From Candidatus Dojkabacteria bacterium (lineage in GTDB: Bacteria; Patescibacteriota; Dojkabacteria; GCA-002793355), in assembly GCA_030583825.1 (NCBI GenBank), contig CP129477.1:622491-686490 (forward strand): 64,000 nt of DNA, read 5' to 3'. Below the pieces are notes generated by a model. That model had not been told where the DNA came from and did no database searches. It saw only the letters and a list, made by a program, of their open reading frames with translations. Below, one piece after another: positions 1 through 64,000 of the stretch. The position numbers and the translations under genes are program-made. Numbering within the stretch: the stretch's first letter is position 1; each line of letters opens with the position of its first letter.

Positions 1-93
1 GTGTCCATATTTTTGTATTTTACCATTTTTTTGTTACAATTAATTACCTTCAGAAGAACTGTAAGGGATATTAAACTAAGTACGAACCATATT

Positions 94-405
94 ATGATGG
101 GATTTTTAGGAAACATGATGGGCGGCCAAATGGGCGAAGCCATGAAGCAAGCTAAAATTCAGCAAGATCGCTTAAAGAAGGTTGAAATTTTTGGTGAATC
201 AAAAGACCACCTTGTAAAAGTTCATATTAACGGATTACAGGAAGTAATTAACATCACCATTGATGATGTTTTGTTGCAACCTTCCAAAGCAAAAGATGTG
301 AAGAAAGGAATTATCGAAGCATTTAAAAATGCACAAGAAAAACTCCAAAAAGAACTTGTAAAGGGGATGGACATGGAGCAGATGAAAAAAATGCTCGGAA
401 TGTAA
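94..405 (+). CDS. ybaB: YbaB/EbfC-family nucleoid-associated protein (upstream part of the 1..405 ORF is probably non-coding)
   Basis: About 103 aa starting MMGFLGNMMGGQM...; the Gly/Met-rich N-terminus and the coiled region KQAKIQQDRLKKVEIFGESKDHLVKVHING are typical of YbaB. It lies immediately upstream of recR, the classic ybaB-recR pairing. Confidence 0.8.
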   Translation: MMGFLGNMMGGQMGEAMKQAKIQQDRLKKVEIFGESKDHLVKVHINGLQEVINITIDDVLLQPSKAKDVKKGIIEAFKNAQEKLQKELVKGMDMEQMKKMLGM

Positions 406-429
406 TTACTCTTGCTATTCTAAATCATT

Positions 430-1053
430 ATGGGAATTATCCCCAAGGCGTTAAAAGCGCTCACTCTCGATCTTCAGAGGCTTCCAGGTATTGGCCCTAA
501 ATCAGCCAGAAGGATTGCCTACTACATGTTTACCTTGCCTCAATCGCGTTTGGAATTTCTTTCGCAGACAATTAAAGAATTACAGCAATCTGTGACTGTA
601 TGCCAGTTTTGTCGCTTACTTTCAGATACAAATCCATGTGAAATTTGTGGTGATAGTGCAAGAAATCCTCTTGAAATATGTGTCGTCGAAGATAATATGG
701 ATGTTTTCGCTATTGAAAAAGCGGGAACTTACAAAGGAGTTTACTTTGTGCTTGGAGGAATTCTTTCTCCTGCCAAAGGAATCGGTATTGACGATATTGC
801 TATTTCAGCATTACAAAAGCGAGTGAATGATGTTCTCAAACAAAAAAATAATGGTACAGTTGAGATTATCCTGGCATTAAGCCCTTCAACAGAGGGGCAA
901 ACAACTTCTTTATACATTAAGGAACTCTTTGCAGAAAACGAAAAAGTTTCTGTAACTCGATTTGCTATCGGGATCTCCGTCGGTTCTGACCTCGATTATG
1001 TAGACTCTTTCACATTGCAGGAAGCAATGAAAGGAAGAATCAAAGTAGAGTAG
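430..1053 (+). CDS. recR: Recombination protein RecR
   Basis: N-terminal helix-hairpin-helix LPGIGPKSARRIA, a C4 zinc finger (CQFCRLLSDTNPCEIC) and a Toprim domain (ICVVEDNMDVFAIEKAG...); 207 aa. Confidence 0.9.
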   Translation: MGIIPKALKALTLDLQRLPGIGPKSARRIAYYMFTLPQSRLEFLSQTIKELQQSVTVCQFCRLLSDTNPCEICGDSARNPLEICVVEDNMDVFAIEKAGTYKGVYFVLGGILSPAKGIGIDDIAISALQKRVNDVLKQKNNGTVEIILALSPSTEGQTTSLYIKELFAENEKVSVTRFAIGISVGSDLDYVDSFTLQEAMKGRIKVE

Positions 1054-1159
1054 CGCATTCCCCGCAGGTTTTATTCTTTCTTAGCAGTTGCTGAGATATT
1101 TGCAAAATTTTTCACTTTCTGGATATAATGTCCGTAGTAGTTAAATCTACACGGAGAGA

Positions 1160-4100
1160 ATGTCTTTACTGCTCAAAACAATACATACGCTATATGCCCT
1201 TTTAGTGGCATTCTTTGTAGCATTTGTAGGAGGATTTATCCTCCTTTTTCCGCAGGTTCATTCTCCTGCAAAAATAACTCAAACATGTGTACTTCCTGAA
1301 ACTATTCACGGTAATGTTGAAATTGTTTCAAGTTCAATTGAAACAGCAATTGATTGTCGTCGCCAAGATGTTATTGTCGCTGAAAATGGTAAGCTCACAT
1401 TTATTGGTGCTACAGGCGAGACAGCATCGCCGGAAGTCCGTGTAAGATCATTAACAGTTGCAAATGGTGGAAAAGTAGATGTCGTGGCTATTCAGAATGC
1501 AGTCACTCCAACAATTCTCTTTGCCGGAACAGTATCAATGCAGGATCAGACTGTTAGTAATTCTGCAAAAGTATCTCAGGAAGGCAATTTAGTTGCATTT
1601 AATGCTCAAGTTTTAAGCGTGAATACAAATGAAGAACAACCTTCAGATAGCTCATATATTCAGCTTTCTAATGCATACCAATCTCCAGAAGTTCTTGGAG
1701 AGTCTGTAAATCAGGTGGTAGAGAAGGTGTTCAATGGTTTTTCACTGGAAGAGTTTGTCGCCTCAGCATTGCAGTGCTCACAAGTTTCAGCGATTGAAAG
1801 AGAAAATAATGACAATTGCTATTCTAATAATAGCCAATTGATTGCATCTACAGACAATCCAACATCTTTGACTGTTGCTGCTATTAGCCAAGAAGCACAA
1901 ACATTCTCACGTGTGGCATCAAATAGAGATATTGCGGCGGATGTGCTTGGTGCAAGTGGAAAAATAGTGAATCTGGGCGGAGTTGTAAACCAAAGCGGAC
2001 AGGTAACTCTGAGGGCTGAGGTAACACCACAATTTTATTTTGAAGCTCCAAAGCATATTCAGTTGGAGTTTGAAGTTAAGACGGTGCAAGACGCATTTGA
2101 CGGAACGACCGGAATGTTTTTGTCCGAGCCGGTATTTACAAATGGAACAGACCCCGTCAGTGTTAGTACGACAATAGATTATCTTCCGCAAAATCAGTCG
2201 TTTAAGTGGAGAGTGCGTGTTGTGGAAGTTGCCACCGGTGATAGAGGAGAATGGGTATCATTTGGAGAGAATGGTGAAGAAGAAGCAGACTTTGTTGTTT
2301 CATCTGCAAGCGCACTTAGGCTCGAAGCAGAAAGATATTCATTAGGAACAGAAGATAAAATCACCATTACGGTTACAGCTCTTAATGAAAATGGCCAGCC
2401 TGACGTAGATTACGGAGGTGTTATTCGCTTTAGAAGCGATAGTACTTCTGCAGATTTACCAAAAACATATCGCTTCACCAAAGCAGACAAAGGAACAAAG
2501 GCATTTACAGCGAGTGTGAAGTTTTATGAGCCAGGAGTTCGTTATATTACTGCATTTGACGCTGTAAATAGTTCACTAACAAGTACAGCAGCATTTACTG
2601 TAACACAAAGAGAAACTGAATATTTTGTACTGACAGCAAATAACTATTCACTTTACCGTGGAGAAAGAGCAACTATGATGTGGTCAAGTCGCGGTATGAC
2701 ACAAATTTTGTTACCAAATGGTGAATCAAGCGACCTGGCTGCGGGAACATTCGAAGTAACTCCATCAGAGGATGAGTATGTTTCAGTAAGGGCGATGACT
2801 CCAGAAGGGGTGACTGTATATGCAGGTGCAAATATTACAGTGAATAATGCAGATGTAGATCCACTTACTCGTGAAGATATTGATCCTGCACTGGAAAGAC
2901 AGCGTCGTATAAATCGAATTGCTACACCTGAAGTACAAGGAGTAAATACGGTCGGCGGAATTGCAAGTGAGCTTTTCCCAGACTATCTCCCGGAAGTTTT
3001 TAATGAAAATACAGAAATTCAGACGATTGATGAACCAAAGGTTTGCCCAACAATTGAATATTTCTCATATGACAAGCCATTTATTAAGGGTGGCACAATA
3101 GTTCACTTCTCGTGGAAAGTGAAAGATGCAGAACAGGTTGTTATTGACGCAATTCCGGGAAATCTTTCGTTACAGGGGCATGCCGCAATGTCAGCAGATG
3201 AAACATCTACAATTACCTTAAAGGCGATTGCAGGAACTTGCCATAGGACAATGAGCCTTCCAATTACTGTTGTCAGCGTGTATCCATGGGAAGCAACAGG
3301 TGCCTGGATTATCGGCATTATTTCTCTTGAAACACTTGGTCTTGTATTAGTTCCACTCGCAGCGCCAGGAGTGAAGTTTAATCTCTTCTTTGGTCTTGCA
3401 TCCGTGGTTGATCGTCTTATGAAACGCCGAAAGTGGGGAGTTATTTTCGATACAAACACAAGAAAACCAATTGCAGGAGTAAAAGTTTCAGTCTATTCGC
3501 CTGATAAGAAAATTCTTTATGATTATGCAATGTCAGATAATTACGGAGGAATCTACCTAAAGAACGTTGCTCCGGGCAAATATCGAATCGAGCTTGAAAA
3601 AGTGGGGTACACTCTCGGTTTAGGTAAAGTATCTAAAAAGAGCGGAAAATCTCGCAAAGTTACAGGAGAAAAATACTTTAATGCTATTACGTCTTCGTTA
3701 GTAACAGTGACAAAAGATGGCCTTGCGCAGCAATACAACTTCCCAATGACGGAGAATAAAAAAGAAACAAAGAAATTGATGTATCATGTCATGTTGCTCT
3801 TAGAGGAGCTTGCAACTGTCTCGTTGCCACTTTTCACAATTATAGGAGGAGCATATGCGGTTGCAATCACGCTATTATATCCGGTTACCATGAATTTGAT
3901 GCTTTTGACGATGTATCTGCTTATTGTTCTGGCAAAAATGCTTAACTATTTATTCACTCGGTATACAGTTGGACAGGTAAGAACAGTCACGGGAATCCCA
4001 GTCGCAAACGTTCAAATTGCCTTGTATGATCGCAAAAGTGAGACACTTATTGCTCGCACAACAACAGATAAGTCTGGAAGGTACGTGTTTTTTGCCGCAA

Positions 4101-4255
4101 AGGGTGACTATAATATCGCAGTTGTGGACTCAAACTATAGATTAGTAAATAAAGGCCGTTCAAAACTCGGAATTACCGTTACAAATAAAGAGCAGACTGA
4201 AGATCAAATTTCTGTAGGCAAGAATATTACAGTGTATCCTGCGATGCCTTTGTAG
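1160..4255 (+). CDS. Giant membrane-anchored surface protein (paralog 1 of 3); Ig-like repeats, conserved C-terminal module, two carboxypeptidase-regulatory-like (CarbopepD_reg) domains separated by TM helices
   Basis: 1031-aa ORF with an N-terminal TM/signal segment (LYALLVAFFVAFVGGFILLF) and a long extracellular region. The C-terminus carries the motif KRRKWGVIFDTNTRKPIAGVKVSVYS...GKYRIELEKVGYT, then hydrophobic helices, then a second similar domain GQVRTVTGIPVANVQIALYD...SGRYVFF...GDYNIAVVD. Confidence 0.75.
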   Translation: MSLLLKTIHTLYALLVAFFVAFVGGFILLFPQVHSPAKITQTCVLPETIHGNVEIVSSSIETAIDCRRQDVIVAENGKLTFIGATGETASPEVRVRSLTVANGGKVDVVAIQNAVTPTILFAGTVSMQDQTVSNSAKVSQEGNLVAFNAQVLSVNTNEEQPSDSSYIQLSNAYQSPEVLGESVNQVVEKVFNGFSLEEFVASALQCSQVSAIERENNDNCYSNNSQLIASTDNPTSLTVAAISQEAQTFSRVASNRDIAADVLGASGKIVNLGGVVNQSGQVTLRAEVTPQFYFEAPKHIQLEFEVKTVQDAFDGTTGMFLSEPVFTNGTDPVSVSTTIDYLPQNQSFKWRVRVVEVATGDRGEWVSFGENGEEEADFVVSSASALRLEAERYSLGTEDKITITVTALNENGQPDVDYGGVIRFRSDSTSADLPKTYRFTKADKGTKAFTASVKFYEPGVRYITAFDAVNSSLTSTAAFTVTQRETEYFVLTANNYSLYRGERATMMWSSRGMTQILLPNGESSDLAAGTFEVTPSEDEYVSVRAMTPEGVTVYAGANITVNNADVDPLTREDIDPALERQRRINRIATPEVQGVNTVGGIASELFPDYLPEVFNENTEIQTIDEPKVCPTIEYFSYDKPFIKGGTIVHFSWKVKDAEQVVIDAIPGNLSLQGHAAMSADETSTITLKAIAGTCHRTMSLPITVVSVYPWEATGAWIIGIISLETLGLVLVPLAAPGVKFNLFFGLASVVDRLMKRRKWGVIFDTNTRKPIAGVKVSVYSPDKKILYDYAMSDNYGGIYLKNVAPGKYRIELEKVGYTLGLGKVSKKSGKSRKVTGEKYFNAITSSLVTVTKDGLAQQYNFPMTENKKETKKLMYHVMLLLEELATVSLPLFTIIGGAYAVAITLLYPVTMNLMLLTMYLLIVLAKMLNYLFTRYTVGQVRTVTGIPVANVQIALYDRKSETLIARTTTDKSGRYVFFAAKGDYNIAVVDSNYRLVNKGRSKLGITVTNKEQTEDQISVGKNITVYPAMPL

Positions 4256-4363
4256 GCTCTATTGAGGTTTCCTTTACACTTTTTCCTGTGTCGCTTTAGT
4301 GATATAATTCGTGTATTGCAATTTCATGATGTTTTGAGCTTTGGATGCTGAATTGCATGACAT

Positions 4364-4435
4364 GGATCGTTAGCTCAGTGGTAGAGCAGTCGGCTCTTAA
4401 CCGATCGGTCGGGGGTTCGAGTCCCTCACGATCCA
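4364..4435 (+). tRNA. tRNA-Lys (anticodon CTT); CCA not encoded
   Basis: Manual cloverleaf: acceptor GGATCGT/ACGATCC, D-arm GCTC-AGTGGTA-GAGC, anticodon stem GTCGG/CCGAT with loop CTCTTAA (anticodon CTT), T-arm GGGGG-TTCGAGT-CCCTC, discriminator A. It is followed by a terminator hairpin and a T-run. Confidence 0.85.
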
Positions 4436-4790
4436 AAGGTGAATTTTCTCTATGGAATAGAGAGGGTTCACCTTTTTTGTTTAATAAAGGGACTCGAAGC
4501 TGAATGAGAAATAGCAGCTGCTCCTGCTATTTCGAGTGAAGAAGGGGTCGAGGAGTATACCTTGGTATTTCAATATAATACGAGGTGACCGAGTCCCTCA
4601 CGATCCAAAGTGGAGTTTTTCCTACGAAGTAGGAGGAGCTCCACTTTTTGTATTGTATGAGAACCCCGTAATAATTGACGGTTCGACTTGAGTGAAACGA
4701 AAGAGCCGGAGGCGGGGATCCCTCACGATCCAAAGGTGAATTTTCTCTATGGAATAGAGAGGGTTCACCTTTTTTGTTTAAATCGGGGCT
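4419..4790 (+). repeat. Three direct copies of the tRNA-Lys 3' end (approx. CGAGTCCCTCACGATCCAAAG) each followed by a terminator-like hairpin; copies at about 4419-4483, 4591-4650 and 4714-4783
   Basis: Copies 1 and 3 are nearly identical for ~90 nt, including the post-hairpin TTTTTTGTTTAA..GGGaCTCGAA. Copy 2 keeps the 18-nt tRNA 3' end but has a different hairpin (GTGGAGTTTTTCCTACGAAGTAGGAGGAGCTCCAC) that preserves pairing. Confidence 0.8.
4438..4480 (+). terminator. Intrinsic terminator after tRNA-Lys
   Basis: Hairpin GGTGAATTTTCTCTATGGAATAGAGAGGGTTCACC followed by TTTTTTGTTT. Confidence 0.7.
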
Positions 4791-4881
4791 CGAAACTCGA
4801 GCAAGATCGCATTCTCATAAAAGTTGCATTTATACATAGTTCTGGTAGGCTAATTTATATAGATAACCGAAGAATTCTGCT

Positions 4882-7800
4882 ATGTTAAGGCATCGTATGG
4901 CTAAATTATTTCCACTGCTTGCTATTTCCGGATTTATCGTATTATCTACATTCTTTTTGTACCATCTCAGCCTTTCTCTTACTGAGCGAAACTTTTTTAC
5001 TCAAGGCGAAGTTCTAGGCCTGGGAACACAGAAATCACCAATTTTACAATCTCTTCGTTCTCTTGACCCAACATCAGAATTATTTAGAACACGTCTTGCG
5101 GCTGATGATTCTTATTACACACTGACAAAAAATGAGAATGATATGGACGTGGATATGACTGCAGGCGTTGATAATATCGCGCTTATTGGAGGGGAAGATA
5201 TATACGTACTTTCTCGGTACGAAGCAAATGGCTCGTATGATTGGTCTCTTGCTTTTTCAGATGCCGGTAGCGATCGCAGGATTCGTGATATGGAAATCGC
5301 TTCGGATGGTGCAATTGTTCTCGTCGGAGATTTTAGTACTACATTCGATTTTGATCCTACGGCAGGAACTGATTCAATTGCTCCCATTAGCTTACGGGAT
5401 GCGTTTTTTACGAAAATCAATTCTGATGGTACGTACGCATGGACAAAATCAATAGGATCATCTAATCCTTCATTAAGCGTCGAAAGTGAAAATATCGCAG
5501 TTGATTCCACTGGAGGAATTTACATTTCTGGAATGCTTGGTGGAACAGTAGATTTCGATCCCGGCCCAGGGGTTGCAGATAAAGATGGCCCAGGCAATTA
5601 TCTTTTAAAGTTAGATTTGGCAGGTGATTTTGAATGGGTAAGAGTGATAGAAATGGCAATTGATTCCATTGCTGTAAACAATGCAACTGGTGCGGTATAT
5701 GTTGATGGCTCATTTTGGGGAACAGATATTGAGTTCAATGACTCAGGGGTAGGCTCAGATACTCATACAGCAACAGGTGTTAATGTAGATGATGTTTTAG
5801 TTCAATATCGAACGAATGGTGACTATGGTTGGTCGAGAGTAATTGAATCAGACGGAGGATTGTCTAACTCTGCATATGAATTTGTTAACGTTTCTCCGTT
5901 TAATGATCAGGTATATTGGGGGAACTTCTTGTCTGACTCAAGTATTGATGCTGATGGAACAGTAGGTGTAGATACAATAAACAAAGTTAACACCGATCCC
6001 GCAGATAGCGATTTTGTTCTCATTAGATATGAAGATAATGGTGATTATGTAGGAGGAAGAACAATTACTGGAGACCAGTACAGTATTGACATTGCAGATA
6101 TGGTATTTGGCCCAACAGGCGAAATATATATTGCAGGCTCTATTTATCCATACGACACATCTCCTATTGATTTAGATTATACAGAAGGTGTTTTTATGTA
6201 TACTCCAGCCTCGGATTGGGGAGGAGGGTATATTATGAAAATGGAAGAGGATACTGATTTTGTATGGATATATCCGACATATGATCCGACCGAAAATTAC
6301 GGAACATATCTATATAACATTAACCGTACAAGTGCTGGACTTCTGATGGTTTCAGGTGTGTACGGTGGGTTAATTGATATGAACCCTTCACAGCATACGG
6401 TGACTAATCTTCCATTTATTGATGGCGGTGACTACGGTGGTTTTATTGCATTCTATACAGACGGCTTCATGACTTACATTGCAAACCTCGACCCTTCATT
6501 AAGAGTGGTTGATCAGGGAACCAGTTTTGATGCAGAAATCGCTTCGGAAATATTTATGTCTGGAACGAGGACGGTAAGGCTAAGAGAAGATTCTACGAAC
6601 CTGCTCCTTGCAGATGCTTTTACTCAAATGAATGAAATTCGCGATTGGGCGACTGTCCAAGGAGAAACTGATCTTGCACTAGAAAAAACATATGTGGGAT
6701 CGCTTCAGGGAAATGACGGAGTTTCAGGCAACATTGATATTTATGTACCTATAGACGATCTGAATGATAACTCTGTTGTTGTTTGCCCACTAGCAGTGTC
6801 CATTGTTGAAGTTGCCACAAACTGTCCCTCTGCTATTATTCTTGCTGAAAATGCACCGAGTGTTTCTAAAGTGAATATTGCAAGCCAGGATTACTGGAAA
6901 GTAACAGGATTAACTAATGGTGGTGTAATCTCTCATACGGTTGTTATCACGCCAACTCCAAGCTCCTCGCCAACGGTTTCGCCAAGTCCTACCGTGACCC
7001 CAACAAGTACGCCAACTTCTACGCCCACACCGACTCCAACCGCAACAGAAACTCCAACGCCTACCATTACGCCAACTTTGACTATAACACCAACAAATAC
7101 TCTTGCGATAACTCCGTCGCCAACCCAGTCATTTACTTCGGGCGACACAAATGTGTCGTGTCCTACAATTACAACCTTTTCTGCTAACAAAACTGTTATC
7201 ACTCCAGGTACAGCAGTCTCATTTGCATGGAGTGTTTCGAATACCGACCATGTGGATATTATTCCTTACATAAATAATGCGCCATTCTCCGGTAATAGAA
7301 TAGAAACAATTTCGCTTGATCAACAAATTACTCTTGTTGCAACAAAAGGGGATTGTGTCAGAGAAAAAACAATCACTATTATGACTCAACCAGTTGCGCC
7401 GGAAACGATTACCTCAGGATTAGTACTCGGTTTTGCTGCTGTAGAAATTGCAACAGTCGCTGTTTCTTCTGTTGTCGCACCGGTTGTAAGCTCAAGTCAC
7501 AACATGTTTTCATTTGGATTCGCAATGATAGACAGACTTCGCAGACGTTACCCATGGGGAGTTGTCTACGACTCAAAAACGAAAAAACCTCTGGGTAGAG
7601 CAATTATTAGAGCAACAAATACCCAAACAAAACAAGTTATTACCAGCGTGACCGATGCCCTCGGCGTATTCCGAATTTTCTTAAAGCAGGGAACGTACAC
7701 AATTTCGGTTACAAAAACTGACTATGAATTTCCATCGAAACTGATTACAACAACAGAAGATAAAGGATATATGAATGTGTACCACGGCGAGGAATTTACT

Positions 7801-8337
7801 GTTCACACAGACGGAGAGTTAGTAATGAAAAGTTTTCCGATGGATCCTGCAGGAGAGACAAAAGTCTCATCACTTTTGAACCTCTGGATCAGTATCAGCC
7901 CGTACTTGGAATATCTTAACTCGTTTGTGCTGTTTGTTGGTATTGGGTTAAGCTTATATACCGTAGTTGTAAACCCAACATTATCAAACTTCCTACTAAT
8001 CGCATTTTACTTGGGTCTTGCTATTACAAAGCTTCTTCTGTTGCAAGTTCCAACCGCGGGAACGGTGAAAGACAGCCAAGGCAATCCTGTCAGAGGAATG
8101 GAAATTGGACTATTCGATGGTGAATTTAAAAACCTCGTTGCAACAACGTTTACTGACGATAAAGGTCAGTTCTCTTTCTACGCCAAAAATGACGACTACA
8201 CCATAAAAGTACTCGATTCCAAATATGAAATGGTAACTGAGAATATCATGGAAGGTATCAGAATACCTAAAGAAGGCGGAAACAATGGCGGAAGAGTAAT
8301 TATGACCGACTTAAAAGTGCGACAAAAAGCCTCATAA
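4882..8337 (+). CDS. Giant surface protein (paralog 2 of 3); SBBP-type beta-propeller repeats, PT-rich linker, conserved C-terminal module, two CarbopepD_reg-like domains flanking a TM hairpin
   Basis: 1151 aa with an N-terminal TM/signal segment. Repeats of the form DFDPTAGTDS...DAFFTKINSDGTYAWTKSIGSS resemble SBBP beta-propeller repeats. A TPTPTSTPTPTPT linker is followed by SFTSGDTNVSCPTITTFSANKTVITPG..., then RRRYPWGVVYDSKTKKPLGRAIIRATN, TM helices, and GTVKDSQGNPVRGMEIGLFD...GQFSFYAKNDDYTIKV. Confidence 0.75.
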   Translation: MLRHRMAKLFPLLAISGFIVLSTFFLYHLSLSLTERNFFTQGEVLGLGTQKSPILQSLRSLDPTSELFRTRLAADDSYYTLTKNENDMDVDMTAGVDNIALIGGEDIYVLSRYEANGSYDWSLAFSDAGSDRRIRDMEIASDGAIVLVGDFSTTFDFDPTAGTDSIAPISLRDAFFTKINSDGTYAWTKSIGSSNPSLSVESENIAVDSTGGIYISGMLGGTVDFDPGPGVADKDGPGNYLLKLDLAGDFEWVRVIEMAIDSIAVNNATGAVYVDGSFWGTDIEFNDSGVGSDTHTATGVNVDDVLVQYRTNGDYGWSRVIESDGGLSNSAYEFVNVSPFNDQVYWGNFLSDSSIDADGTVGVDTINKVNTDPADSDFVLIRYEDNGDYVGGRTITGDQYSIDIADMVFGPTGEIYIAGSIYPYDTSPIDLDYTEGVFMYTPASDWGGGYIMKMEEDTDFVWIYPTYDPTENYGTYLYNINRTSAGLLMVSGVYGGLIDMNPSQHTVTNLPFIDGGDYGGFIAFYTDGFMTYIANLDPSLRVVDQGTSFDAEIASEIFMSGTRTVRLREDSTNLLLADAFTQMNEIRDWATVQGETDLALEKTYVGSLQGNDGVSGNIDIYVPIDDLNDNSVVVCPLAVSIVEVATNCPSAIILAENAPSVSKVNIASQDYWKVTGLTNGGVISHTVVITPTPSSSPTVSPSPTVTPTSTPTSTPTPTPTATETPTPTITPTLTITPTNTLAITPSPTQSFTSGDTNVSCPTITTFSANKTVITPGTAVSFAWSVSNTDHVDIIPYINNAPFSGNRIETISLDQQITLVATKGDCVREKTITIMTQPVAPETITSGLVLGFAAVEIATVAVSSVVAPVVSSSHNMFSFGFAMIDRLRRRYPWGVVYDSKTKKPLGRAIIRATNTQTKQVITSVTDALGVFRIFLKQGTYTISVTKTDYEFPSKLITTTEDKGYMNVYHGEEFTVHTDGELVMKSFPMDPAGETKVSSLLNLWISISPYLEYLNSFVLFVGIGLSLYTVVVNPTLSNFLLIAFYLGLAITKLLLLQVPTAGTVKDSQGNPVRGMEIGLFDGEFKNLVATTFTDDKGQFSFYAKNDDYTIKVLDSKYEMVTENIMEGIRIPKEGGNNGGRVIMTDLKVRQKAS

Positions 8338-8444
8338 TGCTTTTGAGGAGCTTGATCACAATGTGTTGAAGTTTCCCTGAAATTTCCAAAAGAGGGGAGT
8401 GATATTCCTGTCATAAAAAATGTAGTACACTGTCAGTAAACTAT

Positions 8445-10757
8445 ATGATAGTGAATCACATCTATACTACACACTTTAGAAATATCCTTTTTGGGCTAGT
8501 TACTCTTGCACTCTTTCTAGTCATTCCACTTGCGACAGTAAAACTATGGGAAGCAACGCTTGATTATTCAGGGTCTCGGGCAGAAGTGCTTAGTGCAGAA
8601 ACTGCGTCAGTAATGTATGGGTTTGGAGATAATGGTAATGGCTCAACCGGTTTAGGTCTTGATACTGGGGATACACTTATTCCTACCCATATTGGTACAG
8701 ACGACGATTGGGTAATGATTGATATAGGAACAACTCACACAATAGCACTAAAAGAAGATGGGACAATGTGGAGCTTTGGCCCCAATACAAACGGAAAAAC
8801 TGGCCAAGGAACAGATACCGGAAGCATATTGGTACCGACTCAGATCGGTTCAGATACAGATTGGATGGCAGTTTCTGCAGGAAGCAACCATTCATTAGCA
8901 TTAAAAGAAGACGGTACGCTCTGGAGTTTTGGAACGAATGGAAGTGGAGCAACAGGATTAGGGACAGGAGTTGGAACCACATTAGTACCAACGCAAGTAG
9001 GAAGTGCCGATGACTGGGCATTTATTTCTGCGGGGAATGGATACTCTCTCGTTATTAAAGAAAATGGTACGTTGTGGGCCTTTGGTGCAAATACGAATGG
9101 AAAAACCGGACTGGGAACAGATTCTGGAAATAATACTACTCCGACACAAGTTGGTTCTGATGCAGATTGGACAGTAGTTTCCGCAGGAGTAAACGATCAC
9201 TCATTAGCTCTCAAAAGTGATGGAACGCTATGGGCTTTTGGTGGTAACAGCAATGCAAAAACAGGACTTGGAACTGCGTCAGGAAATACATTATCGCCAA
9301 CGCAGGTGGGGTCAGACGAAGACTGGACAACAATAACAACTGCTGCAAATCACTCACTTGCGCTAAAGGACGACGGCACGTTATGGAGCTTTGGATCAAA
9401 TAATAGTGGAAAAACGGGACATGGCGTAACATCTGGCGATACTCTTGTGCCGACACAAGTCGGCTCCGATACAGATTGGGCCGCCATTGCCGGAGGAAAC
9501 GGTCACTCGCTCGCAGTAAAAGAAAATGGCACATTGTGGAGTTTTGGACTTAACTCAGACGGAAGAACAGGGCAGGGAACGACAATAGGAATGTTATCGG
9601 TTCCAACCCAAGTGGGAACTGGTGAAAACTGGTTAGCGGTTGCGGCAGGCATAGGGCATTCTCTTGCGCTAAAAGCTCCTCCTGTGGAATATATTGTTCG
9701 ATATACTGCCGGAGGAAACGGCACTATCAGCGGAAGTGAACTTCAATATGTACCTCATGGATTAAATAGTACATCAGTAACAGCGGTTCCTGACGAAGGA
9801 TATCACTTCCTCAATTGGTCAGACGATAGTACAGACAACCCACGAGCCGATACAAATATCACTGATGACATGGAGGTAACGGCAAATTTCGAAGAAGATG
9901 AAGAACCGACACCAACCCCTACTCCAACACCTACCGTAAGTCCGTCTCCCACAGCTTCTCCAAGCCCAACTGCGACGCCTACCCCCACAAGTACCCCAAC
10001 ACCTACAGCTACAGTAACTCCTACTCCAACCTCCACGGTAACAGTGACTATTACACCAACTATCATTGGAACAGCTACCCCGACGCCAGTGATTTCTCCA
10101 ACTCAGTCGTTTACATCTGGAGATACAAATGTATCATGTCCGACAATTGTGGTATTTTCTGCAAATAAAACAGTAATTACCGCCGGAAGTGAAGTAACAT
10201 TCACATGGAATATTACAGGAGCCGAACATGTAGACGTTATGCCATATGTAAGTAATGCGGCACTTTCGGGCAGTAAAACAGAAATATTGACGACAGATCA
10301 GCGAGTAACCCTAGTTGCAACAAATGGAGATTGCTCTCGCGAGAAGTCACTAACAATTATGATGACCCCTATTTCTCTTGAAACTATCACTGGAGGGTTT
10401 GTTGCGGCATTTATTGCGATTGAAGCAGCTGTATTTGGCGCATCAACACTTATGCCGGGAGCGAGTATTGCTGCACAATCCAATATTTTCGGCTGGATTT
10501 TGTTAATGTTGAAGAAAAGTAAAAAGAGCTCCTCCGACCTAGAAAATGAGAAAGATTCAGTTACTATTGCTTCACCATCAGGACTTTCAAAAGCTATTCC
10601 ATATGTCGAGTACCTTAGCGCGTTCCTTCTCTTTGTCGGAATGGGATTAAGTCTTTACACTGTATTTGCTAACCCAATTTTAGGCAATTTCATTCTTGTG
10701 GGAATATATACTGCGCTTTCGGTAGGAAAAATTTTCGCAATGAGAAGCTCGGGGTAG
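8445..10757 (+). CDS. Giant surface protein (paralog 3 of 3); RCC1 (regulator of chromosome condensation) repeats, one Listeria-Bacteroides-type repeat, PT linker, conserved C-terminal module and TM hairpin
   Basis: At least seven RCC1-like repeats (GTLWSFGxNxxGxTGLGT...PTQVGSDxDW...SAGxxHSLALKEDG) and one YIVRYTAGGNGTISGSE...GYHFLNWSDD repeat. The C-terminus QSFTSGDTNVSCPTIVVFSANKTVITAGSEVTFTW...NGDCSREKSLTIMMTP and the TM hairpin IPYVEYLSAFLLFVGMGLSLYTVFANP are homologous to paralog 2. Confidence 0.75.
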   Translation: MIVNHIYTTHFRNILFGLVTLALFLVIPLATVKLWEATLDYSGSRAEVLSAETASVMYGFGDNGNGSTGLGLDTGDTLIPTHIGTDDDWVMIDIGTTHTIALKEDGTMWSFGPNTNGKTGQGTDTGSILVPTQIGSDTDWMAVSAGSNHSLALKEDGTLWSFGTNGSGATGLGTGVGTTLVPTQVGSADDWAFISAGNGYSLVIKENGTLWAFGANTNGKTGLGTDSGNNTTPTQVGSDADWTVVSAGVNDHSLALKSDGTLWAFGGNSNAKTGLGTASGNTLSPTQVGSDEDWTTITTAANHSLALKDDGTLWSFGSNNSGKTGHGVTSGDTLVPTQVGSDTDWAAIAGGNGHSLAVKENGTLWSFGLNSDGRTGQGTTIGMLSVPTQVGTGENWLAVAAGIGHSLALKAPPVEYIVRYTAGGNGTISGSELQYVPHGLNSTSVTAVPDEGYHFLNWSDDSTDNPRADTNITDDMEVTANFEEDEEPTPTPTPTPTVSPSPTASPSPTATPTPTSTPTPTATVTPTPTSTVTVTITPTIIGTATPTPVISPTQSFTSGDTNVSCPTIVVFSANKTVITAGSEVTFTWNITGAEHVDVMPYVSNAALSGSKTEILTTDQRVTLVATNGDCSREKSLTIMMTPISLETITGGFVAAFIAIEAAVFGASTLMPGASIAAQSNIFGWILLMLKKSKKSSSDLENEKDSVTIASPSGLSKAIPYVEYLSAFLLFVGMGLSLYTVFANPILGNFILVGIYTALSVGKIFAMRSSG

Positions 10758-11136
10758 CCTTGTTTTTCTAGCTTTTTATATGACTTTATTTCTTTATCTT
10801 TTCGACGTCATCTACTGTAATCCATGCTGCCATGCTCCGGCCTTGCAACTCAATAGCAAATCGTTGCTATTTTCTAACCTCCTTCACAAAAACATAACAT
10901 CGGTTATCTTTTTGTTCGGTTTCGTCAACTTATTAAATTTTCGCTGATGGGGTTTCCTCACTACGGTTCCGCCTTACGCATCAAATTACTTACTCAAAGA
11001 GTAAGGCTCACCAAATCCTGTCTTAGAAACGTAAAACGGTGCGATTTTCTGCACATTGGTCAGAAATAGTAACGAAACATATCTTCGACCTTGTACCTCT
11101 AAAAAGAAGGCATTTTGAGCCTCAGAAGGTACTCCT

Positions 11137-12231
11137 TTACTGTGCTAGATTCACAAAGTCCAAAAACGGATATCCACGTCGGGACATATTAAACCGCTGA
11201 TATAAGCAAGAAGCACGGTAAATTGCCAAGTTTACAGGCACATCAACCGGCGTAATATATTCAACCAACGTTGTTCCAAAACCCTTTTTCATAGTGTCAA
11301 TTGCAAGCCATGGGTGTGAAAGCTTTTTGTCATATACTTCCTGTGGAACAGATTCTCCCCACAAGTCGAGAGTAGCGTAGCCTTTGCCTTTTAAATATGA
11401 GATAAGTTCTGCAATCAAAAGCTCGTGGCTACCGACTTCCTGGCCTTTATCAGATGTTACTGTCCAGTAATACCACGCATTTGGCTTGTCTACAACGATA
11501 GCCGCTCCTGAAAACACAGTTCCCTGAGAGTCAGCCGCAAGTGCAATAAGCAGCTTTTTTGCTTTGAGATAAATCTCCAACTCCTGCTTCATATACTCCA
11601 ATGGAAGTTTGAATGTATCTGTTTTTGAAGTAACTTTTTTGTAAAGAACCATAAATGACTCAAATGCTGCAGGTTCCATTGAAAACGATACAGAAAGATC
11701 GTTCTCAGTTGCTTTTTGAATACGTTCTTTTGTCTGTTTTGTCATTTTTTTGTCAGAGTATGTTTCCAGCTCGACAATTCGAGTAACAGCGGCATCAACC
11801 TCTTGAACGGGAGCTTTTTTAAAGCCGGCTTTGTCGAGCATTTCGAGTATTGGCTGAGTTTCGATAATTCTTGGAGTGAAACGTGCATACACAGCATTTT
11901 CTTTTCGTCCTTGCTGATAAGCAAATGCGAAGAGTTCGTTCCAGAAAGTTTGATCTTGGGCAACTTCCGGCATTTCTAGCACTGGGCTATGCTGAAAGTA
12001 AATGAATGTTCCGCTTTTTGCTGGGACTTTTTGATATGACAATACTCCTACCTGTTTTCCATTCTTTTTAATGGAGAATGTTTTTAGGTTTCGTTTCTGT
12101 GAAGAAAGAAATTTAAGACGTTCCTCCTGGTTATAAAATGTGGCTGCGATGCCTTTCTTAATATTTGCGAGGTACGTTTTCTGGTCAGTTGGTAAAAAAG
12201 AAAAATTCTGCACTTCCATACTATTTAACAT
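11137..12231 (-). CDS. FemAB-family peptidoglycan interpeptide-bridge peptidyltransferase-like protein (aminoacyl-tRNA-dependent; GNAT-like fold)
   Basis: 364 aa. Length and overall pattern (tandem acyltransferase-like halves and a central helical region QTKERIQKATENDLSV) fit FemX/FemAB family proteins. The assignment is by resemblance only. Confidence 0.5.
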   Translation of the reverse strand: MLNSMEVQNFSFLPTDQKTYLANIKKGIAATFYNQEERLKFLSSQKRNLKTFSIKKNGKQVGVLSYQKVPAKSGTFIYFQHSPVLEMPEVAQDQTFWNELFAFAYQQGRKENAVYARFTPRIIETQPILEMLDKAGFKKAPVQEVDAAVTRIVELETYSDKKMTKQTKERIQKATENDLSVSFSMEPAAFESFMVLYKKVTSKTDTFKLPLEYMKQELEIYLKAKKLLIALAADSQGTVFSGAAIVVDKPNAWYYWTVTSDKGQEVGSHELLIAELISYLKGKGYATLDLWGESVPQEVYDKKLSHPWLAIDTMKKGFGTTLVEYITPVDVPVNLAIYRASCLYQRFNMSRRGYPFLDFVNLAQ

Positions 12232-12276
12232 TTAAGTAATCCACACACCTAATTTTAACATAATGTATAATGAAGT

Positions 12277-12954
12277 ATGAGTGAACAAAATGTCTTATTC
12301 AGTGAACAAAGAATCCCACTTGTCGGTAGTTATACTGAGGTTATGTCGCTTTTGCCGTACACAATAGAATATGCCATTGGAGCGAAGTTAACCTCGCCTT
12401 TTGAACGAATTGTTATTGCCATTGCCGGGGGTGCCGGAGCAGGGAAGTCCCACCTTGCGGATGATATTGCTGCAAAATTAAAAGAATATGAAGCGACAGT
12501 TATTTCCTTAGATAGGTTTTATAAAGACAATGTTTCGGAAGATAGCGTTCGTAACGAGCTTCCTGACGCAATTGATTTTGAATTTGCCAAAGAAGTATTG
12601 TCCCGAGTAAAAGATTATGCCGCTCAGACCGTAAGTGTTCCGGCATTTGATATGGCGAGCCGCAAGCGAATGAAAGATGAAATTATTCAATGCGGACGAG
12701 TAGTTATCCTAGAAGGAGCTTTCTTTTTGTATCCGGACTTTAACCATATCGTGAATATCAGTATTTTCATGGATGCCTTAGAGGCAGTTCGTTTCCAAAG
12801 GAGACTTGCTCGAGATGTCCAATTGAAAGGGAAGCAATATGCAATGATTCAACAGGAATGGAATACAACCACATTACCGGCATATTACAAATATATTGCT
12901 GTGCAAAGGAAGTTTGCGGATGTGATTGTTGTCAACAATGATGCGAAGCCGTAG
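12277..12954 (+). CDS. udk: Uridine kinase / phosphoribulokinase-family nucleoside kinase
   Basis: P-loop IAIAGGAGAGKSHLADDIAAKL, then VISLDRFYKD, VVILEGAFFLYPD and ...DVIVVNN, collinear with the Udk motifs (GIAGxSGSGKS..., DxYYKD, ILEG, DIIVP). Confidence 0.75.
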   Translation: MSEQNVLFSEQRIPLVGSYTEVMSLLPYTIEYAIGAKLTSPFERIVIAIAGGAGAGKSHLADDIAAKLKEYEATVISLDRFYKDNVSEDSVRNELPDAIDFEFAKEVLSRVKDYAAQTVSVPAFDMASRKRMKDEIIQCGRVVILEGAFFLYPDFNHIVNISIFMDALEAVRFQRRLARDVQLKGKQYAMIQQEWNTTTLPAYYKYIAVQRKFADVIVVNNDAKP

Positions 12955-13184
12955 CCTTTCGTTCACGGCCGGAATTTTACTCACGCTCCAGTCTATTACT
13001 GTTTTTCGTTTTCAATAATCTGAAATAGGTTACTTTTGCCACAAGCCTCTCAATAGTCCTCCCGCTATAAAATTCCGGAGATCACTCAAGACTACGGCTT
13101 CACATAGTAATCCTCTCGCTCGGAACTATGATTTTGCTCTCACATCAGTGAGTGCCCACCTGTGATTGTGAATTTGTAATCAGA

Positions 13185-13320
13185 TAACTTTTTGAGTGAA
13201 TCCTGATATTGTGGAGAGTCTCGAATTAAGATCCTAGAATCATTCGATAGAACTGAGTGAGTCCCTGATGTTTGTAGCGTGCTGGACAAGCGGATAAGTT
13301 TTTAAGTGAATCCACGATTT
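13185..13320. repeat. Three iteron-like ~35-nt direct sub-repeats (consensus approx. GATAAsTTTTTrAGTGArTCCnsGAT) in the 445-bp udk/PEGA convergent spacer
   Basis: Three copies: cagataactttttgagtgaatcctgat, gatagaactgagtgagtccctgat, gcggataagtttttaagtgaatccacgat. The third copy runs into the 90-nt element that is also present at 61053. Confidence 0.6.
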
Positions 13321-13395
13321 TTCGTAGTAAGTATTCATTATTGATAAGAAATTCAACGAATTTACGTTAAACGATAAATCGCTGCATGAACGAAA
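13307..13395. repeat. ~90-nt intergenic element, copy A (second copy at 61053-61143)
   Basis: Two conserved blocks: TGAATCCACGATTTTTCGTAGTAArTATTCATT and CGAATTTACGTTAArCGATAAATCGCTGCATGAAyGAAA, separated by a variable ~18-nt middle. Contains the palindrome AGCGATAAATCGCT. Confidence 0.75.
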
Positions 13396-13399
13396 AAAT

Positions 13400-15052
13400 T
13401 TATCTGATTATTTTGAAGTATAAGTTGGAATCGTCTCCTCGGTAAATAAAAGTCGAGTCTTCCAAGTAGAAAGATGGGTTTGCCACGCCGCTTTGCAATT
13501 GATAAAGGTTACTACCGATGTAGTCAATTGCCCACATATTGCGATCACTTGTGAAAAGCAGGTAGTGAGAATTAAAAATCCATTTTATTGATTCGATTGG
13601 AACTTCGTTATTTGTAATAAGCTCGCGCTTTCCAAGCTCAATATAATGCTCTGCGGCACGCTTGTTATACGTAAATGTGTACAGATCTTTCTTTGACTCG
13701 CTTGTATAGGAAACTAGAAATCTTTCTGTAACAAACAGAACATCATCAACAAAGTTATCGCTGATTTTTAGCATAGAAATGCCTTCTCCCTGCGAAATAA
13801 TTGGCGTTTCTCCAAGCTTTTGAGTTGCATTCGTAATTTCATACTCTCCAACTCGGTTGTCGTACATATTTCCTACTAAATAAGAACCATCTATTCCGGC
13901 CAAGACGATAATTGTTTTGTCAGACAAATTTACAGCTGAGACTTCTTTTGGAGCTGTTGGCAGAGAAACATATTTGATGTCAGACTCAATTTCGTTTCCA
14001 TTGAAAGAGATTTGCTCAACAGAGTAGTGGGTTCCTTCTGGTAATGGGGAAGGTGTTGGAAGGTTCTGATCAAGTGCATTCTTTACGATGATTACGCCGT
14101 CGTCTGTCATTGCCCAGATGAATGTGTCAAATCGTGATAACTTATCAAACAAAATAATTCGTGCTCCGGTTTTAATATTGTACGAAATAACCTGGCTTTT
14201 AGACTCGATTAACAAATAATCTGAATTTTTGGCCCATTTGAGAATGCTGTCATCTTCGTCAATGTAAATATCGAGCTGAACGTTGCTAAATGGAATAATC
14301 TTTTCAACTTTTGTTGTAGAAAATGTCACAATTGAGGCTGATTTCTGACCTCTTGCATTCGCAATAGTGACAAGAATAGATTTTCCGGTAGGGGAGAGTG
14401 TAAAGTCATCAATGCTCCATCCTTGTGGAACCTCAATGAATGCACGCTCTCTTGTTGCAGGCTTTGGAGGTTCAAAGAAACTTCGCTGCACAATATATTT
14501 TGTAATGCTATATAACTGTTGCGCCGGGCTTTGCGCTGTTGGTACTGGAGTTACGGTAGTACCGGGGGTTTGTGTCGTGATCGCAGTTGCATCTGATGAC
14601 GAAGGAGACAAAATATAAACGCCTGATTCGTTCGAAAATACTTTATCTATTGCGCCAATTGAAGTAACCGATTCTGCGCCTGTTTGCTTAATCAAAGGAG
14701 CAATAATGATTGTTGCAAGCCCATGCCTTACGTCAACTGTTCTTTTGTACGAGTAATAACCGTCTTTGGACAGGTTAATTGCGTATGTTCCAGTTGTGAG
14801 ATTTGGAATTGCGCGATTTGTCGTTCCAATATATTCATTATTTATTGTGATTGCTGCGTCAGAAGGGTTCGTTTCGAGGTTTAAAACTCCTGTTTTTATA
14901 AGCTGTTTTTGAGAAATGTCTATTGAGTAGCCATTAACAATGATGAGAATGACGATAGTCGTACCGATAAGAAATAGACCTGAAAAGATGGGAAGAGCCA
15001 CAGTTATCACCTTTTTTGCCAACTTTTTTATTGCGTCTTTGGGAAATTTCAT
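13400..15052 (-). CDS. Membrane-anchored PEGA-domain protein with a beta-propeller-like C-terminal region
   Basis: 550 aa. N-terminal TM (ALPIFSGLFLIGTTIVILIIV), then a PEGA-like stretch (NLETNPSDAAITINNEYIGTTNRAIPNLTTGTYAINLSKDGYYSYKRTVDVRHG), then repetitive beta-rich sequence. Confidence 0.6.
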   Translation of the reverse strand: MKFPKDAIKKLAKKVITVALPIFSGLFLIGTTIVILIIVNGYSIDISQKQLIKTGVLNLETNPSDAAITINNEYIGTTNRAIPNLTTGTYAINLSKDGYYSYKRTVDVRHGLATIIIAPLIKQTGAESVTSIGAIDKVFSNESGVYILSPSSSDATAITTQTPGTTVTPVPTAQSPAQQLYSITKYIVQRSFFEPPKPATRERAFIEVPQGWSIDDFTLSPTGKSILVTIANARGQKSASIVTFSTTKVEKIIPFSNVQLDIYIDEDDSILKWAKNSDYLLIESKSQVISYNIKTGARIILFDKLSRFDTFIWAMTDDGVIIVKNALDQNLPTPSPLPEGTHYSVEQISFNGNEIESDIKYVSLPTAPKEVSAVNLSDKTIIVLAGIDGSYLVGNMYDNRVGEYEITNATQKLGETPIISQGEGISMLKISDNFVDDVLFVTERFLVSYTSESKKDLYTFTYNKRAAEHYIELGKRELITNNEVPIESIKWIFNSHYLLFTSDRNMWAIDYIGSNLYQLQSGVANPSFYLEDSTFIYRGDDSNLYFKIIR

Positions 15053-15099
15053 AGCTCCTGTATTGTAACATGTTTTGCTAAGGGGAGGTATAATAGAAA

Positions 15100-16113
15100 G
15101 TGATCTCGTTTAAACAAAAAAGATTAGGCATAGATTTGGGGACAGCTAACTCTATTGTCTTTATTCAGGGGGCAGGCGTTGTCTTTGAAGAGCCTACAAT
15201 TGTAGCAATTGATGTTATTGACCTGTCTATCGTCTCAATTGGCAAGGAAGCAAAGCAAATGCTGGGAAAAACCCCAGAAAATATTATTATTAAGCGTCCA
15301 TTAAAGAGTGGCGTTATTGCAAGTGCCCGTATCACCGAAGAATTATTGAGATTCTTTATTAACAAAGCCGTTGGCAGAATTAGGTTCTTTAAACCGGAAG
15401 TTATGATTAGTGCGCCTGTTGGTATTACTTCTGTTGAAAAGCGTGCGATTGTAAAAGCCGCGTTACAGGCTGGTGCGAGCAAAGTATATTTGATCCCCGA
15501 ACCGCTAGCTGCGGCGATTGGTGCAAAATTGCCAATTCATTCATCTGCCGGAAATATGATTGTTAATATTGGCGGTGGAACGACAGAAATTGCGGTTATT
15601 TCATTAAATGGCATTGTTATTTCAAACTCAATTCGTGTTGCAGGAGATGCATTCAACGATGCAATAATTTCCTACGCAAGGAAAGAAAGAAATTTGATAA
15701 TTGGTGAGCAGATGTCGGAGAAAATTAAGATGACAATTGGCTCTGCGATGCAAATGGAGGAGCCTTTAGTGATGGAAGTGAGTGGAAGAGACTTAGGATC
15801 GGGGTTACCTCGTATCGATGAATTTAATTCAAATGAAATAGCCATCGCGTTAAAAGGCCCGATCAGTGAAATTTTAATGTCAATTAAGCGATTATTAGAG
15901 AAGACTCCTCCGGAACTTTCTGCCGATATTATTGATCGTGGCATTGTCATGAGCGGAGGAAGCTCAATGCTTCGCAATTTGGACAAACTCTTTACAAAGG
16001 CGATGGGAGTTCCGGCATTTCTTGCAGATGATCCTATCCGCTGCGTTGCAAAAGGAACAGGGATTGCTCTGGAATTTTTGCCAGTGTTGAAAAAATCTCT
16101 GACTACCTACTAA
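15100..16113 (+). CDS. mreB: Rod-shape-determining protein MreB (GTG start)
   Basis: LGIDLGTANSIVF... actin-fold phosphate-1 motif, IPEPLAAAIGA, GGGTTEIAVIS and GIVMSGGSSML; 337 aa. RBS AAGGGGAGG upstream of the GTG. Confidence 0.9.
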   Translation: MISFKQKRLGIDLGTANSIVFIQGAGVVFEEPTIVAIDVIDLSIVSIGKEAKQMLGKTPENIIIKRPLKSGVIASARITEELLRFFINKAVGRIRFFKPEVMISAPVGITSVEKRAIVKAALQAGASKVYLIPEPLAAAIGAKLPIHSSAGNMIVNIGGGTTEIAVISLNGIVISNSIRVAGDAFNDAIISYARKERNLIIGEQMSEKIKMTIGSAMQMEEPLVMEVSGRDLGSGLPRIDEFNSNEIAIALKGPISEILMSIKRLLEKTPPELSADIIDRGIVMSGGSSMLRNLDKLFTKAMGVPAFLADDPIRCVAKGTGIALEFLPVLKKSLTTY

Positions 16114-16295
16114 GGCGTCGCTCAGGTTCGTCAAAAGGAGGCATGTTTAGAGGAGATTAAATGCAGAGCGAAGGTGAGGCGAAATCCCAAAGGTTTTTAG
16201 GTATCATGCGGAGTGAGTAATGAGTGAAAGGCACGCAGGTTTCGCTAACAAATGGGTTATTTAGCGTTTAGAACCGAGTACTTCCTTTCACGAAT

Positions 16296-16321
16296 TATGA
16301 GCGACGCGGTATAATTCCAAC
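16296..16321 (+). promoter_or_regulatory. Putative promoter of mscL (GCGGTATAATTCCAAC directly abutting the ATG, probably leaderless)
   Basis: TATAAT at 16310-16315, six nt before the ATG at 16322. The same GGTATAAT(TC) form recurs at the small-paralog array, rplJ and rpsA. Confidence 0.45.
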
Positions 16322-16759
16322 ATGAAAGAAGAATCAACAAAACAAAAAAGGGGGCTTTCTGAAGCAATTGCGCAGAGGACGGCTCAAGGAACAAAGGCAG
16401 TATTTACACCAGTTAACAAGTTCTTTCTCTTTTTGCAAAATAAATCCATCATTCCGCTGGCAATTGGTGTTATTATTGCAGATACGGTTAAACAAATAGT
16501 GAACGCTCTTGTTGATGGCATTATTCGCCCGTTTCTTGGGTTGTTTTCTCCTGCGTCAAATGACTTTGCACCGTTTAATATTGAGATTAATGGTGTGCTT
16601 TTCAAATTTGGAGATTTGATCAGTGTCATATTGCAGACGTTTATTATATTTGTGATACTGTATGTAGTCCTTGTGTGGTTATTCAAAAACGAAGAGCTTC
16701 TCGGATTAGCACCAAAAGAGCCGAAAGAATCAGCAGGAACGAAAAAGAAGAAAGGTTAA
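16322..16759 (+). CDS. mscL: Large-conductance mechanosensitive channel MscL
   Basis: PLAIGVIIADTVKQIVNALVDGIIRPFLGLF aligns with MscL TM1 ([30 protein letters not shown]); a second TM helix and a charged C-terminal tail follow; 145 aa. Confidence 0.8.
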   Translation: MKEESTKQKRGLSEAIAQRTAQGTKAVFTPVNKFFLFLQNKSIIPLAIGVIIADTVKQIVNALVDGIIRPFLGLFSPASNDFAPFNIEINGVLFKFGDLISVILQTFIIFVILYVVLVWLFKNEELLGLAPKEPKESAGTKKKKG

Positions 16760-16774
16760 ATTAAGTTTCACATT

Positions 16775-17551
16775 ATGAAACAAAAACTGCCAATTTCGGT
16801 GGTCATTCCCACATATAACGAAGAGAAAATGCTTCCTCGTTTGTTAAAGTCACTTGAGTCACAAGAATTTTTACCTGAAGAAATTATTGTCGCAGATTCT
16901 CCTCGTACGACAGATAAAACAAAAGAAATTGCAAAAGCTCACAAAGTAAAACTTGTAGAGGGTGGGTTAGTTGGAGTTGGAAGAAATAATGGGGCGGCAG
17001 TTGCCACAAGTGAAATTATCATGTTTTTAGACGCAGATGCAGTATTGCCACATGAATATTTTCTTGGTGAGGTATATGTCACCTTTAAAAAGCTAAATCT
17101 GGATATTGCCTCTACATTGTTGCTGCTTGACCCAACCGAGCAGAGAGATTTTCTTAATTCTCTTGCGCCACGAGCAGCCTTTCGAACATGGAATTCTCTA
17201 AAGAAACTTCATTCCATGACAAATAGAGTATTTGCAGATTCAGGAACCGGTATTATTGTAAAAAGAGAATTGTTTAAAAAGATTGGTGGATTCCGCGAAG
17301 ATGATATGATCGGTGAAGATGCAGAATTCACTATGCGTGCCTCAAAGATGGGCTTGAAATATAAAGTCCTTCCATTAAGTATTATTTCTTCAGGGCGACG
17401 TTATGAGACTCCTCAAAAAGCGACAAAAGCAATTATGGCATCACTCTTAACGGCAGGTGTTATTGGGCTGGGATTGTACAATAGTGAGTCTATCGTCAAA
17501 TTTGTAAGAAAGTTATACGGTGATTTAGGCGGTACTGCGGATAAAAAGTAA
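16775..17551 (+). CDS. Family 2 glycosyltransferase
   Basis: ISVVIPTYNEEKMLPRLLKSLESQ, then DAD (FLDADAVLP) and an ED-containing region typical of GT-A/GT2 enzymes. Confidence 0.75.
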   Translation: MKQKLPISVVIPTYNEEKMLPRLLKSLESQEFLPEEIIVADSPRTTDKTKEIAKAHKVKLVEGGLVGVGRNNGAAVATSEIIMFLDADAVLPHEYFLGEVYVTFKKLNLDIASTLLLLDPTEQRDFLNSLAPRAAFRTWNSLKKLHSMTNRVFADSGTGIIVKRELFKKIGGFREDDMIGEDAEFTMRASKMGLKYKVLPLSIISSGRRYETPQKATKAIMASLLTAGVIGLGLYNSESIVKFVRKLYGDLGGTADKK

Positions 17552-17666
17552 AGCTTTTCCTGTAAAAAGTTAAATTCATCAAGCTTGGTTTGTTTTTCTC
17601 TGGCGATTATATGCAAATTACCATAACTCTGATACTATACAGGTAATTAAGTTTATCGCTGAGTTT

Positions 17667-18521
17667 ATGAAAACTACAAGCAAGATCGGTGGATTTATCG
17701 GCCTTGTAATGGCAGTCTTCGTTCTCGTGGTGGTTGTGGCACTTATGAGCACAACACAAATCCAATTCGGAACAACAGGAGTCATTACACGTTTTGGTGC
17801 ATTAACTGACAGGACTTTACAGCCGGGATTACACTTTAAAATTCCGTTTGTTGATGATGTCGTTGTGTACCGTACACAGAAAATCATTTACGAAACAAGC
17901 GATAATCCAAGAACATCAGAAGCAGATTACACAGATTTTCCGGTTGAAACAACATCAAAAGATGGTCAGGCAGTCAGCATTCGATACTCAGTTCGTTTTT
18001 CAATTGATCCAACAAAAGTTCAGACAGTCGCATCAACGCTCGGTCGTGAAAATGAGGTAATTGAGAAAGTTGTAAAAACAGACTCTCGAATCTTTGCTAG
18101 AAATGTTCCTCGTGGATTTACTGCAGAAGAACTCTATAGCGGAAATGTCCAGGATGTTGAGCAGGAAATTGTAGAACTTCTTCGTCCTTCATTTGAGAAA
18201 AATGGCTTAATTCTCGACGAATTTGGAATCCGTGGTATTACTTTCTCTCAGGATTACCAGGCAACTATTGAGTCAAAGCAAATCGAAAAGGAAAAGATTA
18301 ATATCGAAGAATATAAAGCACAGCAAGAAGAATTTAGAAAACAGCAAAAAATTACTCAAGCCCAGGCAGATGCTGAAGCACAGCGATTGCAGCAGCAGAC
18401 ACTTTCTAAAGAGCTTATTCAGAAGCTGTATATTGAAAAGTGGAATGGAACACTTCCACAGGTTGTGAACGGCGGTCAGTCGCCATTATTAATTGATCTT
18501 GGATCAGGACTGTTTAAATAA
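17667..18521 (+). CDS. SPFH/band-7 (prohibitin/HflC-like) membrane protein
   Basis: N-terminal TM, then GVITRFGALTDRTLQPGLHFKIPFVDDVVVYRTQ (SPFH core) and a C-terminal coiled coil rich in Q/E/K. Confidence 0.75.
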   Translation: MKTTSKIGGFIGLVMAVFVLVVVVALMSTTQIQFGTTGVITRFGALTDRTLQPGLHFKIPFVDDVVVYRTQKIIYETSDNPRTSEADYTDFPVETTSKDGQAVSIRYSVRFSIDPTKVQTVASTLGRENEVIEKVVKTDSRIFARNVPRGFTAEELYSGNVQDVEQEIVELLRPSFEKNGLILDEFGIRGITFSQDYQATIESKQIEKEKINIEEYKAQQEEFRKQQKITQAQADAEAQRLQQQTLSKELIQKLYIEKWNGTLPQVVNGGQSPLLIDLGSGLFK

Positions 18522-18588
18522 GATTTACAGTTCCTAAGAGTTTTTCGCGCGGGGGTCTTTCCCCCGCGCAAAATATTCCGTTACGTGC

Positions 18589-19614
18589 TTAGCTTGCATT
18601 CAGTGAAGGAAATTTTTCTAATATTGTGTTTAATAAATCCTGTTTTGCTTCTGCAAGTGGTTTATTTATTGTTGTTCCAGCAGCACCTTTATGACCGCCA
18701 CCATCTACGCCTACAGATTTTGCAATAAGACTCATATCATACTTTTCTTCATTACGAGTTCGTAAGCTCACCATAACAGTATGAGGCTCATATTCAACAA
18801 GGCTTGCCACTACATTCCAACCAACCACAGAGCGAAGTGTATCACCAACCAAACCCTTTGTTGCTTTTTCTTTTGGCACATTTCTTTTTGAGAATTCTTC
18901 AAAAGATATTGAAGAAAATACAATAGAATCATTCATATATTTATCGAGAGAGGATAGTGCCACTCCCATTAATTCAATGTCTTCTGCTGATTTATTATTC
19001 TCTAAGCTAAATGCAAGCTTGTGATATTGAGGATTTATCGCTGTAAGCTTCGCAGCAGCTTCAAATGTGTGTGGAGAGGTATTTAAATACTTAAACCCTC
19101 CGGTATCTCCAAATATTCCTATAAATAGACAAAGAGCAGTGTCACTATCAATACTCCAATTCCATAATGTAAACAAATCATACAAAATTTCTGCCGTTGA
19201 TGAATAAGCTTTTTCAACAAGGTTAATATTTCCAAATTTTGTATTAGTCGCATGATGATCAATAACGATAGTAGCCATTGTCTCAGGAAAAGTTACTTCA
19301 TTAATCTGTGATATTTGAGTAAGTGAAGAACTATCGAGAATGATAAATAAATCAAAATCTGATGAATTTACCTCAGAGTAGTTTTTTTGCACAAGTGCCT
19401 GAATATTAGGAATTTCAGATAACTTTACAGGAATCTTAGAATCACCGGTAATTGTCGTAACTCGCTTTCCAAGCTGCTGCAACATTTTCTGCATTGCTAA
19501 AGCTGAACTGACACTATCTGGATCAGGATGTGGATGACAATGGAGCAAAATATTTGAGGAATTTTGTATAGCATTAAGAATTTGTGGAGCAATATTTTTT
19601 ATCTCTTCAGACAT
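18589..19614 (-). CDS. nrnA: DHH-family phosphoesterase, NrnA-like (oligoribonuclease/pAp phosphatase)
   Basis: Motifs LLHCHPHPDPDSVSSALAM, a DHH motif (IVIDHHATN) and a GGGH motif (GVDGGGHKGAAG) of DHH/DHHA1 proteins. Confidence 0.75.
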   Translation of the reverse strand: MSEEIKNIAPQILNAIQNSSNILLHCHPHPDPDSVSSALAMQKMLQQLGKRVTTITGDSKIPVKLSEIPNIQALVQKNYSEVNSSDFDLFIILDSSSLTQISQINEVTFPETMATIVIDHHATNTKFGNINLVEKAYSSTAEILYDLFTLWNWSIDSDTALCLFIGIFGDTGGFKYLNTSPHTFEAAAKLTAINPQYHKLAFSLENNKSAEDIELMGVALSSLDKYMNDSIVFSSISFEEFSKRNVPKEKATKGLVGDTLRSVVGWNVVASLVEYEPHTVMVSLRTRNEEKYDMSLIAKSVGVDGGGHKGAAGTTINKPLAEAKQDLLNTILEKFPSLNAS

Positions 19615-19766
19615 AACTAATTGATAGAATAATAGGTATGGAATATTATTCTATACTAGAGAGAAAAATAGTACAAATAAATTAAAATTGCGGAAAATAA
19701 TCTACCCAGACCCTCTACTATAAGATATAATATAGTGTTCGTTCGCTACGTAGATAGGAGCTCAAA

Positions 19767-20036
19767 ATGATTAACTTTATCGGCGAGTTGGTACAAGGCG
19801 ACCAAGTGACTTTGATTGCAGGGATTGGGATGCCTGAAACACAGGAAGAGATCACCGAAGTCATTGTCCGAGTCTCTGGGGGTAGCGCGTTGACCAATTC
19901 GGGTCGTCGTCTCGCGCAGTGCGCGGATGACAACTGGGGAATTACCCTCACTGGGCGCAATTTGACGGAGAAAGAATACGCACTCTCTGAAGAGGCACGT
20001 CAAATCATCGCAGAAGTCGAAGGCGAACACGAATAA
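19767..20036 (+). CDS. Small hypothetical protein in a segment with anomalously high GC
   Basis: 89-aa ORF with RBS AGGAG 8 nt upstream and a terminator-like hairpin downstream (GAAGCGGGA...TCCCGCTTC). Its GC-rich codons (GCG, CGC, CTC) differ from the surrounding genes. Confidence 0.5.
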   Translation: MINFIGELVQGDQVTLIAGIGMPETQEEITEVIVRVSGGSALTNSGRRLAQCADDNWGITLTGRNLTEKEYALSEEARQIIAEVEGEHE

Positions 20037-20111
20037 AAATCTGTCCTGAAGCGGGAAATTGTATACAACATCGAAACACTCCCGCTTCTCCAGATCCTTT
20101 TCATAAAAAAC

Positions 20112-20528
20112 TCATGACAGTAAAACTTCACATTGGCTTACAAAGCGCTTCAACTTTGACGCTTTTATCACAATGAGCTCCGGGTTTAACGCACTTTCAT
20201 ACATTTTTAATATTTTTATCGTAGTAAATAAATCGCGACAGCCGGAAATATCAATGTAGACTTTGTTAAACGAGTAGGGAAGCGCCAGCACCTGCGAAAT
20301 GGAAAACCCGTCAATTTGGTGAAACTCTAATTCGGGGTATGTTTTTACCGCAGTAAAGAATGATTTACCCTTATCAATGCCAACGACCTTTTTGCAATAG
20401 TGACTGAGTATCTTTGTTGTTGTTCCCCATGCAAATCCTATTTCTAAGACTGTGTCGGAAGGACGAACGCAAGAGGGAATTGTTGCTCTATATTCGGATA
20501 CTCCCTTTGTGATAATAAATTTTGTCAT
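20112..20528 (-). CDS. Small class I SAM-dependent methyltransferase-like protein
   Basis: Motif I-like VLEIGFAWGTTT followed by VVGIDKGK; only 138 aa, so it may be truncated or a minimal methyltransferase. Confidence 0.45.
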   Translation of the reverse strand: MTKFIITKGVSEYRATIPSCVRPSDTVLEIGFAWGTTTKILSHYCKKVVGIDKGKSFFTAVKTYPELEFHQIDGFSISQVLALPYSFNKVYIDISGCRDLFTTIKILKMYESALNPELIVIKASKLKRFVSQCEVLLS

Positions 20529-20790
20529 GACCCTTTGTAAACAATTTAATTCTGTTTACTTCGGGTGTTTAATAAAAAAAGCGCCCAAAGCTGCAAATCC
20601 AAATAAATGGATTCACAACTCAAGGCGCTCTTCATGTAGGAATCTTCTGAGCTAGTGTCTTCACAAAGTGAAAACTCACCTCCTTAAGAAACTAACGTAT
20701 TATACCATATTTCTGATACTTTTTCTATCGGTTTGCTATAAGTAAAAAATTTTTTTTAAATATAATTACTAAAATAACTGCTCCTGTCTC

Positions 20791-21732
20791 ATGGATACAC
20801 CAACTATTCCTCAGGATTCTTCCTCTGTTTCTCCGGTTGCACCTGCTGCGCCATCACAAACACCAACTTCTCTAAAAACTAACCAAGACAAAACCAAGCT
20901 TTATTTGTTGATTTTTGGGTGTGTCGCTCTTTTATCAATTGCGATTGTTACGGCGGCAGTTATTCTCAGGCCACAGGGTGATAATGGAAACTCAGGATCA
21001 AACACTTCAAGTGAGAACAATACAAATCAAGCAGGAGAAAGTGGTCAGCAGGGAAATTCTGGAAACTCAGCTGAAGTAACTCCACGTCCAACACTCCCCG
21101 CAGGATGGTCTTTTACACAGCCACAAGGCTCACAATTGCATATTGCAACTCCTGTTTTATCAACTGATATCAAAAGAGTTGATGAATCTACCGGATACTA
21201 CAAATGGCAGGCACTTTTTGTTGAGAAATGGTGGATAAACCCAATTGACGTATTTTCTAAAAACACCGCAACGTATGTTATTGCATACCATAATTCAGCA
21301 AATGGGGAGGAAAATAGGTGGGAACCAAATGAACTTGGATCGGGAGCTATGTACCACGATGGAGAAGGCTACTATATTTATTATACAAAAGATCCTGTTC
21401 CTGGACACACGCTTGATTCAATCTACGAAAAAATTAAAGCAGAATTTAGAACAAGTGGTGCACAGTATGAATTTACCAATAAAGGGAAAGAAACTATCTT
21501 TAATCGTGAAGGATTACGCATTCAAATCCGTGATACTGCTATTGAGCCTGAACCAACCGCTCACACTGTTTATTACTCTCTGGATGCTATTGTGTTGTAT
21601 TATCAAGATAGAATCTTCTTGGTCGAACCTAAAAGTGCAGATGTAGCAAAAAATTATCCTGGATTAACAATTATCCCTTCGGCGATATTTGAGCAAGTGA
21701 GGCAAATTAAAGAAGTTTCTTATTTTGAGTAA
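20791..21732 (+). CDS. Membrane-anchored hypothetical protein (low-complexity N-terminus, single TM, extracytoplasmic domain)
   Basis: 313-aa ORF with TM LYLLIFGCVALLSIAIVTAAVIL and an S/N/G-rich linker. Confidence 0.55.
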   Translation: MDTPTIPQDSSSVSPVAPAAPSQTPTSLKTNQDKTKLYLLIFGCVALLSIAIVTAAVILRPQGDNGNSGSNTSSENNTNQAGESGQQGNSGNSAEVTPRPTLPAGWSFTQPQGSQLHIATPVLSTDIKRVDESTGYYKWQALFVEKWWINPIDVFSKNTATYVIAYHNSANGEENRWEPNELGSGAMYHDGEGYYIYYTKDPVPGHTLDSIYEKIKAEFRTSGAQYEFTNKGKETIFNREGLRIQIRDTAIEPEPTAHTVYYSLDAIVLYYQDRIFLVEPKSADVAKNYPGLTIIPSAIFEQVRQIKEVSYFE

Positions 21733-21794
21733 GAGTAATTCATAAACAAATTATGTTCAGGTGAGGAGATTTTTGCTACCTGCCTGAGCATCTT

Positions 21795-21821
21795 TTGGAT
21801 TTTTTGGCGACATGGTATAAT
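21795..21821 (+). promoter_or_regulatory. Putative promoter of the rplJ-rplL operon (TTGGAT...TGGTATAAT); the region down to 21928 is probably the L10 leader
   Basis: Extended -10 TGGTATAAT at 21813-21821, then a ~105-nt leader before rplJ. Confidence 0.45.
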
Positions 21822-21928
21822 AACCCAGGTCTAAGACAGTTGGGGGTAATACCTTAAAGATCCAACCGAGACAAATTTTTTCCTTTCATCTGTCTTTTTC
21901 CACATATATAAACTTGACCGTGTGTGCT

Positions 21929-22504
21929 ATGCCGAAAACCAAAGGGCAAAAAGAGGCACTCTTCGAAAAGTACAAAGAGATCGTTGATAAAAGCAACTTT
22001 CTCGTTGTCGAGATCAACAACGTTCCTGCAAACGCGTTGATGGAACTTCGTAAGAAGCTTGCCGCTCATGACGCCCAATTCGTCGTCGTCAAGAACACCG
22101 TGTTCCAGAAGGCAGCTGCAAGTGAAGAATCATTTGCCGACGTTACAATGGAAGGTCCGCTCGCAATTCTCGAAGGAGGAGAAGATATCGTCAGTTCGAT
22201 CAAACTCTTCGATGAGGCGACAAAATATGCAAAACAATCTATGTCATTGGCAGGAGCTGATGATGAAGTTGTTTCAAAATATGTGCCTTTCACAGTACGA
22301 GTAGGGATGATCAATCATCGTTTGCTTACTGCATCTGATGCACAGCGTCTTGCAACGCTCCCGGACAAGAACACTATACTTGCTCAGTTCGTTGGAACGC
22401 TTGCAGCACCAATCAGTGGCGTTATGAACGTTATGAATGGTGTGTCACGCAACCTTGTCTATGCGCTTACTGATCTCAAAGAAAAGAAAGCTCAGACGAC
22501 ATAA
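21929..22504 (+). CDS. rplJ: 50S ribosomal protein L10
   Basis: MPKTKGQKEALFEKYKEIVDKSNFLVVEINNVPANALMELRKKL... is the typical L10 N-terminus, and rplL follows immediately. The ORF-track start at 21914 is a TTG; the ATG at 21929 is preferred. Confidence 0.85.
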   Translation: MPKTKGQKEALFEKYKEIVDKSNFLVVEINNVPANALMELRKKLAAHDAQFVVVKNTVFQKAAASEESFADVTMEGPLAILEGGEDIVSSIKLFDEATKYAKQSMSLAGADDEVVSKYVPFTVRVGMINHRLLTASDAQRLATLPDKNTILAQFVGTLAAPISGVMNVMNGVSRNLVYALTDLKEKKAQTT

Positions 22505-22536
22505 TTATTTAGATTTAATTTAATTTTTTCTCCATC

Positions 22537-22935
22537 ATGTCAGAAGAAATAAAGCTCAACGCAAACCAGGAGAAAGTTCTCGAGCTCGTTAGCTCAATGA
22601 CTGTTCTCGAACTTGCAGACCTCGTGAAAGCAATGGAAGAAAAGTTTGGCGTCAGCGCAGCAGCTCCAGCAGTTGCAGTAGCGGCAGCACCAGCAGCAGG
22701 CGGTGCAGATGCAGCAGAAGAGAAAACATCGTTTGATGTTATGCTCGACGATGCAGGTACAAACAAAATTGCAGTCATTAAGGTAGTCAAGGATGTTCTT
22801 GGACTCGGACTTACCGAAGCAAAGGACTTCGTTGAAAAAGCACCTCAGAAACTTAAGGAAGGTGTTGCAAAAGCAGAAGCAGACGATATCGTCGCAAAGC
22901 TTGTTGAAGCAGGTGCAAAAGCATCAGCCAAGTAA
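22537..22935 (+). CDS. rplL: 50S ribosomal protein L7/L12
   Basis: N-terminal dimerisation domain, Ala/Pro hinge ([22 protein letters not shown]) and C-terminal domain [27 protein letters not shown]. Confidence 0.95.
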
Positions 22936-22995
22936 TTTCGTCGCGAGATTTTCGCAATGCCACGCGCATTGCTCTAACTCGCTCCGAATTTAAAA

Positions 22996-23025
22996 AGAGG
23001 GATCGAAAGATCCCTCTTTTTATTT
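22996..23025 (+). terminator. Intrinsic terminator after rplL
   Basis: AGAGGGATC-GAAA-GATCCCTCT hairpin followed by TTTTTATTT. Confidence 0.75.
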
Positions 23026-23156
23026 AGTGTCATTACTATCGTATTTATAAGTATCAGCATTGAATTCACAAATTTTGTAATGATTCGGTAATGATATTTC
23101 ACGACGCATTCAGTGAAACAGTTGTAAATTCTTCGTAAGGAGTTTACACTTACTCC

Positions 23157-24905
23157 ATGCCCTCGCTATACACTCAATTCAGACCTAAAACATTTGGCGC
23201 ACTGTTAGGACAGCATCATATTGTGTCGCTGTTGCAGGCCGAACTTGCCGCAGGAAAAACCTCCCATTCGTATATCTTTATAGGCCCACGCGGAACAGGA
23301 AAAACAACAACAGCGAGAATCCTTGCGAAAGCACTGAATTGCGAAAGCCTCCAGGACGACGGATCTCCATGTGATAAGTGTCCGAGTTGTGTCGCGTTTT
23401 CTTCAGGCAAATTTCTGGATCTTATCGAAATTGATGCAGCATCAAACCGCGGCATTGATGAAATTCGCGAAATGAAAGAAAAAATAGAATTTCGCCCATC
23501 TCAAGGAAGACAAAAAGTCTACATTATTGACGAGGTACACATGCTCACAAAAGAAGCCTTTAACGCGCTTCTTAAGACACTTGAAGAGCCACCCACCCAC
23601 GTTACCTTTATTCTTGCAACAACAGAGCCTCATAAAATTCCGCTCACGATTCTTTCCAGGTGTGAAAAATGCGAATTTAGACTTGGTGGAGAATCAGATA
23701 TAACGGCTGTTCTTGAACGAGTTCTTGCAGAGCAGGGAATTACAGCAACTCCAGAAGCATTAAATTTGCTTGTATCGTTTGCAGGTGGAAGTTATCGCGA
23801 TGCCTTATCTCTGTTGGATACGGTGATTGCTGCTGCAGAAAAAAATCAGATTGCCGAAACTACTGTCCGCGAAATGCTTGGACTTCCAAGTGATGCTCTT
23901 GTTGCTTCATACCTTACTGCCCTGGCGTCTGGCCAAACGGATACTGCCCTCCAGACGCTTCAATCGGTATTTAGCGCAGGAGTGTATATTCCGCAATTTA
24001 CCAAAGCAATTATCACAGTCTTAAAAAACTGGCTGGTAAAAAAGCATTCTCCAATTGCGGGTTCGGTGGAATTTACCCAAGCACAACTTATCAAATTAAT
24101 TGGCATTTTTCTCGAAGCATATACACAGCAGAGAAATGCTTTTGATCCTGAATTGCCTTTGCAACTTGCGACACTTCAAGCAGTGAATGTTGTCAGTCCA
24201 GATGCGCTTGCTGTGGAAGCAATTCGAAGTACTCAACCACAAATTGCTTCAGGCCCAAGCACAACAATTAAAGAAAAGACTGAATCGGCACCAGCTATGG
24301 TAACTGTAGCCCCAATGCCAAATATTCAACCAAAAAAGCAGGAAGAACCTCTTCAGGTTGTAGAAAAGGTAGAGACAAAAGAAGAAGAGCCAAAAGAAGA
24401 AGAGCCAGTAAAGTCTGAAATAAAAGCAAAGAAAAAACTCAAAAAGAAGTCTAAAAAGGTAGAAGCAGAGCAAAGTGCTGAGCCAGAAAAACTACTCACA
24501 TTGGAAGAAGTTAAAATGTTATGGGGTACTTTCTTGAGGTCAGTACAGTCACAAAATAATCTTCTTTACGCTATGCTCGTAAGTTCTGTGCCTTTGTCGC
24601 TCGTAAGAGATGAAATGCTTAGCGTTTTTAAAATAGAAATTGGCGTAAGATTTGATGCCCACAAGAAAAAAGTTGAGAGCGCAACCGTCAAACCATTGCT
24701 TCAAACTGTGGGCAAAAGCGTGTACGGAACAAGCCTACAATTCGTCTGTACCGTTACAAAAGACCTGAACACCAATGCCTCCTTACCTGTGGAAACTTCG
24801 TCTGCTACAATGACACAATCTCATGTTCCGGCAGTCGAACAGGTAGAAGATCTAGGATCTGTTTTTGACGATGTTATGGGAGCTGAGATTGAAAACCTCG
24901 CATAA
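23157..24905 (+). CDS. dnaX: DNA polymerase III subunit gamma/tau
   Basis: Walker A GPRGTGKTTTARILAKAL, Zn module CESLQDDGSPCDKCPSC, DEVHML box, SRC motif (TILSRCEKCEF), then a K/E-rich tau-like C-terminal region. Confidence 0.9.
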   Translation: MPSLYTQFRPKTFGALLGQHHIVSLLQAELAAGKTSHSYIFIGPRGTGKTTTARILAKALNCESLQDDGSPCDKCPSCVAFSSGKFLDLIEIDAASNRGIDEIREMKEKIEFRPSQGRQKVYIIDEVHMLTKEAFNALLKTLEEPPTHVTFILATTEPHKIPLTILSRCEKCEFRLGGESDITAVLERVLAEQGITATPEALNLLVSFAGGSYRDALSLLDTVIAAAEKNQIAETTVREMLGLPSDALVASYLTALASGQTDTALQTLQSVFSAGVYIPQFTKAIITVLKNWLVKKHSPIAGSVEFTQAQLIKLIGIFLEAYTQQRNAFDPELPLQLATLQAVNVVSPDALAVEAIRSTQPQIASGPSTTIKEKTESAPAMVTVAPMPNIQPKKQEEPLQVVEKVETKEEEPKEEEPVKSEIKAKKKLKKKSKKVEAEQSAEPEKLLTLEEVKMLWGTFLRSVQSQNNLLYAMLVSSVPLSLVRDEMLSVFKIEIGVRFDAHKKKVESATVKPLLQTVGKSVYGTSLQFVCTVTKDLNTNASLPVETSSATMTQSHVPAVEQVEDLGSVFDDVMGAEIENLA

Positions 24906-24928
24906 TTCAGTAAAACAGGGGAAATTTC

Positions 24929-27900
24929 ATGGAAAATAAAGGTTTTACTCATCTGCATCTACATACAGAGTATTCGATGCTCGATGGGCTTATAAAAATC
25001 AAAGAGTTAATGTCTCAGGTAAAAGAGTTGGGTATGGACGCTGTTGGCATTACCGACCATGGTGTTATGCACGGCGTTGTAGATTTTTATAAAGCGGCAA
25101 AAGATGCCGAAATCAAACCGATTATTGGAGTTGAAGCATATATCACAAAAGATCACCTCAAAAAAGAAGGGCGCCCTGCTAAGGGGGATGACGAAAAAGC
25201 CTACTTTCACCTCACACTTCTCGCTAAAAATTTACAAGGATACAAAAATCTTCTCAAGCTTGTTTCTATCGCAAATACAAGTGGTTATTACTACAAACCG
25301 AGAATTGATAGAGAATTATTAACGCAATACAAAGAAGGACTTATCGTGTTAAGTGGATGCTACGGGAGTGAATTTGTTCATACGCTGCGTCTCAATAAAA
25401 CTGATCCTGCACTCGCAGTAAAGCGTGGACTTGAACATGTCGCAGAATATACTGACCTTTTTGGAGATGATTACTACATCGAAATTCAGCGAGGTACAGC
25501 AGGCGAAGAAGAAAAAGTCCTTGAGCCATTGCTTCGTGAGGTTGCAAAACAGGCAAATAAAAAGCTTATTGCCACTGGCGATGTCCACTACATGTACAAA
25601 GAAGATGCGAAAATTCAGGATATTTATTGGGCAATCAACGAAGGACTGACTATTACTGACCCCAAACATAAGCCAATGTATACAGAAGAGCTGTATTTAA
25701 AAAGTCCTGATGAATTTTACAAACTGTTTAACGATATTCCAGAAGCGGTATTCAATACGAATGAAATAAAAGAAAAAGTCGAAAAATACAATATTTTCTT
25801 TGATCGAGTACAGCCCCATTATTTAGATGTTCCAGAAGGAATGACTGCCGGAGACCATATTCGTGATCTTGCGTTTGCTGGAGCAATGAAGCGTTACGGT
25901 GATATTACAGAAAAAACAAAAGAACGACTTAATTACGAACTGAGTGTTATCCACGACAAAGGCTATGATGATTATTTCCTTATTGTCGCGGACTATATTC
26001 GCTGGGCAAAAGAGCAGGGCATTATTGTTGGGCCAGGCCGTGGTTCAGGCGCAGGAAGTGTTGTTGCGTATGTACTTGGAATTACAGACATTGATCCATT
26101 TTGGTGGGGATTACAATTTGAGCGATTCTTAAACCCATACCGACCATCTCCTCCTGACTTCGATATTGACTTTCAAGATGATCGTCGCGACGAAGTTATT
26201 AGCTACATTGAGCAAAAATACGGGAAAGAAAATGTGACAGCAATTTGTGCAATTGGACGTTTGGAAGCAAAAGCTGCTATTCGAGATGTCTCGCGTGCAT
26301 TAGGAATTCCTCTTGATCTTGTTGATAAATTCGCAAAGATGATTCCGGTAAAGCGTGGAAAGCCTATGGATTTAGGAGAAGCTGTTGAAACCATTTCGGA
26401 AGTGTCAGACTTTGTGAATACTCATCCAGAATTTCAGAATGTTATTAAAGCAGTCTCTCGTATTAAAAAAGGGGCAAGGCATGTGTCGGTTCACGCATGT
26501 GGATACATTATTACACCGACCCCAGTGAGTGATTATGTTCCGCTACGAAGAGCCCCACAGGATGAAGACCTTGTTATTACGCAAATCCCAGGCTCAAAGA
26601 TTGAAGACGTTGGGTTAATGAAATACGACTTTCTTGGCTTGAGAACACTGACAATTTTGAAAAATGCAGAAAACGCAATTAAAGAGCAGCACGGCATTGA
26701 AACTGACTGGAATGAAATCGGTTTGGACGATGCAAAAACATATAAAATTTTCCAGAAAGGACTGACTGACAGTGTATTCCAGTTTGAATCTGGTGGAATG
26801 AAGAAATTCCTTATTGACTTGCATCCAGAGCGAATTGAAGACATCAACTTCATGGCCGCAGCATATCGTCCTGGGCCAATGGGCTATATTCCAAGCTATA
26901 TTGACCGAAAGTTTGGCCGTGAAAAAGTAAAATACCTCCACGAAGATCTAAAACCGATTCTTGAAGAAACAATGGGCTATGCCGTGTATCAAGAGCAAGT
27001 CATGCAGATTGCGGTAGATTTAGGAGGATATACAGTTGGACAAGCAGATCTCCTTCGTCGCGCAATGGGTAAAAAAGACAAACAGATTCTTGAAGGTGAA
27101 AAAGAAAAGCTGATTGAAGGTATGCTCGCTAGGGGATATAACCGTGAGCTGGGAGAAGAAGTATTCTCGTACATGCTTCCATTTGCTGACTATGGATTTA
27201 ATAAAGCTCACTCAGCTTGTTATGCCGTTATTGCGTATCGAACTGCATATTTGAAAGCACATCACCCTGTAGAATTTGTACTTGGAGTCATGCAGTCAGA
27301 CCTCGAGCGTATTCCAAAACTCGAAAAAGACCTCCAAATGGCACTTTCTATGCATATCAAAGTACTTCCTCCGTCAATTAACAAAAGTAATATGAAGTTT
27401 ACAATCGAAAAGCACGACGACTTCATGGAAGAGCACTGGTTAGATGACGATTTTGATAAAATTCTGGCGGAGAAAGAAGAAAAAGGTGAGTATCACCATC
27501 TTGGAACAATTTTATACGGTCTTGGTGGAATCAAAGGAACAAGCAAGAAGTCTCTGGAAGCAATTTTAGAAGAGCGCAATAAAAACGGAGCATTTAAACA
27601 TTTAGACGACTTACTTTCGCGTGTGAATATCGAGCAGGTGGATAAAAAGACACTCTTGCTTTTGGCACAATCTGGAGCATTCGAAGAGTTTGGAGAAAGA
27701 AACTCATTAATAGCTCTGATTCCGGTGCTATACGACCGCTATAAATCAGATAAAAAGAAAGAATCCGCTGAGCAAATTTCATTATTTGCCGCAACAACCA
27801 GTTCTCAGCAATTTGTACAGCAGACTCCACTTCCTCAAGTTGAGCCTGCTACTGTCCTGCAAATTCTGAACTGGGAGAAAGAAATGTTTGGAGTGTATCT

Positions 27901-28495
27901 TACAGACCATCCTCTTGCCCAAATTGGTGACTACTTTATGAACCAAGGCGCACTAAGCATTAAGCAGGCAAAAGAAGAGCTTCCAACTGAACAAATTCTT
28001 GTTGGTGCGCAAATTCAGCGAATGAAAAAGCTTAATACGAAAAATGGCGATCTTATGGCATTTGTAGACTTAGAAGATTCAACCGACACCGTCAGCGGTG
28101 TGCTGTTTCCAAAAGTGTATGAAGCATTTGCCAAATTACTGAATGAGTCTAATGCAACGGTTGGGATGCCATTTCTTTTTAAGGGCAAAATTGACCATAA
28201 ATTAGACAAATTCAGCTTCATAATCAATGACTTTGAGGTTATAGACTTTGAACGTGCAAAAAGTGGAAATAACGCAATTGAACATGTTGTACTCAAGCTA
28301 AAGAAAACACTTAAGAAAGAAGATCTTGATTCACTAAAAGTATTTCTGAAAGCTCATGAAGGTAAAACGAAACTCTCGTTTGATGTGCCAACTGGAAACA
28401 ATTACCGACGTGTTGCATATAGATCAGGACTGTTTTACACATTTGACTCGAAGAAGACGTTGTCGAAGTACGGTGAGGTTTTGGAAGGAAAGTAA
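24929..28495 (+). CDS. dnaE: DNA polymerase III alpha subunit
   Basis: PHP domain ([15 protein letters not shown]), polymerase core ([39 protein letters not shown]) and an OB-fold region; 1188 aa. Confidence 0.9.
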   Translation: [1188 protein letters not shown]

Positions 28496-28616
28496 CCTTT
28501 CATTGCGAGGGATTAACTATTTTGAGCAATAAGTGAGATTCTGCAATTACAGAGAGGGAAGCGAACGTTGTAAATTGGCAGTCATCGAAAGAAGAGTGAA
28601 AAATAGTGTGGACAGC

Positions 28617-28625
28617 TTATCCACA
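28617..28625 (+). promoter_or_regulatory. Consensus DnaA box TTATCCACA, with an adjacent imperfect inverted partner TGTGGACAG at 28607-28615, in the dnaE-dnaA spacer
   Basis: Perfect 9/9 match to the bacterial DnaA-box consensus 18 nt upstream of the dnaA start. Confidence 0.6.
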
Positions 28626-28642
28626 ATGTCTTACAATAGCTC

Positions 28643-30067
28643 ATGGCGGCGATTCAAACCATGTCAGATTCTGACTTACAAAGAATGTGGGAGCTTGCAA
28701 AAGTTTCTCTCGCGAAAAAGATTTCTCCAACTCATTTTAAAGCATGGATTGAACATAGTGCACGCCTTGCCGAAATTGACGAAATTAACAAAAAAGTTGT
28801 CATTGATGTAAAAAGCTCTGTCGCGCTTAATGCGATAGAGAAGTATGTAAAAGCATCACTTTCCGATATCTTTACTGACTTTTTGGGAGAGTCTCACGAG
28901 GCACTCTTTAGAGTGAAAGCAGCAAGTTTTCAGAATGCTCACTCTATGACAGCAGTTAAAAAAGTTCAGACTATGCCGGAAACTACGGGTTCACTTTTAG
29001 ATCCTGAAAATGCATATAACACACGTCTCAAGAAGGCAATTGATAATGCAGGTCTTAACGATAAGTACACATTTGAAACATTTGTTATTGGCGCAAATAA
29101 TCAGCTTGCACATGCCGCAGCAACAGCAGTGGCAGGAAGTTTGGGAACAGCGTACAACCCGCTGTTCATTTATGGAACGGTTGGTGTTGGTAAAACTCAC
29201 TTAATGCAGGCAGTTGCCCGACGAGCATTGGAAAAAGATCCAGACAGAAAAATCTTGTATGTCTCAAGCGAAACATTTTTAAATGCGATGGTTGACTCTA
29301 TTCGATCAAAGAAAACAGCAGAATTCCGTAACCAATATCGTAAGCTTGACTTGCTCATGATTGATGACATTCAGTTTATTTCGGACTGGGAAGCTGCCCA
29401 AAATGAACTTTTTCACACATTTAACGTGCTGTACGAAGCGGGAAAACAGATAATTCTTGCATCAGATAAACCTCCATCAGAAATTCGAAATCTGGCAGAT
29501 AGACTTCGTTCACGTTTTGAGGGAGGAATGGTCGCAGATGTAACAGCTCCTGACTACGAAACTCGTGTTGCAATTCTCACAAAGCATAATGAAGAGCAGC
29601 TTGATACTCGCCTTCCACAGGAAGCATTGGAAGTTATTGCGTCGTATGTTGAAAGCAATATTCGTCAGCTATTTGGGGCATATAATAAAGTTCACACATA
29701 TGCAAAAGTTACTAAAGCGCCAGTTGATCGTCTTATTGTTGAGAAGATTCTGGGCCATGAGCGGGAGCTTGCACGCAAAAAAGTAAAGGTTGAAGACATT
29801 CTCGACAAAGTGGGTGAAGAATTTGGAATCACAATCGGTCAATTAAAGTCTTCGACAAGGGCCGCATCTGTGGTACTTCCAAGACAAGTATGTATGTACC
29901 TTATTCGTGATATACTTCATTATCCACTTGAACGGGTTGCACGAAGCCTCAAGCGATCCGACCATACGACGGTACTTCATGCCGTAGATAAGGTCATCAA
30001 ATTGATGGAAAATGACCATCATTTGCGGGCGCAAGTCGTTGCAATCAAGCAGCAATTGCTTAAGTAA
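28643..30067 (+). CDS. dnaA: Chromosomal replication initiator DnaA
   Basis: AAA+ Walker A GTVGVGKTHLMQAVA, Walker B LLMIDDIQF, sensor/arginine-finger region, and the C-terminal DNA-binding helix-turn-helix (VCMYLIRDILHYPLERVARSLKRSDHTTVLHAVDKV). Confidence 0.9.
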   Translation: MAAIQTMSDSDLQRMWELAKVSLAKKISPTHFKAWIEHSARLAEIDEINKKVVIDVKSSVALNAIEKYVKASLSDIFTDFLGESHEALFRVKAASFQNAHSMTAVKKVQTMPETTGSLLDPENAYNTRLKKAIDNAGLNDKYTFETFVIGANNQLAHAAATAVAGSLGTAYNPLFIYGTVGVGKTHLMQAVARRALEKDPDRKILYVSSETFLNAMVDSIRSKKTAEFRNQYRKLDLLMIDDIQFISDWEAAQNELFHTFNVLYEAGKQIILASDKPPSEIRNLADRLRSRFEGGMVADVTAPDYETRVAILTKHNEEQLDTRLPQEALEVIASYVESNIRQLFGAYNKVHTYAKVTKAPVDRLIVEKILGHERELARKKVKVEDILDKVGEEFGITIGQLKSSTRAASVVLPRQVCMYLIRDILHYPLERVARSLKRSDHTTVLHAVDKVIKLMENDHHLRAQVVAIKQQLLK

Positions 30068-30115
30068 AGAGTTTCCAGTTCAAGGTTTCCGTTTCAGAGT
30101 GCATGTTTTGATAAG

Positions 30116-32044
30116 TTGACTCAAATGTGGGTGAGAAATACATTTTTTACACGATTTCTGTCAATATCTATTTTTTTTGTAGCACTCTTTGTATCTATCC
30201 CTTCGACCTTAGCCGCTGACTTTACAAAAACTGTAACTAAAGATATTGCAATTAATTCGGCAGAGCAGGTATCTGTGTCTGAGGTACATTCAATCACCTG
30301 GAATGGGACAGCAACGTATTTTCCTGCCAGTAAAAATACAAATATTTTTACAATCTATCCACCTCTTGTTTCGCCTGGCCTGGATATCGAAAAGATGGTA
30401 ACCAATATTCGTGTTGTTGATGAATTTGGCAAACCACTGACAATCCAAACAAAGAAAAATGGAGATGCTTTGGAAATTTCTGTTCCGTATTATGAGGATC
30501 TTACAGCAGGGAATAAAGTAAGTTTTACACTACGCTACGATACAACACTGTTAACAAAAAAAGACGGTGGGATCATTGAAATAATGCATAATGCGATAAG
30601 CAAAGATTTTCAGGAACGACGAAAAAGTGCCTCAGGAACATACGATGAGGTCTTCAAAATGGAATATAACTTTCTTATTAATAAATCACTCGGGACACCG
30701 GACATGGTTTTGCCTACTTCTGGAAGAGTGCGGGACTCAAGTACAACAACAACGGTCACATTCACAGCAAATGATCTTATTCAGCAACCAGTCAGAATTA
30801 CGGTCGGTTCAAAACGCTATGTGAAATTTACACTTCAGACGACGATAGATAAAACAAATGGAGATGTTCATCCACTATTTAAATCTCTGGTAAACAACCA
30901 AATTGAATTAGCTTTACCTACTGACTTTCCTGGAGTAGGGCAGAAGGTCTATTTTAGTAATATTTCTCCACGCCCAACTAAGTTGGAGACAGATGAAAAT
31001 GGCAATTTAATTGCGCAAATTCCGGTAAATGCAGCAGATGGGGGAGAAATAATTATTGAAGGGTATGCTGAAATATCGCGTGTTTCTTTTTCAAAAGAAG
31101 ATGCCCGCAAGTGGAAGTTTAGCGATATTCCCGATGATATGAAACAATACACTGCTGGTGCACTGCCTGAATGGCCGGTAGATGACCCTGAAATTGGAAC
31201 AATTGTGCAAAAGCTCAAAGATTCTAATGGATCAGTTCTTACAACAGTAGAAAATGCGCTGAATTTTGTGACTGACACTCTTGAGTATAAAGATTTTTCA
31301 TCGGCATCTGAATTACGGCGGCTCGGCGCAAAAGGCGCTCTCGCCGCAAAACAGGGAGTCTGTATGGAGTACTCTGACTTACTGCTGACCCTCCTTCGCC
31401 GACTGGGAATTCCTTCCCGCAATGTGTATGGTGACGGTGTTGGCTCGTTTGTTGACCAGTCAATTTCGGGAATCGGCCATCAGTGGATAGAAGTCTGGTT
31501 TCCAGAGCAGGGATGGGTATCTATTGACCCAACATGGAGTGAAAACTCTTACAAAATTATTGGCCCGGATTTAGATCATTTTTCGTGGTACAAGACTTCT
31601 GAATCACCGAATAAGCCATCAGGCTTTAGCTGTGTGACATGGGATAATGGCTCACCATGTAATCAGGCAGTCACAATTGAAACAGTCTCTGTTGACGAAT
31701 TGCCGGAGCGCGAAACGGTTGAATCTGTGCATGACTTAAAAGCCGCAATTGATGCTAATGCTCGAGAAGAGATTTTTCCGGGAGCCGGAAAAATCGCGGA
31801 AACTTTAGGTAATTCATATTTAGGGCGATTGCTGCTCAACAATCTTTCGCTCAATATAATGCTCGCAATCGCCATATATATCGTCCTTTATCTACTTGTG
31901 AGAAACATTGCCAAAATCATGAAGAGAAATCGAGAAAAACGCTCATCTATGCCATTGTCAGTGAATAATTCTTCTCAGGCGCAACCTGTACAACCGGAGC
32001 AGAATCCTCCTTTGCCGCCATTGCCTCCTACTTTTCCTGCTTAG
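30116..32044 (+). CDS. Transglutaminase-like cysteine protease superfamily protein, membrane-anchored
   Basis: N-terminal signal/TM, then a transglutaminase core (GVCMEYSDLLLTLLRRLGIPSR...GHQWIEVWFPEQGWVSIDPTW, Cys-His-Asp spacing), a C-terminal TM and a proline-rich tail (PPLPPLPPTFPA). Confidence 0.65.
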   Translation: MTQMWVRNTFFTRFLSISIFFVALFVSIPSTLAADFTKTVTKDIAINSAEQVSVSEVHSITWNGTATYFPASKNTNIFTIYPPLVSPGLDIEKMVTNIRVVDEFGKPLTIQTKKNGDALEISVPYYEDLTAGNKVSFTLRYDTTLLTKKDGGIIEIMHNAISKDFQERRKSASGTYDEVFKMEYNFLINKSLGTPDMVLPTSGRVRDSSTTTTVTFTANDLIQQPVRITVGSKRYVKFTLQTTIDKTNGDVHPLFKSLVNNQIELALPTDFPGVGQKVYFSNISPRPTKLETDENGNLIAQIPVNAADGGEIIIEGYAEISRVSFSKEDARKWKFSDIPDDMKQYTAGALPEWPVDDPEIGTIVQKLKDSNGSVLTTVENALNFVTDTLEYKDFSSASELRRLGAKGALAAKQGVCMEYSDLLLTLLRRLGIPSRNVYGDGVGSFVDQSISGIGHQWIEVWFPEQGWVSIDPTWSENSYKIIGPDLDHFSWYKTSESPNKPSGFSCVTWDNGSPCNQAVTIETVSVDELPERETVESVHDLKAAIDANAREEIFPGAGKIAETLGNSYLGRLLLNNLSLNIMLAIAIYIVLYLLVRNIAKIMKRNREKRSSMPLSVNNSSQAQPVQPEQNPPLPPLPPTFPA

Positions 32045-33545
32045 AAAGGAATTCTTCGGCTGCTTCTAAAAGCTTTTCTTTGTTATTGAGGTTTGGATTG
32101 TCCAATACCACTTCCAATAGGTAGTTAAGTGTAGTACCAACGATTTTTCCAGGTTTTAAGTCAAACTTTTTCATGAGTTGGTTACCATTTATCGCAAGAT
32201 CGCTCACTTTAAATGCGGTATCCTCGGCCAAAACTTGTGAAATACGCTGCTGAAGCTCTACAATTTCCTGTGGATCCCACATGCTTACCGGTTCGCTTGT
32301 ACCGTCAGCAATTCTCAATGCAAAAAGGTCATCTAGATTTTCCAATCCTACACGTTTAATGAATCGTCGGACGGCGGAATCACTCCATCCTTTGAATTCT
32401 TTTGACGATCCCTCGCTTTGGTTTTCTGTACTTATACGTATGTCTTTTTTATCGCTGTTATCGGTAGTATCTTCAACTTTTTCAAAAGGATACATAAACA
32501 TATGCCATCGAACCAACTCTGAGACTTTTTTAATTTCTTTTGAGGAAAATCTCATCCTGCGCATGACTTTCTTAGTAATTTCGGCTCCAATTTGGTCGTG
32601 GCCATAAAAATGTCCATCCGGTGTACCTGTATCTGCTTTTCCAATGTCATGAAATAGTGCGGCCAGCCTGATATTGTCAGAGGCAAGATCAACTGTACGA
32701 AGGGTATGGTCATAAACATCAAATGCGTGGCCAATCGGCTGATCAACACCAATACATTTAATTAGTTCCGGCAAAAATATTTCCAAAAGCCCGGTTTGAC
32801 GCATCAAATCAATACCTACAGAGGGTTTTGGTGCTTTCAGTAAAAGCTTCATAAATTCATCGCGAATTCGCTCGGAAGAGATCATTCGCGCAACGGTTAA
32901 GCATTCCGTGATTGCAGAAAATGTTTCTTTTTCAATCTCAAACCCTAACTGTGCGGCAAGTCTACAGGCTTTGTAGGTACGCAATCCATCTTCTGTAAAG
33001 CGTTCTACGGGATTTCCTACTGTGCGAAGGACTTTTCTTTCAATATCGTCGCGGCCACCGAATGGGTCTACAATATCAAATTCATATTCTTTTAGATTTG
33101 AAAGCTCTACTTCATCGGATGCGATTGGTGCAATTAAATACTCAACGCCTTTTTGGCCCATATCTACCGCCATCGCGTTGATTGTAAAGTCGCGGCGCTT
33201 TAAATCTTCGTTGATATTGCGGACAAATGTCACTTTTGTAGGCCAACGTCCTTTTATATATTCTTCTTCGCTTCGGAGGGTAGTCACTTCTGTGCTGAAG
33301 TTTTCGCCGTTAATATCTCGCTGGACAACTAGAATTGTGCCGAATTTTGCTCCGACGGCAATTGCTTTTGGAAAAATCTTGATTAAGTCCTCTGGAAGGG
33401 CATCTGTTGCAATATCATAATCTGCTGGAACGGCTCCTAAAAAGGCATCTCGTACAGCTCCACCCACAAGGTAGGCTTTGAAACCTTCTTTTAAGAGAAT
33501 TCGCGCAGTGGTAACAACGTATGTTGGAAGTTTTACGACCATCAA
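32028..33545 (-). CDS. cca: CCA-adding tRNA nucleotidyltransferase with HD domain
   Basis: Pol-beta nucleotidyltransferase head (YLVGGAVRDAFLG...DYDIATD), an HD motif (LFHDIGK) and a C-terminal tRNA-binding region; 505 aa. This fits the tRNA-Lys above, which does not encode CCA. Confidence 0.8.
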   Translation of the reverse strand: MMVVKLPTYVVTTARILLKEGFKAYLVGGAVRDAFLGAVPADYDIATDALPEDLIKIFPKAIAVGAKFGTILVVQRDINGENFSTEVTTLRSEEEYIKGRWPTKVTFVRNINEDLKRRDFTINAMAVDMGQKGVEYLIAPIASDEVELSNLKEYEFDIVDPFGGRDDIERKVLRTVGNPVERFTEDGLRTYKACRLAAQLGFEIEKETFSAITECLTVARMISSERIRDEFMKLLLKAPKPSVGIDLMRQTGLLEIFLPELIKCIGVDQPIGHAFDVYDHTLRTVDLASDNIRLAALFHDIGKADTGTPDGHFYGHDQIGAEITKKVMRRMRFSSKEIKKVSELVRWHMFMYPFEKVEDTTDNSDKKDIRISTENQSEGSSKEFKGWSDSAVRRFIKRVGLENLDDLFALRIADGTSEPVSMWDPQEIVELQQRISQVLAEDTAFKVSDLAINGNQLMKKFDLKPGKIVGTTLNYLLEVVLDNPNLNNKEKLLEAAEEFLSKQEK

Positions 33546-33648
33546 GCATTATACCCTGAAGTTGGAAAATAATGAACAAAACAGATAAAGAGTGAAATTC
33601 TCTCAGAAAGCTTGCGCAGTTCCCACTTCGATGATACAATCGTCACGT

Positions 33649-33909
33649 ATGCCAAATCTACGTAATGCAAAAAAGGCTGTGAGACAGTCAGAAGCGCGCT
33701 ATGCAGCAAACAGAACCGCTAAAGACAGAATCCACCGCTGGGAATTAAAAACAAAAGCTCTCATTGTTGAGAAAAATAAAGAAGAAGCAACCAAAGCAGT
33801 TTCATTTTTGACGAAGCTTCTCGACAAAGCGGCACGACGAAATGTTGTATCCGGCAACCGAGCAGAGAGAGTAAAGTCTCGTATGCAAAAATTGTTGAAT
33901 ACGCTATAA
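33649..33909 (+). CDS. rpsT: 30S ribosomal protein S20
   Basis: MPNLRNAKKAVRQSEARYAANRTAKDRIHR...VKSRMQKLL matches S20 throughout; the longer ORF-track N-terminal extension is unlikely to be translated. Confidence 0.85.
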   Translation: MPNLRNAKKAVRQSEARYAANRTAKDRIHRWELKTKALIVEKNKEEATKAVSFLTKLLDKAARRNVVSGNRAERVKSRMQKLLNTL

Positions 33910-33916
33910 TTATTCA

Positions 33917-35725
33917 ATGAGACAGACTAAAAGAGCATTCGATAGGATATTTTCGTTTATTGTCTTTATTCTTATCGGAGTTTCAGCAATTGCAGTATTC
34001 CGTAATCAGATTGGCACTGGTATTCAGTCTCTTTTTCCACAAAAACAAACGGCTCAGTCATTCGCACAAGAGCACACTCAAGTAGAAGAAAAGGTCGAGG
34101 TTATGGCACAAGCTCAACAACGCCCTTTAGTGACGGGATCAGTCTTACAGGCAACGAGTTCAAGTGGTTTTGTTAATGACTATCTTGTCAATCCAGCAGT
34201 AACAGTTAAATACGAAGATATTGGGTACCAAGTAGAAGTTCCGGAATTATCCTCAGGCGATGTAAAAATTGGTGAAGAATCCGAAGGTGGAGGAACATCG
34301 TTTTGTAGCCTTGGAGATAACGGACGAAGTGGCATAGGTATTGGAATGCAATTACGTGAAGCTCCTATTATTCCTGGTTTTTATTATAAAGGTGTCACAG
34401 AAGGTCTTCCAAAGCGTGAGGCTCCTGGAGTAACACTGGATAAATATATGGTTGCATCGGAAAGTGCTCAAAAATTAACACCAGAGCAAATGCTTCAGTT
34501 TTGCGAAGACGGCAATGACCAATTTAGGACATTAGCAACTTTTGGGTTGGAGGCGTCACTTGAAAGACAGGCTCCTTGGTTTTGGAAAGTCTGTGCAACT
34601 CAAGCGCGAACTAGACCTCCAGGAACAGATCCTCAGAAGTTTTCTGAAACATGGAGAGAAACTGATCAAGGCAAGCAGATAGTTGCGTATAGAATTGGTG
34701 GGTGGAGCTCCCGTTTGGGATTATCAGCTCCTTCTGGGAATGGTATTGTCGCTGCTTCTAATGCATGGGCATTTGATCCTCCAGGTAAAAAAGCTGTTGC
34801 AGCGGATGCAACCGCCACTGCGATGTTTAACCACTTATATCCTCCAACTTCCGATGTTGAAACTGAAGAATCGTTAAAAGAAAAAATCCTTGCGCGAAAT
34901 GACGAACTTATTGTCAACTTTACAGATATTCCCGTTCTTAAAGCTATTCTTGCAGGAAACGGATTTGTACTAAACGATAAAGATACAAAGAATGTTCGTC
35001 TTTCGTATCGCCCGGATAGACAAGAAAATAACCTTTGCGATATTGACGAGGGAGAATGTCCTTTAATAGAAGCCAAAGCAGAGTGTACGGGTCTTCTTGG
35101 AGCATACTTGAAAGTAACGGCAATGCCAGGTCTTGTAGGATTCTTTCCTCAGCCTGACTGGGCAAATAACGCGTCGGCAGATAAGTCCATGCAAAGAGCG
35201 ATGCTTGCAGCATTTGCGTCGGTGAAAGCTCCAAATGCAGTCGAGAAGAAAGCATCAAAAGTAGACATTCTTCGTGCTTCTAAATCTCCTAATATTGATT
35301 CTTCCTGTAACTCAATTATGACTTCTGCACCAACACAATTAACTCCATCAGAAGTGAAATTCTTAGAAAAACAGTTTACTCCAGGGTTGAAAGGAGAAGA
35401 CCCTCCAGCAAAACGTGAGTCTCCAGCTGTTATCTTTTATAACCTAAGAGCAAAGTTCAAAGGAGATGTTCCTACGGGCACTATATTCGGAAATAAAGGC
35501 ATAGAATTTGATGGAGACGTTACGGTATTTACTGCAATTCCACTTATTAACCTTGATTCATACGCATATTACAGTGCACCAACAGATCCTTTGCAGGATG
35601 AAGCAGAGATTTTTAAAGAAAGAGTCATTAAAGAAAGCGGTATGGAAGAGTTGCAATATAGAGTGAAATGTTCAGGCACTCCAACTAGCCCGGAAGTCAA
35701 AATAGAGTTTAGAAACGTTCGTTAA
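33917..35725 (+). CDS. Membrane-anchored hypothetical protein with a large extracytoplasmic domain
   Basis: 602-aa ORF with an N-terminal TM (IFSFIVFILIGVSAIAVF); no recognisable domains. Confidence 0.55.
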   Translation: MRQTKRAFDRIFSFIVFILIGVSAIAVFRNQIGTGIQSLFPQKQTAQSFAQEHTQVEEKVEVMAQAQQRPLVTGSVLQATSSSGFVNDYLVNPAVTVKYEDIGYQVEVPELSSGDVKIGEESEGGGTSFCSLGDNGRSGIGIGMQLREAPIIPGFYYKGVTEGLPKREAPGVTLDKYMVASESAQKLTPEQMLQFCEDGNDQFRTLATFGLEASLERQAPWFWKVCATQARTRPPGTDPQKFSETWRETDQGKQIVAYRIGGWSSRLGLSAPSGNGIVAASNAWAFDPPGKKAVAADATATAMFNHLYPPTSDVETEESLKEKILARNDELIVNFTDIPVLKAILAGNGFVLNDKDTKNVRLSYRPDRQENNLCDIDEGECPLIEAKAECTGLLGAYLKVTAMPGLVGFFPQPDWANNASADKSMQRAMLAAFASVKAPNAVEKKASKVDILRASKSPNIDSSCNSIMTSAPTQLTPSEVKFLEKQFTPGLKGEDPPAKRESPAVIFYNLRAKFKGDVPTGTIFGNKGIEFDGDVTVFTAIPLINLDSYAYYSAPTDPLQDEAEIFKERVIKESGMEELQYRVKCSGTPTSPEVKIEFRNVR

Positions 35726-35786
35726 TCTCCACAAATCTTTGAATTTTGCTATACTACGTTCATATAATTTAATTTCTGTTCTTCGT

Positions 35787-36463
35787 ATGGATATCGGGAA
35801 AGCGTTGACTTACTATACGAAAGATGAAAAATTCGTCAATGTTCTCGCGATTTTTTCACTTTTGCTCATCTCGTGTATTTTCTTACTTCCAATTTTCTTT
35901 GTTGGCCCATTGGTTGTTGGATATACCGTCGAGTTAGTAAGAAGGATTCAAAATGGTGATTATTCACTTCCTGAAATCCAGTATGGCGATCAAGGAAAAG
36001 AGGATTGCTTCTCGTAATTGTTCAATTCGCTCTTGGAATGGTGTTTGGAATTGTACAGTTCATTATTCTTATCCCTCTTGCCATTATTTTCGGTGTAGGT
36101 CGTGAAGTAATGGATGATTCTGCAACTGCATCCGCAGGCGGCAGTATTGTTTATACACTTTCGTCAAACGTAGTCTCTTATGGTTTTAGCTTCTTAAGCG
36201 CAATCATCGGATTCACAATGACAGCAATCTATGCAAAAACAGACAGTGTTAATTCTCTTTTGAAGATTGATAACTATAAGAGAATGTGGGCAAATAATGG
36301 AGCGAATGTTATTATCCTTCCGATTATTTCCAGCATTGTTGGCGGATTTGTCGCTATTCTTGGATTCTTTGCATTGTGTATTGGTATCATTCCGGCATCA
36401 GTTATTTCTATGCTCATTGGAGCAGGATTTAACGGACAGTTGGATGTAAAGGAAGTCGAATAA
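35787..36463 (+). pseudogene. DUF4013-like polytopic membrane protein split by a frameshift in an A-run near 35995-36000
   Basis: The N-terminal part (MDIGKALTYY...VVGYTVELVRRIQNGDYSLPEIQYGDQGK) and the ORF beginning LLLVIVQFALGMVFGIVQF... overlap in different frames. Adding one A to the run GGAAAAG joins them into a single ~225-aa reading frame. Confidence 0.5.
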
Positions 36464-36616
36464 TCTCAACAAGAGAAGTACTCGGTTGTTTGACGCTCTC
36501 AAGTTCGCTACAACCTGCGTGCTCTTGTTTCAATTATTCTCCTTCAAAGCTGCGCTTGGGGTACAAAATACTCCAGCGCAGTTTTTTTACATCTTCGTAC
36601 TTATTCTTGCCTCCTC

Positions 36617-36656
36617 GTCCTAATTAACAGCGCTCGCGCTTAAAAACGCGAGCGCT
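36617..36656. terminator. Bidirectional intrinsic terminator between convergent genes
   Basis: Perfect 12-bp stem ACAGCGCTCGCG-CTTAAAAA-CGCGAGCGCTGT, flanked by A-rich sequence on one side and T9 on the other. Confidence 0.8.
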
Positions 36657-36686
36657 GTTTTTTTTAATGAAAACTTCCTTTTTTTG

Positions 36687-38039
36687 TTAATAGATCAAAA
36701 AGTGGTCGAATGTTCCAAAGAGGAGAAATATTCCTAAAAGTACTGCTAAGAAAAGCGTGAGGTTTTTATTTTCTGCATGCTCGGCAAAATTGCGAGAAAA
36801 CCATCGTGCGATGAGGATAAAAATACTAGTACAGCCAATTATTCCTAGCTCATTGTGTAAAAGTGTCCCAAAGTGGTGTGGTACATCAAACAAAAATGAA
36901 TTTTCAAGCAGAAGCGAGAACGGTAAAGTGTCATACTGCTGGAAAAGTAATGGAATAGAGCCTAAAAACCCCGTTCCAAATACCCAAATGTGAGGAAACT
37001 GAACCATAAATCGAACATAGGCATCCTGAAGCATTGCTCTTGACTCAAGAAAGTAGGGGAGTGGTACTGCTTCGTGGGGCAAAAAGGCAATCATAATTCC
37101 GGAGAGAACATAGAAAAGCAATAGTGCGACAGTAAGAATAAGAGGTTTTTTTAGCCAATTTGCCTTTTGCAAGTATCTAAAAGAGAGCTTCTGCAGCAAA
37201 AAGATAGCAATAACTATTAAAAAAGCCATAATTCCCGTTCGAGAAAGTGTTCCAACAACAATAAACCCGCTCAATAAGGTAATTACGATCTTTTGTAACC
37301 GTGACGTACTTAAAAATAGTCCTATACCTGCAAAAAAGGTCATAATCGCGGCAAGAATATTTGGGTGAGGAGTAGTGCCGTATACGCGAGGGAAAATATG
37401 AATTCCAACATAAGTGAAGCTTTCAAATCGGGGAGGCTGTCCAAATGCTGTAAGAAACGACGAAAAAGCTGGCCCTTGCTCAATAAGTTGTGCCGATGCA
37501 ACTGCTACTTGAAAGAGTAGGCTACTCACTATTATCGGAATAAGGATTCTTTGTGTGCTTTTTTCTTGTAGAATATGTGTTAGCGCAATGCCCATTGCTG
37601 CCCAAAAAACCAAGAATTCAAATAAGTTCCATGTGCTTGCGAGGTGTAACTTTGCAGAAAGGATTCCCTGTGACTGAGCAATAAGCATATTGTAAATAAG
37701 CAATGCGACGATAATCCCAAAGCCAACAATGGGTGCTTTTAAATTCTTTTCACTAACCTTTTTATATGCCCACAACCCAATAACAATACAAGCAACAATA
37801 AAATGGAGAGTCAGCCTAATCTGGAAGTAGTTAATATATCTGCCCTGATACCAACTTTGTTCATCAAAGAGTATATTTCCTGTAAAAATTGGCAATATAC
37901 CAATAAAGAGAGCACAGGTAATTTGAAAAACCTTGTTCAAACGAGAGAGAGAAAGAGTATTCGAGAGAAAATGTTTAGCTTTGTGCATTGTTTGGGTGAA
38001 TGACAACTCGGCGGTCTTCACCTTCGCCAATGCTTTCAC
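36687..38039 (-). CDS. Polytopic membrane protein, O-antigen ligase/polymerase-like (Wzy_C-type); 5' end overlaps khpB, so the true start may be the internal Met near 37988
   Basis: About 12 predicted TM helices with a large loop; the family call is tentative. Confidence 0.45.
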   Translation of the reverse strand: MKALAKVKTAELSFTQTMHKAKHFLSNTLSLSRLNKVFQITCALFIGILPIFTGNILFDEQSWYQGRYINYFQIRLTLHFIVACIVIGLWAYKKVSEKNLKAPIVGFGIIVALLIYNMLIAQSQGILSAKLHLASTWNLFEFLVFWAAMGIALTHILQEKSTQRILIPIIVSSLLFQVAVASAQLIEQGPAFSSFLTAFGQPPRFESFTYVGIHIFPRVYGTTPHPNILAAIMTFFAGIGLFLSTSRLQKIVITLLSGFIVVGTLSRTGIMAFLIVIAIFLLQKLSFRYLQKANWLKKPLILTVALLLFYVLSGIMIAFLPHEAVPLPYFLESRAMLQDAYVRFMVQFPHIWVFGTGFLGSIPLLFQQYDTLPFSLLLENSFLFDVPHHFGTLLHNELGIIGCTSIFILIARWFSRNFAEHAENKNLTLFLAVLLGIFLLFGTFDHFLIY

Positions 38040-38466
38040 TCCTCACATCTGTGTGCTTTGAAATTTCCATGTGAACCAGTCGTCGCATTCGTGGTGACAT
38101 TGGACGAAATTCGTATGGTTCCTGCAATAATCGCACATCTGAAATTGCTTCTTCTACCTGGCGGAGAACTTTGTCATTCTGTCGTGAGTAATAATCTCCA
38201 ACATCCAGTGAGAGCATAATTTTCTTTCCTGAGTCTTTTCCAAGAAGCTTTTTTGCATGAAGCAAGACAATATGATGCAATGCTGAGATATTTCTTCCAT
38301 GGTAACCAATGAGAAGATCGGCATTCTCTCCTGAAATCGCGACATCAATATCAAGTGTTTCTTCATCATTGACAGTCACTTTTGCTGTTGAGTCGGCACT
38401 TCCGATATGTGAGAGCAATGTTGTTAAGAACTCGCTCATATTTTTTTCTAATGCTTCTGGTGTCAT
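37975..38466 (-). CDS. khpB: Jag/KhpB-type RNA-binding protein (KH + R3H domains)
   Basis: KH-like LLIGYHGRNISALHHIV and R3H-like YEFRPMSPRMRRLVHMEISKHTDVRSESIGEGEDRRVVIH. Confidence 0.7.
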   Translation of the reverse strand: MTPEALEKNMSEFLTTLLSHIGSADSTAKVTVNDEETLDIDVAISGENADLLIGYHGRNISALHHIVLLHAKKLLGKDSGKKIMLSLDVGDYYSRQNDKVLRQVEEAISDVRLLQEPYEFRPMSPRMRRLVHMEISKHTDVRSESIGEGEDRRVVIHPNNAQS

Positions 38467-38596
38467 ACTGCCCGTATTATAAGCTCAGAATTGTGACTTG
38501 TAAAGAATTCCCGTATTAAGGGCATAAAGCTCTTTATAATTACACATGAGTAGTGAAGGGTTTTTAGAAACTCGAACGAGATAGTATAATCCCTGT

Positions 38597-39388
38597 ATGA
38601 ACAAATATATTTTTATTCTCATTGGTGTTGTTGCTATTGGTGCAACGGCATTACTCGTATGGCGCAGTATGACTGCAAGCATTCCAGAAGGTCAGATTGA
38701 AATAACTCCTACTCCAACAGTTACCCCAACTCCTCAAGTAAGCATTTCAGCAACTCCATCAGGCTCGGTAACCCCATCAGTTACCTCAACGCCAACTCCT
38801 ACGCCGACGGTAACAAGTAGCTCGTCTACAAACTTTGAAGATAATTTGAACGCAAGCTGGGTATATGGACAGAGTCAGCAAACAGTATCGGGAAAAGTGT
38901 ATTTTATTGATAATGCAAACAAAAAGCTCTTAAAACGTGGTGATGCAGCAAACGCAGTGAATGCGGAAACAGTCTTCACCAGTGATTCCGGAAATGTCGG
39001 ATCCTTTAATGTGATTGGCTCATCAATCATTATTGCAGTACTTCGTGACGCTTCAACAAACGAATCAAAGCTTGTTCGTCACTATCCATCAAGTGGTCAA
39101 ACATCCTTATTGTATAAATATTCTTCAAATAAGGTCGAAATTGCCAACTTTCTGATTCAGAAAGATACTACTGCAGAGTTTTATCTTGGACTTACCGGGG
39201 TTGATAAAAAGTTCCAACCAATGGCGATGTATGTAAAACAGTATAGCCAAGTATGGGTTCAGACACTCGAAGGATCAAAGAAAGAAGACTCAATTACTGC
39301 AATGGGAAGAACTCAGGACGGAAAAACTCTTCGTTTAAAGTTAGTGTCCACATCTGAGAACATTATTAACTTCACCATTCCTGAATAA
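38597..39388 (+). CDS. Secreted or anchored hypothetical protein with a PT-rich linker
   Basis: N-terminal TM/signal (YIFILIGVVAIGATALLVW), then TPTPTVTPTPQ...TSTPTPTPTV, then a globular domain. Confidence 0.6.
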   Translation: MNKYIFILIGVVAIGATALLVWRSMTASIPEGQIEITPTPTVTPTPQVSISATPSGSVTPSVTSTPTPTPTVTSSSSTNFEDNLNASWVYGQSQQTVSGKVYFIDNANKKLLKRGDAANAVNAETVFTSDSGNVGSFNVIGSSIIIAVLRDASTNESKLVRHYPSSGQTSLLYKYSSNKVEIANFLIQKDTTAEFYLGLTGVDKKFQPMAMYVKQYSQVWVQTLEGSKKEDSITAMGRTQDGKTLRLKLVSTSENIINFTIPE

Positions 39389-40854
39389 TGATAAAAGAAC
39401 TGTCTCTTTTTAATACTCTCGGCAAAAAGAAAATGCCGTTTGTTCCAATAAATAAAGAGAAAGTAACCTTTTATTCATGTGGGCCAACAGTGTATGACTA
39501 CGCGCATATCGGTAACTTACGATATTTCACATTTGTAGATACATTGCGCCGTACTTTAGAATTCCTGGGCTACAATGTCGAGCATGTCATGAATATTACC
39601 GATGTAGGCCACCTTTCCGATGATGGAGACCTCGGCGAAGACAAAATGCTCCGCGGAGTTGAGCGTGAAAAAAAGAAACAGGGGAAAGAATTCACAGTAT
39701 GGGATCTCGCCCAATTTTACACAGATGCATTTATCGCAGATTCGCAAAAAATGAACTTTCTGCCGCCGCATCAACTAACGAAAGCAACACAGCATATTCA
39801 AGGAATGATTGACCTTATCCAGTCGCTTGTTGATCAAGGATATGCGTATAAAACGTCTAAAGCAGTATATTTTGATGTGACAAAGTTTGCTGATTACACG
39901 AAATTATCCGGCCAAAAGCTTGATGAAAAGCATGTCGGTGTCCGCGATGAAGTCGTTGTTGATGAAGAAAAGCACCATCCGGCAGACTTTCGCTTGTGGC
40001 AGCTTGATCAGCCTGACCATGCAATGCAGTGGGATTCACCGTGGGGAAAAGGGTTTCCGGGTTGGCACATTGAATGTTCTGCAATGGCGATGGAGTATCT
40101 TGGCGAAACATTAGATATTCATACTGGTGGAATTGATCATATTCCAGTGCACCACACAAATGAAATTGCCCAAAGTGAGGCCTCAACCGGCAAACAATTC
40201 GCAAACTACTGGCTTCACTCAGATTTTTTGCGTGTTGACGACGAAAAAATGGCAAAAAGTAAAGGAAATGCCTACAATTTATCTGATATTATGGCAAAAG
40301 GCTTTTCTGCGCTTGCATTACGCTTCTTTTATTTGAGTGCGCATTATAGAACTACGCTCAACTTTACCTGGGAAGCACTTGAAGGAGCACAATCTGCATA
40401 TGAAAATCTCTGGACGCAAGTAATGACGGCGCGAACACTTGTTGCGAAGACCAGTTATTCAGGGCAGAAAGCAGAAATAATAGACGAGGCTCGCCTTACT
40501 GAATACGTTCACAAATTTACAGACGCAATGCTTGACGATCTCAATACACCGCTTGCAATAGCGGTATTATGGGAAGTTATTAAGTCAGAGAGCACCCCAG
40601 CAACAAAGATAGCTTTTTTTGAAAAAGTTGAGTCTGTTATGGGATTATCGTTATTGTCAGCACCTACCCTGTATGATGATTCGTTTTTAGACAAAGCAAC
40701 GCAAACCGAAGTAATTGAAATGGTCATACAGCGCGATGAAGCAAAGGCCCAAAAAGACTATGAACTTTCGGATACTTTGAGAGAAAGTATCACAAAAAAG
40801 GGATTTATTGCGATTGATACTGTTGCCGGCACAATTGCCATTCCTTCTTTTTAG
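39388..40854 (+). CDS. cysS: Cysteine--tRNA ligase
   Basis: FYSCGPTVYDYAHIGNLRYF (HIGH region) and KMAKSKGN (KMSKS), with Cys-binding residues; its ATG overlaps the stop of the upstream gene. Confidence 0.9.
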   Translation: MIKELSLFNTLGKKKMPFVPINKEKVTFYSCGPTVYDYAHIGNLRYFTFVDTLRRTLEFLGYNVEHVMNITDVGHLSDDGDLGEDKMLRGVEREKKKQGKEFTVWDLAQFYTDAFIADSQKMNFLPPHQLTKATQHIQGMIDLIQSLVDQGYAYKTSKAVYFDVTKFADYTKLSGQKLDEKHVGVRDEVVVDEEKHHPADFRLWQLDQPDHAMQWDSPWGKGFPGWHIECSAMAMEYLGETLDIHTGGIDHIPVHHTNEIAQSEASTGKQFANYWLHSDFLRVDDEKMAKSKGNAYNLSDIMAKGFSALALRFFYLSAHYRTTLNFTWEALEGAQSAYENLWTQVMTARTLVAKTSYSGQKAEIIDEARLTEYVHKFTDAMLDDLNTPLAIAVLWEVIKSESTPATKIAFFEKVESVMGLSLLSAPTLYDDSFLDKATQTEVIEMVIQRDEAKAQKDYELSDTLRESITKKGFIAIDTVAGTIAIPSF

Positions 40855-40977
40855 TAGTGCTTATAGTAATTGAAAACTAAAGAGTGCCCCCAATTTGTGG
40901 GACATCCTATAGATATTGCGTGAGCTTGGTTCAGATGGTATAATCCATTTAAAAAACCAAACAAGGAGATTTTTTCC

Positions 40978-42168
40978 ATGGCAAAAGTAAGTACGGCGAA
41001 AGCTAAGAAAGCCGTGAAAGCGGACGTTCCAGCTATGTCGCCATTTGAGTCACAGATCGAACAGTCTTTGAGGACTTATAACCCATTAAAAGCAGGGGGA
41101 ATTGTTGAAGGAACAGTTATCAACAAAGAACCAGGTCTTTTGGTGGTTGACGTCGGAGGACGAAGCGAAGGTGTCATTAACGGTCGTGAACTTAAGAGCA
41201 AGGTCATTAACATCGAGGAAATTAAAATCGGTGACAAGATTCTTGTCTATGTTGTTTACCCGGAAAGTAAAGACGGTAGTCTTGTACTGTCACTTAAGCG
41301 AACCGAAGAAGTCAAAATCTGGCTTGATCTCGAAAAAGCATCCCGTAACGGTGATGTGCTTGATGCAACTGTTGTTGAAGTCAACACCGGTGGTGTCATT
41401 TGTGAACTTTTTGAAGGAGTTCGCGGTTTCATTCCAACCTCACAGCTTGATCCAAATCGAATCTTCGAAAGCGGAAAAAAGATGTATGGAAAGGATGTCA
41501 CTTCTGTTATTCAGCAGCGTTTGACTCAGCTTCTTGGCGAGCAAATTAAAGTCAAGATTATTGAGTTGGAGCGTGAAAGAAGCAGAATTATTCTTTCAGA
41601 AAAGTCTGTCACATTTGATACAGAGTCAGCAAGCAAAGAGAAGCTTCTCAAGAAGATAAAGGAAGGCGATATTCTCGATGGTAAAGTTACAGCAGTCACA
41701 CCATTCGGTATTTTCGTTAATACTCAAGGTCTTGAAGGTCTTGTTCACTTGTCTGAACTTTCATGGGACAAAGTTACTGACGTTGGTAAGCTTTACCAGG
41801 TTGGTGATGATGTTCAGGTTATGGTGCTCGAAATTAAGGAAGGGGGACGACGTATTGCATACAGCATTAAGCGACTTGTTAATGATCCGTGGCGTTCACG
41901 AATCAAGAAATATCAGGTTGGTGATGTTGTTGACGGCGTTGTTGAAGGTGTTGTTGAATATGGTGCATTCGTTAGAATTGACGAAGGTATCAACGGTTTA
42001 ATCCACATTTCAGAACTTTCTGATAAACTCGTGCGCAATCCTGCAGATATTGTGTCAGCAGGACAGAAGGTAAGCGTGATGATTCTCTCGATTTCCGAGA
42101 CAGAGCGTCACTTAAGCCTCAGCCTCAAGAGAGTGAAAGGCAACAAAAAATCTGACGATGAAGAATAA
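40978..42168 (+). CDS. rpsA: 30S ribosomal protein S1 (four S1 domains)
   Basis: Repeated S1 OB-folds (GTVINKEPGLLVVDVGG..., GKVTAVTPFGIFVNTQGLEGLVHLSEL..., GVVEGVVEYGAFVRIDEGINGLIHISEL...). The upstream promoter carries TGGTATAAT. Confidence 0.85.
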   Translation: MAKVSTAKAKKAVKADVPAMSPFESQIEQSLRTYNPLKAGGIVEGTVINKEPGLLVVDVGGRSEGVINGRELKSKVINIEEIKIGDKILVYVVYPESKDGSLVLSLKRTEEVKIWLDLEKASRNGDVLDATVVEVNTGGVICELFEGVRGFIPTSQLDPNRIFESGKKMYGKDVTSVIQQRLTQLLGEQIKVKIIELERERSRIILSEKSVTFDTESASKEKLLKKIKEGDILDGKVTAVTPFGIFVNTQGLEGLVHLSELSWDKVTDVGKLYQVGDDVQVMVLEIKEGGRRIAYSIKRLVNDPWRSRIKKYQVGDVVDGVVEGVVEYGAFVRIDEGINGLIHISELSDKLVRNPADIVSAGQKVSVMILSISETERHLSLSLKRVKGNKKSDDEE

Positions 42169-42192
42169 TTAACCATTCTTTTTCTGATGAAG

Positions 42193-42226
42193 AACACCCC
42201 GGGTAATACCGGGGTGTTTTGTTTTT
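42193..42226 (+). terminator. Intrinsic terminator after rpsA
   Basis: AACACCCCGG-GTAATA-CCGGGGTGTT hairpin followed by TTGTTTTTT. Confidence 0.75.
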
Positions 42227-42293
42227 TACGGCATAATGGCTGTTTTTATATTGCAATATAGACATTTAGCAATCAGATGCTATAATTGCTACT

Positions 42294-44864
42294 ATGAAAA
42301 GACAAGCACGCAAAGAATTTCTTGATATGCCTGTTTCCAGGTTCTCAGATCCTCTCTATTTTGCTCTGAAGAATGCCGAAAAAGCAGCAAAAATCTCGGG
42401 TGAAATAGAAATTACTCCGAAATTATTATTCGTAGGATTACTTCTTGATAAAGACTCACTCGCATTTTTCCTTTTAGACAAATTGAATATTGACTCGTCT
42501 GATGCAATTAAAAAGTTAACTGGCTATTCTGAGCAGAGAATTCTTGCAATCTCTGAGCGAAGCAAAAAAGCAAAAGTAACACTTTCAGTAGATGCAAAGC
42601 GACTCATTCTTGATGCAATGCGAATTGCACGCGAAGGAAAAGGATATTACGTTGGTACAGAGCATATTTTGCTTGCACTCCTTAAAAATCCTGAAAAAGA
42701 CCTCGCATTTCTTGCGGATATATCAGGTGTAGTTCAAGGAATGCCTAACTTTACGGGAGAAGTCCTGCGTGCAACTGTTTCTCCATTTGAAATGCTAAAG
42801 CAGGTTGAGACTGTGTTGCAGTCGCCGGCAAAGCCATTACCTCAGGCAGCACAGGAAGGCGTTGAAGGAGTATTGGCAATGTTTACTGAAATAATGACAG
42901 CAAAAAATCGCAGATTCCGCAGTACAGTGACCAAAAACGCAAGAAAAGATTACACAGATAAAATTTTTGGAAGCTTTTTACGTCAGACATATAAGAATGT
43001 ATTGCTTGTTGGCGCAAGCGGTATTGGAAAGTCTGCAGTTGTCGAAGAGCTCGCTCATCGCCTTATTACTGGTGATGCTCCATTGTCACTTCGTGAAAAA
43101 CAGCTACTAAAGATCAATATTCCAGCAATGATTGCAATGGCAAAGTTCCCCAATGAGCTCGATAAACAAGTATTAAACATTCTTAACGAGGCATATGGAG
43201 ATGATAGTGCGGTATTGTTCTTTGACGATATTCACACACTTATTGGAAGCCAAATGCGTGGTGGAATGAACATGGCAATGAGTATGAAACCGTTCTTAGA
43301 ATCAGGAGAAGTTAACATTATTGCAACGATGCCTGACGACGAATATCGTGCTCTTTCAGACTCTCAGCGAGGGTTTTTCCGTTATTTTACAGTAATCGAA
43401 ATGACTGAACCTTCTGAAGATGAGGCAGTTGCGATGATCAAAGATGAAGTAAAAGAACTCGAAAAGAAACATAAAGTAAAAATTGACGAAAACGCAGTTA
43501 AAGCAGCAGTATCTCTTGCAGATAGCTACTTGAACGAAAGAGTATTGCCCGATAAAGCTGTTGAATTACTCGACATTGCCGCAAGTAAGTATCACTTTGG
43601 TCATGAATACTCGTTAAAAAGTCTTGGAAAACTCATCGCAGAAGAAAACGAAATGAGAGAAACCAAAGAGCGTCTTATTGGAATGGGTGACTACGATGCA
43701 GCAGATGCCCTCCGCAAACGCGAGAAATTAATCCAAAAACGAATAAAAGAAGAGAGAAAGGCTATTGGGGTGAAAAAGACTCTTCCGCGCGTAAAAGAGC
43801 AGGATATTAAGAATCTGATTGCAGAGCTAACCAAATTGCCTGTTGCAACAATTACAAACAACGAAATGTCGGCGCTTGTAACACTTGAGGCATCTATTCG
43901 TTCAAAGATTATTTCCCAGGAAGACGCAATTAAGCGCGTTGTCAGTGCAGTAAAGCGTGGAAGAATTGGAATTTCAGATAAAAATCGTCCATGGGCAAGC
44001 TTGTTATTCTTAGGCCCGACCGGCGTAGGAAAAACAGAGTTAGCAAAAGTGTTGTCTCGATTGCTATTTGGTGATAACGAAGAACGCTTGATTCAGATTG
44101 ACATGAGTGAATTCATGGAACAGCACAGTGTTTCTAAGCTTATCGGCTCCCCTCCGGGGTATGTTGGTTTTGAACAGGGTGGCATGCTTAGCGAAAAGAT
44201 TATGGATAATCCGTATAGCGTGGTACTTTTCGATGAAATCGAAAAAGCTCATCCAGAAGTATTAAACATTCTTCTTCAGATTCTTGAAGATGGCCATTTG
44301 ACCGATTCACGAGGAAACAGAGTGAGTTTTCAGAACACAATCGTTATTTTGACCTCAAATATTGGTGCAGAAAAGATTGCAGAAGACAAAGTTCTCGGTT
44401 TTTATCGCGAAAGAACTAATGAAACCATGCCAACTCAGGATTATGAAGCAGTGAAAGACAGGCTTATGAAGGAGTTAAAGAAGCGATTGCGTCCGGAATT
44501 GATTAATCGTCTCGACGATGTTGTTATCTTTAAGTCGCTTACCAAAGATGATGCCTCTAAAGTGCTTGAAATTCTTGTTGCAGACCTCGCAAAGCGTATT
44601 GAACATTTGAAACTCTCTCTTCAGCTTGGTGAAAAGGCAAAGAAACAGCTTTTGCACGACGGATTCAGCAATGAATACGGTGCACGTCAGTTGCGAAGAA
44701 TGCTTCAACACGAAATTGAAGACTTAATTGCTGACCATGTGCTTGAAAAAGGCCTTCTTGATGCGCAGGAAGATACAAAGAAGCAAGAGGCGTTAGCGAT
44801 TGACTATGATAGCAGGAAAAAGCTGTACCAGATTATGGAAAGAGCTGCTGCAAAGAAAAAGTAG
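42294..44864 (+). CDS. Clp/Hsp100-family AAA+ ATPase (ClpC/ClpB-like) with two nucleotide-binding domains
   Basis: N-terminal Clp_N repeats; D1 Walker A GASGIGKSAVVEELAHRL; D2 Walker A FLGPTGVGKTELAKVLS; sensor-2 GARQLRR; 856 aa. The putative -10 GCTATAAT lies 7 nt before the ATG, suggesting a leaderless transcript. Confidence 0.8.
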   Translation: MKRQARKEFLDMPVSRFSDPLYFALKNAEKAAKISGEIEITPKLLFVGLLLDKDSLAFFLLDKLNIDSSDAIKKLTGYSEQRILAISERSKKAKVTLSVDAKRLILDAMRIAREGKGYYVGTEHILLALLKNPEKDLAFLADISGVVQGMPNFTGEVLRATVSPFEMLKQVETVLQSPAKPLPQAAQEGVEGVLAMFTEIMTAKNRRFRSTVTKNARKDYTDKIFGSFLRQTYKNVLLVGASGIGKSAVVEELAHRLITGDAPLSLREKQLLKINIPAMIAMAKFPNELDKQVLNILNEAYGDDSAVLFFDDIHTLIGSQMRGGMNMAMSMKPFLESGEVNIIATMPDDEYRALSDSQRGFFRYFTVIEMTEPSEDEAVAMIKDEVKELEKKHKVKIDENAVKAAVSLADSYLNERVLPDKAVELLDIAASKYHFGHEYSLKSLGKLIAEENEMRETKERLIGMGDYDAADALRKREKLIQKRIKEERKAIGVKKTLPRVKEQDIKNLIAELTKLPVATITNNEMSALVTLEASIRSKIISQEDAIKRVVSAVKRGRIGISDKNRPWASLLFLGPTGVGKTELAKVLSRLLFGDNEERLIQIDMSEFMEQHSVSKLIGSPPGYVGFEQGGMLSEKIMDNPYSVVLFDEIEKAHPEVLNILLQILEDGHLTDSRGNRVSFQNTIVILTSNIGAEKIAEDKVLGFYRERTNETMPTQDYEAVKDRLMKELKKRLRPELINRLDDVVIFKSLTKDDASKVLEILVADLAKRIEHLKLSLQLGEKAKKQLLHDGFSNEYGARQLRRMLQHEIEDLIADHVLEKGLLDAQEDTKKQEALAIDYDSRKKLYQIMERAAAKKK

Positions 44865-44926
44865 CATGATAACTCCCAATATATTGGATCTATCGTAAAA
44901 TCATATTTCTCGCGATATAATTGTGT

Positions 44927-46240
44927 ATGTACGTATGCCGAAACTGCGGATATGCCGCAGCAAAATGGAGTGGAAAATGTCCAAACTGTGGAGAGTGGGG
45001 AACACTTGACGAGTCAAATATGCCTGTAAAAAAGAAAGCAGGGAAAGTATTACAGCCGGTATATGGCGCGGATCTCGTAAAAGCAGCAACGATTCCTGAA
45101 TCAAAGCTGGAAAAACTCTCAACTGGTTTTACTGAAATAGACCGAATTTTAGGTGGTGGAATTGCACGAGGAGCTGTTACTCTTGTTGGTGGTGATCCTG
45201 GTATTGGGAAATCCACGTTATTATTACAGGTTCTCGCGTATATTGCATCGGAAGGGCATACTGTAGCGTATATCTCTGGTGAAGAATCACTTGCACAGCT
45301 TTCCTCACGACTAAAGCGATTACTCTCTAAAATCCCTGATACTTTGCTTATGGGAACAGATACCGATCTTGAATCAGTGGTAGGAAGCCTTTCTCGTCAA
45401 AAGCTCGACTTTGTTGTTATTGACTCAATCCATTCTCTCACAGATGCAAATACAGAAGGAACATATGGAGGAATTAGCCAATTGAAAATGGTTACAAGTT
45501 CTCTTACGCAATGGGCAAAAAAGAACGATACAGGTATGTTTCTCGTTGGCCAAGTAACAAAAGAAGGGTATGTCGCCGGCCCAAAGAATGTAGAGCATAT
45601 TGTTGATACCGTTATGTATATTGAGCGCCTTGGCGACGAAAATATTCGTTTAGTCCGCACAGTAAAAAACAGGTTTGGGGAAGTCGGGGAGGTCGGATTT
45701 TTGAAAATGGCAGGCAAGGGATTGGAAGATAAAACTGATTTCAGTCGAATGCTTGTGGAAGAAAGCGCTGTGTCGCTTCCTGGTGGAGCTTTGGGGATTA
45801 CATTACAAGGAAGTCGTCCAATTATGGTGCATTTACAAGTCCTTACTAATGACACAATGTTTGCAGTTCCACGACGGGTTGTAGACGGAATCTCGAAAAA
45901 TAAAGTTGAAGTACTTGCTGCTGTGATTGCAAAAAAGCTTCCAAAGCTTTATTTAGACAAAAAAGATATATTTATTAAGGCAAATGGAGGAATTTCACTG
46001 AAAGATCCTGGCATTGACCTAGCAATCATCGGTGCAATTCTTTCGTCTGTGTTGAATGTATCATTTGAAACAACAGTTTTTATTGGGGAAGTAGGTCTTC
46101 AAGGTGAAATTAAGGCATGCGCGGGATTCGATGCTCGCCTAAAAGAAGCAAAGAAGCTTGGATTTACAAATATCGTTACTTATAAAACCGTTTCTCATAT
46201 CTCAGAGATTCTGGAATTCTTAAAGAAGAAAGTTTCATAG
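44927..46240 (+). CDS. radA: DNA repair protein RadA/Sms
   Basis: Zn finger CRNCGYAAAKWSGKCPNCGEWG, RecA-like Walker A GGDPGIGKSTLLLQV, KNRFG motif and a C-terminal Lon-protease-like domain. Confidence 0.9.
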   Translation: MYVCRNCGYAAAKWSGKCPNCGEWGTLDESNMPVKKKAGKVLQPVYGADLVKAATIPESKLEKLSTGFTEIDRILGGGIARGAVTLVGGDPGIGKSTLLLQVLAYIASEGHTVAYISGEESLAQLSSRLKRLLSKIPDTLLMGTDTDLESVVGSLSRQKLDFVVIDSIHSLTDANTEGTYGGISQLKMVTSSLTQWAKKNDTGMFLVGQVTKEGYVAGPKNVEHIVDTVMYIERLGDENIRLVRTVKNRFGEVGEVGFLKMAGKGLEDKTDFSRMLVEESAVSLPGGALGITLQGSRPIMVHLQVLTNDTMFAVPRRVVDGISKNKVEVLAAVIAKKLPKLYLDKKDIFIKANGGISLKDPGIDLAIIGAILSSVLNVSFETTVFIGEVGLQGEIKACAGFDARLKEAKKLGFTNIVTYKTVSHISEILEFLKKKVS

Positions 46241-46385
46241 CGGAACCATTCTGTCGCATACCGTATTATCGCTGTTTTAATGCTATGTTCCACGAATCGT
46301 GTCCTTCTGGTGGTTTCGACTCACAAATATTTCTCATAGACCACAAGGTTACGTTAAAGGTCTTTTTCCCGATAGATACAGGCAG

Positions 46386-46415
46386 TTGACATTATTCTGA
46401 ATATTTAGTTATAAT
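46386..46415 (+). promoter_or_regulatory. Consensus sigma-70-type promoter P1 (TTGACA, 18-nt spacer, TATAAT)
   Basis: TTGACA at 46386-46391 and TATAAT at 46410-46415. Confidence 0.6.
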
Positions 46416-46457
46416 ACTACAGGTTTGATAGAAAGAAACTATAAACCAAAGCAACTA

Positions 46458-46486
46458 TTGACAATCATAGTCTGAGTAGGTATAAT
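46458..46486 (+). promoter_or_regulatory. Consensus sigma-70-type promoter P2 (TTGACA, 17-nt spacer, TATAAT)
   Basis: TTGACA at 46458-46463 and TATAAT at 46481-46486; both hexamers perfect with optimal spacing. Confidence 0.65.
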
Positions 46487-46632
46487 ACTCTTACAATCGC
46501 AGACTTTTCCCTGGGTTTGGAACTATCTGAGCCCAAGGAAAAGCTCTGTGAGAGATTTAGAAAGACATTAGAAACCTGATGTTTTACTAAAGGGATCGGT
46601 CTGGGGCAGTGCCGATCCCCTCTCCGTTTTTT
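46487..46632 (+). ncRNA. Putative ~140-nt small RNA (or structured rho leader segment) bounded by P2 and a terminator-like hairpin plus T-run
   Basis: No ORF. The segment ends with GGGATCGG...CCGATCCC...TTTTTT at 46592-46632 and is followed by a separate rho promoter-like TTGCAT-16-TACAAT. Confidence 0.35.
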
Positions 46633-46826
46633 AAACAAAAACAATCACACTTTAATAACAATCAAACGTTGGAAACTTCATACTTGCATTTTTCCTCAAA
46701 ATATTTACAATGAAATAACTATCCCCGTCGTGGATATATTCAACCTCACAAATTCACATTTAATTATGTCGAAACCAAATCAACCGCAATGCGCGGAAGA
46801 GAAATTAAGTTAATGTCCTTTTATTC

Positions 46827-48092
46827 ATGTTTACTGCACAAAAATTAGCCGAAGATACGGTTGCAAACTTACTGAAAGTTGCTGTCGAAATTGGCGGCAA
46901 AGAGAAAGCAAAAGAGCTTGAAAAATTTCAAAAACCAGAACTAATCAAATTTATTCTCGAAGAGTCAGCAAAGAAAGATGGCTATGAATATGCCGGTGGA
47001 ACTCTCGAAATTATGAATGGCGGTGCACACGGCTTTTTACGAGTTGATGGAGTACTTCCAAGCCAAGGAGATGTTTATGTTTCTGGCACTCAAATTCAAA
47101 AATTCCATTTACGAACAGGTGATGTCGTTGAAGGTGTTGTCCGCAAGTCAAAAGAAAGCGAAAAATATCGAAACATGCTTAAAGTTGATTTCGTTGGTGG
47201 GCATCCTGCAGCAGACGTATTAAAGCGACAGCCATTTGAAAAGAAAACTCCAATTTTCCCAAATAGACAAATAAAGCTTGAGACTACCTCAGATATTCTC
47301 TCGACACGTATGATTGATATGCTTTCTCCAATTGGATTTGGACAGCGTGGTATGATCGTTGCTCCTCCAAAAGCGGGTAAAACCTGGCTTTTGAAGGATA
47401 TTGCAAACGGTATCACTGCAAACAATCCAAATGCAAAGCTTATGATCATTCTTGTTGGTGAGCGTCCTGAAGAAGTCACAGACATTCGTCGCTCGGTAAA
47501 TGGAGAAGTGATTGCATCGAACTTCGATGAAACTCCAGAAAATAACACAAAAGTCGCAGAAATGGGACTTGAAAAAGCAAAACGAATGGTAGAGTGGGGT
47601 GAAGATGTCATTATCCTTATGGATAGCATCACACGTCTTGCACGATCATATAACCTTGTGGTTCCAAGCTCAGGCCGAACACTTTCAGGTGGTTTTGACC
47701 CAGTTGCATTGTATCCTCCAAAGAAATTCTTTGGTGCTGCACGTAACTGCGAAGAGGGTGGAAGCTTAACAATCCTCGCAACTGCATTGATTAACACAGG
47801 TAGCCGTATGGATGACCTCATTTATGAGGAATTCAAAGGTACCGGTAACATGGAGCTTCATCTTGACAGAAGTCTTGCAGAGCGACGTGTCTATCCATCT
47901 ATTGATGTTACAAAATCAGGTACTCGACGTGAAGACTTGCTTCTTGATCCTTCTATGCTTCAGATGTCATGGTTACTCCGAAAGATGCTTGATACTCTTG
48001 AAAAGAACAACGAAAATCCAGCAGAAGTGCTTGTTGAAAGAATGAAAACTTCAAAGAGCAATATGGATTTCTTGAAGAACTTGAGAGCGTAG
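46827..48092 (+). CDS. rho: Transcription termination factor Rho
   Basis: N-terminal RNA-binding/CSD region, Walker A (GQRGMIVAPPKAGKTWLLKDIA), Q-loop and R-loop, catalytic C-terminus; 421 aa. Confidence 0.9.
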   Translation: MFTAQKLAEDTVANLLKVAVEIGGKEKAKELEKFQKPELIKFILEESAKKDGYEYAGGTLEIMNGGAHGFLRVDGVLPSQGDVYVSGTQIQKFHLRTGDVVEGVVRKSKESEKYRNMLKVDFVGGHPAADVLKRQPFEKKTPIFPNRQIKLETTSDILSTRMIDMLSPIGFGQRGMIVAPPKAGKTWLLKDIANGITANNPNAKLMIILVGERPEEVTDIRRSVNGEVIASNFDETPENNTKVAEMGLEKAKRMVEWGEDVIILMDSITRLARSYNLVVPSSGRTLSGGFDPVALYPPKKFFGAARNCEEGGSLTILATALINTGSRMDDLIYEEFKGTGNMELHLDRSLAERRVYPSIDVTKSGTRREDLLLDPSMLQMSWLLRKMLDTLEKNNENPAEVLVERMKTSKSNMDFLKNLRA

Positions 48093-48132
48093 CTTTTATT
48101 CCCCTCATAGGGCAATTGTCCAAGCGAGTTTA

Positions 48133-48163
48133 TTGAATACTATCCTATAATGCGGTATAATTC
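48133..48163 (+). promoter_or_regulatory. Promoter of small paralog A (TTGAAT, 17-nt spacer, TATAAT within GGTATAATTC)
   Basis: TTGAAT at 48133-48138 and TATAAT at 48156-48161. The same GGTATAATTC -10 form lies upstream of paralogs B (48656-48665) and C (49135-49144). Confidence 0.55.
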
Positions 48164-48210
48164 ACTATCAACAATTATGTTGAATCGCTCATATTCATAG
48201 GAGTTTTCTC

Positions 48211-48543
48211 ATGGGAAAGAAAGTTACCGTTAAACAGGGTGAACAGCTTGTCTTGTTAATGACGTGCCAGAATTTAGAAGTAACATTAGCAGGTGACCAT
48301 CAAAGCGATGTTTCCCAGTTTGGTGAAGTCAGCTATGATGTTGATGAATGGAATGATTGGACTTATCTTTCTCCCTTTGAAGGGAAAGAACTACATATTT
48401 CTGATTTGCCAACTATCCCGTTTGGAATTTATTTCCACGATGTTGGGGAAGAATTCACTATACGGTTTACTCCGACTAAAGAAATGACTGTTCTAGTAGA
48501 AAGTATTGATGTTGGAACTATTCCACTTTCTACGCTAGATTAG
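48211..48543 (+). CDS. Small hypothetical protein, paralog A of a four-gene tandem family
   Basis: 110 aa with RBS AGGAG. Shares the N-terminal pattern KKVTVKQGEQ...LEVTLAG and the C-terminal motif (TIPLSTLD) with the three downstream genes. Confidence 0.6.
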   Translation: MGKKVTVKQGEQLVLLMTCQNLEVTLAGDHQSDVSQFGEVSYDVDEWNDWTYLSPFEGKELHISDLPTIPFGIYFHDVGEEFTIRFTPTKEMTVLVESIDVGTIPLSTLD

Positions 48544-48697
48544 TCTATATGAGTTACGCTGGGGAGAAAACAGTTGCATCTTCGAATACAGAAGTTTTTT
48601 CCCTTGCCTAACACCTTTTTTCAATTAAAACTCTCTCTTTATATCTTATAGTTGTGGTATAATTCTTGGACGTTCGATCATCTAGGAGCACGTGTAT

Positions 48698-49015
48698 ATG
48701 CTGAAGATTCAGGTGGGAAAGAATACGCCAAGTTTCGCACGGACTGTCGTTGTTAAAGCTACCAGCGCTGGGAAGCTTGTTATCCTGGCGGATGAAGAGG
48801 AGGTATCAATATCAGACGCGTCATCTAACATTGAAACAGTCATTACTGGCACGAATCCCACAGGAGTTTTGGTAAACGGAGTGAAGTATGACTCTGTTAT
48901 TGTTGTCACTAATACAGGGATGACAGAATTCTCTTGGTCGGTAAATTTTGGGCAACGGTACTATAACGAAAAGCTTCCAATCACCATAACACCTATGGCT
49001 ATGTCCAATGATTGA
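48698..49015 (+). CDS. Small hypothetical protein, paralog B
   Basis: MLKIQVGKNTPSFARTVVVKA... and C-terminal KLPITITPMAM. RBS AGGAG 9 nt upstream, own promoter TGGTATAATTC, own terminator downstream. Confidence 0.6.
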   Translation: MLKIQVGKNTPSFARTVVVKATSAGKLVILADEEEVSISDASSNIETVITGTNPTGVLVNGVKYDSVIVVTNTGMTEFSWSVNFGQRYYNEKLPITITPMAMSND

Positions 49016-49176
49016 AGAACGCCGGCAGGGCAGAGTATATAACACAATACATCCCTGCAGGCTTTTTTCCTTTTCGAATGTTAACTTTATGTAGTCAGTT
49101 CTCCCCATATTTCTTTACTTTGTACGTATTATAGGGTATAATTCGAGAGTGTTTTTTAGCGAAAGGAACGTAGAAA

Positions 49177-49473
49177 GTGGTACTTGAAGTGCAAATTGGC
49201 GAAGGTAACCCCTTCACGGTAGAAACAGTCTTTGTTGAGGGTGAAGACGATGTAGTTACGCGCCTCTTCATTGATGATGAAGAACTTGTTCCTGAGTTTC
49301 CAGTTCGTGTTCATGTTCGAGCTTTTGGCGGAATCCAAACCTCCAATGCGGGCAATCATGACGAAATGACTGTGTACTTAGGTATCCACCAAATGCCCGA
49401 TGCGGCGTATTTCAAGGATGGGATAGCCAGCCAGAAAGTTCGCAATTTCCCCGTTGAAATCACCGCGCTATGA
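49177..49473 (+). CDS. Small hypothetical protein, paralog C (GTG start)
   Basis: VLEVQIGEGNPFTVETVFVEG... clearly aligns with paralog B's LKIQVGKNTPSFARTVVVKA; C-terminal NFPVEITAL. Confidence 0.6.
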   Translation: MVLEVQIGEGNPFTVETVFVEGEDDVVTRLFIDDEELVPEFPVRVHVRAFGGIQTSNAGNHDEMTVYLGIHQMPDAAYFKDGIASQKVRNFPVEITAL

Positions 49474-49648
49474 CCGACCCTAAAAACTAAAAAACTTTTT
49501 ATGAACCAGCCGGGATATCCCAAATGAAAATATATCCCCGCTGGTTTTTCCTTTTATTTTCCTCTAGAAATTCGCAAACACCTTTATTTATTCCGCATTA
49601 TAGGATACAATACTATATCGCACATTGTATAGCTTGGAGTTCATTATC

Positions 49649-49978
49649 ATGTTAGTGAAGTTGGTAGTAAAGAACGGTGACAGCACCAAAGTAATCTTGA
49701 CCCCCAAAGTTGAGATTGATGCAGAGTGGAATATTCTCGCACACGTCCCTGTAGAAATAGAAGGGTATACAAGCATAGAAATTCATAATGCTTCGGGTAA
49801 CCTTAGAGAAGTGAGACTCTCTTTTGGTGAACGTTCTGTGTCCTGCATCTGGGCAACTATCTATCTCAATAAGCCCGGAAACTATATATTCTTTTTTCCA
49901 CCGAGAGATAGTGGCATCCCGACCCCAGAGTGGTTTATTTACACAAAAGAACTTCCTCTCACTATCACCGCGTCCTAA
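49649..49978 (+). CDS. Small hypothetical protein, paralog D
   Basis: MLVKLVVKNGDSTKVILTPKVE... with C-terminal ELPLTITAS. Preceded by a terminator (CCAGCCGGGATAT...ATATCCCCGCTGGTTTTT) and a -10 TACAAT. Confidence 0.55.
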   Translation: MLVKLVVKNGDSTKVILTPKVEIDAEWNILAHVPVEIEGYTSIEIHNASGNLREVRLSFGERSVSCIWATIYLNKPGNYIFFFPPRDSGIPTPEWFIYTKELPLTITAS

Positions 49979-50254
49979 ACATCCATTAATCCCCAGCAGG
50001 GAAAAATTTCTCATAATTTGCAACCTCCCTGCCGGTATACCCCTTAGACTTTCAGAAACTTCTCCCTCAATATCCTTTCCAATTTTGTCTCGATCAAACA
50101 AAACTCACGACAAAACTCTCTTTACACTTCACCTGTTCGCTCTCCAACTCATAAAATAGATATATCCTAGAGGAAAATATCTTGTTCACACTACAATACT
50201 CAATTTCAACATACAAAATTTGCGGGGGAATGCTCATGCTGTTATACTGTCTCC

Positions 50255-51760
50255 ATGATGTATCTACGCCCCAAGAAGTTAGATATCTTTGGTGACAAAA
50301 CGTCCCTAGAAATCTATATCAATAAAGAAACTGCCGATCAATCCGGTATTAAAGAGGGAGACCTCATTGATTTATCCTTTGCAACACTTGAAACAGGCGC
50401 AATTGCCGTTCTTACTGACACTCTTGTAGACGTCAGCGAAGTCGGTCTACCTGCCAGCTTGTGGACAGTTCATCCTGTTTCTTCGGAAGAATTAGTCGCA
50501 CTCGATGTTCAGGGTCAGGCAAAATCTATTCACTATATTCGAAAAAAGATTCTCGGTCAGCCATTAAACTACGAAGAAATTCGTGAAATTATGTACGACA
50601 TTGCAAAGCGACGTCTTTCACCTGTTGAAATGACATATTTCGCGTCAGCATCGTATAGTCCTGGGTTTTCAGAAGAAGAAATGCATTTTCTTACTAAAGG
50701 AATGGCAGAAACCGGAACAATCATGGACTTCAAAAAGATGGGTGAGTTTGTCGTTGATAAGCACTCGATTGGAGGATTGCCATCAAAAGGTGTGACTCCT
50801 GTATTAGTATCGCTTATGGCGTCACTCGGATTCATTATTCCTAACACAAGCACTCGAGCAATTACGTCTCCAGCGGGAACGTCTGACGTTCTTGAAACGA
50901 TGATGCCGGTTGATCTTACAGAACATGAAATCTACGATGTCGTAGGCAAAACAAACGGATGTTTAGTATGGGGTGGAGGTCTTGATCTTGCTCCTGCAGA
51001 CGACATTCTTATTCAGATTGAACGGCCATTGCATGTGGAATCGTATGACAAATTCATTGTTAGTATTATTGCCAAAAAGATAGCAACAGGAATTACACAT
51101 TTGATTCTTGATATCCCGTATGGAACAGGTACAAAAGTCCCTGATGCAGATGTTCCAGTTGTTGCTGGCGCATTTGAAAAGCTCTGTGCAAAGTTTGGTA
51201 TTAAAGTATTTGTATACAAGCGAACTTCTCGAGGAGTAGATGGAAACGGTATTGGGCCAGTATTGGAAGCACGAGATGTTTTATGGGTTCTGGAAAGAGA
51301 TAGTCGCCGACCAGTTGGTCTTGAAAATATCACACTTGATATGGCTGCACGCCTTATCGAAATTACCGGAAAACATACATACGAAGAAGCATTTAAACTC
51401 CTGCGTGAGCAGCTTGAGTCAAAGAAAGCATTGAAAAAGTTCTGGGAAATGGCCCGTGCACAGGGGGCGCAAGTAGAAATGAAAGGTGACGATATGATCC
51501 CAGGAAGCTATACATTTGACGTTGTAGCGCCAAAGTCAGGCACAATTGATCGCTATGATCCTCATGCAATCGTTGTTCTTACTAAAGCATTGGGAGCACC
51601 ATATGTTAAAAAAGCAGGAATTTATATTCGTCATCAACCGGGAGATTCTGTTAAAGAGGGCGATATTATCGCAACATTACACGCCGAAAGCGCAAATCGT
51701 TTGGCACTTGCAAAGCGAGTATTAGAAGAACAGAAAGAGAAGTTAGTGAGCTTTTCCTGA
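50255..51760 (+). CDS. AMP phosphorylase / thymidine-phosphorylase-family nucleoside phosphorylase (archaeal-type DeoA, ~500 aa with an extra N-terminal domain)
   Basis: DKHSIGGLPSKGVTPVLVSLMASLG...TSTRAITSPAGTSDVLE corresponds to the TP-family phosphate/glycosyl-binding core. The N-terminal LRPKKLDIFGDKTSLEIYINKETADQSGIKEGDLIDL and the 501-aa length resemble AMP phosphorylases rather than ~440-aa thymidine phosphorylases. Confidence 0.65.
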   Translation: MMYLRPKKLDIFGDKTSLEIYINKETADQSGIKEGDLIDLSFATLETGAIAVLTDTLVDVSEVGLPASLWTVHPVSSEELVALDVQGQAKSIHYIRKKILGQPLNYEEIREIMYDIAKRRLSPVEMTYFASASYSPGFSEEEMHFLTKGMAETGTIMDFKKMGEFVVDKHSIGGLPSKGVTPVLVSLMASLGFIIPNTSTRAITSPAGTSDVLETMMPVDLTEHEIYDVVGKTNGCLVWGGGLDLAPADDILIQIERPLHVESYDKFIVSIIAKKIATGITHLILDIPYGTGTKVPDADVPVVAGAFEKLCAKFGIKVFVYKRTSRGVDGNGIGPVLEARDVLWVLERDSRRPVGLENITLDMAARLIEITGKHTYEEAFKLLREQLESKKALKKFWEMARAQGAQVEMKGDDMIPGSYTFDVVAPKSGTIDRYDPHAIVVLTKALGAPYVKKAGIYIRHQPGDSVKEGDIIATLHAESANRLALAKRVLEEQKEKLVSFS

Positions 51761-51920
51761 TAGTAAGGACTTTGAAGAAAAAGCGGAACCGAGCAAAAAG
51801 ATAACTGACGTTATGTTTTGCGAAGGAGGTTAGAAGGCAATACAAAATCGTATGAAAGTGTAAGTGTAAAAAATAGAGAATAAGTACTAAAAAAAATTTA
51901 ATTTTGATCGGTAAAGGGAA

Positions 51921-53312
51921 ATGAAAGTGTCCTTTTTTGGAGCGAGTGGTGGCATTGTCACAGGCTCTTGCTATCTGATGGAAGTAGGCGATTTAAAAGT
52001 AGTTCTGGATTGTGGAATGTTCCAGGGTGAAGAAAAAATCGAAGAGTTAAACTATCGTGAGTGGCCATTTAATCCGGAAGAAGTTAATTTCCTTATTCTT
52101 ACACACGCTCATCTCGATCATACAGGACTTATCCCAAAATTTGTAAAAGATGGGTTTAAGGGCCGTATTATCAGTACCGATGCAACAAAACAACTTGCTG
52201 AAATCATTATGCTTGATGCAGCAAAGCTTCAGGAAGAGGCTGAGAAGCGTAACGAGAGTTCAGAGGCATTAACTCGACACACTGGGCCTTTATACACAAA
52301 AGAAGATGTCGAAAACACTATGGATCTTTTTGAAGTACATCCATACCATGAAATTGTCCGCCTTCGAGATAATTTTTCCTTTAGAATGCGTGAAGCAGGG
52401 CATATCTTGGGTTCTGCAACTGTCGAAATTTGGTTTAAAAACTCACAAGGACGAGAAAGGAAAATGGTATTTTCCGGTGACATTGGTCAAACTGGTGCAC
52501 GTATCATTCGTGATCCTGATTTTGTCCGCGAAGCCGATTATGTTGTTGTTGAAAGTACCTATGGTTCACGTAACCACAAAGATAAGAGTGCAACACTTTT
52601 GGAAATGCTTGCAATTCTTAATGAAGCATCAAGAACAGGCGGAAATGTCATTATTCCAACATTTGCAGTAGAGCGAGCACAGGAAATTTTGTATGAAATT
52701 AACCTTTTTGTAGAAAGAGGCGTATTACAGGGCTTAAAGTTCTATTTAGACAGCCCGCTTGCCATTCGAGCAACCGAAATTTTTAGACAATATAGAAAAT
52801 ATTACGACGAAGATGCAATTGCATTACTTCGCGCTGGAGATGATCCATTTTCATTTAGAGGATTGTTCTACACCCAAGGATCAAAAGAATCTATGAAACT
52901 TGCAACCGAAACATCGGCTGTTATTATGGCAGGAAGCGGAATGTGTAATGGAGGACGTGTTGTTCATCATTTGAAGAATCATTTGCCAAATGCTAATAAC
53001 CATGTGCTTTTTGTAGGATTCCAGGTTCCAGGTACATTGGGTCGCCGACTTGTTGATGGTGAACCAACAGTAAGAATCCATGGTCAGGAAGTGGAAGTAA
53101 AGGCAAAAATCCACACTCTTGGTGGTTTTTCGGCACATGCTGATCAAACAGACTTGTTGTATTGGTTGAGAAGCTTTGGACATAGTCCAAAGGAAGTGTT
53201 TATAACCCACGGAGATTCCGTGAATCGAGAAGGACTCGCAAAGAAAGTCGTTGAGGAGCTACAATTGAATACACATCTTCCCAATATTGGGGACAGTTTC
53301 GACCTTGAATAG
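51921..53312 (+). CDS. Beta-CASP family metallo-beta-lactamase ribonuclease (RNase J / CPSF-like)
   Basis: MBL motif LILTHAHLDHTG, beta-CASP motifs and C-terminal GGFSAHAD, HGDS; 463 aa. Confidence 0.75.
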   Translation: MKVSFFGASGGIVTGSCYLMEVGDLKVVLDCGMFQGEEKIEELNYREWPFNPEEVNFLILTHAHLDHTGLIPKFVKDGFKGRIISTDATKQLAEIIMLDAAKLQEEAEKRNESSEALTRHTGPLYTKEDVENTMDLFEVHPYHEIVRLRDNFSFRMREAGHILGSATVEIWFKNSQGRERKMVFSGDIGQTGARIIRDPDFVREADYVVVESTYGSRNHKDKSATLLEMLAILNEASRTGGNVIIPTFAVERAQEILYEINLFVERGVLQGLKFYLDSPLAIRATEIFRQYRKYYDEDAIALLRAGDDPFSFRGLFYTQGSKESMKLATETSAVIMAGSGMCNGGRVVHHLKNHLPNANNHVLFVGFQVPGTLGRRLVDGEPTVRIHGQEVEVKAKIHTLGGFSAHADQTDLLYWLRSFGHSPKEVFITHGDSVNREGLAKKVVEELQLNTHLPNIGDSFDLE

Positions 53313-53542
53313 GTAGGTAGGGTGGTGTATAATACTATGCATGTCGTTATTTCAGACAGTGTAGTACATGCAATCCTCGGAGCGGTGTCACATAGTGATG
53401 CCAGGGGGAGTTGCTTCGAGTTTTCTCGGGCAGCCAAGCTCCAGCGCATACAATCTAAAAACTAAGACCGTTATGTATGTGTCACTTTCTTACTAACTCG
53501 TCAGATTCTACAGTAGGGGAGCGCTAAAATTATAGTTTAGTC

Positions 53543-54814
53543 ATGTCAGAAGAACAGCCTCTTATAGGTACGGACTTTTCGGGATATATTGAACTAAAGA
53601 GAAAAAACCAACTGTTGTCGCTCGAGAACGACGACGCGAATCCATTATTGTTTGTAAAAAATATTGCAGGGTGGATCGTGTGGCGATCATTGCGAATTGT
53701 ATCTGGAATGCTTTCGTTTATCATTTTCTTACAGCGTGCAGTTATCAATCTTAAAACAGACATGCTTCAGATGTTCTATTGGGGAAGAAGCGCATCATTT
53801 GGCGTATTCTTACAGTCAGTCGCAGTATTTATTCTTGTAATTCTTGGATTCACATTCTTTGTAGGTGGTAGTACGGCGCTTTTAGATAGTCCAGCAAGTG
53901 CAGGACAGGAAGTTTCTGTAGAAAACTATGCTGCCTCATCACAATCGGACATTCTTATTCAAACCGGATCTCTTGAAACACAGCTTCCACAGGAACTTCA
54001 GCGTATCGAAATGGTTATTTATACCGTAAAGCCAGGTGATTCTATTGAGACAATTGCTGAACGATTTGAGCTTAACTTGGACAGCATCCGCTGGGCAAAC
54101 GATATTAAAGCAGGCGACACTATTAAATCGGGTCAACAGCTTCGTATTCCTCCGGGAGAAGGAGTCATGTATAAGGTACAGGATGGTGATAACCTCGAAA
54201 TTATTGCAGCAAAAACAAATTCGTCGCAGCAGGCAATTGCAGATGTAAACTTGCTCGATAAAACTGGAAATGTCGCTACGGGTTCAGAATTATTTATTCC
54301 AAATGGAACATTGCCCCAACCGACAAAGGCTCCAACAGTTGCACGTCCGGCAGTTGTACGACGCACAAACCCAGTACCAGCACCTCCAGCGGCAACACGA
54401 TTTTTAAGCTGGCCAGTGCAAAGCGGTGGTGGTTATATTTCACAATGTCCTAACGCATACCATGTTGCAATAGATATTGCTTCAGGTGGTGGAGGAACTC
54501 CAAATCTTGTTGCTGCAGCTCCAGGATTGGTTACATATGCAGGCTATCATAATAGTGGATACGCATGGGTTGTAGAAATTGACCACGGAAACGGATATTC
54601 TTCGCTATACGCTCATATGGTTCCTCAATCTATTACGGTTAGTGGCGGTCAATATGTTGATAGAGGTCAAGTTATTGGACGAATGGGACAATCGGGTCTT
54701 GCAACAGGTATTCACGTTCACTTTGAGCTTTCTCAGGGTGGAGGATTGAAGCGAAGTAAGCGTAAGCTTGTACCTCCTGCAGCGTATATGATTAATAGTT
54801 ATTGTGGATATTAA
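53543..54814 (+). CDS. Membrane-anchored LysM-LysM-M23 peptidase (peptidoglycan endopeptidase)
   Basis: TM helices, two LysM domains (YTVKPGDSIETIAERFELNLDSIRWAND...; YKVQDGDNLEIIAAKTNSSQQAIADVN), and M23 motifs HVAIDIA...GYAWVVEIDHGNGYSSLYAHM...TGIHVHFEL. Confidence 0.8.
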   Translation: MSEEQPLIGTDFSGYIELKRKNQLLSLENDDANPLLFVKNIAGWIVWRSLRIVSGMLSFIIFLQRAVINLKTDMLQMFYWGRSASFGVFLQSVAVFILVILGFTFFVGGSTALLDSPASAGQEVSVENYAASSQSDILIQTGSLETQLPQELQRIEMVIYTVKPGDSIETIAERFELNLDSIRWANDIKAGDTIKSGQQLRIPPGEGVMYKVQDGDNLEIIAAKTNSSQQAIADVNLLDKTGNVATGSELFIPNGTLPQPTKAPTVARPAVVRRTNPVPAPPAATRFLSWPVQSGGGYISQCPNAYHVAIDIASGGGGTPNLVAAAPGLVTYAGYHNSGYAWVVEIDHGNGYSSLYAHMVPQSITVSGGQYVDRGQVIGRMGQSGLATGIHVHFELSQGGGLKRSKRKLVPPAAYMINSYCGY

Positions 54815-55502
54815 ACCTGCATCACGTTCATAAAAAGAATGCTCAGCTTTTAACGCGTAACAAGTACGCTAAGCTTGCGCGCTTTTTACTCGCGCTCTTC
54901 GGTTTTTCAAGTGCTACGGCTTGCGGGATATTTTCAAATTCTCCTCATGCTATCATTGGCCCTGTGCGTGCTTTTTACTCATACTCTTCGGATTACTGAG
55001 TCTTATCAATCGTGGGACGTTTTCACTCGCTCCTCAGTGCATCGTTCGAATTCGTCTCAATGCCCAAAGGTTTGATAGCCACGTATATCCTACAAACACT
55101 TTGGGATTTCGACTCACCTTCGCTCTGCATGAGTACATGTTCTTTGTAACCTGACTTATTTCCCTTAGAAACCTTAAAATATGCGAATTTTGTGGGTGGC
55201 TTCTAATATTGCTAAGGCAGCTTATATGCTTGTAGAAGTATATAGATAATGCCCGGAGAGTCTTTACTTTCTACAAGGCGCTAGCAGTTATTTCATTCTC
55301 TGCTAGTAGGTTCTTGGGGTTAAAATATAGGGCTAAATGTCGTGATAGTATCGGTAACCCCGTATAAAAACGAATATAAATACTTTTGGTATACTGTTTT
55401 CAGAGAATATAACTCTCAGGTATTGGCATTTTTATAATCTTCTGTTAGGATGTATGCAAGTACTTGTGACACAAGAAAAATTTTAGTAGCATATTACTAA
55501 TT

Positions 55503-58500
55503 ATGAATCAGGGAAATGCCCCGCTGATCGCTGATCGAGCAAAATCAGTCTTCAGCTTTCTCATGAAACTATTGCTCATCGTTGTGATTATCTTTTTAAT
55601 TCTATGGTTTACAGGCCAGGGATCTGGACGTGAACAGCAGACTACGGGAGATAATGGCTCAGGCGATGGACAATCATTTACCTCAGGAGAAGTTAACAAC
55701 AATAACAACCAAGGATTAATTCCGGGTTTGAACGTTATTCGTGAAATTATCGCTCCTGATTTGCAATTCGCAAACCAAAACCAACTTTTCTGTTCAACAA
55801 ACAATATTACCAATACAACAATTGGTGGGCCAAATAACTACTTTAACGATGCGTATATTACAAATGTAAATGCAGATTCGCTCAATATTGATCCATACAC
55901 AATTAACAGTAATGGAATCACCAATACCAACGGTGGAGATATTAGACTTAATAACAATACAGTTATTTCAGGTGGATTATCAGTAACAAGTGGAAATATA
56001 AGTATCACGGGCAATCTTGTGAATTTTCCTGTTAACCCAGCCCATTTTGCAATTAGCACAGGTGTTCTTAACCTTGCAGATCCATACGCAACAGGTGCTG
56101 CATACGATTATCGTTTCTTCCCGCTAAATGGAACTTTAGACGATATTTCAAACGTTAATGCCCCTTCGCCAACAAGCGGTCAGGCATTGGTATGGAATGG
56201 AAGCGCATGGGTAGCACAAAATGTTGCTGCAGCAATCACAGGCTCAAACGGTATTACAGTATCGGGTGGAACAGACGTTCGACTTGGTGGAGCATTAAAT
56301 ACACCAACAACTGTTACTCAAGCTGGAAATACAATGACATTCAGCGGTGGAGCATTTGTCGTATCATCAGGCTCAAATGCAATCACCTTTAACACAGGTG
56401 TTGGACATCAGGTTAACCTTAATGGTTACTTCTCAGTTCGGAATAATTCTGGTGCAGATTCTATTGTTATTAATGGTGTTGAGTATTTCTTTCCTAATGC
56501 TGACGGAGCTTCCGGAGACTCTCTTATTACAGACGGCTCAGGAAACTTAGCATGGGGCCCTGCAAGTGCAGACGCAACAAACGGTTTACATGTTGATACC
56601 GGAGAAGTCAGACTCGGAGGATCACTTATCGAAAACACATATATTGATCAAGATGGATACGGCTTAGAGCTTTCAAATGGTTACTTCAGAGTTGATGCAG
56701 CATACGACAACCAGAATATTGACCTCTTTGGCTATGAAACTCTTGCAAGAGGAGAAAACTACCTTCGCTTGTACAGTAATAACGTACTTGAAATGACATC
56801 TGTAGGCTCAATGTATGTTGATGCTTTCAACCTTGAAATGACCACGGATGATTATTTAAATATTCGTTCTGATAACGCTTCGATAAATATCGAGGCGCCA
56901 AACGGAAACGTAGATGTGTATTCATGGGATTCAATCAACCTTGAAGCAGGGTATTACATCAACTCATACTCTGAGTACACTGACCTTTATACAGTTTACG
57001 ATTTTAATGTTACTGCCGGGTCTGGAAATCTTTACCTCCGCTCAAACAACTATGACGTAGAAATTAATGCGTTTAATGGTGGCTTTTATGGAAATTCTCA
57101 GTATATGGGGCTGTATGCAGATACAGGCTATATGATTAACTCAAATAACGGTTCCGGTCAGATTCAAGGATTCTGGGGCGTTGAGATGTATTCCGACAAT
57201 GGAGAAGTGAATATTGAAAACTATGTTCAGATCGAAGATTATTACATCACCATTTCGGGTGTTACGTACTACTGGCCATTCAGCGATGGATCATCAGGAC
57301 AACAGCTTACAACTGACGGTGCTGGTGGCTTATCATGGGAAAATGCCGGAGGCGGTGGTGGCGGCGGAGGCGGTGTCGGCGGAGCTGACAACGGTCTTCA
57401 TATGGATGGCGACCTTGTATATCTTGGAGGTTACCTTGTTGAGCACACAGATGTAAACCTCGACTTTGACTATCGTCTGAACTTTGTAAACGGAAATGTT
57501 GGTTTCGGAAACGATCTTCCAGTCGATCCAGATGAGCGTGACAGAATTACTGTCGCAGAAGGTGGTATCAATGTTATTAACCCAACAGAATTCCGACATC
57601 TTGGAGACTGGGGTAATGGCGGTGACTTCCAGGGGATCGAATATAAAGACAAATACGTTTATATTCGTGCACCAAACTATCGAGAAATCTTTATCGTTGA
57701 CGTGAGCAACAAAACAAATCCACAGCATATTGCAACGTGGACATTGCCTGATTGGGAAGATAACTATGAGCCTATGGGTTTGAAAGTTCGCGGAGACTAC
57801 ATGTACGTTTTGGCAATTAACTGGACAGATGAAGACTTACTTTACATTGTTGATATCAGAAGTCCAAGTAATCCAGCACTTATGACAACTCTGACATTAA
57901 ACACTTTCTCGGATGCTGGCCCAGGAATGAAGTTTGGAGAAATGGAAATTTCAGGAGATAGAATTTATGTTCCTTCGTATGTAAGTTCTGGATCACAAAT
58001 TGACGTATGGAACATTGTAAATCCAAGTCAGCCAAGATTTTGTACAACAATCGGTGTAAATAATCGAGTAGATATTGCAGCAATTAAAGTCCTTGGAGAA
58101 AAAGTATATTGGTCAACAAGTGATTGGGGAGATGGTGAAGTTGGTATTGCACAAGTAAGTTCATGTGGTGTTGGTGCATCAAGCTATACAAGCGGCCCAG
58201 GTAACAGAATGTATCGAGGTATTGATGTTACTGGACGATTCCTCTATGCCACTCGTGAAGATGGAAACTTAGATGTGTTCGAAGTTGATGACTTGAATAA
58301 CATTAACTATTACTCATCAGTATTTATTGGAGATTTACCTCGTCAGATTAAAATTGTCGGACGATATGCATACATTTCAACGACTGACGGCGGAACAATG
58401 AAAATTGTCGATATTCGTGATCCTGCAAACCCATCATGGATAGATAATGTCAATATTGATGATAACTGGACAGATTGGGTTATTGATTTTGAAATTGTTG

Positions 58501-60053
58501 GAGACTACATGTACGCAGTGCGAGGATTACAAGCTCTTTGGATTTGGGATCTTCGTGGTGGTAAATTTAACACGATGTCTGCAGGCGATCTTGCAACAGA
58601 CTATCTCCGGGTTGAAAACTACTTTAGCGTGACAAACGATGGACGATTCGGAGGAAACGTTAGCGTTGACCAAGACCTATCAATCACGGGAGAAGCACGA
58701 TTTAATACGCGACTTGTGTCTGGAAACTGTACAACAGCATCACTCGGTATTGTACTCTGTGATACTTTTGGAACACTTCGAAGTCACTTGAACACAATTT
58801 CAGGTGGAAACAGCTTTATGCTCGACAATGTCGTTGTCGGTGACTTTAGCCCGCTTGGAAGCGCACGATTAACAGCAGTTCACACAACAGGATTACCAAT
58901 GGCAGTCGCACGAGCAACAAATGGTACCTTAATGGGATTCTACCTTGGTGTCTCTCAGGAAGGCTCTATTACAGTATCAGGAACAACAGTATCGTATAAC
59001 GCATTCACTGGTTCGCACTACGCATATATTGATACAGACCCTGCAGAAACAATGGAAGTAGGAGAAGTTGTTCGATTAACTGGAAACAATAAGAATTTAC
59101 ACAACAATGCTGCTTCGGAAATCCTTTATGGAGTAGAGTCAAGCAAATATGAAAACGATCCACGAGTGCTTGGAGCATACCTCGCATTGCAGGATCCAAT
59201 TGAAGTTGAATCAGAAAGCAATCCTCATCTCGTAATGGCAACCGGTAACGGTGTCATGTGGGTTGAAGAAGGCGATGGAACAAATCTCCAGCCAGGAGAT
59301 TACTTGATCTCTTCACAGATTTCAGGTCATGCAAAGCTGGATCCACGAAGTCATTCAGTCAGCTACGTTATTGCAAGAGTTGCAGAGCCAGTTGATTGGA
59401 GCTCGGTAACACAAACAGTTACAGAAGGTTTGGAAACAAAGAAAAGAAAGTTAGTTTCAGTCTTTTACGAAAGCTTTGCTCGCGATAACGGAATTATGAT
59501 TGCATTGTCAGCAAGCGGATGGGCAGTAACCGGCGAAGATAAAATCCAAACTGGATATAGCGTTATTGCACCGAAAATTGTAAGCACAGTTGGTGAATTC
59601 AGCTTGCTCTCTGCAAAAGCATTTACAATTAACGAAGGAAACCTCGTTATTGACCAGGATGGAAACCTTACAACCGTTGGATCACTTACCGCACCGAAAG
59701 GCTCTATTCAGGAACTTGCAGTCAACAGTTTGAAAGCACTTGGTGGAGGAATCACAGTCTCACTTGGCAACGGAGAATCATTTGCAATCGTAAATAACTC
59801 TAACGAAGTAGTGCTTGGAGTTTCAAGCTCAGGAGAACTTCGTGCAGACAAAGCTGCCGGTACAGGAACAATTGCAGCAGGTCAAACAGAAGTAACAATT
59901 GCAAACTCAGTTGCAAAGAGTGGCTCACGAATCATCGTAACGCCGCAGGGTAACGCTCGAGTGTATGTAAAACAGAAAGCTAATGGCTCATTTGTGGTTG
60001 CGGTAGATAGTGCAGGCGCAGCAGTGGACTTTGACTATCTAATAGTAAACTAA
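55503..60053 (+). CDS. Giant (1516 aa) membrane-anchored surface protein with an LVIVD-type beta-propeller region, a duplicated tail-fibre-like motif and a poly-Gly tract
   Basis: N-terminal TM LMKLLLIVVIIFLILWFTG. At least seven LVIVD-like repeats, for example KYVYIRAPNYREIFIVDVSNKTNPQHI, GDYMYVLAINWTDEDLLYIVDIRSPSNP and GRYAYISTTDGGTMKIVDIRDPANP. Two copies of Y(F/Y)(F/W)P..DG.SG..L.TDG.G.L.W, and G9VGG. Confidence 0.75.
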   Translation: MNQGNAPLIADRAKSVFSFLMKLLLIVVIIFLILWFTGQGSGREQQTTGDNGSGDGQSFTSGEVNNNNNQGLIPGLNVIREIIAPDLQFANQNQLFCSTNNITNTTIGGPNNYFNDAYITNVNADSLNIDPYTINSNGITNTNGGDIRLNNNTVISGGLSVTSGNISITGNLVNFPVNPAHFAISTGVLNLADPYATGAAYDYRFFPLNGTLDDISNVNAPSPTSGQALVWNGSAWVAQNVAAAITGSNGITVSGGTDVRLGGALNTPTTVTQAGNTMTFSGGAFVVSSGSNAITFNTGVGHQVNLNGYFSVRNNSGADSIVINGVEYFFPNADGASGDSLITDGSGNLAWGPASADATNGLHVDTGEVRLGGSLIENTYIDQDGYGLELSNGYFRVDAAYDNQNIDLFGYETLARGENYLRLYSNNVLEMTSVGSMYVDAFNLEMTTDDYLNIRSDNASINIEAPNGNVDVYSWDSINLEAGYYINSYSEYTDLYTVYDFNVTAGSGNLYLRSNNYDVEINAFNGGFYGNSQYMGLYADTGYMINSNNGSGQIQGFWGVEMYSDNGEVNIENYVQIEDYYITISGVTYYWPFSDGSSGQQLTTDGAGGLSWENAGGGGGGGGGVGGADNGLHMDGDLVYLGGYLVEHTDVNLDFDYRLNFVNGNVGFGNDLPVDPDERDRITVAEGGINVINPTEFRHLGDWGNGGDFQGIEYKDKYVYIRAPNYREIFIVDVSNKTNPQHIATWTLPDWEDNYEPMGLKVRGDYMYVLAINWTDEDLLYIVDIRSPSNPALMTTLTLNTFSDAGPGMKFGEMEISGDRIYVPSYVSSGSQIDVWNIVNPSQPRFCTTIGVNNRVDIAAIKVLGEKVYWSTSDWGDGEVGIAQVSSCGVGASSYTSGPGNRMYRGIDVTGRFLYATREDGNLDVFEVDDLNNINYYSSVFIGDLPRQIKIVGRYAYISTTDGGTMKIVDIRDPANPSWIDNVNIDDNWTDWVIDFEIVGDYMYAVRGLQALWIWDLRGGKFNTMSAGDLATDYLRVENYFSVTNDGRFGGNVSVDQDLSITGEARFNTRLVSGNCTTASLGIVLCDTFGTLRSHLNTISGGNSFMLDNVVVGDFSPLGSARLTAVHTTGLPMAVARATNGTLMGFYLGVSQEGSITVSGTTVSYNAFTGSHYAYIDTDPAETMEVGEVVRLTGNNKNLHNNAASEILYGVESSKYENDPRVLGAYLALQDPIEVESESNPHLVMATGNGVMWVEEGDGTNLQPGDYLISSQISGHAKLDPRSHSVSYVIARVAEPVDWSSVTQTVTEGLETKKRKLVSVFYESFARDNGIMIALSASGWAVTGEDKIQTGYSVIAPKIVSTVGEFSLLSAKAFTINEGNLVIDQDGNLTTVGSLTAPKGSIQELAVNSLKALGGGITVSLGNGESFAIVNNSNEVVLGVSSSGELRADKAAGTGTIAAGQTEVTIANSVAKSGSRIIVTPQGNARVYVKQKANGSFVVAVDSAGAAVDFDYLIVN

Positions 60054-60096
60054 CTGCAGGCGAGTTTCACAAAAATTATTTGTTACAGAAAATCCT

Positions 60097-61041
60097 ATGG
60101 ATCAGAAAATTCCTGATGTAATTCAGCAGACTATTGATGATATTGCAGCAATTAAAGTACAGGGAGCAACAAATGTCGCGTTAGCTACATTTGCAGCAAT
60201 CGAAGAATGGGCAAAAAAGACAGATATTACAGAGTGGGAAGTCTTTAAAGATAGAGCAGCGACATATGCAAATATGCTTGCAAATGCCCGTCCAAACGAA
60301 CCTCTTGCAAAGAATGGTGTCCGATATATGATGACCAACCTTACCGTTAAGTACCCAGGAATCAAAGATGTAAAAGCAGGTGCAGACGCGTTTATTGAGC
60401 TTGCTTCTTCGTATAATAAGCTTCTTCGTGAGTCAAAAATCAAAATTGCTGGTTACGGACTCGAAGTCGGAAAAGACACAAATACCGTATTTACTCACTG
60501 TCACTCAAGCACAGCAGAAGCAATTATTGTTGGTTTAAACCAGCAGAGAAAGAGAGTTGCAATTGCAACAGAAACACGTCCGTTATATCAGGGGAGAATC
60601 ACCGCAAAGAACCTTGTTACTCACGGAGTAAAGACAATTATGATTGTTGATTCAGCAGCATCATACTTCATTAAAGATGACGAAAATCTTCCTGTTGATA
60701 TGGTATTTCTTGGCGCTGACCAGGTAAATGTCTATGGAGATGCAGTAAACAAAGTTGGAAGCTTTAGCATGGGACTTGCATCATATTTTGCAAGCAAGCC
60801 ATTGTATATTGTGACTCCAAGCTTGAAATTGGATCTGACAACAATCTACCAGCCTATTAAAATTGAGCTTCGCAAGGGCAACGAAATTTGGCCAGAAGCA
60901 CCAGAAGGTTTAGAAATTATCAATCCGGCATTCGACATTGTTCCTCACCAGTTTATCACTGGATACATTACGGAGCTAGGAGTTATTAAGCCTGGAGAAT
61001 TAGAGGACAAAGTTCGTAGAGCCTATGAATGGGTTTCGTAG
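60097..61041 (+). CDS. eIF-2B alpha/beta/delta-family isomerase, most consistent with ribose-1,5-bisphosphate isomerase (e2b2); alternatively MtnA-like
   Basis: 314 aa with the eIF-2B-family fold motifs VFTHCHSSTAEAII, ATETRPLYQGRITAK..., GADQVNVYGDAVNKVGSFSMGLASY. Sits 8 kb downstream of an AMP-phosphorylase-like gene. Confidence 0.55.
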   Translation: MDQKIPDVIQQTIDDIAAIKVQGATNVALATFAAIEEWAKKTDITEWEVFKDRAATYANMLANARPNEPLAKNGVRYMMTNLTVKYPGIKDVKAGADAFIELASSYNKLLRESKIKIAGYGLEVGKDTNTVFTHCHSSTAEAIIVGLNQQRKRVAIATETRPLYQGRITAKNLVTHGVKTIMIVDSAASYFIKDDENLPVDMVFLGADQVNVYGDAVNKVGSFSMGLASYFASKPLYIVTPSLKLDLTTIYQPIKIELRKGNEIWPEAPEGLEIINPAFDIVPHQFITGYITELGVIKPGELEDKVRRAYEWVS

Positions 61042-61052
61042 CATTTTTTGAA

Positions 61053-61143
61053 TGAATCCACGATTTTTCGTAGTAAATATTCATTGGGATTATTACAAAT
61101 ACCGCGAATTTACGTTAAGCGATAAATCGCTGCATGAATGAAA
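61053..61143. repeat. ~90-nt intergenic element, copy B (see 13307-13395)
   Basis: TGAATCCACGATTTTTCGTAGTAAATATTCATT ... CGAATTTACGTTAAGCGATAAATCGCTGCATGAATGAAAG; about 90% identical to copy A outside a variable middle. Located between the e2b2-like gene and ychF. Confidence 0.75.
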
Positions 61144-61177
61144 GAAATGTTATGAAATTTTATGATAAAATACGTCT

Positions 61178-62320
61178 ATGAAATCAATCGGAATTGTTGG
61201 ACTTCCAAACGTCGGTAAATCCACGCTTTTTAACGTTATTACGAATCTTTCAGTACCTGCAGAGAACTTTCCTTTCACGACGATAGACAAAAATAGCGGA
61301 ATTATTGACTATAAAGATCCTCGTATGGAAGCATTAGCAAAAAATGTAAATGCTGCTGCAACATACCCTGCAGTCATTCAGTTTACCGATATTGCCGGTC
61401 TTATCAAAGGAGCATCAAAAGGTGAAGGGCTGGGAAATCAGTTTCTTTCTCATATTCGAGAAGTTGACCTTATCATGTATGTTTTGCGTGGTTTTAATGA
61501 CCAGAAAGTGACTCATGTATATAACCGTGTTAATCCTCGCGAAGATATGGCAGATGTCGTAACAGAGCTTATTCTGCGCGATATTGAGAGTATCAATAAA
61601 AAAATTACAACAATCGAGGCACAGAGCAAGAAAGGGAAGTCGGAAGCAACACAAAAAGATATTGCTGCACTGCAAGACCTTATCGCATACTTTGATGAAG
61701 GGAAATCTGCGTATTTATATGTCCACGAAAAGCTCCAGGGCAAAGAAAAAGAACCTCAGCGGCAGCTTATTAATGAGCTATTTTTACTCACAAATAAGCC
61801 TATTCTCTGTGTGCTAAACGTCTCTTACATTGATATGAATACAAAGGCATATGCAGAACAAGTTGAGAAATGGACGAAAGAAGTTCGTGAGTATGCAGAG
61901 TCAGTGTATGGCAATGGAGAAGCAGCGGAAATTGCATGGATAGATTCACGTTTTCTGGCCGATTTACAATCACTCACCAGTGAGGAAGTAGAAGAGTTTA
62001 AAGCAGAATTATCGTATTTTTGTGATGTTCAGACTCTCGTAGAGATGGCAAAACGAAAGTTAAAGCTATTAAACTTCTTTGTTGGTAACGAAAAAGATGC
62101 GCGAAGCTGGTTCATCGAAGAAGGTGGCGATATTTTGAAAGCTGCATCCCTGATTCATACAAGCCTTGCGCAGACATTTGTTCGCGCTCAGGTTATCAAA
62201 GTTGAAGATCTTATTGAGATGGGGACATGGAATAAAGTAAAAGAAGCCGGAAAGCTTAAAACTGTGGGTAAAGACTATGTCGTTGAAGACGGAGATTATG
62301 TTGTCATTTTGGCCTCGTAA
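61178..62320 (+). CDS. ychF: Ribosome-binding ATPase YchF/Ola1 (with an inserted helical domain and a C-terminal TGS domain)
   Basis: G1 GIVGLPNVGKSTLFN, G3 DIAGL, NxxD-like region, and the C-terminal TGS segment KDYVVEDGDYVVILA. Confidence 0.85.
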   Translation: MKSIGIVGLPNVGKSTLFNVITNLSVPAENFPFTTIDKNSGIIDYKDPRMEALAKNVNAAATYPAVIQFTDIAGLIKGASKGEGLGNQFLSHIREVDLIMYVLRGFNDQKVTHVYNRVNPREDMADVVTELILRDIESINKKITTIEAQSKKGKSEATQKDIAALQDLIAYFDEGKSAYLYVHEKLQGKEKEPQRQLINELFLLTNKPILCVLNVSYIDMNTKAYAEQVEKWTKEVREYAESVYGNGEAAEIAWIDSRFLADLQSLTSEEVEEFKAELSYFCDVQTLVEMAKRKLKLLNFFVGNEKDARSWFIEEGGDILKAASLIHTSLAQTFVRAQVIKVEDLIEMGTWNKVKEAGKLKTVGKDYVVEDGDYVVILAS

Positions 62321-63075
62321 TGTTTGTAGAAAAAATCAAAAATAATAAATTTCTTTTCTTCCTTCTTTTTACAGACTTACTATTAATAGTTATTCACATT
62401 ATTTGGGGAAATGCATATCGTTCGTTCAATTTGGATGTTGAGCAAAATATTCCAACCCTCTATCAGGGATTAAAACTTCTTTTTGCTGGCCATGTAAGTT
62501 TGCTGGTTACGTATTTATTAGTTCGTATGAAATCAGAAAACCGTTCATCTCTCGTATATTTTATATATGCAACCCTAGGTCTTATTTACTTAGGTATAGA
62601 TGAAATTGGCCAAATACATGAAACTATTGGCGATAGAATCGCGGAATTCTTTCCGGAGTTAGTTATTAATGTCCGACAGATGGTATATGACGCAGGATAT
62701 CTGTCCAGTGATTGGCTTATTTTTATGGTACCCATTGCCCTTGTTGCAAGCGTATTTGTTCCATACACATTTAAATATATTGTGTCATTTTCCTTGAAAG
62801 AGAAGCTACTTTTGGCCCTGGGAGCTCTATGTATTGTTCTTGTTATTCCTGTAGAGTTTATTGGCTCATACAACTATTACGAATATAGTACAGGAGAATT
62901 GTCATACAATATTTCAATCATTATTGAAGAGTCGCTTGAGCTTATAGGTATTAGCATCCTTTCATATTTGCAGTTAAGCTTGCTAAAGCAACATGCAGAA
63001 GCATTTCTTGCCAATGAAGCAAGAAAATCGCGCGAGAAAGACACTCGTAAAAAGAAAGTGCTACAATCAACATAA
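62320..63075 (+). CDS. Hypothetical polytopic membrane protein
   Basis: 251-aa ORF with about six hydrophobic helices, start overlapping the ychF stop, and a basic C-terminus. Confidence 0.5.
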   Translation: MFVEKIKNNKFLFFLLFTDLLLIVIHIIWGNAYRSFNLDVEQNIPTLYQGLKLLFAGHVSLLVTYLLVRMKSENRSSLVYFIYATLGLIYLGIDEIGQIHETIGDRIAEFFPELVINVRQMVYDAGYLSSDWLIFMVPIALVASVFVPYTFKYIVSFSLKEKLLLALGALCIVLVIPVEFIGSYNYYEYSTGELSYNISIIIEESLELIGISILSYLQLSLLKQHAEAFLANEARKSREKDTRKKKVLQST

Positions 63076-63080
63076 TAATT

Positions 63081-63350
63081 TTGCAATTTTGCCCTATGAA
63101 AGTTACTCCATCGGATCTTATTCTCTCGCTGAAACGGTTATTAATGCTTTCTGCGGTTGTGCAAATTATAATTCTTGTTGTATATGCAGCACGTACAGGT
63201 GAATTCAGTGTATTAAATATCTTTAGAATTTTACAAGTAAACCGAATTTTCCCTCAGATTCTTGAAATCCCAAGCATTGATATTATCGCATTTCTATTTA
63301 CGATTATTGTGTTTTTGGTAATTCTCTTTATCACGGTGCGGAAAAAATAG
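63081..63350 (+). CDS. Small hypothetical membrane protein
   Basis: 89-aa ORF with two hydrophobic helices; weak support. Confidence 0.35.
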   Translation: MQFCPMKVTPSDLILSLKRLLMLSAVVQIIILVVYAARTGEFSVLNIFRILQVNRIFPQILEIPSIDIIAFLFTIIVFLVILFITVRKK

Positions 63351-63463
63351 TTTCTTTGGACAAAGATTCAGAGAGTGTTGTCTTGATGGATTGAATTCCC
63401 TTCACAATATGGTAAAATAGCACCAGCAACCGACAATATATTACATCTGCTATAATTATTGAA

Positions 63464-63871
63464 ATGGCAAAAAAGCAAACAGAAGTACTGTTATTAACAA
63501 CAAAGCCAGAGCCTAGCTCATACGAGATGGTCGTGGTTTTTAAACCTTTCTTACCAGATAAGGTACGAAACGAAGCTGATGATCGCGTAGGTGCAATTGT
63601 TGGTGAATCAGGTGGAAAAGTTTCTTCAAAAGATATTTGGGGAAAGCGATATCTCGCATATCCAATTCAGAGCCATGTTGAAGGTTACTATATTATGTAT
63701 CAGTTCGAAACTCTTGGAGAAGGTGTTGAATATGTCAAAAAGCATATGAATCGCCACCAGGAAGTTCTTCGCTACCTTATTATTAAAAAAGACGGTAAAG
63801 ATACAGGTACACCAAAAATTAAAGTAAAGAAGAGTATTATTACCGAAGATACCGCACCTGCAGAAGAATAA
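63464..63871 (+). CDS. rpsF: 30S ribosomal protein S6
   Basis: YEMVVVFKPFLPD...IWGKRYLAYPIQSHVEGYYIMYQFE matches the S6 core (YE.vfi..P...e......DWG.R.LAYPI.K...G.Y); ssb follows as expected. Confidence 0.85.
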   Translation: MAKKQTEVLLLTTKPEPSSYEMVVVFKPFLPDKVRNEADDRVGAIVGESGGKVSSKDIWGKRYLAYPIQSHVEGYYIMYQFETLGEGVEYVKKHMNRHQEVLRYLIIKKDGKDTGTPKIKVKKSIITEDTAPAEE

Positions 63872-63948
63872 AATGAATAATACCCGATTGACTTTAGCAG
63901 TCATCACCCTTATAGTTTATAGAGATAACATAAAATAACCAAAGAGAT

Positions 63949-64000
63949 ATGCCAGCACTACGATCAGTGAACAAAGTGATTCTTGTGGGAAACCTTACAA
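63949..64000 (+). CDS. ssb: Single-stranded DNA-binding protein, 5' fragment (runs off the window)
   Basis: MPALRSVNKVILVGNLT is the canonical SSB N-terminus (..RGVNKVILVGNLG..); the rpsF-ssb linkage is conserved. Confidence 0.6.
   Translation, partial: MPALRSVNKVILVGNLT

Follow-up and report, generated by a model that had tools for sequence, protein, structure and literature searches.

Between radA and rho of a Candidatus Dojkabacteria bacterium (WS6, CPR/Patescibacteria) lies a short segment preceded by two strong promoters, which raises the question of whether it is a gene for a small RNA in its own right or part of the regulatory leader of rho. The segment was analyzed within a 64-kb stretch of the genome, called here the window. 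Its neighbors are assigned by Pfam as ClpC-like, RadA and Rho proteins, and the gene order clpC-radA-RNA-rho is common to the window and its relatives. The DNA of the locus is 100% identical in four further public assemblies with identical Rho. Identical Rho is also present in SRR24881069, DRR779145, DRR859392, DRR859401 and SRR29109021. It is thus not an assembly artifact, and these four assemblies are therefore uninformative about the evolution or strain-level variation of the locus. As judged from sequence comparison, the segment is very probably a conserved, independently promoted small RNA gene, the window copy of a conserved single-copy family (Table 1).

Table 1. Features of the locus from the tandem promoters to rho, numbered from the first nucleotide of the window.
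Feature	Position	Strand	Basis and remarks
P1, perfect sigma-70-type promoter TTGACA-18-TATAAT	46386-46415	+	Promoter score 12/12
Small stem-loop GGTTTGATAG..CTATAAACC between P1 and P2	46422-46447	+	Computed fold; would be in the P1 transcript only
P2, perfect promoter TTGACA-17-TATAAT	46458-46486	+	12/12; orthologue of the family's single near-perfect promoter
Degenerate family 5' motif, ACTCTTACAA	46487-46496	+	Aligned under GTTCTTTACA of relatives
H1, rod-like hairpin	46497-46551	+	Core arms 46509-46520 / 46527-46538; loop AACTAT 46521-46526
Outer helix, 5' strand GAGA	46552-46555	+	Minimum-energy fold; pairs with TCTC 46621-46624 and encloses H2 and H3
H2, hairpin	46556-46591	+	Computed fold and alignment; sequence and length variable across the family
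H3, terminator-type hairpin	46592-46619	+	Stem GGGATCGGT/GCCGATCCC; loop CTGGGGCAGT; core GGGGCAG 46603-46609
Outer helix, 3' strand TCTC, then CG, then T6 (46627-46632)	46621-46632	+	Presumed RNA 3' end
G-poor, C>G spacer and rho leader	46633-46826	+	Composition; rut-site-like (candidate for Rho loading on RNA)
rho	46827-48092	+	421 aa; Pfam Rho_RNA_bind and ATP-synt_ab; neighbor kept across lineages by synteny

A reading of this DNA from its letters alone (the sequence-only reading) had described two perfect consensus promoters, and both indeed score 12/12. P1 and P2 are the sole perfect TTGACA-N16-18-TATAAT sites on either strand of the window, where 0.05 would be expected, and none of 100 shuffles of the 64-kb sequence contains two. 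From the start predicted for P2 (~46493) an RNA of ~140 nt would be made, and from that predicted for P1 (~46422) one of ~211 nt. In family members, a near-perfect promoter of the sigma-70 type typically precedes H3 by 130-290 nt, and at 111 of the 118 family loci the promoter upstream of the RNA scores at least 11/12. P2 is its counterpart in the window, with 115 nt between P2 and the loop core of H3. The closest relatives (L001, L084, L192 and L095) lack an equivalent of P1, and the alignments of relatives contain no segment homologous to the hairpin in the P1-P2 spacer. Tandem promoters of at least 11/12 are found at only 2 of the 118 loci, and their status as a family feature is rejected. 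From these comparisons, P1 is an extra upstream promoter specific to the window's lineage, one other lineage having a similar pair.

The RNA family comprises 118 distinct sequences from genomes and metagenomes. It is conserved in more than a hundred genomes of uncultured Dojkabacteria, usually directly before rho. A covariance model (R1) was derived from 17 relatives, the window being left out. It matches the window at 46481-46632 on the + strand with 88.9 bits (E = 3e-22), and this is the sole credible match in the window. The segment is conserved, so the refuting condition named in the sequence-only reading, a lack of conservation even among close relatives, clearly fails. The family layout consists of the near-perfect promoter, H1, a variable H2 and the terminator hairpin H3, and at least 7 T are present in the 10 nt after H3 at 95 of the 118 loci. 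The covariance-model match, the promoter of its own, this U-rich tail, the covariation described below and the separate promoter that 102 of the 118 loci have for the downstream gene together strongly support the idea of an independent sRNA. The window copy also folds far better than chance: the free energy of 46493-46632 is -65.5 kcal/mol, against -35.5 +/- 3.8 for shuffled sequences (z = -7.86). The absence of an ORF downstream of P2, part of the same reading, is confirmed for + strand frames of at least 30 aa starting between P2 and the hairpins. A small peptide encoded in some relatives (ATG TGG ATA TCT TAG) was considered and rejected, its start codon not being conserved.

H1 is a rod of 22-24 bp, present in one to four copies per RNA. 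Its core follows the consensus CCC NNN RYYYGG ... CUGRRY NNNN GG, with invariant G-C, G.U and U.G pairs atop the core, two invariant C-G pairs and one C that is always mismatched. Over the 104 unique H1 copies, canonical pairing is 90% in register and 37-59% when the strands are slid; a further comparison gives 95.7% in register and 38-49% slid. Both sides have changed at 18 of 24 pairs, and none of 500 shuffles reaches so high a value. Within the stem, a conserved GGA is paired with UCC, while the loops are variable. The imperfect hairpin arms noticed from the letters alone, CCCTGGGTTTGG and CTGAGCCCAAGG, are real and correspond to the core of H1 in the window, where C46511 is mismatched opposite A46536. 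That the whole is a chance, functionless arrangement of promoter-like and hairpin sequences has a negligible probability: the AT-rich intergenic context is all that speaks for it, and it is refuted by the conservation and covariation, the z-score of the fold, the promoter expectation and the covariance-model match.

H3 has the family consensus GGGRUCGGU / RCCGAUCCC with loop core GGGGCAG, followed by the U-rich tail. The window copy conforms to it, although its loop, CTGGGGCAGT, is one base longer than the family norm. The terminator-like hairpin with T6 described earlier holds as far as the presence of both elements goes; they do not abut. T6 starts 7 nt beyond the H3 stem, separated from it by CTCTCCG, and a simple terminator scan makes no call. 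In the minimum-energy fold, the 4-bp outer helix may bring the displaced T6 nearer to H3. Purine tracts that pair with the tail, analogous to this helix, were noticed by eye in L008 and L011.

Hairpins with a GGGGCAG loop and unrelated stems are also found upstream of rho in other CPR phyla. Across phyla, 12 of 12 H3 pairs have changed on both sides while GGGCAG is invariant, statistics that for the other phyla partly reflect selection because those hairpins were found by hairpin searching. Of 24 CPR rho loci from outside the Dojkabacteria, about 17 lack a GGGGCAG-type hairpin, and there are at least 10 loci with the RNA and no rho downstream. The link with rho could thus be inherited gene order (clpC-radA-RNA-rho). 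Where radA is lost as a neighbor, rho is the one retained. Phage contigs carry copies of the family too, placed in a leader or intergenically, and one of them (L202) has no U tract.

No known family accounts for the RNA. In the whole window, Rfam 15 recognizes tRNA-Lys alone and no family reaches the gathering threshold at the RNA. Searching 46200-46900 at E <= 10 returns only noise; there is no match at the RNA in 40 relatives' loci at gathering score, and no consistent match when L016 and another 16 loci are searched at E <= 5-10. The best partial match to a full-length relative is that of Listeria rli48 (RF01479) to the long H1 hairpin of L016. It reaches 31.5 bits (E = 4e-4 in a search of small size), far short of the gathering score of 100, and neither the window nor 16 other loci match. 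Kinship with rli48 is therefore rejected as a chance resemblance of shape.

A highly divergent universal RNA (SRP/4.5S, 6S, Y RNA or similar) that Rfam models have missed would be in keeping with a single-copy, apparently highly expressed core-genome gene and with phage copies, as are known for tRNA and tmRNA genes. E. coli 4.5S RNA has the YUGG/CUGG wobble motif as well, in its helix 5, but this 4-bp resemblance is too short to carry meaning. The identification is very unlikely, as the searches at E <= 5-10 of the window, L016 and the 16 loci give no match to SRP, 6S, tmRNA, RNase P or Y RNA, and the RNA does not close its ends into a rod with a bubble at the center. For SRP RNA, moreover, no GNRA-tipped helix-8 motif is found in the 1.5 Mb of DNA searched. 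By Rfam, ARAGORN or architecture, none of 5S, 6S, tmRNA, RNase P, Y RNA and rRNA fragments fits. Literature searches yielded no description of the RNA, nor is it mentioned in ncRNA-discovery papers from among the results. Absent from Rfam 15 and with no published account found, the family appears to be new.

The proximity of rho calls for a closer look at its leader. G makes up 5.9% of 46633-46717, and in 78-nt windows the C/G ratio of the spacer is 3-3.8, above the window-wide 99th percentile of 2.8. Among family spacers this bias is conserved just weakly, with a mean C/G of 1.43 and a ratio above 1.5 at 27% of loci. The composition expected for Rho autoregulation is thus found in the window (C/G 3-3.8) and is weak across the family. 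As for the promoter TTGCAT-16-TACAAT that the sequence-only reading had assigned to rho, the site does exist at 46684-46711, but it scores just 8/12, under the scan threshold. The scan finds no promoter of at least 9/12 between 46487 and 47989. The rho genes of relatives have a strong private promoter and that of the window does not; in the family, a separate promoter of at least 10/12 lies downstream of H3 at 102 of the 118 loci.

These data bear on a purely cis-acting leader, in which P1 and P2 are the main rho promoters, H3 and the U tract form a leaky attenuator, and Rho terminates read-through in the spacer to achieve autoregulation, the short RNA being a by-product. In the window, the lack of any promoter of at least 9/12 between the RNA and rho, the 7 nt between H3 and the U tract, and a spacer C/G above the 99th percentile all agree with such an attenuator, as does an RNA-rho adjacency that holds across phyla. 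Even so, it is an unlikely explanation of the RNA: in the family the U tract abuts H3, a promoter of at least 10/12 follows H3 at 102 of the 118 loci, the RNA persists without rho downstream, and neither the strong conservation of H1 nor its duplication is needed for attenuation. The E. coli rho leader (rhoL region), through which rho is autoregulated by Rho-dependent attenuation, is the obvious comparison. Both have a non-coding stretch upstream of rho, and the window has a rut-like, G-poor and C>G stretch between a strong promoter and rho. In Dojkabacteria, however, what is conserved is a discrete RNA that is structured, is bounded by a terminator and has a promoter to itself, most relatives have a separate rho promoter, and there is no similarity of sequence or structure to the E. 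coli leader.

Within the preferred reading, that of an independent RNA gene, a cis effect may be added locally. Since rho of the window strain has no strong private promoter and the U tract lies away from H3, some of the transcription from P1 and P2 probably runs past T6 into the G-poor, rut-like spacer, a proposal for this strain only. Abundant Rho could then terminate the read-through in the spacer, which would add a homeostatic input to rho expression.

The rho leader had also been credited with a DnaA-box-like site, TGTGGATAT. This is not supported: the sequence present is CGTGGATAT (46729-46737), which agrees at 7 of 9 positions with the 9-mer consensus of the DnaA box (TTATCCACA / TGTGGATAA). 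No cluster of DnaA boxes is found nearby, and the cumulative GC skew makes no turn in the window. In relatives, TGTGGATA is located in the 5' leader of the RNA, just ahead of the lower H1 stem. Its interpretation as DnaA boxes or oriC was rejected, as the window has no such cluster and no skew turn.

The 5' end of the RNA raises the matter of antitermination. At +5 to +9 the family has a boxA-like motif, G(U/A)UCUUUAA, of which the window has a degenerate copy (ACUCUUACAA). With at most one mismatch, G(T/A)TCTTTAA is found in 55 of the 118 family RNAs, compared with ~1% of random 40-nt windows. boxA has a GCUCUUUAACAA-like consensus and is single-stranded early in the transcript, and the likeness of the family motif is judged against this general form. 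Because it overlaps the predicted transcription start, the motif could also be a promoter or initial-transcribed element. A second candidate in the linker, GCUCUUCGAU, was dropped, since by eye its CGAU appears to make up the 5' strand of H2.

A nut- or put-like signal for processive antitermination would have the boxA-like motif and the hairpins load Nus factors or a dedicated protein, so that the polymerase resists downstream terminators in rho, beyond it and in phage early operons. The 5' motif of about half of the family, the exceptionally strong promoter (tandem in the window, as in rRNA operons) and the phage copies at an operon head or between genes, including L202 without its U tract, are all compatible with such a role. 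It is nonetheless decidedly improbable: in hosts the RNA runs to a good intrinsic terminator, beyond which lies a separate promoter, the 5' motif is degenerate in the window, and the second boxA-like sequence (CUUCGAU) appears by eye to belong to the 5' strand of H2 and hence would not be single-stranded. Likewise, the RNA shares with the boxA/nut signals of rRNA operons and lambdoid phages, and with HK022 put, strong and sometimes tandem promoters, a 5' motif resembling boxA that is followed by hairpins, and phage copies heading early operons. It differs from them in that host copies stop at an intrinsic terminator and act like genes of their own, in that the boxA match is partial and at the extreme 5' end, and in that the hairpins are unlike boxB or put stems.

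A promoter, hairpins and an intrinsic terminator also make up the typical layout of a base-pairing sRNA, which here would act through the H3 loop or the linker, possibly on the translation start region of rho. In many relatives, purine-rich linkers look complementary, by eye, to AAUUUCCC, a conserved sequence immediately before the start codon of rho. The window does not conserve this putative pairing and has, ahead of rho, a Shine-Dalgarno-like site rich in purines instead. Nor is there any enrichment in the window of CTGCCCC, the sequence complementary to the H3 loop, and conserved nucleotides are found within helices, not in single-stranded seeds. Such a mode of action is thus unlikely. Its model would be SraL, an enterobacterial sRNA reported to base-pair with the 5' UTR of rho and to shield it from premature termination. 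Like SraL, the RNA would be a small RNA tied to rho expression, but the gene for SraL has another genomic location and its product works through base pairing, whereas no conserved pairing between the Dojkabacteria RNA and rho mRNA has been found, nor any sequence kinship in Rfam searches.

In the explanation that we prefer, the RNA works chiefly in trans, by binding protein. It would be made from P2 and, in the window strain, also from P1, giving products of ~140 and ~211 nt that end at 46627-46632. One likely recognition surface is the H1 rod, with its G.U and U.G pairs, two C-G pairs and mismatched C, repeated one to four times; the other would be the GGGGCAG loop of H3. We infer protein binding because invariant non-Watson-Crick features occur inside the otherwise covarying helix H1, because the copy number of H1 varies from one to four and versions exist with H1 only (L010) or H3 only (L066), and because no conserved single-stranded seed is noticed by eye in the family alignments and CTGCCCC shows no enrichment in the window. 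The likeliest partner would be the termination/antitermination machinery, either Rho or a Nus-type complex, a link suggested by the retention of rho as neighbor without radA, the boxA-like 5' motif and the copies in phage contigs. This protein-binding, termination-related mechanism is a tentative proposal, possible but doubtful when taken by itself. The full statement, a conserved sRNA gene with such a role, comes somewhat short of an even chance.

A structured RNA with a repeated module and invariant nucleotides, here H1 present one to four times, recalls CsrB/RsmZ, which bind CsrA, and 6S RNA, which binds RNA polymerase. The Dojkabacteria RNA differs from these in lacking both GGA motifs in its loops and the centrally bubbled rod of 6S RNA. 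A CsrA sponge of the CsrB/RsmZ type is not what is found, the GGA of H1 being paired inside the stem and the loops being variable.

At its most far-reaching, the proposal would make the RNA the core of a previously unknown RNA-based termination regulator in CPR bacteria. H1 and GGGGCAG would titrate or reprogram Rho or the Nus/RNA-polymerase complex, phage copies would disarm host termination on early operons, and at the window locus, read-through would in addition tie the expression of rho to the activity of Rho. As a whole, this is speculative and more probably wrong than right by a wide measure. Searches for H1-like operator sites in mRNAs found none, 163 of 168 matches lying within the RNA gene, and all that scans of viral contigs with H1 16-mers retrieved was coding DNA matched by chance.

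CPR/Patescibacteria account for a large part of the diversity of bacteria, and to our knowledge almost nothing is known about their non-coding RNAs. Here, a core and apparently very highly expressed structured RNA combines clear covariation, an unusual helix motif, a loop found across phyla, adjacency to rho and copies in phages. Should binding to Rho or the Nus machinery prove true, the RNA would represent a new type of termination regulator. Whatever its function, it constitutes a well-defined new RNA family that can be added to RNA databases and searched for in metatranscriptomes.

The 64-kb window contains only two perfect TTGACA-N16-18-TATAAT sites on its two strands, and both lie in tandem in the radA-rho spacer (P1 and P2, see table). 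They match the consensus at 12/12 positions, as the sequence-only reading had described, where shuffling predicts 0.05 such sites and two were obtained in 0/100 shuffles. The RNA expected between the P2 start and the T6 tract (46493-46632) has a folding energy of -65.5 kcal/mol (shuffles -35.5 +/- 3.8; z = -7.86) and forms three hairpins: the rod-like H1, the variable H2, and the terminator-type H3. A transcript from P1 would carry an additional small hairpin at its 5' end. No + strand ORF of at least 30 aa begins within the segment, in agreement with the earlier remark that no ORF follows P2. Two mechanical ORFs overlap the RNA gene (59 aa, TTG start, 46465-46644 (-); 34 aa, GTG start, 46609-46713 (+)), but they are almost certainly spurious, judging from the compensatory substitutions and variable-length insertions among relatives.

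Features of the rho region in the window, and RNA copies on phage or phage-like contigs
Feature	Position	Strand	Content	Context
P1 TTGACA-18-TATAAT	46386-46415	+	exact consensus match	
P2 TTGACA-17-TATAAT	46458-46486	+	exact consensus match	
ClpC/ClpB-type ATPase gene	42294-44864			flanks RNA gene
RadA gene	44921-46240			flanks RNA gene
Rho gene	46827-48092			flanks RNA gene
RNA copy, IMG/VR viral contig	L202:2286-2474	-	complete (promoter, 5' motif, H1-H2-H3) but lacking a U tract	between RecT/YqaJ operon and replication-type genes
RNA copy, IMG/VR viral contig	L201:10702-10848		3' part: linker, H2, H3	intergenic, upstream of YqaJ-RecT
RNA copy, metagenome contig	L125:1912-2023		H1 + H3	directly 5' of terminase genes
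RNA copy, metagenome contig	L199:1110-1246		H3 tipping long hairpin	between convergent phage-like genes

Five other public assemblies encode a Rho identical to the window's, and the radA-rho spacer is 100% identical in 4/4 of those aligned. The window sequence is therefore real, and these assemblies carry zero evolutionary information. The nearest Rho proteins among GTDB genomes (62-69% identity) belong to Candidatus Dojkabacteria (WS6), in the CPR/Patescibacteria lineage. The core of the 3' hairpin, TGGGGCAGTRCCGATCCC, lies 130-200 nt 5' of rho at 26 loci in Dojkabacteria genomes, and an exact-pattern metagenome scan for this core gave at least 120 further loci. Among the metagenome matches listed, rho is 106-500 nt downstream in ~95, 3 are chance matches in GC-rich coding DNA, and at least 10 are real copies with no rho downstream. 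Deduplication leaves 118 distinct RNAs. When 17 relatives, but not the window, were used to build a covariance model, its sole credible match in the window was 46481-46632 (+) (88.9 bits, E = 3e-22). The conservation upstream of rho that the sequence-only reading had wished to see checked is thus present in Dojkabacteria relatives. Its proposal of an independent sRNA is strongly supported by the promoter, structure, and conservation, and proves more general than a single sequence allowed. The segment is very probably a conserved sRNA gene; the evidence shows an RNA gene that is independent, strongly promoted, structured, conserved, and single-copy.

The upstream promoter matches at 11/12 or better in 111/118 loci. 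Only the window's strain and L011 have promoters in tandem, which makes P2 the orthologue of the family promoter and P1 an extra promoter of this lineage. The motif G(U/A)UCUUUAA follows at +5 to +9 past the -10 box, and with at most one mismatch it is present in 55/118 RNAs, versus ~1% of random windows; the window's version is degenerate (ACUCUUACAA). The H1 core (CCC-NNN-RYYYGG ... CUGRRY-NNNN-GG) sits above a lower stem of 8-10 bp. Over 22 stacked positions in 104 unique copies, 90% of pairs are canonical, against 37-59% when the 3' strand is slid. Two C-G pairs and one pair each of G-C, G.U, and U.G are invariant (U.G in 98/104), and in 96% of these copies one C forms a mismatch (C.A, C.C or C.U). 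In the 17-sequence alignment, 18/24 H1 pairs have changed on both sides, and 95.7% of cells are paired over H1 plus H3 (38-49% when slid); the covariation score of H1 plus H3 was matched by 0/500 shuffles. Each RNA holds one to four H1 copies, and 163 of 168 H1-like hairpin matches fall inside the RNA gene; the window's H1 is minimal, with a 6-nt loop. H2 varies in length and sequence, while H3 has the stem GGGRUCGGU/RCCGAUCCC, the loop core GGGGCAG, and a U-rich 3' tail in 95/118. In one lineage, a 16S rRNA gene is found ~1.1 kb 5' of the RNA gene (L018:1-1093; L134:2353-2477 (-)), and the RNA has three H1 copies and a fourth H1-like 5' motif.

At gathering scores, the Rfam 15 covariance scan suggested by the sequence-only reading matched no known family in the window or in 40 relatives' loci, and permissive searches gave nothing consistent. 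The best Rfam match, Listeria rli48, scored 31.5 bits where the threshold is 100, and shared only the H1 shape in one relative. ARAGORN reported only tRNA-Lys, and the SRP RNA helix-8 motif is absent. No description of a Dojkabacteria rho-upstream RNA was found in the literature, including ncRNA-discovery papers.

A perfect 12-23 bp hairpin is located 5' of rho in 7/24 rho loci from other CPR lineages, including CPR3, Daviesbacteria, Curtissbacteria, and further Patescibacteria. These hairpins have the loop (R)GGGCAG on stems of unrelated sequence. In the cross-lineage comparison, 12/12 apical pairs are changed on both sides and GGGCAG is invariant, although these pairing statistics partly reflect selection, as the hairpins were found via a hairpin search. 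Even so, chance cannot account for seven hairpins of this kind so placed. Most of these loci lack RadA on the 5' side, and therefore rho is the persisting neighbor. In CPR3 (L066) the entire RNA is a promoter, hairpin, and T6, and in L044 the hairpin RNA is ~95 nt. The variant RNA at L010:2390-2600, 5' of rho, carries H1 twice in tandem (CCCTGGGTTGG..CTGACCCAAGG), with an ordinary small terminator replacing H3. H1 and H3 can therefore occur one without the other, as distinct modules.

Copies are also carried by phage or phage-like contigs (see table), where the adjoining genes encode RecT/YqaJ, terminase, and lysin. Such copies may have a function, whether as host RNAs that the phage has hijacked or mimics or as leader elements acting in cis. 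Alternatively, integration into the RNA gene may have left them behind as att-site remnants; no integrase was seen by eye.

The Dojkabacteria gene order is clpC-radA-RNA-rho-M23/LysM peptidase-tRNAs, and the window's order is the same. At the place of the relatives' peptidase, the window has a run of small + strand ORFs (48211-50159) with no Pfam match on record (the 110-aa product was tested directly); the identical strain's gene calls there give products of 110, 105, 98 and 109 aa. Most Dojkabacteria relatives (L004-L028, L018) carry TTATCCACA-N4-6-CGTAACA-N15-25-CGTAACA, a DnaA-box-like 9-mer with a repeated heptamer, between radA and the RNA promoter, ~150-250 nt 5' of the latter (e.g., L018:1975-2040, L005:395-450), and extra TGTGGAT copies on both sides of this promoter. 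The composite motif is absent from the window, and the "TGTGGATAT" site previously reported in its rho leader actually reads CGTGGATAT. Most Dojkabacteria rho genes have no Shine-Dalgarno-like sequence, and a conserved AAUUUCCC is found 10-20 nt 5' of the start codon (L002-L028). It is similar to the H1 5' strand (UUUCCC) and complementary to the RNA's purine-rich linkers; the window has GGAAGAGAAA instead. A small GC hairpin, CCGCAATGCGCGG (46783-46797), adjoins the purine-rich ribosome-binding region of rho on the 5' side and could influence how rho is translated or how stable its mRNA is; on the reverse strand, a terminator scan flagged it as terminator-like.

Two features that set the window's strain apart from its relatives are the extra perfect P1 and the placing of the U tract: the hairpin and T6 of the terminator proposed earlier are both present, but 7 nt separate them. 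The suggested rho promoter TTGCAT-16-TACAAT exists but matches at only 8/12, and no promoter of at least 9/12 lies between the RNA gene and rho in the window, whereas in 102/118 family loci a separate promoter of at least 10/12 lies within 170 nt 3' of H3. The window's long spacer is also unusually G-poor, with a C/G of 3-3.8 in 78-nt windows (> 99th percentile of the window) versus a family mean of 1.43. Together, these four features suggest that P1/P2 read-through may contribute to rho transcription in this strain, and Rho could halt it within the rut-like spacer. The Rho autoregulation raised by the sequence-only reading is plausible here, if unproven.

The RNA may act by binding a protein and not by mRNA pairing, because the invariant nucleotides are non-Watson-Crick features within a helix that covaries, H1 is a repeated module, and neither a conserved single-stranded seed nor an enrichment of the loop complement was seen. 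The partner might belong to the termination or antitermination machinery, given the persistent rho adjacency, the phage copies at operon heads, and a 5' motif resembling boxA. This mechanism is put forward tentatively, as the most likely one but with low confidence. Bacterial structured small RNAs are a known kind of element. The Dojkabacteria rho-upstream RNA is a new family and not a one-off intergenic curiosity, and what is unusual about it is its link to rho and to phages.

Follow-up and report, generated by a model that had tools for sequence, protein, structure and literature searches.

Immediately 3' of the rho stop codon in the window (the whole stretch of 64,000 nucleotides of DNA that was analysed) begins an array of four small genes, designated A to D, which extends toward a gene for a nucleoside/AMP-phosphorylase-like protein (Table 1); this placement directly after rho is as the first-pass annotation had described it. 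That annotation had also listed four consecutive genes on the + strand with products of 110, 106, 98 and 110 aa, and while all four are real, the lengths given for B and D were not retained, the values now being 110, 105, 98 and 109 aa. The public record of this Candidatus Dojkabacteria MAG (1.09 Mb) lists A-D as hypothetical proteins under WKZ29764-67; the CPR/Patescibacteria affiliation guessed at for the organism was right. An independent gene caller applied to Logan assemblies returned the identical four calls. The 2.16-kb stretch holds four non-overlapping same-strand ORFs of at least 98 codons; with 2000 dinucleotide-preserving shuffles as the null, the mean was 0.24, the maximum was 2, and none of the 2000 reached four. 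The annotated frame of each of A, B, C and D has a positive codon-usage score that is the best of the six frames; the scores (0.06-0.22 against a genome mean of 0.34) lie within the lowest 0.7-10%. An overlapping minus-strand ORF of 149 aa (49652-50101) was considered as an alternative to D and rejected with a codon score of -0.14. On these grounds, the four small ORFs are regarded as real genes. Approximately 40% of the 2.16-kb stretch, within a genome of 1.09 Mb, is non-coding. No copy-number variation of the array, which the first-pass annotation had thought worth looking for, was seen among the public Logan contigs that carry the locus; 16 of 16 are 100% identical.

Table 1. Coordinates (positions of the window) of the array genes, their predicted signals and the flanking genes; L017 and L097 are related loci.
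Feature	Coordinates	Strand	Properties
rho	46827..48092	+	421 aa; PF07497 + PF00006; 80% identity to L097 Rho; conserved upstream flank
Predicted promoter of A	48133..48161	+	TTGAAT, 17-nt spacer, TATAAT, within TGCGGTATAATTC; second TATAAT 4 nt upstream
Gene A	48211..48543	+	110 aa; pI 4.3; net charge -13; AGGAG 7 nt upstream; kinship with B-D not established
Terminator-like hairpin and U-run after A	48553..48621	+	Free energy -20.4 kcal/mol; z = -3.05
Predicted promoter of B	48647..48665	+	TATAGT-TGTGGTATAATTC; poor -35
Gene B	48698..49015	+	105 aa from ATG (107 aa from GTG 48692); C-terminal LPITITP; AGGAG 9 nt upstream
Predicted terminator after B	49021..49068	+	9-bp interrupted stem, then U6; z = -2.3
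Predicted promoter of C	49114..49144	+	TTTACT, 17-nt spacer, TATAAT, within ATTATAGGGTATAATTC
Gene C	49177..49473	+	98 aa; GTG start; pI 4.35; net charge -11; C-terminal FPVEITA
Predicted terminator after C	49503..49555	+	Inverted repeat; 15-bp stem (14/15 paired), then UUUUUCCUUUU; z = -3.6
Predicted promoter of D	49583..49611	+	TTTATT, 17-nt spacer, TACAAT, within ATTATAGGATACAAT; weaker than the A/B/C promoters
Gene D	49649..49978	+	109 aa; C-terminal LPLTITA; GGAG 9 nt upstream; codon score lowest of A-D
Hairpin after D	49993..50035	+	Without U-run; z = -1.5; weak as terminator
Putative retained ancestral promoter region of the phosphorylase-like gene	50190..50211	+	CTACAATAC...CAACAT; aligns with the promoter region of the L097 homologue
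Nucleoside/AMP-phosphorylase-like gene	50255..51760	+	501 aa; PF02885, PF00591, PF07831; directly after rho in L017 and L097

Each gene had been proposed to possess its own promoter and ribosome-binding site, and both proposals held: a sigma-70-type promoter was recognized upstream of A, B, C and D, with the TTGAAT reported at the -35 position of A present at a 17-nt spacing, and AGGAG, AAGGA or GGAG lies 7-9 nt ahead of every start codon. The distances from promoter to start are regular across the four genes, and those from one -10 box to the next along the array are 502, 479 and 469 nt. The element GGTATAATTC is found upstream of A (48154), B (48656) and C (49135), while D carries GATACAAT instead. 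Contrary to the initial impression that the -10 form is unusual, GGTATAAT is the ordinary -10 box of this genome; the window contains 10 copies compared to the 1.6 expected, and each of the seven that fall outside the array was found, on checking against the ORF list, to stand just upstream of another gene. A TATA[AG] box stands 1-5 nt upstream of the -10 in every array promoter, whereas none of the other seven GGTATAAT promoters in the window has one. The promoters of A and B are similar over 24 nt (z = 4.5, 4/1000 shuffles), and those of C and D share 77% identity across 30 nt.

The intrinsic terminators previously placed upstream of B, C and D were also recovered, with a hairpin and U-run following each of A, B and C; all three had been missed by a simple terminator scan because their loops exceed 8 nt. 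Folding as stable as that of the terminator after C was obtained with none of 200 shuffles. The B and C terminators resemble each other in the 3' arm and tail (z = 6.2, 0/1000 shuffles), and the motif common to them occurs at only these two sites in the window. Taken with the likeness of the A and B promoters and of the C and D promoters, this fits tandem duplication of a promoter-gene-terminator unit; the likenesses are short, and part of them could represent convergence on a functional consensus.

The products of A-D are probably soluble, acidic, all-beta cytoplasmic proteins, as judged from their properties and from structural models. Their pI values range from 4.3 to 5.6, and the earlier statement that they lack a transmembrane segment was borne out by a maximum 19-residue Kyte-Doolittle mean of 1.26, with no hydrophobic segment. 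AlphaFold2 models of B alone (pLDDT 49, pTM 0.44) and of D with the four-sequence alignment (pLDDT 43) contained only beta strands and were of too low confidence to bear out the small beta-sandwich that had been expected; a Foldseek search of the PDB with the low-confidence B model gave no match below E = 0.076 and returned only generic Ig-like chains. The overall GC content of the block is that of the genome. The GC3 values of B, C and D (0.44-0.45), however, compare with 0.33, and among 100-codon chunks from native genes a GC3 of at least 0.44 is seen in just 0.7%, which suggests a foreign or evolutionarily young origin for these three genes, foreignness being proposed here from GC3 alone. 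In B and D, the GC1/GC2/GC3 profile is flat.

The description of the four proteins as clearly related paralogs proved too strong, with kinship upheld for the B-C, B-D and C-D pairs and not for A. In global alignments of the three pairs, 0, 5 and 2 of 3000 shuffles reached the observed scores, and against a null of 2071 real 105-aa protein chunks, also aligned globally, p ranged from at most 0.0005 up to 0.004; identity between copies is approximately 20-28%. With A, the A-D pair gave p = 0.016, A-B and A-C were not significant, and hhalign returned P = 0.07. Under local alignment, only the B-C pair is significant, none of the four left-out members was recognized by a leave-one-out HMM built from the array proteins, and hhalign of B+C against D aligned only the 12-residue C-terminal motif (P = 0.016). 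This motif had been ascribed to all four proteins; only B, C and D carry it, A having FTIRFTP 22 residues from its end instead. As [LF]P[IVL][TE]IT[PA], it is matched by B, C and D alone in 2.2 million residues of six-frame translation. The sequence comparisons thus support B, C and D as very divergent paralogues, the three being faintly related to each other.

The suggestion that the array may represent a new small-protein family has held up to the extent that it is undescribed, with no relative in the protein, family, phage or viral collections searched. A four-sequence profile searched against 5.8 billion protein clusters, the one search of this kind in which C was included, found only A-D themselves; an exhaustive phmmer search with B against 1.84 billion representatives found only B, and single-sequence searches with A and D each returned only the query. 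Scans of Pfam and NCBIfam gave only noise at E up to 1-10 and no described immunity family, PHROGs only noise (best E = 0.011), and PADLOC, which covers defence proteins only, no match. PDB sequences produced no match better than E = 0.046, and a blastn comparison of the block with phages and plasmids was likewise empty; when A, C and D were compared with phages by tblastn, a single match appeared, at E = 1. No relative was found by IMG/VR scans with each of A-D or by tblastn of the four against 82 related loci, and no Rfam family matches the array region. By these searches, A-D are orphan genes with no detectable homologue outside their lineage.

Out to 10 kb in both directions, the neighbouring genes encode ClpC-like, RadA, Rho, phosphorylase-like, beta-CASP RNase, M23/LysM peptidase and LVIVD-repeat proteins. 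In agreement with the first reading, no partner toxin gene is evident within this distance, nor is there an integrase, mobile-element, phage, plasmid or secretion-system gene. In the related loci L097 (Rho 80% and downstream gene 70% identical) and L017 (69% and 63%), the rho-phosphorylase spacer is only 96 and 89 nt, respectively. These two, the closest relatives found, join rho directly to the downstream gene, and the 2.1-kb array is therefore lineage-specific. Alignment with L097 places the right-hand boundary of the inserted segment at the region 50190-50211. In 25 other loci, mostly of Dojkabacteria, rho is directly followed by an M23/LysM peptidase gene, and in L098 a gene for a 194-aa membrane protein occupies the post-rho junction.

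The reading given somewhat better than even chances is that four real small genes, each transcribed separately, form a lineage-specific cluster that arose from tandem duplication. Duplication in tandem of a promoter-ORF-terminator unit of approximately 470-500 bp would have given rise to B, C and D at the least and possibly to A, after which the coding parts would have diverged to their present identity as pieces of the promoters and terminators stayed recognizable. More speculatively, the role of the products may be neither enzymatic nor housekeeping but that of stand-alone binders or decoys in an accessory, fast-evolving interaction with phage, host or competitor; such a conflict-related function is considered unlikely.

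The atypical GC3 of B, C and D, and the lack of the block from the same junction in relatives, would also accommodate its being cargo stranded in the chromosome without its mobility genes, derived from a CPR phage or mobile element as yet unsampled; it would serve in anti-defence or orphan immunity, as the first-pass annotation had proposed, or in superinfection exclusion. DNA-mimic anti-restriction proteins are strongly acidic, and A (-13) and C (-11) resemble them in this respect. Moreover, tandem, fast-diverging small paralogues are known for strings of immunity genes, e.g., esaG and tsaI (PMC9484751). Nevertheless, the block is accompanied by no integrase, transposase, toxin, repeat boundary or tRNA target and sits among the clpC-like, radA, rho, phosphorylase-like, beta-CASP RNase and M23 peptidase genes, its promoters are of the host's own consensus type, its overall GC is that of the genome, and PHROGs, PADLOC and the phage, plasmid and IMG/VR data hold no match to it, so that this origin is judged unlikely. 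Alternatively, four unrelated young or de novo orphans may have gathered in a permissive spacer after rho, their resemblance being due to a shared beta-strand composition and convergent signals. The failure of the leave-one-out HMM, the restriction of local significance to B-C, the equal scores of B and D against an unrelated CarboxypepD_reg domain and against each other, the flat codon-position profile of these two genes, and the variability of the post-rho junction among relatives (as in L098) are all in keeping with that proposal. It is, however, rendered quite unlikely by a colinear global similarity among B, C and D that exceeds the real-protein nulls, by a seven-residue motif placed C-terminally in each of these three and nowhere else in the 2.2 million residues, by the regular length of the units, and by an array-specific likeness of promoters and terminators that goes beyond consensus.

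That the ORFs are untranslated, with the locus comprising small RNAs or non-functional DNA with fortuitous open frames, would agree with codon scores below the genome mean and with the lack of a homologue in both profile and single-sequence searches. This is highly improbable given the excess of long ORFs (four against 0.24 expected), the annotated frame being best of six in 4/4 genes, the Shine-Dalgarno sequence 7-9 nt ahead of every start at regular distances from the promoters, and the absence of an Rfam match in the region. An integron-type cassette array, or attC cluster lacking its integrase, would likewise present small same-strand orphans, with an imperfect, large-looped inverted repeat behind every one of them, the hairpins then being attC sites. 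This possibility is effectively refuted: no RYYYAAC...GTTRRRY pair at a spacing of 50-150 nt exists on either strand of 48000-50300, no integrase is found among the neighbours, the hairpins are followed by terminator-like U-runs, and each gene has its own promoter whereas cassettes are promoterless.

Orphan clusters of CPR/Patescibacteria, like the lineage-specific tandem cluster favoured here, comprise small hypothetical proteins without homologues beyond one lineage, situated amid conserved housekeeping genes and missing from the syntenic site of relatives. What sets the present locus apart is the regular tandem arrangement of three or four of its genes, in units that all have a promoter of their own and in three cases a terminator. 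Anti-CRISPR and anti-restriction clusters are located in phages, plasmids or islands, and are usually operonic with a helix-turn-helix regulator. Such anti-defence clusters of phages and mobile elements share with the array small, often acidic and fast-evolving orphans, with unrelated or distantly related genes side by side, but the array lies in a core chromosomal context, where its genes have promoters of the host consensus and a terminator apiece (the U-run lacking after D). The esaG and tsaI genes form strings of tandem, non-identical immunity paralogues beside polymorphic toxin genes of the type VII secretion system (PMC9484751). As in these strings, several small cytoplasmic paralogues that differ in sequence follow each other on the same strand (PMC9484751), but the array has no adjacent toxin or secretion-system gene and no match to a known immunity family, homologous recombination of the sort described in those strings (PMC9484751) would need more than its approximately 20-28% identity, and its copy number does not vary among the 16 identical public contigs.

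The array is an ordinary orphan cluster and contributes little more than four further hypothetical proteins. CPR bacteria have small, densely packed genomes, and the commitment of 2.16 kb to four separately promoted orphans suggests that they are of use; lineage-specific genes of this kind are candidates for the dealings of episymbiotic bacteria with their hosts and phages. The locus may also exemplify the tandem duplication of an entire promoter-gene-terminator unit whose coding sequence has since become almost unrecognizable. A bolder version, regarded as very unlikely, is that of a newly born, fast-diversifying family of small acidic beta proteins confined to this Dojkabacteria lineage, in which the copies would be insulated by their own promoters (and three by a terminator), with the regulatory modules under selection and the coding parts driven apart, e.g., as decoys or inhibitors of different phage or host targets. 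If true, this would be a conflict cassette that is chromosomal and non-mobile, a type as yet undescribed in CPR bacteria.

The CarboxypepD_reg/transthyretin-like beta-sandwich (PF13620) is comparable to the array proteins in size (approximately 80-100 residues) and in its all-beta prediction. None of A-D has a Pfam match to PF13620, and a local HMM of four such domains scored at most 0.5 bits. Weak local matches of B (z = 3.8) and D (z = 5.2) were obtained to a CarboxypepD_reg domain (residues 928-1031 of the protein encoded at 1160-4255), and the two place different parts of themselves on the same segment of it. The alignments are not transitive and contradict that of B with D, and the kinship was rejected as chance. 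Two giant proteins encoded in the window carry CarboxypepD_reg domains.

The array of four small genes, A to D, between rho and the nucleoside/AMP-phosphorylase-like gene directly downstream (the downstream gene) lies in a closed 1.09-Mb MAG of Candidatus Dojkabacteria (CPR/Patescibacteria), where its products are hypothetical proteins WKZ29764-67. It is best read as a lineage-specific orphan cluster of foreign or young origin, built up by whole-unit duplication at least for B, C and D. That the first-pass annotation had taken all four for real genes was borne out: four non-overlapping same-strand ORFs of at least 98 codons within 2.16 kb occurred in 0 of 2000 dinucleotide-preserving shuffles (mean 0.24, maximum 2), the codon-usage score of each gene is positive in the annotated frame only, out of six, AGGAG, AAGGA or GGAG stands 7-9 nt before every start codon, and the same genes were predicted independently in Logan assemblies. 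A non-coding region is thus unlikely. The codon-usage scores are low, at 0.22 (A), 0.16 (B), 0.19 (C) and 0.06 (D) bits per codon versus 0.34 +/- 0.10 for 100-codon chunks of native genes, placing A in the lowest 10%, B in the lowest 3.6%, C in the lowest 6.6% and D in the lowest 0.7% of such chunks. GC3 of B, C and D is 0.44-0.45 versus 0.33 for the genome, and only 0.7% of native chunks reach at least 0.44; overall GC of the block equals that of the genome.

Positions of the array genes and their flanking genes in the window
Feature	Position	Strand	Product or remark
rho, 5' flank of array	46827-48092	+	
gene A	48211-48543	+	110 aa
gene B	48698-49015	+	105 aa
gene C	49177-49473	+	98 aa, GTG start
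gene D	49649-49978	+	109 aa
nucleoside/AMP-phosphorylase-like gene, 3' flank of array	50255-51760	+	501 aa

The closest relative found, locus L097 (Rho 80% and downstream gene 70% identical), has the gene order of the window, clp-radA-rho-phosphorylase-RNase, with a rho-phosphorylase spacer of 96 nt; at locus L017 (69 and 63%) this spacer is 89 nt. At 25 other loci, mostly Dojkabacteria, rho is directly followed by an M23/LysM peptidase gene, found in the window at 53543. Since the downstream gene keeps its ancestral promoter (50190-50211), the extra DNA lies between the rho stop codon and this promoter. No integrase, transposase, toxin, tRNA target or flanking repeat was found at the array or in its neighborhood, and an integron reading was rejected, a search of the array for an attC-like site having returned none. 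The 276-nt spacer 3' of D (49979-50254), the 3' part of which includes the retained promoter, shows a strong excess of C on the + strand (GC skew down to -0.45) and contains a hairpin that lacks a U-run. It is only in the sub-lineage of the window, L017, L097 and the more distant L098 that the phosphorylase-RNase pair separates rho from the M23 peptidase gene. L098 has a gene for a 194-aa multi-pass membrane protein (5328-5912) between rho and the phosphorylase-like gene; the post-rho junction therefore took different insertions in different lineages.

Upstream of A, B and C lies GGTATAATTC, with -35 elements TTGAAT for A and TTTACT for C; the D promoter consists of TTTATT and TACAAT, and in these three the spacer is 17 nt. 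The -10 box of the array, earlier called unusual, proved not to be so: the window has 10 copies of GGTATAAT versus 1.6 expected, and seven of them lie outside the array, each directly upstream of another gene in the ORF list, rho included. The array promoters are set apart by a TATA[AG] box 1-5 nt 5' of the -10, which those seven promoters lack. Hairpins with a U-run follow A (-20.4 kcal/mol, z = -3.05), B (-18.2 kcal/mol, z = -2.3, U6) and C (-20.5 kcal/mol, z = -3.6), and one without a U-run follows D (z = -1.5); their long loops caused a simple terminator scan to overlook them. Given these promoters and hairpins, four monocistronic units are a reasonable prediction.

The proteins had been described, with some overstatement, as clearly related, with a C-terminal motif in all four. 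The motif, [LF]P[IVL][TE]IT[PA], belongs to B, C and D only and has no further occurrence among the 2.2 million residues translated in six frames from the window and 82 related loci; A has FTIRFTP, followed by 22 further residues. Relatedness held for B, C and D by global alignment, with observed scores reached by 0 (B-C), 5 (B-D) and 2 (C-D) of 3000 shuffles and p from <=0.0005 up to 0.004 against 2071 real 105-aa protein chunks whose first residue was set to Met. In local alignment B-C was the sole pair to stand out (SW score 48; 2 of 3000 shuffles), exceeding all 738 real-protein chunks serving as null for C. A showed no significant similarity to B, C or D (A-D p = 0.016; hhalign of B+C+D versus A P = 0.07). 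The family is deep in the twilight zone, since a leave-one-out HMM recognized none of the four.

Consecutive -10 boxes are spaced 502, 479 and 469 nt; the A and B promoters have 24 nt in common (z = 4.5), and those of C and D reach 77% identity over 30 nt, more than any other promoter pair. A 29-nt stretch, AATA(C/T)ATCCC(T/C)GC(A/T)GG..TTTTTCCTTTT, is common to the terminators of B and C (z = 6.2), with no third site in the window. This spacing and these likenesses lend independent support to whole-unit duplication; the likenesses are short, and functional convergence could explain part of them. A promoter-gene-terminator unit would have been duplicated in tandem, at least for B-C-D, its coding parts then diverging extremely.

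A profile of A-D against 5.8 billion protein clusters returned the four themselves only; exhaustive phmmer with B (1.84 billion representatives) gave B alone, and single-sequence searches with A and with D gave nothing but their own queries. No meaningful match emerged from Pfam, PHROGs, PADLOC, NCBIfam, PDB sequences, phage and plasmid records or IMG/VR. CPR genomes commonly contain small orphan genes. All 16 public contigs with any array gene match the window at 100% identity, and the four spanning the whole array carry all four genes, leaving no strain variation to exploit. To date this undescribed family is confined to one clonal population. Logan contigs L001-L016, from about a dozen sequencing runs, carry the locus (38211-51813), up to 13.6 kb of it, at 100% identity, and such identity across SRR, DRR and ERR accessions suggests one clonal, widely sampled population. 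Five contigs stop exactly at 51813, in an A-rich spacer between the phosphorylase-like and beta-CASP RNase genes.

The proteins are acidic (pI 4.3-5.6; net charge -13 for A, -11 for C), with at most one cysteine and without a hydrophobic segment. AlphaFold2 predicted beta strands only, at low confidence (pLDDT 49 for B, 43 for D), and Foldseek found no match below E = 0.076. B and D each weakly matched a CarboxypepD_reg domain in one of the window's giant proteins; the two matches contradict each other and were set aside. The first-pass annotation offered the idea of immunity or anti-defence genes; no result supports it, and we rate it as rather unlikely. Small, acidic, fast-diverging proteins that lack enzyme-like features and have separate expression signals would fit a role in binding or as decoys in an accessory conflict of some kind, a guess we consider rather improbable.

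Elsewhere in the window, several consensus -10 boxes end just 5-8 nt 5' of start codons (15087-15100, 16308-16322, 33545-33555 on the - strand, 50240-50257), and leaderless mRNAs therefore appear to be frequent in the genome. The phosphorylase-like gene (50240-50257) and its L097 homolog (5985-6003) share this layout, unlike A-D, whose leaders of 30-45 nt carry Shine-Dalgarno sites. About 8 kb separate the phosphorylase-like (AMP/thymidine) gene from an IF-2B-family (ribose-1,5-bisphosphate-isomerase-like) gene at 60097-61041, both part of the nucleoside-salvage/RubisCO pathway known from Dojkabacteria (PMC5113843). The spacer 5' of rho (46241-46826) is unusually long (586 nt) and matched no Rfam family; with its consensus promoter at 46479, the rho leader would be ~340 nt long, perhaps for autoregulation. 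Four very large proteins (1160-4255, 4882-8337, 8445-10757, 55503-60053) are probably surface or host-interaction proteins: the first two have CarboxypepD_reg/transthyretin-like beta-sandwich domains, the first also long hydrophobic stretches, and among the four one carries RCC1 repeats together with a Listeria-Bacteroides repeat, another LVIVD repeats.

What the first reader, a model, noticed from the sequence alone, without database searches (positions are those of the whole stretch)
50255..61041. AMP-phosphorylase-like and ribose-1,5-bisphosphate-isomerase-like genes on either side of a giant surface protein: two of the three enzymes of the archaeal/CPR RuBisCO nucleotide-salvage pathway
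The 501-aa TP-family protein has the extra N-terminal domain and length typical of archaeal AMP phosphorylase (DeoA-like), not bacterial thymidine phosphorylase. The 314-aa eIF-2B-family protein has the size of R15P isomerase (e2b2). In archaea and many CPR bacteria these two enzymes feed a form II/III RuBisCO (AMP to R15P to RuBP to 3-PGA). No RuBisCO gene is in this window. The pair is separated by an RNase, an M23 peptidase and a 1516-aa surface protein, so it is not an operon.
Basis: partly seen in the sequence, partly recalled or inferred. Interest (0 to 1): 0.5.

Follow-up and report, generated by a model that had tools for sequence, protein, structure and literature searches.

The report
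Known nucleotide-to-RuBP genes in Dojkabacteria

Summary
Both ORFs exist exactly as described (50255-51760, 501 aa; 60097-61041, 314 aa). The window is a chromosome segment near oriC of a Candidatus Dojkabacteria MAG (1,090,595-bp contig; proteins WKZ29768.1 and WKZ29772.1, both annotated 'hypothetical'). Profile scores, closest solved structures, diagnostic motifs, ligand-binding residues and NJ trees place the first protein with archaeal/CPR AMP (NMP) phosphorylases, not TP/PyNP. They place the second with R15P isomerases, not MtnA or eIF2B. Both are under strong purifying selection. Their orthologues in other CPR genomes sit directly beside a form III-c RuBisCO. The pathway in Dojkabacteria was published in 2016-2019, so novelty is low. 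The intervening 'RNase' is not an unrelated gene. This beta-CASP RNase is a recurrent neighbour of the module in every Dojkabacteria arrangement sampled and in several other CPR loci, and the split layout is conserved across this genome's clade. RuBisCO is absent from the window, its near flanks and six clade loci. No clade contig appears among the 120 best form III-c hits. Forms II/III and III-like could not be tested, so RuBisCO presence in this genome remains open.

The parts
50255..51760 (+). AMP (nucleoside-5'-monophosphate) phosphorylase homologue, archaeal/CPR type (GenBank WKZ29768.1, QY314_03080, annotated 'hypothetical protein')
   Evidence: Pfam Glycos_trans_3N, Glycos_transf_3 and PYNP_C. 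NCBIfam PRK04350 427 bits, TIGR02645 419, TIGR03327 AMP_phos 409, versus PyNP 192 and TP 181. The best PDB hit is Tk-AMPpase 4GA5 at 259 bits over residues 8-486, including the extra N-terminal domain, versus PyNP at 112. Motifs HSIGGLP and STRAITSPAGT are of AMPpase type. NJ tree. dN/dS 0.043.
51921..53312 (+). beta-CASP metallo-beta-lactamase RNase (TTHA0252-like), a recurrent neighbour of the AMPpase/e2b2 genes in Dojkabacteria and some other CPR bacteria; inferred supplier of 5'-NMPs
   Evidence: Pfam Beta-Casp, RMMBL and Lactamase_B. The best PDB hit is T. thermophilus RNase TTHA0252 at 293 bits; TTHA0252 is reported to have 5'-3' exo-RNase activity (PMC4229858). Homologues lie next to AMPpase and/or e2b2 in L002, L006-L014, L092-L097, L098, L099, L102, L106, L108, L113, L118, L119 and L150. 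dN/dS 0.052.
53543..54814 (+). LysM + M23 peptidase; a conserved neighbour within this clade only, probably cell-wall related and not part of the pathway
   Evidence: Pfam Peptidase_M23 81 bits, LysM 68 bits. Present after the beta-CASP gene in L092-L097, but absent from the module in other Dojkabacteria.
55503..60053 (+). 1516-aa LVIVD-repeat protein with an N-terminal hydrophobic segment; occupies a variable slot between M23 and e2b2
   Evidence: Pfam LVIVD 49 bits. In relatives the slot holds a 1595-aa LVIVD protein (L092), FemAB only (L094), or FemAB plus an unrelated 930-aa protein (L096). It is the fastest-evolving gene of the block (71% aa identity to L092 versus 88-93% for its neighbours; dN/dS 0.086).
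60097..61041 (+). Ribose-1,5-bisphosphate isomerase homologue (e2b2; GenBank WKZ29772.1, QY314_03100, annotated 'hypothetical protein')
   Evidence: Pfam IF-2B 183 bits. NCBIfam TIGR00511 ribulose_e2b2 is best at 180 bits, versus mtnA at 135. The best PDB hits are the P. horikoshii and T. kodakarensis R15P isomerases at 133 and 129 bits, versus MtnA at 92. Catalytic C135 and D208, 5-phosphate S137 and K244, 1-phosphate R65, Q165 and K219, and sugar ligand N218 are conserved. It has the C-H-S motif and lacks the MtnA insertion. dN/dS 0.034.

Best explanation
The 501-aa protein is an orthologue of archaeal/CPR AMP (NMP) phosphorylase. It cleaves a nucleoside 5'-monophosphate with phosphate into the free base and ribose-1,5-bisphosphate (R15P). 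The 314-aa protein is an orthologue of R15P isomerase and converts R15P to ribulose-1,5-bisphosphate (RuBP). Both are functional genes of a Candidatus Dojkabacteria chromosome. They belong to a conserved neighbourhood that derives from an ancestral operon (beta-CASP RNase, [RuBisCO], e2b2, AMPpase), rearranged in this clade to AMPpase, beta-CASP, M23, variable insert, e2b2. Shown here: family membership by sequence, motifs, ligand residues and trees; orthology to RuBisCO-adjacent genes; purifying selection; conserved synteny. Inferred: the enzymatic activities; that the neighbouring beta-CASP 5'-3' exo-RNase supplies the NMP substrates from RNA; and that the RuBP is consumed by a RuBisCO (form II/III or III-like) encoded elsewhere in the 1.09-Mb genome, giving 3-phosphoglycerate for lower glycolysis, as already proposed for Dojkabacteria.
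For: Organism: a 100% match to QY314_03080 of a Dojkabacteria MAG on a 1,090,595-bp contig.

AMPpase identity: NCBIfam archaeal-type models score 409-427 bits versus 181-192 for PyNP/TP. Tk-AMPpase 4GA5 scores 259 bits over the full length, including the N-terminal domain, versus 112 for PyNP. The AMPpase-type motifs are present. In the NJ tree the protein sits inside a Dojkabacteria clade that includes the RuBisCO-adjacent L150.

Isomerase identity: e2b2 is the best NCBIfam model and the R15P isomerases are the best PDB hits. Every side-chain ligand listed for P. horikoshii R15Pi (PMC5789824) is conserved except R22Q, and that substitution is shared by all 64 CPR homologues, including 28 encoded beside RuBisCO. 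The MtnA-specific C-N-A-G motif with its 8-residue insertion is absent, and the 5-phosphate Lys is present.

Functional constraint: dN/dS is 0.034-0.043, like Rho, RadA and S1.

Linkage: e2b2, RbcL, AMPpase triplets occur in about 30 CPR loci. L150 has Dojkabacteria synteny with RbcL between beta-CASP and e2b2. 18 contigs carry both a form III-c RuBisCO and an AMPpase or e2b2 homologue.

Literature: all RuBisCO-bearing CPR genomes have both homologues (PMC5113843); deoA and e2b2 are vertically inherited while RuBisCO is laterally transferred (PMC6389311); AMPpase and RuBisCO are conserved in Dojkabacteria (PMC7304191).
Against: Both proteins score below NCBIfam's curated equivalog cut-offs (409 versus 535 for AMP_phos; 180 versus 314 for e2b2), and GenBank calls both hypothetical.

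No RuBisCO was found in the 64-kb window, in about 6.5 kb upstream or 2.7 kb downstream, or in six loci of the same clade.

None of the clade's long contigs (1,090,595; 1,051,512; 1,140,820; 659,080; 668,260; 555,128 bp and others) appears among the 120 best form III-c RuBisCO hits, although 18 more distant Dojkabacteria/CPR contigs do.

The AMP-activator site of the archaeal isomerase is mostly not conserved. No enzyme activity was measured.
Confidence: 0.65

Rival explanations
1. Same two enzymes, but this clade has no RuBisCO. RuBP, or R15P itself, is then consumed by a RuBisCO-independent route. [quoted passage not shown] Another would be conversion of R15P to PRPP for nucleotide salvage.
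For: RuBisCO is absent from the window, its flanks and six clade loci. No clade contig is among the top 120 form III-c hits, whereas 18 other Dojkabacteria/CPR contigs are. In L150 and L154 RuBisCO lies between the module genes (beta-CASP, RbcL, e2b2, AMPp in L150; e2b2, RbcL, AMPp in L154), but no RuBisCO lies among them in this clade. There is precedent for organisms that keep R15P isomerase without RuBisCO (PMC9700705). RuBisCO distribution in CPR bacteria is patchy and driven by lateral transfer, while deoA and e2b2 are vertically inherited (PMC6389311).
Against: A top-120 list is not an exhaustive search. No HAD phosphatase or FucA-type aldolase is seen in the window. AMPpase and RuBisCO are reported as conserved in Dojkabacteria (PMC7304191).
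Confidence: 0.22
2. The first protein is an ordinary bacterial thymidine or pyrimidine-nucleoside phosphorylase, and the second is MtnA (methionine salvage) or a non-catalytic eIF2B-like protein. On this reading the pairing has nothing to do with RuBP.
For: All these families share Pfam domains with the two proteins. NCBIfam's best-scoring model name for protein 1 is 'thymidine phosphorylase' (PRK04350), and TIGR00524 'eIF-2B_rel' scores close to e2b2 for protein 2.
Against: PRK04350 and TIGR02645 are the archaeal-type models that align over the extra N-terminal domain. The true PyNP and TP models score less than half as much. The motifs are HSIGGLP and RAITSPAGT, not HSTGGVGD and RGLGHTGGT. 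Protein 2 has C-H-S rather than C-N-A-G, lacks the MtnA insertion, and has the 5-phosphate Lys that MtnA lacks. It keeps the catalytic Cys that eIF2B-alpha lacks, and the 1-phosphate ligands R65, Q165 and K219 of a set that eIF2B-alpha lacks (only R22 is changed, to Gln) (PMC5789824). Both NJ trees separate the proteins from these families by long branches.
Confidence: 0.03
3. The two genes are decaying remnants of a lost pathway and no longer function.
For: They are separated from each other, RuBisCO is not nearby, scores fall below the curated cut-offs, and both are annotated as hypothetical.
Against: Both are intact full-length ORFs with all catalytic residues. dN/dS is 0.03-0.04 against an 88-93% identical relative, the same as housekeeping genes. 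Both genes and their order are conserved across a clade that spans 64-88% AMPpase identity.
Confidence: 0.03

Closest known systems
CPR AMP/nucleoside pathway of Dojkabacteria, Peregrinibacteria and others (Wrighton et al. 2016, PMC5113843; Jaffe et al. 2019, PMC6389311)
   Same: Same phylum, same two enzyme families (deoA-type AMP phosphorylase and e2b2 R15P isomerase), and the same proposed role: nucleotide to R15P to RuBP to 3-PGA. The isomerase has the same R15P-specific residues those authors reported. deoA and e2b2 follow organism phylogeny here too.
   Different: In this clade RuBisCO is not among the module genes and was not located at all. The two genes are 4-8 kb apart, with cell-envelope genes between them. 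The papers read here do not mention the beta-CASP RNase neighbour.
Thermococcus kodakarensis AMP metabolic / pentose bisphosphate pathway (AMPpase TK0353, PDB 4GA4-4GA6; R15P isomerase TK0185, PDB 3A11, 3A9C, 3VM6; form III RuBisCO). Gene numbers are from my own knowledge.
   Same: Full-length similarity to both characterised enzymes, including the AMPpase N-terminal domain. Catalytic Cys and Asp and the phosphate and sugar ligands of the isomerase are conserved.
   Different: The two proteins score 259 and 129 bits against the T. kodakarensis enzymes, and both fall below NCBIfam equivalog cut-offs. Arg22 is Gln, as in all CPR, DPANN and Asgard e2b2 examined. Residues of the AMP-activator site (R124, R190, R229, W231, D290 in P. 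horikoshii numbering) are replaced, so AMP activation may be absent.
Non-carboxylating pentose bisphosphate pathway of halophilic archaea (Sato et al. 2022, PMC9700705)
   Same: A precedent for organisms that keep R15P isomerase without RuBisCO. It would apply here if the genome proves to lack RuBisCO.
   Different: That pathway reaches R15P through a nucleoside phosphorylase and a ribose-1-phosphate kinase, not AMPpase. Its downstream enzymes (an HAD RuBP phosphatase and a FucA-type aldolase) were not seen in the window.
Thermus thermophilus RNase TTHA0252 (beta-CASP family; PDB 2DKF, 3IEK-3IEM)
   Same: It is the closest solved structure to the neighbouring 463-aa protein (293 bits, nearly full length). 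It has the same single-module beta-CASP architecture, without KH domains or the RNase J C-terminal domain. It is reported to have 5'-3' exo-RNase activity (PMC4229858).
   Different: No link to nucleotide catabolism is reported for TTHA0252. The functional coupling proposed here rests on gene neighbourhood only.

Membership tests
AMP (NMP) phosphorylase, archaeal/CPR type (TIGR03327; deoA of the AMP pathway) | TP-family core (helical bundle, alpha/beta domain, PYNP_C) plus an extra N-terminal domain of about 85 residues | tested here: met
   Pfam domains cover residues 93-490. Residues 8-89 align to residues 7-85 of Tk-AMPpase 4GA5. 4GA4, the N-terminally truncated construct, aligns only from residue 90.
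AMP (NMP) phosphorylase, archaeal/CPR type (TIGR03327; deoA of the AMP pathway) | Closer to the characterised AMPpase than to TP/PyNP | tested here: met
   259 versus 112 bits in the PDB. 409-427 versus 181-192 bits in NCBIfam. The NJ tree puts it with Tk-AMPpase and the RuBisCO-adjacent CPR genes, across a long branch from PyNP and TP.
AMP (NMP) phosphorylase, archaeal/CPR type (TIGR03327; deoA of the AMP pathway) | AMPpase-type active-site loops (HSIGGxP and S-x-RAITS-x-AGT, instead of HSTGGVGD and SGRGLGHTGGT) | tested here: met
   Ours reads DKHSIGGLPSKG and TSTRAITSPAGTSD. Tk reads DVHSIGGVPGNK and TSSRAITSAAGTAD. PyNP and TP read DKHSTGGVGD and SGRGLGHTGGT. That these loops define substrate class is my inference from the alignment, not from a paper I read.
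AMP (NMP) phosphorylase, archaeal/CPR type (TIGR03327; deoA of the AMP pathway) | Score at or above NCBIfam's equivalog cut-off (535 bits) | tested here: not met
   409 bits. The model is built on archaeal sequences. All CPR relatives are similarly divergent, and many carry only generic names such as 'thymidine phosphorylase'.
AMP (NMP) phosphorylase, archaeal/CPR type (TIGR03327; deoA of the AMP pathway) | Phosphorolysis of AMP, CMP or UMP to base plus R15P | not testable with these tools
   Needs an enzyme assay.
Ribose-1,5-bisphosphate isomerase (e2b2; TIGR00511) | PF01008 fold with catalytic Cys and Asp (C135 and D204 in P. horikoshii) | tested here: met
   IF-2B 183 bits over residues 20-299. 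C135 lies in THCHS and D208 in GAD. The PDB C135S and D204N mutants confirm which residues are meant (PMC5789824).
Ribose-1,5-bisphosphate isomerase (e2b2; TIGR00511) | 5-phosphate ligands (Ser137, Lys240) that distinguish R15P from methylthioribose-1-phosphate | tested here: met
   S137 and K244 are present in ours and in all 64 CPR homologues. The four MtnA structures have C-N-A-G with an 8-residue insertion at the Ser position, and Ser or Thr at the Lys position.
Ribose-1,5-bisphosphate isomerase (e2b2; TIGR00511) | 1-phosphate and sugar ligands (Arg22, Arg65, Gln166, Lys215, Asn214) | tested here: inconclusive
   R65, Q165, K219 and N218 are conserved. Arg22 is Gln in ours and in every CPR, DPANN and Asgard homologue examined, including those encoded beside RuBisCO. 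This is a lineage-wide difference from the Thermococcales enzymes, not a private loss.
Ribose-1,5-bisphosphate isomerase (e2b2; TIGR00511) | Score at or above NCBIfam's equivalog cut-off (314 bits) | tested here: not met
   180 bits. It is still the best-scoring model, ahead of eIF-2B_rel at 172 and mtnA at 135.
Ribose-1,5-bisphosphate isomerase (e2b2; TIGR00511) | AMP-activator site of the Thermococcales enzymes (R124, R190, K194, R229, W231, D290) | tested here: not met
   Ours has V124, S189, K193, S233, P235 and T288. This is a regulatory feature of the archaeal enzymes, not a catalytic requirement.
Complete AMP / pentose bisphosphate pathway with RuBisCO | A form II/III, III-b, III-c or III-like RuBisCO large subunit in the same genome | tested here: inconclusive
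   None in the window, its flanks or six clade loci. Forms II/III and III-like were not probed.
MtnA (methylthioribose-1-phosphate isomerase) | C-N-A-G-x-L-A-T active-site segment, and the higher score to MtnA models and structures | tested here: not met
   Ours has C-H-S and lacks the 8-residue insertion. mtnA scores 135 bits versus e2b2 at 180. MtnA structures score 92 bits or less versus 133 for R15Pi.
Phosphoribulokinase (for the PF00485 ORF at 12277-12954) | Best match to PRK rather than uridine kinase models | tested here: not met
   Uridine kinase models score 116 and 110 bits versus PRK at 72, all below their cut-offs. Jaffe et al. found PRK homologues in only two CPR lineages, Gottesmanbacteria and Peregrinibacteria.

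The most novel reading that the evidence does not exclude
This Dojkabacteria clade keeps AMP phosphorylase and R15P isomerase under strong purifying selection but has lost RuBisCO altogether. If so, RuBP or R15P is consumed by a RuBisCO-independent route. That would be the first bacterial counterpart of the haloarchaeal non-carboxylating pentose bisphosphate pathway, fed with 5'-NMPs by the co-located beta-CASP exo-RNase.
Probability: 0.2. Interest if true: 0.6.

Novelty: already known. Interest (0 to 1): 0.2.

Why it matters
As an instance of the CPR nucleotide-salvage (AMP) pathway it adds little, because the pathway, both gene families and their presence in Dojkabacteria were published in 2016-2019.

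Three modest points have some value. (1) GenBank annotates both proteins as 'hypothetical', and they fall below NCBIfam cut-offs, so automated metabolic reconstructions of such genomes will miss the pathway. (2) A beta-CASP 5'-3' exo-RNase stays linked to AMPpase and/or e2b2 through at least five different gene orders. This suggests a testable RNA to NMP to R15P to RuBP catabolic module, and I found no paper connecting the two. (3) This clade has removed RuBisCO from the module. If the complete genome lacks RuBisCO, that would point to a RuBisCO-independent fate of RuBP in a bacterium.

Tried and rejected
(1) RuBisCO in the window: Pfam scans of all ORFs of 120 aa or more, and a six-frame tblastn. 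Nothing found.

(2) Supplementary RuBisCO alignment of Jaffe 2019: not held in the library.

(3) RuBisCO in this genome. I obtained CPR RuBisCO probes from a metagenome scan around AMPpase relatives. The last protein-database search, with Dojkabacteria form III-c RuBisCO, found no hit on this contig or on any clade contig. Both results are inconclusive rather than negative. Forms II/III and III-like could not be probed.

(4) L129 (668,113-bp contig) was suspected to be a clade relative because of its contig length. Rejected: AMPpase is only 39% identical and GC is 50%.

(5) PRK reading of ORF 12277-12954: rejected, it is uridine-kinase-like.

(6) Cas14 reading of the beta-CASP protein (the top NCBIfam name): rejected. 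It scores 415 against a cut-off of 800, lacks the C-terminal part of the 612-position model, and is closer to TTHA0252.

(7) The idea that the FemX-like gene at 11137-12231 is the relocated orthologue of the clade's FemAB gene, moved by recombination at the 50-nt repeat: rejected, only 21-24% identity.

(8) Promoter and terminator scans of 49900-61400: counts are no higher than in shuffled sequence, so they say nothing about transcription units.

(9) Rfam on the AMPpase to beta-CASP spacer: no match.

(10) Aono et al. 2012 (PMC3510611): not held, so the substrate range of AMPpase is cited only through Wrighton 2016's summary.

Full report
OBSERVATION. [quoted passage not shown] The intergenic gaps are 160, 230, 688 and 43 bp. 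The rest of the window is ordinary bacterial chromosome near the replication origin. It carries RecR, DnaX, DnaE, DnaA, MreB, CCA-adding enzyme, CysRS, S1, ClpB/C, RadA, Rho, YchF, L10 and S6, with about 40% GC. No ORF hits a RuBisCO family, and a six-frame tblastn with two RbcL probes is empty.

ORGANISM. The 501-aa protein is identical to WKZ29768.1 (QY314_03080) of a 'Candidatus Dojkabacteria bacterium' MAG. The 314-aa protein is identical to WKZ29772.1 (QY314_03100). Both lie on a 1,090,595-bp contig, and GenBank annotates both as 'hypothetical protein'. Dojkabacteria (WS6) is a CPR phylum.

PROTEIN 1 IS AN AMP-PHOSPHORYLASE-TYPE ENZYME.
- NCBIfam's archaeal-type models score 409-427 bits (PRK04350, TIGR02645, TIGR03327 AMP_phos). 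The pyrimidine-nucleoside and thymidine phosphorylase models score 181-192.
- The closest solved structure is the characterised T. kodakarensis AMPpase (4GA5) at 259 bits. It aligns from residue 8, so the extra N-terminal domain is covered. PyNP structures score 112 bits or less and align only from residue 92.
- Two active-site loops are of the AMPpase type. Ours reads DKHSIGGLPSKG and TSTRAITSPAGTSD. Tk reads DVHSIGGVPGNK and TSSRAITSAAGTAD. PyNP and TP read DKHSTGGVGD and SGRGLGHTGGT.
- In an NJ tree the protein sits in a Dojkabacteria clade that includes an orthologue encoded beside RuBisCO (L150). That clade lies inside a CPR plus archaeal AMPpase group containing the Tk enzyme, separated by a long branch from PyNP and TP.
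- It misses NCBIfam's equivalog cut-off (409 versus 535), which explains the 'hypothetical' annotation.

PROTEIN 2 IS AN R15P-ISOMERASE-TYPE ENZYME.
- PF01008 covers residues 20-299. TIGR00511 (e2b2) is the best NCBIfam model at 180 bits, ahead of mtnA at 135, and below its cut-off of 314.
- The best structures are the P. horikoshii and T. kodakarensis R15P isomerases at 133 and 129 bits, ahead of MtnA at 92 bits or less and eIF2B subunits at 66 bits or less.
- I mapped the ligand residues listed for the P. horikoshii enzyme (PMC5789824). Catalytic C135 and D204 correspond to our C135 and D208. The 5-phosphate ligands S137 and K240 correspond to S137 and K244. The 1-phosphate ligands R65, Q166 and K215 correspond to R65, Q165 and K219. 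The sugar ligand N214 corresponds to N218. All are conserved.
- The one change is R22 to Gln. It occurs in all 64 CPR homologues examined, including 28 encoded beside a RuBisCO, and in DPANN and Asgard homologues. It is therefore a lineage feature and not a defect of this gene.
- Four real MtnA sequences from the PDB have C-N-A-G with an 8-residue insertion where R15P isomerases and our protein have C-H-S. They also lack the 5-phosphate Lys. The NJ tree agrees.
- The AMP-activator site of the Thermococcales enzyme is mostly not conserved.

BOTH GENES ARE FUNCTIONAL. Against the 88-93% identical relative on L092, dN/dS is 0.043 for AMPpase and 0.034 for e2b2. That is the same range as Rho, RadA and S1. 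dS is near saturation, so the ratios are rough.

SURROUNDINGS AND RELATIVES.
- In six loci from this genome's own clade (AMPpase 64-88% identical) the order is conserved: Rho, AMPpase, beta-CASP RNase, LysM/M23, variable slot, e2b2, YchF. The slot holds FemAB alone, FemAB plus a 930-aa protein, or a 1516 to 1595-aa LVIVD protein. The split layout is therefore a clade character. The 'giant surface protein' is the fast-evolving occupant of a variable slot (71% identity, dN/dS 0.086).
- In more distant Dojkabacteria the genes are contiguous. Six contigs have CCA enzyme, beta-CASP, e2b2, AMPpase, (transglutaminase), YchF, S6. L150 has the same frame with RuBisCO inserted: beta-CASP, RbcL, e2b2, AMPpase.
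- Across other CPR lineages, about 30 loci show e2b2, RbcL, AMPpase triplets. Nine of them have a beta-CASP homologue just upstream.
- A third arrangement (L009-L011) has AMPpase divergent from enolase plus beta-CASP.
It stays next to AMPpase and/or e2b2 through at least five gene orders.
- Its closest solved relative is T. thermophilus TTHA0252 (293 bits), which is reported to have 5'-3' exo-RNase activity (PMC4229858). That activity would release 5'-NMPs, the substrate class of the NMP phosphorylase.
- I found no paper containing both 'AMP phosphorylase' and 'beta-CASP'. The functional coupling is an inference from neighbourhood only. I did not correct for phylogenetic non-independence.

THE RUBISCO QUESTION. 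This could not be settled.
- Negative evidence: the window; about 6.5 kb upstream and 2.7 kb downstream from same-strain contigs; and six clade loci.
- The last protein-database search used two Dojkabacteria form III-c RuBisCOs as the query. Eighteen contigs carry both a III-c RuBisCO and an AMPpase or e2b2 homologue. All of them are the distant relatives (44-51% AMPpase identity).
- None of this clade's contigs appears, including 1,090,595, 1,051,512, 1,140,820, 659,080, 668,260 and 555,128 bp. Neither do the contigs of the beta-CASP, e2b2, AMPpase type that lack RbcL.
- A close form III-c RuBisCO is therefore unlikely here.
- The literature says AMPpase and RuBisCO are conserved in Dojkabacteria (PMC7304191). 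It also says RuBisCO is patchy and laterally transferred, whereas deoA and e2b2 are vertically inherited (PMC6389311).
- I put the chance that this genome has a RuBisCO at about two in three.

MECHANISM.
- Shown: two intact, constrained genes whose products have the architecture, motifs and ligand residues of AMP/NMP phosphorylase and R15P isomerase. They are orthologous to genes that sit beside RuBisCO in related genomes.
- Inferred: NMP plus phosphate gives base plus R15P (AMPpase). R15P is converted to RuBP (isomerase). RuBP plus CO2 plus H2O gives two 3-PGA, through a RuBisCO encoded elsewhere. NMPs are supplied at least in part by the neighbouring beta-CASP exo-RNase.
- The main rival is the same chemistry up to RuBP with a RuBisCO-independent sink, as in halophilic archaea (PMC9700705).
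- The TP/PyNP plus MtnA reading and the pseudogene reading are contradicted by the tests above.

COMPARISON AND NOVELTY. This is the CPR 'AMP pathway' of Wrighton et al. 2016 and Jaffe et al. 2019, in the phylum for which Wrighton et al. proposed the name Dojkabacteria. It differs from the published picture only in details: the split, RuBisCO-free layout of this clade; the unreported beta-CASP linkage; and the non-conserved AMP-activator site. The finding as written is correct but already known, so I score its interest at 0.2. The residual interest lies in the RuBisCO-less possibility (probability about 0.2) and in the RNase linkage.

They were used only as search probes or as an outgroup.

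Noticed in passing
window 51921-53312; loci L006-L014, L092-L099, L102, L106, L108, L113, L118, L119, L150: A TTHA0252-like beta-CASP RNase stays next to AMPpase and/or e2b2 through at least five gene orders in Dojkabacteria and some other CPR lineages. This suggests an RNA to 5'-NMP to R15P to RuBP module. No paper in the library mentions both 'AMP phosphorylase' and 'beta-CASP'.
   Followed up: partly
window 51787-51835 (+) and 10872-10921 (-): A repeat of about 50 nt (90% identical) containing ATAAC-N4-GTTAT followed by GAAGGAGG. One copy lies 27 nt after the AMPpase stop codon; the other lies in the convergent gap after the FemX-like gene. Four short-read contigs of the same strain (L001, L003-L005) all end inside it, which suggests more copies in the genome. 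No Rfam match.
   Followed up: partly
window 54815-60096; L092 14417-19735; L094 14368-15597; L096 14405-18477: The slot between the M23 peptidase and e2b2 is a hot spot of gene turnover within the clade. It holds an LVIVD giant protein (1516 or 1595 aa), FemAB alone, or FemAB plus an unrelated 930-aa protein.
   Followed up: partly
window 12277-12954: A PF00485 kinase that scores best as uridine kinase (116 bits) rather than phosphoribulokinase (72 bits), with both below their cut-offs. A uridine/cytidine kinase would make UMP and CMP, possible substrates of the NMP phosphorylase.
   Followed up: partly
window 48211-49978: Four consecutive small ORFs (110, 107, 98 and 117 aa) lie between Rho and the AMPpase gene with no Pfam match. 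They are present in same-strain contigs, with differing small ORFs in this position in the 88% relative. I did not test whether they are paralogues of one another.
   Followed up: no
window 60097-61041 and all CPR, DPANN and Asgard e2b2 in L006-L177: The 1-phosphate ligand Arg22 of the Thermococcales R15P isomerases is Gln in every non-Thermococcales homologue examined. The AMP-activator site residues are mostly replaced, so the AMP activation described for the archaeal enzyme may not apply.
   Followed up: partly
L150 5787-7094; L154 1331-2605: The two Dojkabacteria form III-c RuBisCOs are only 52% identical to each other. They share a C-terminal extension of about 20-30 residues (…WGV[YF]xIxxG…TYI…L[IV]K) that is absent from the other CPR form III probes.
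   Followed up: no
L098, L099, L103, L104, L110, L112, L119, L121, L129, L136 ('uncultured Gammaproteobacteria'); L116, L125, L126, L144, L150 ('uncultured Candidatus Saccharibacteria'): Many public MAG records that carry CPR-type e2b2, RuBisCO, AMPpase clusters have titles that look wrong for their content. For example, L150 has Dojkabacteria synteny but is titled Saccharibacteria.
   Followed up: no
window 1160-4255, 4882-8337, 8445-10757, 13400-15052: Several more very large predicted surface proteins lie in the same window: CarboxypepD_reg/SpaA-like proteins of 1031 and 1151 aa, an RCC1-repeat protein of 770 aa, and a PEGA-domain protein of 550 aa.
   Followed up: no
L181 4419-5405 (about 1.2 kb upstream of recR, which starts at window position 430): A 328-aa protein with a faint phosphoribosyltransferase (PF00156) hit lies just outside the window. 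It may be relevant to base salvage after AMPpase releases the free base.
   Followed up: no
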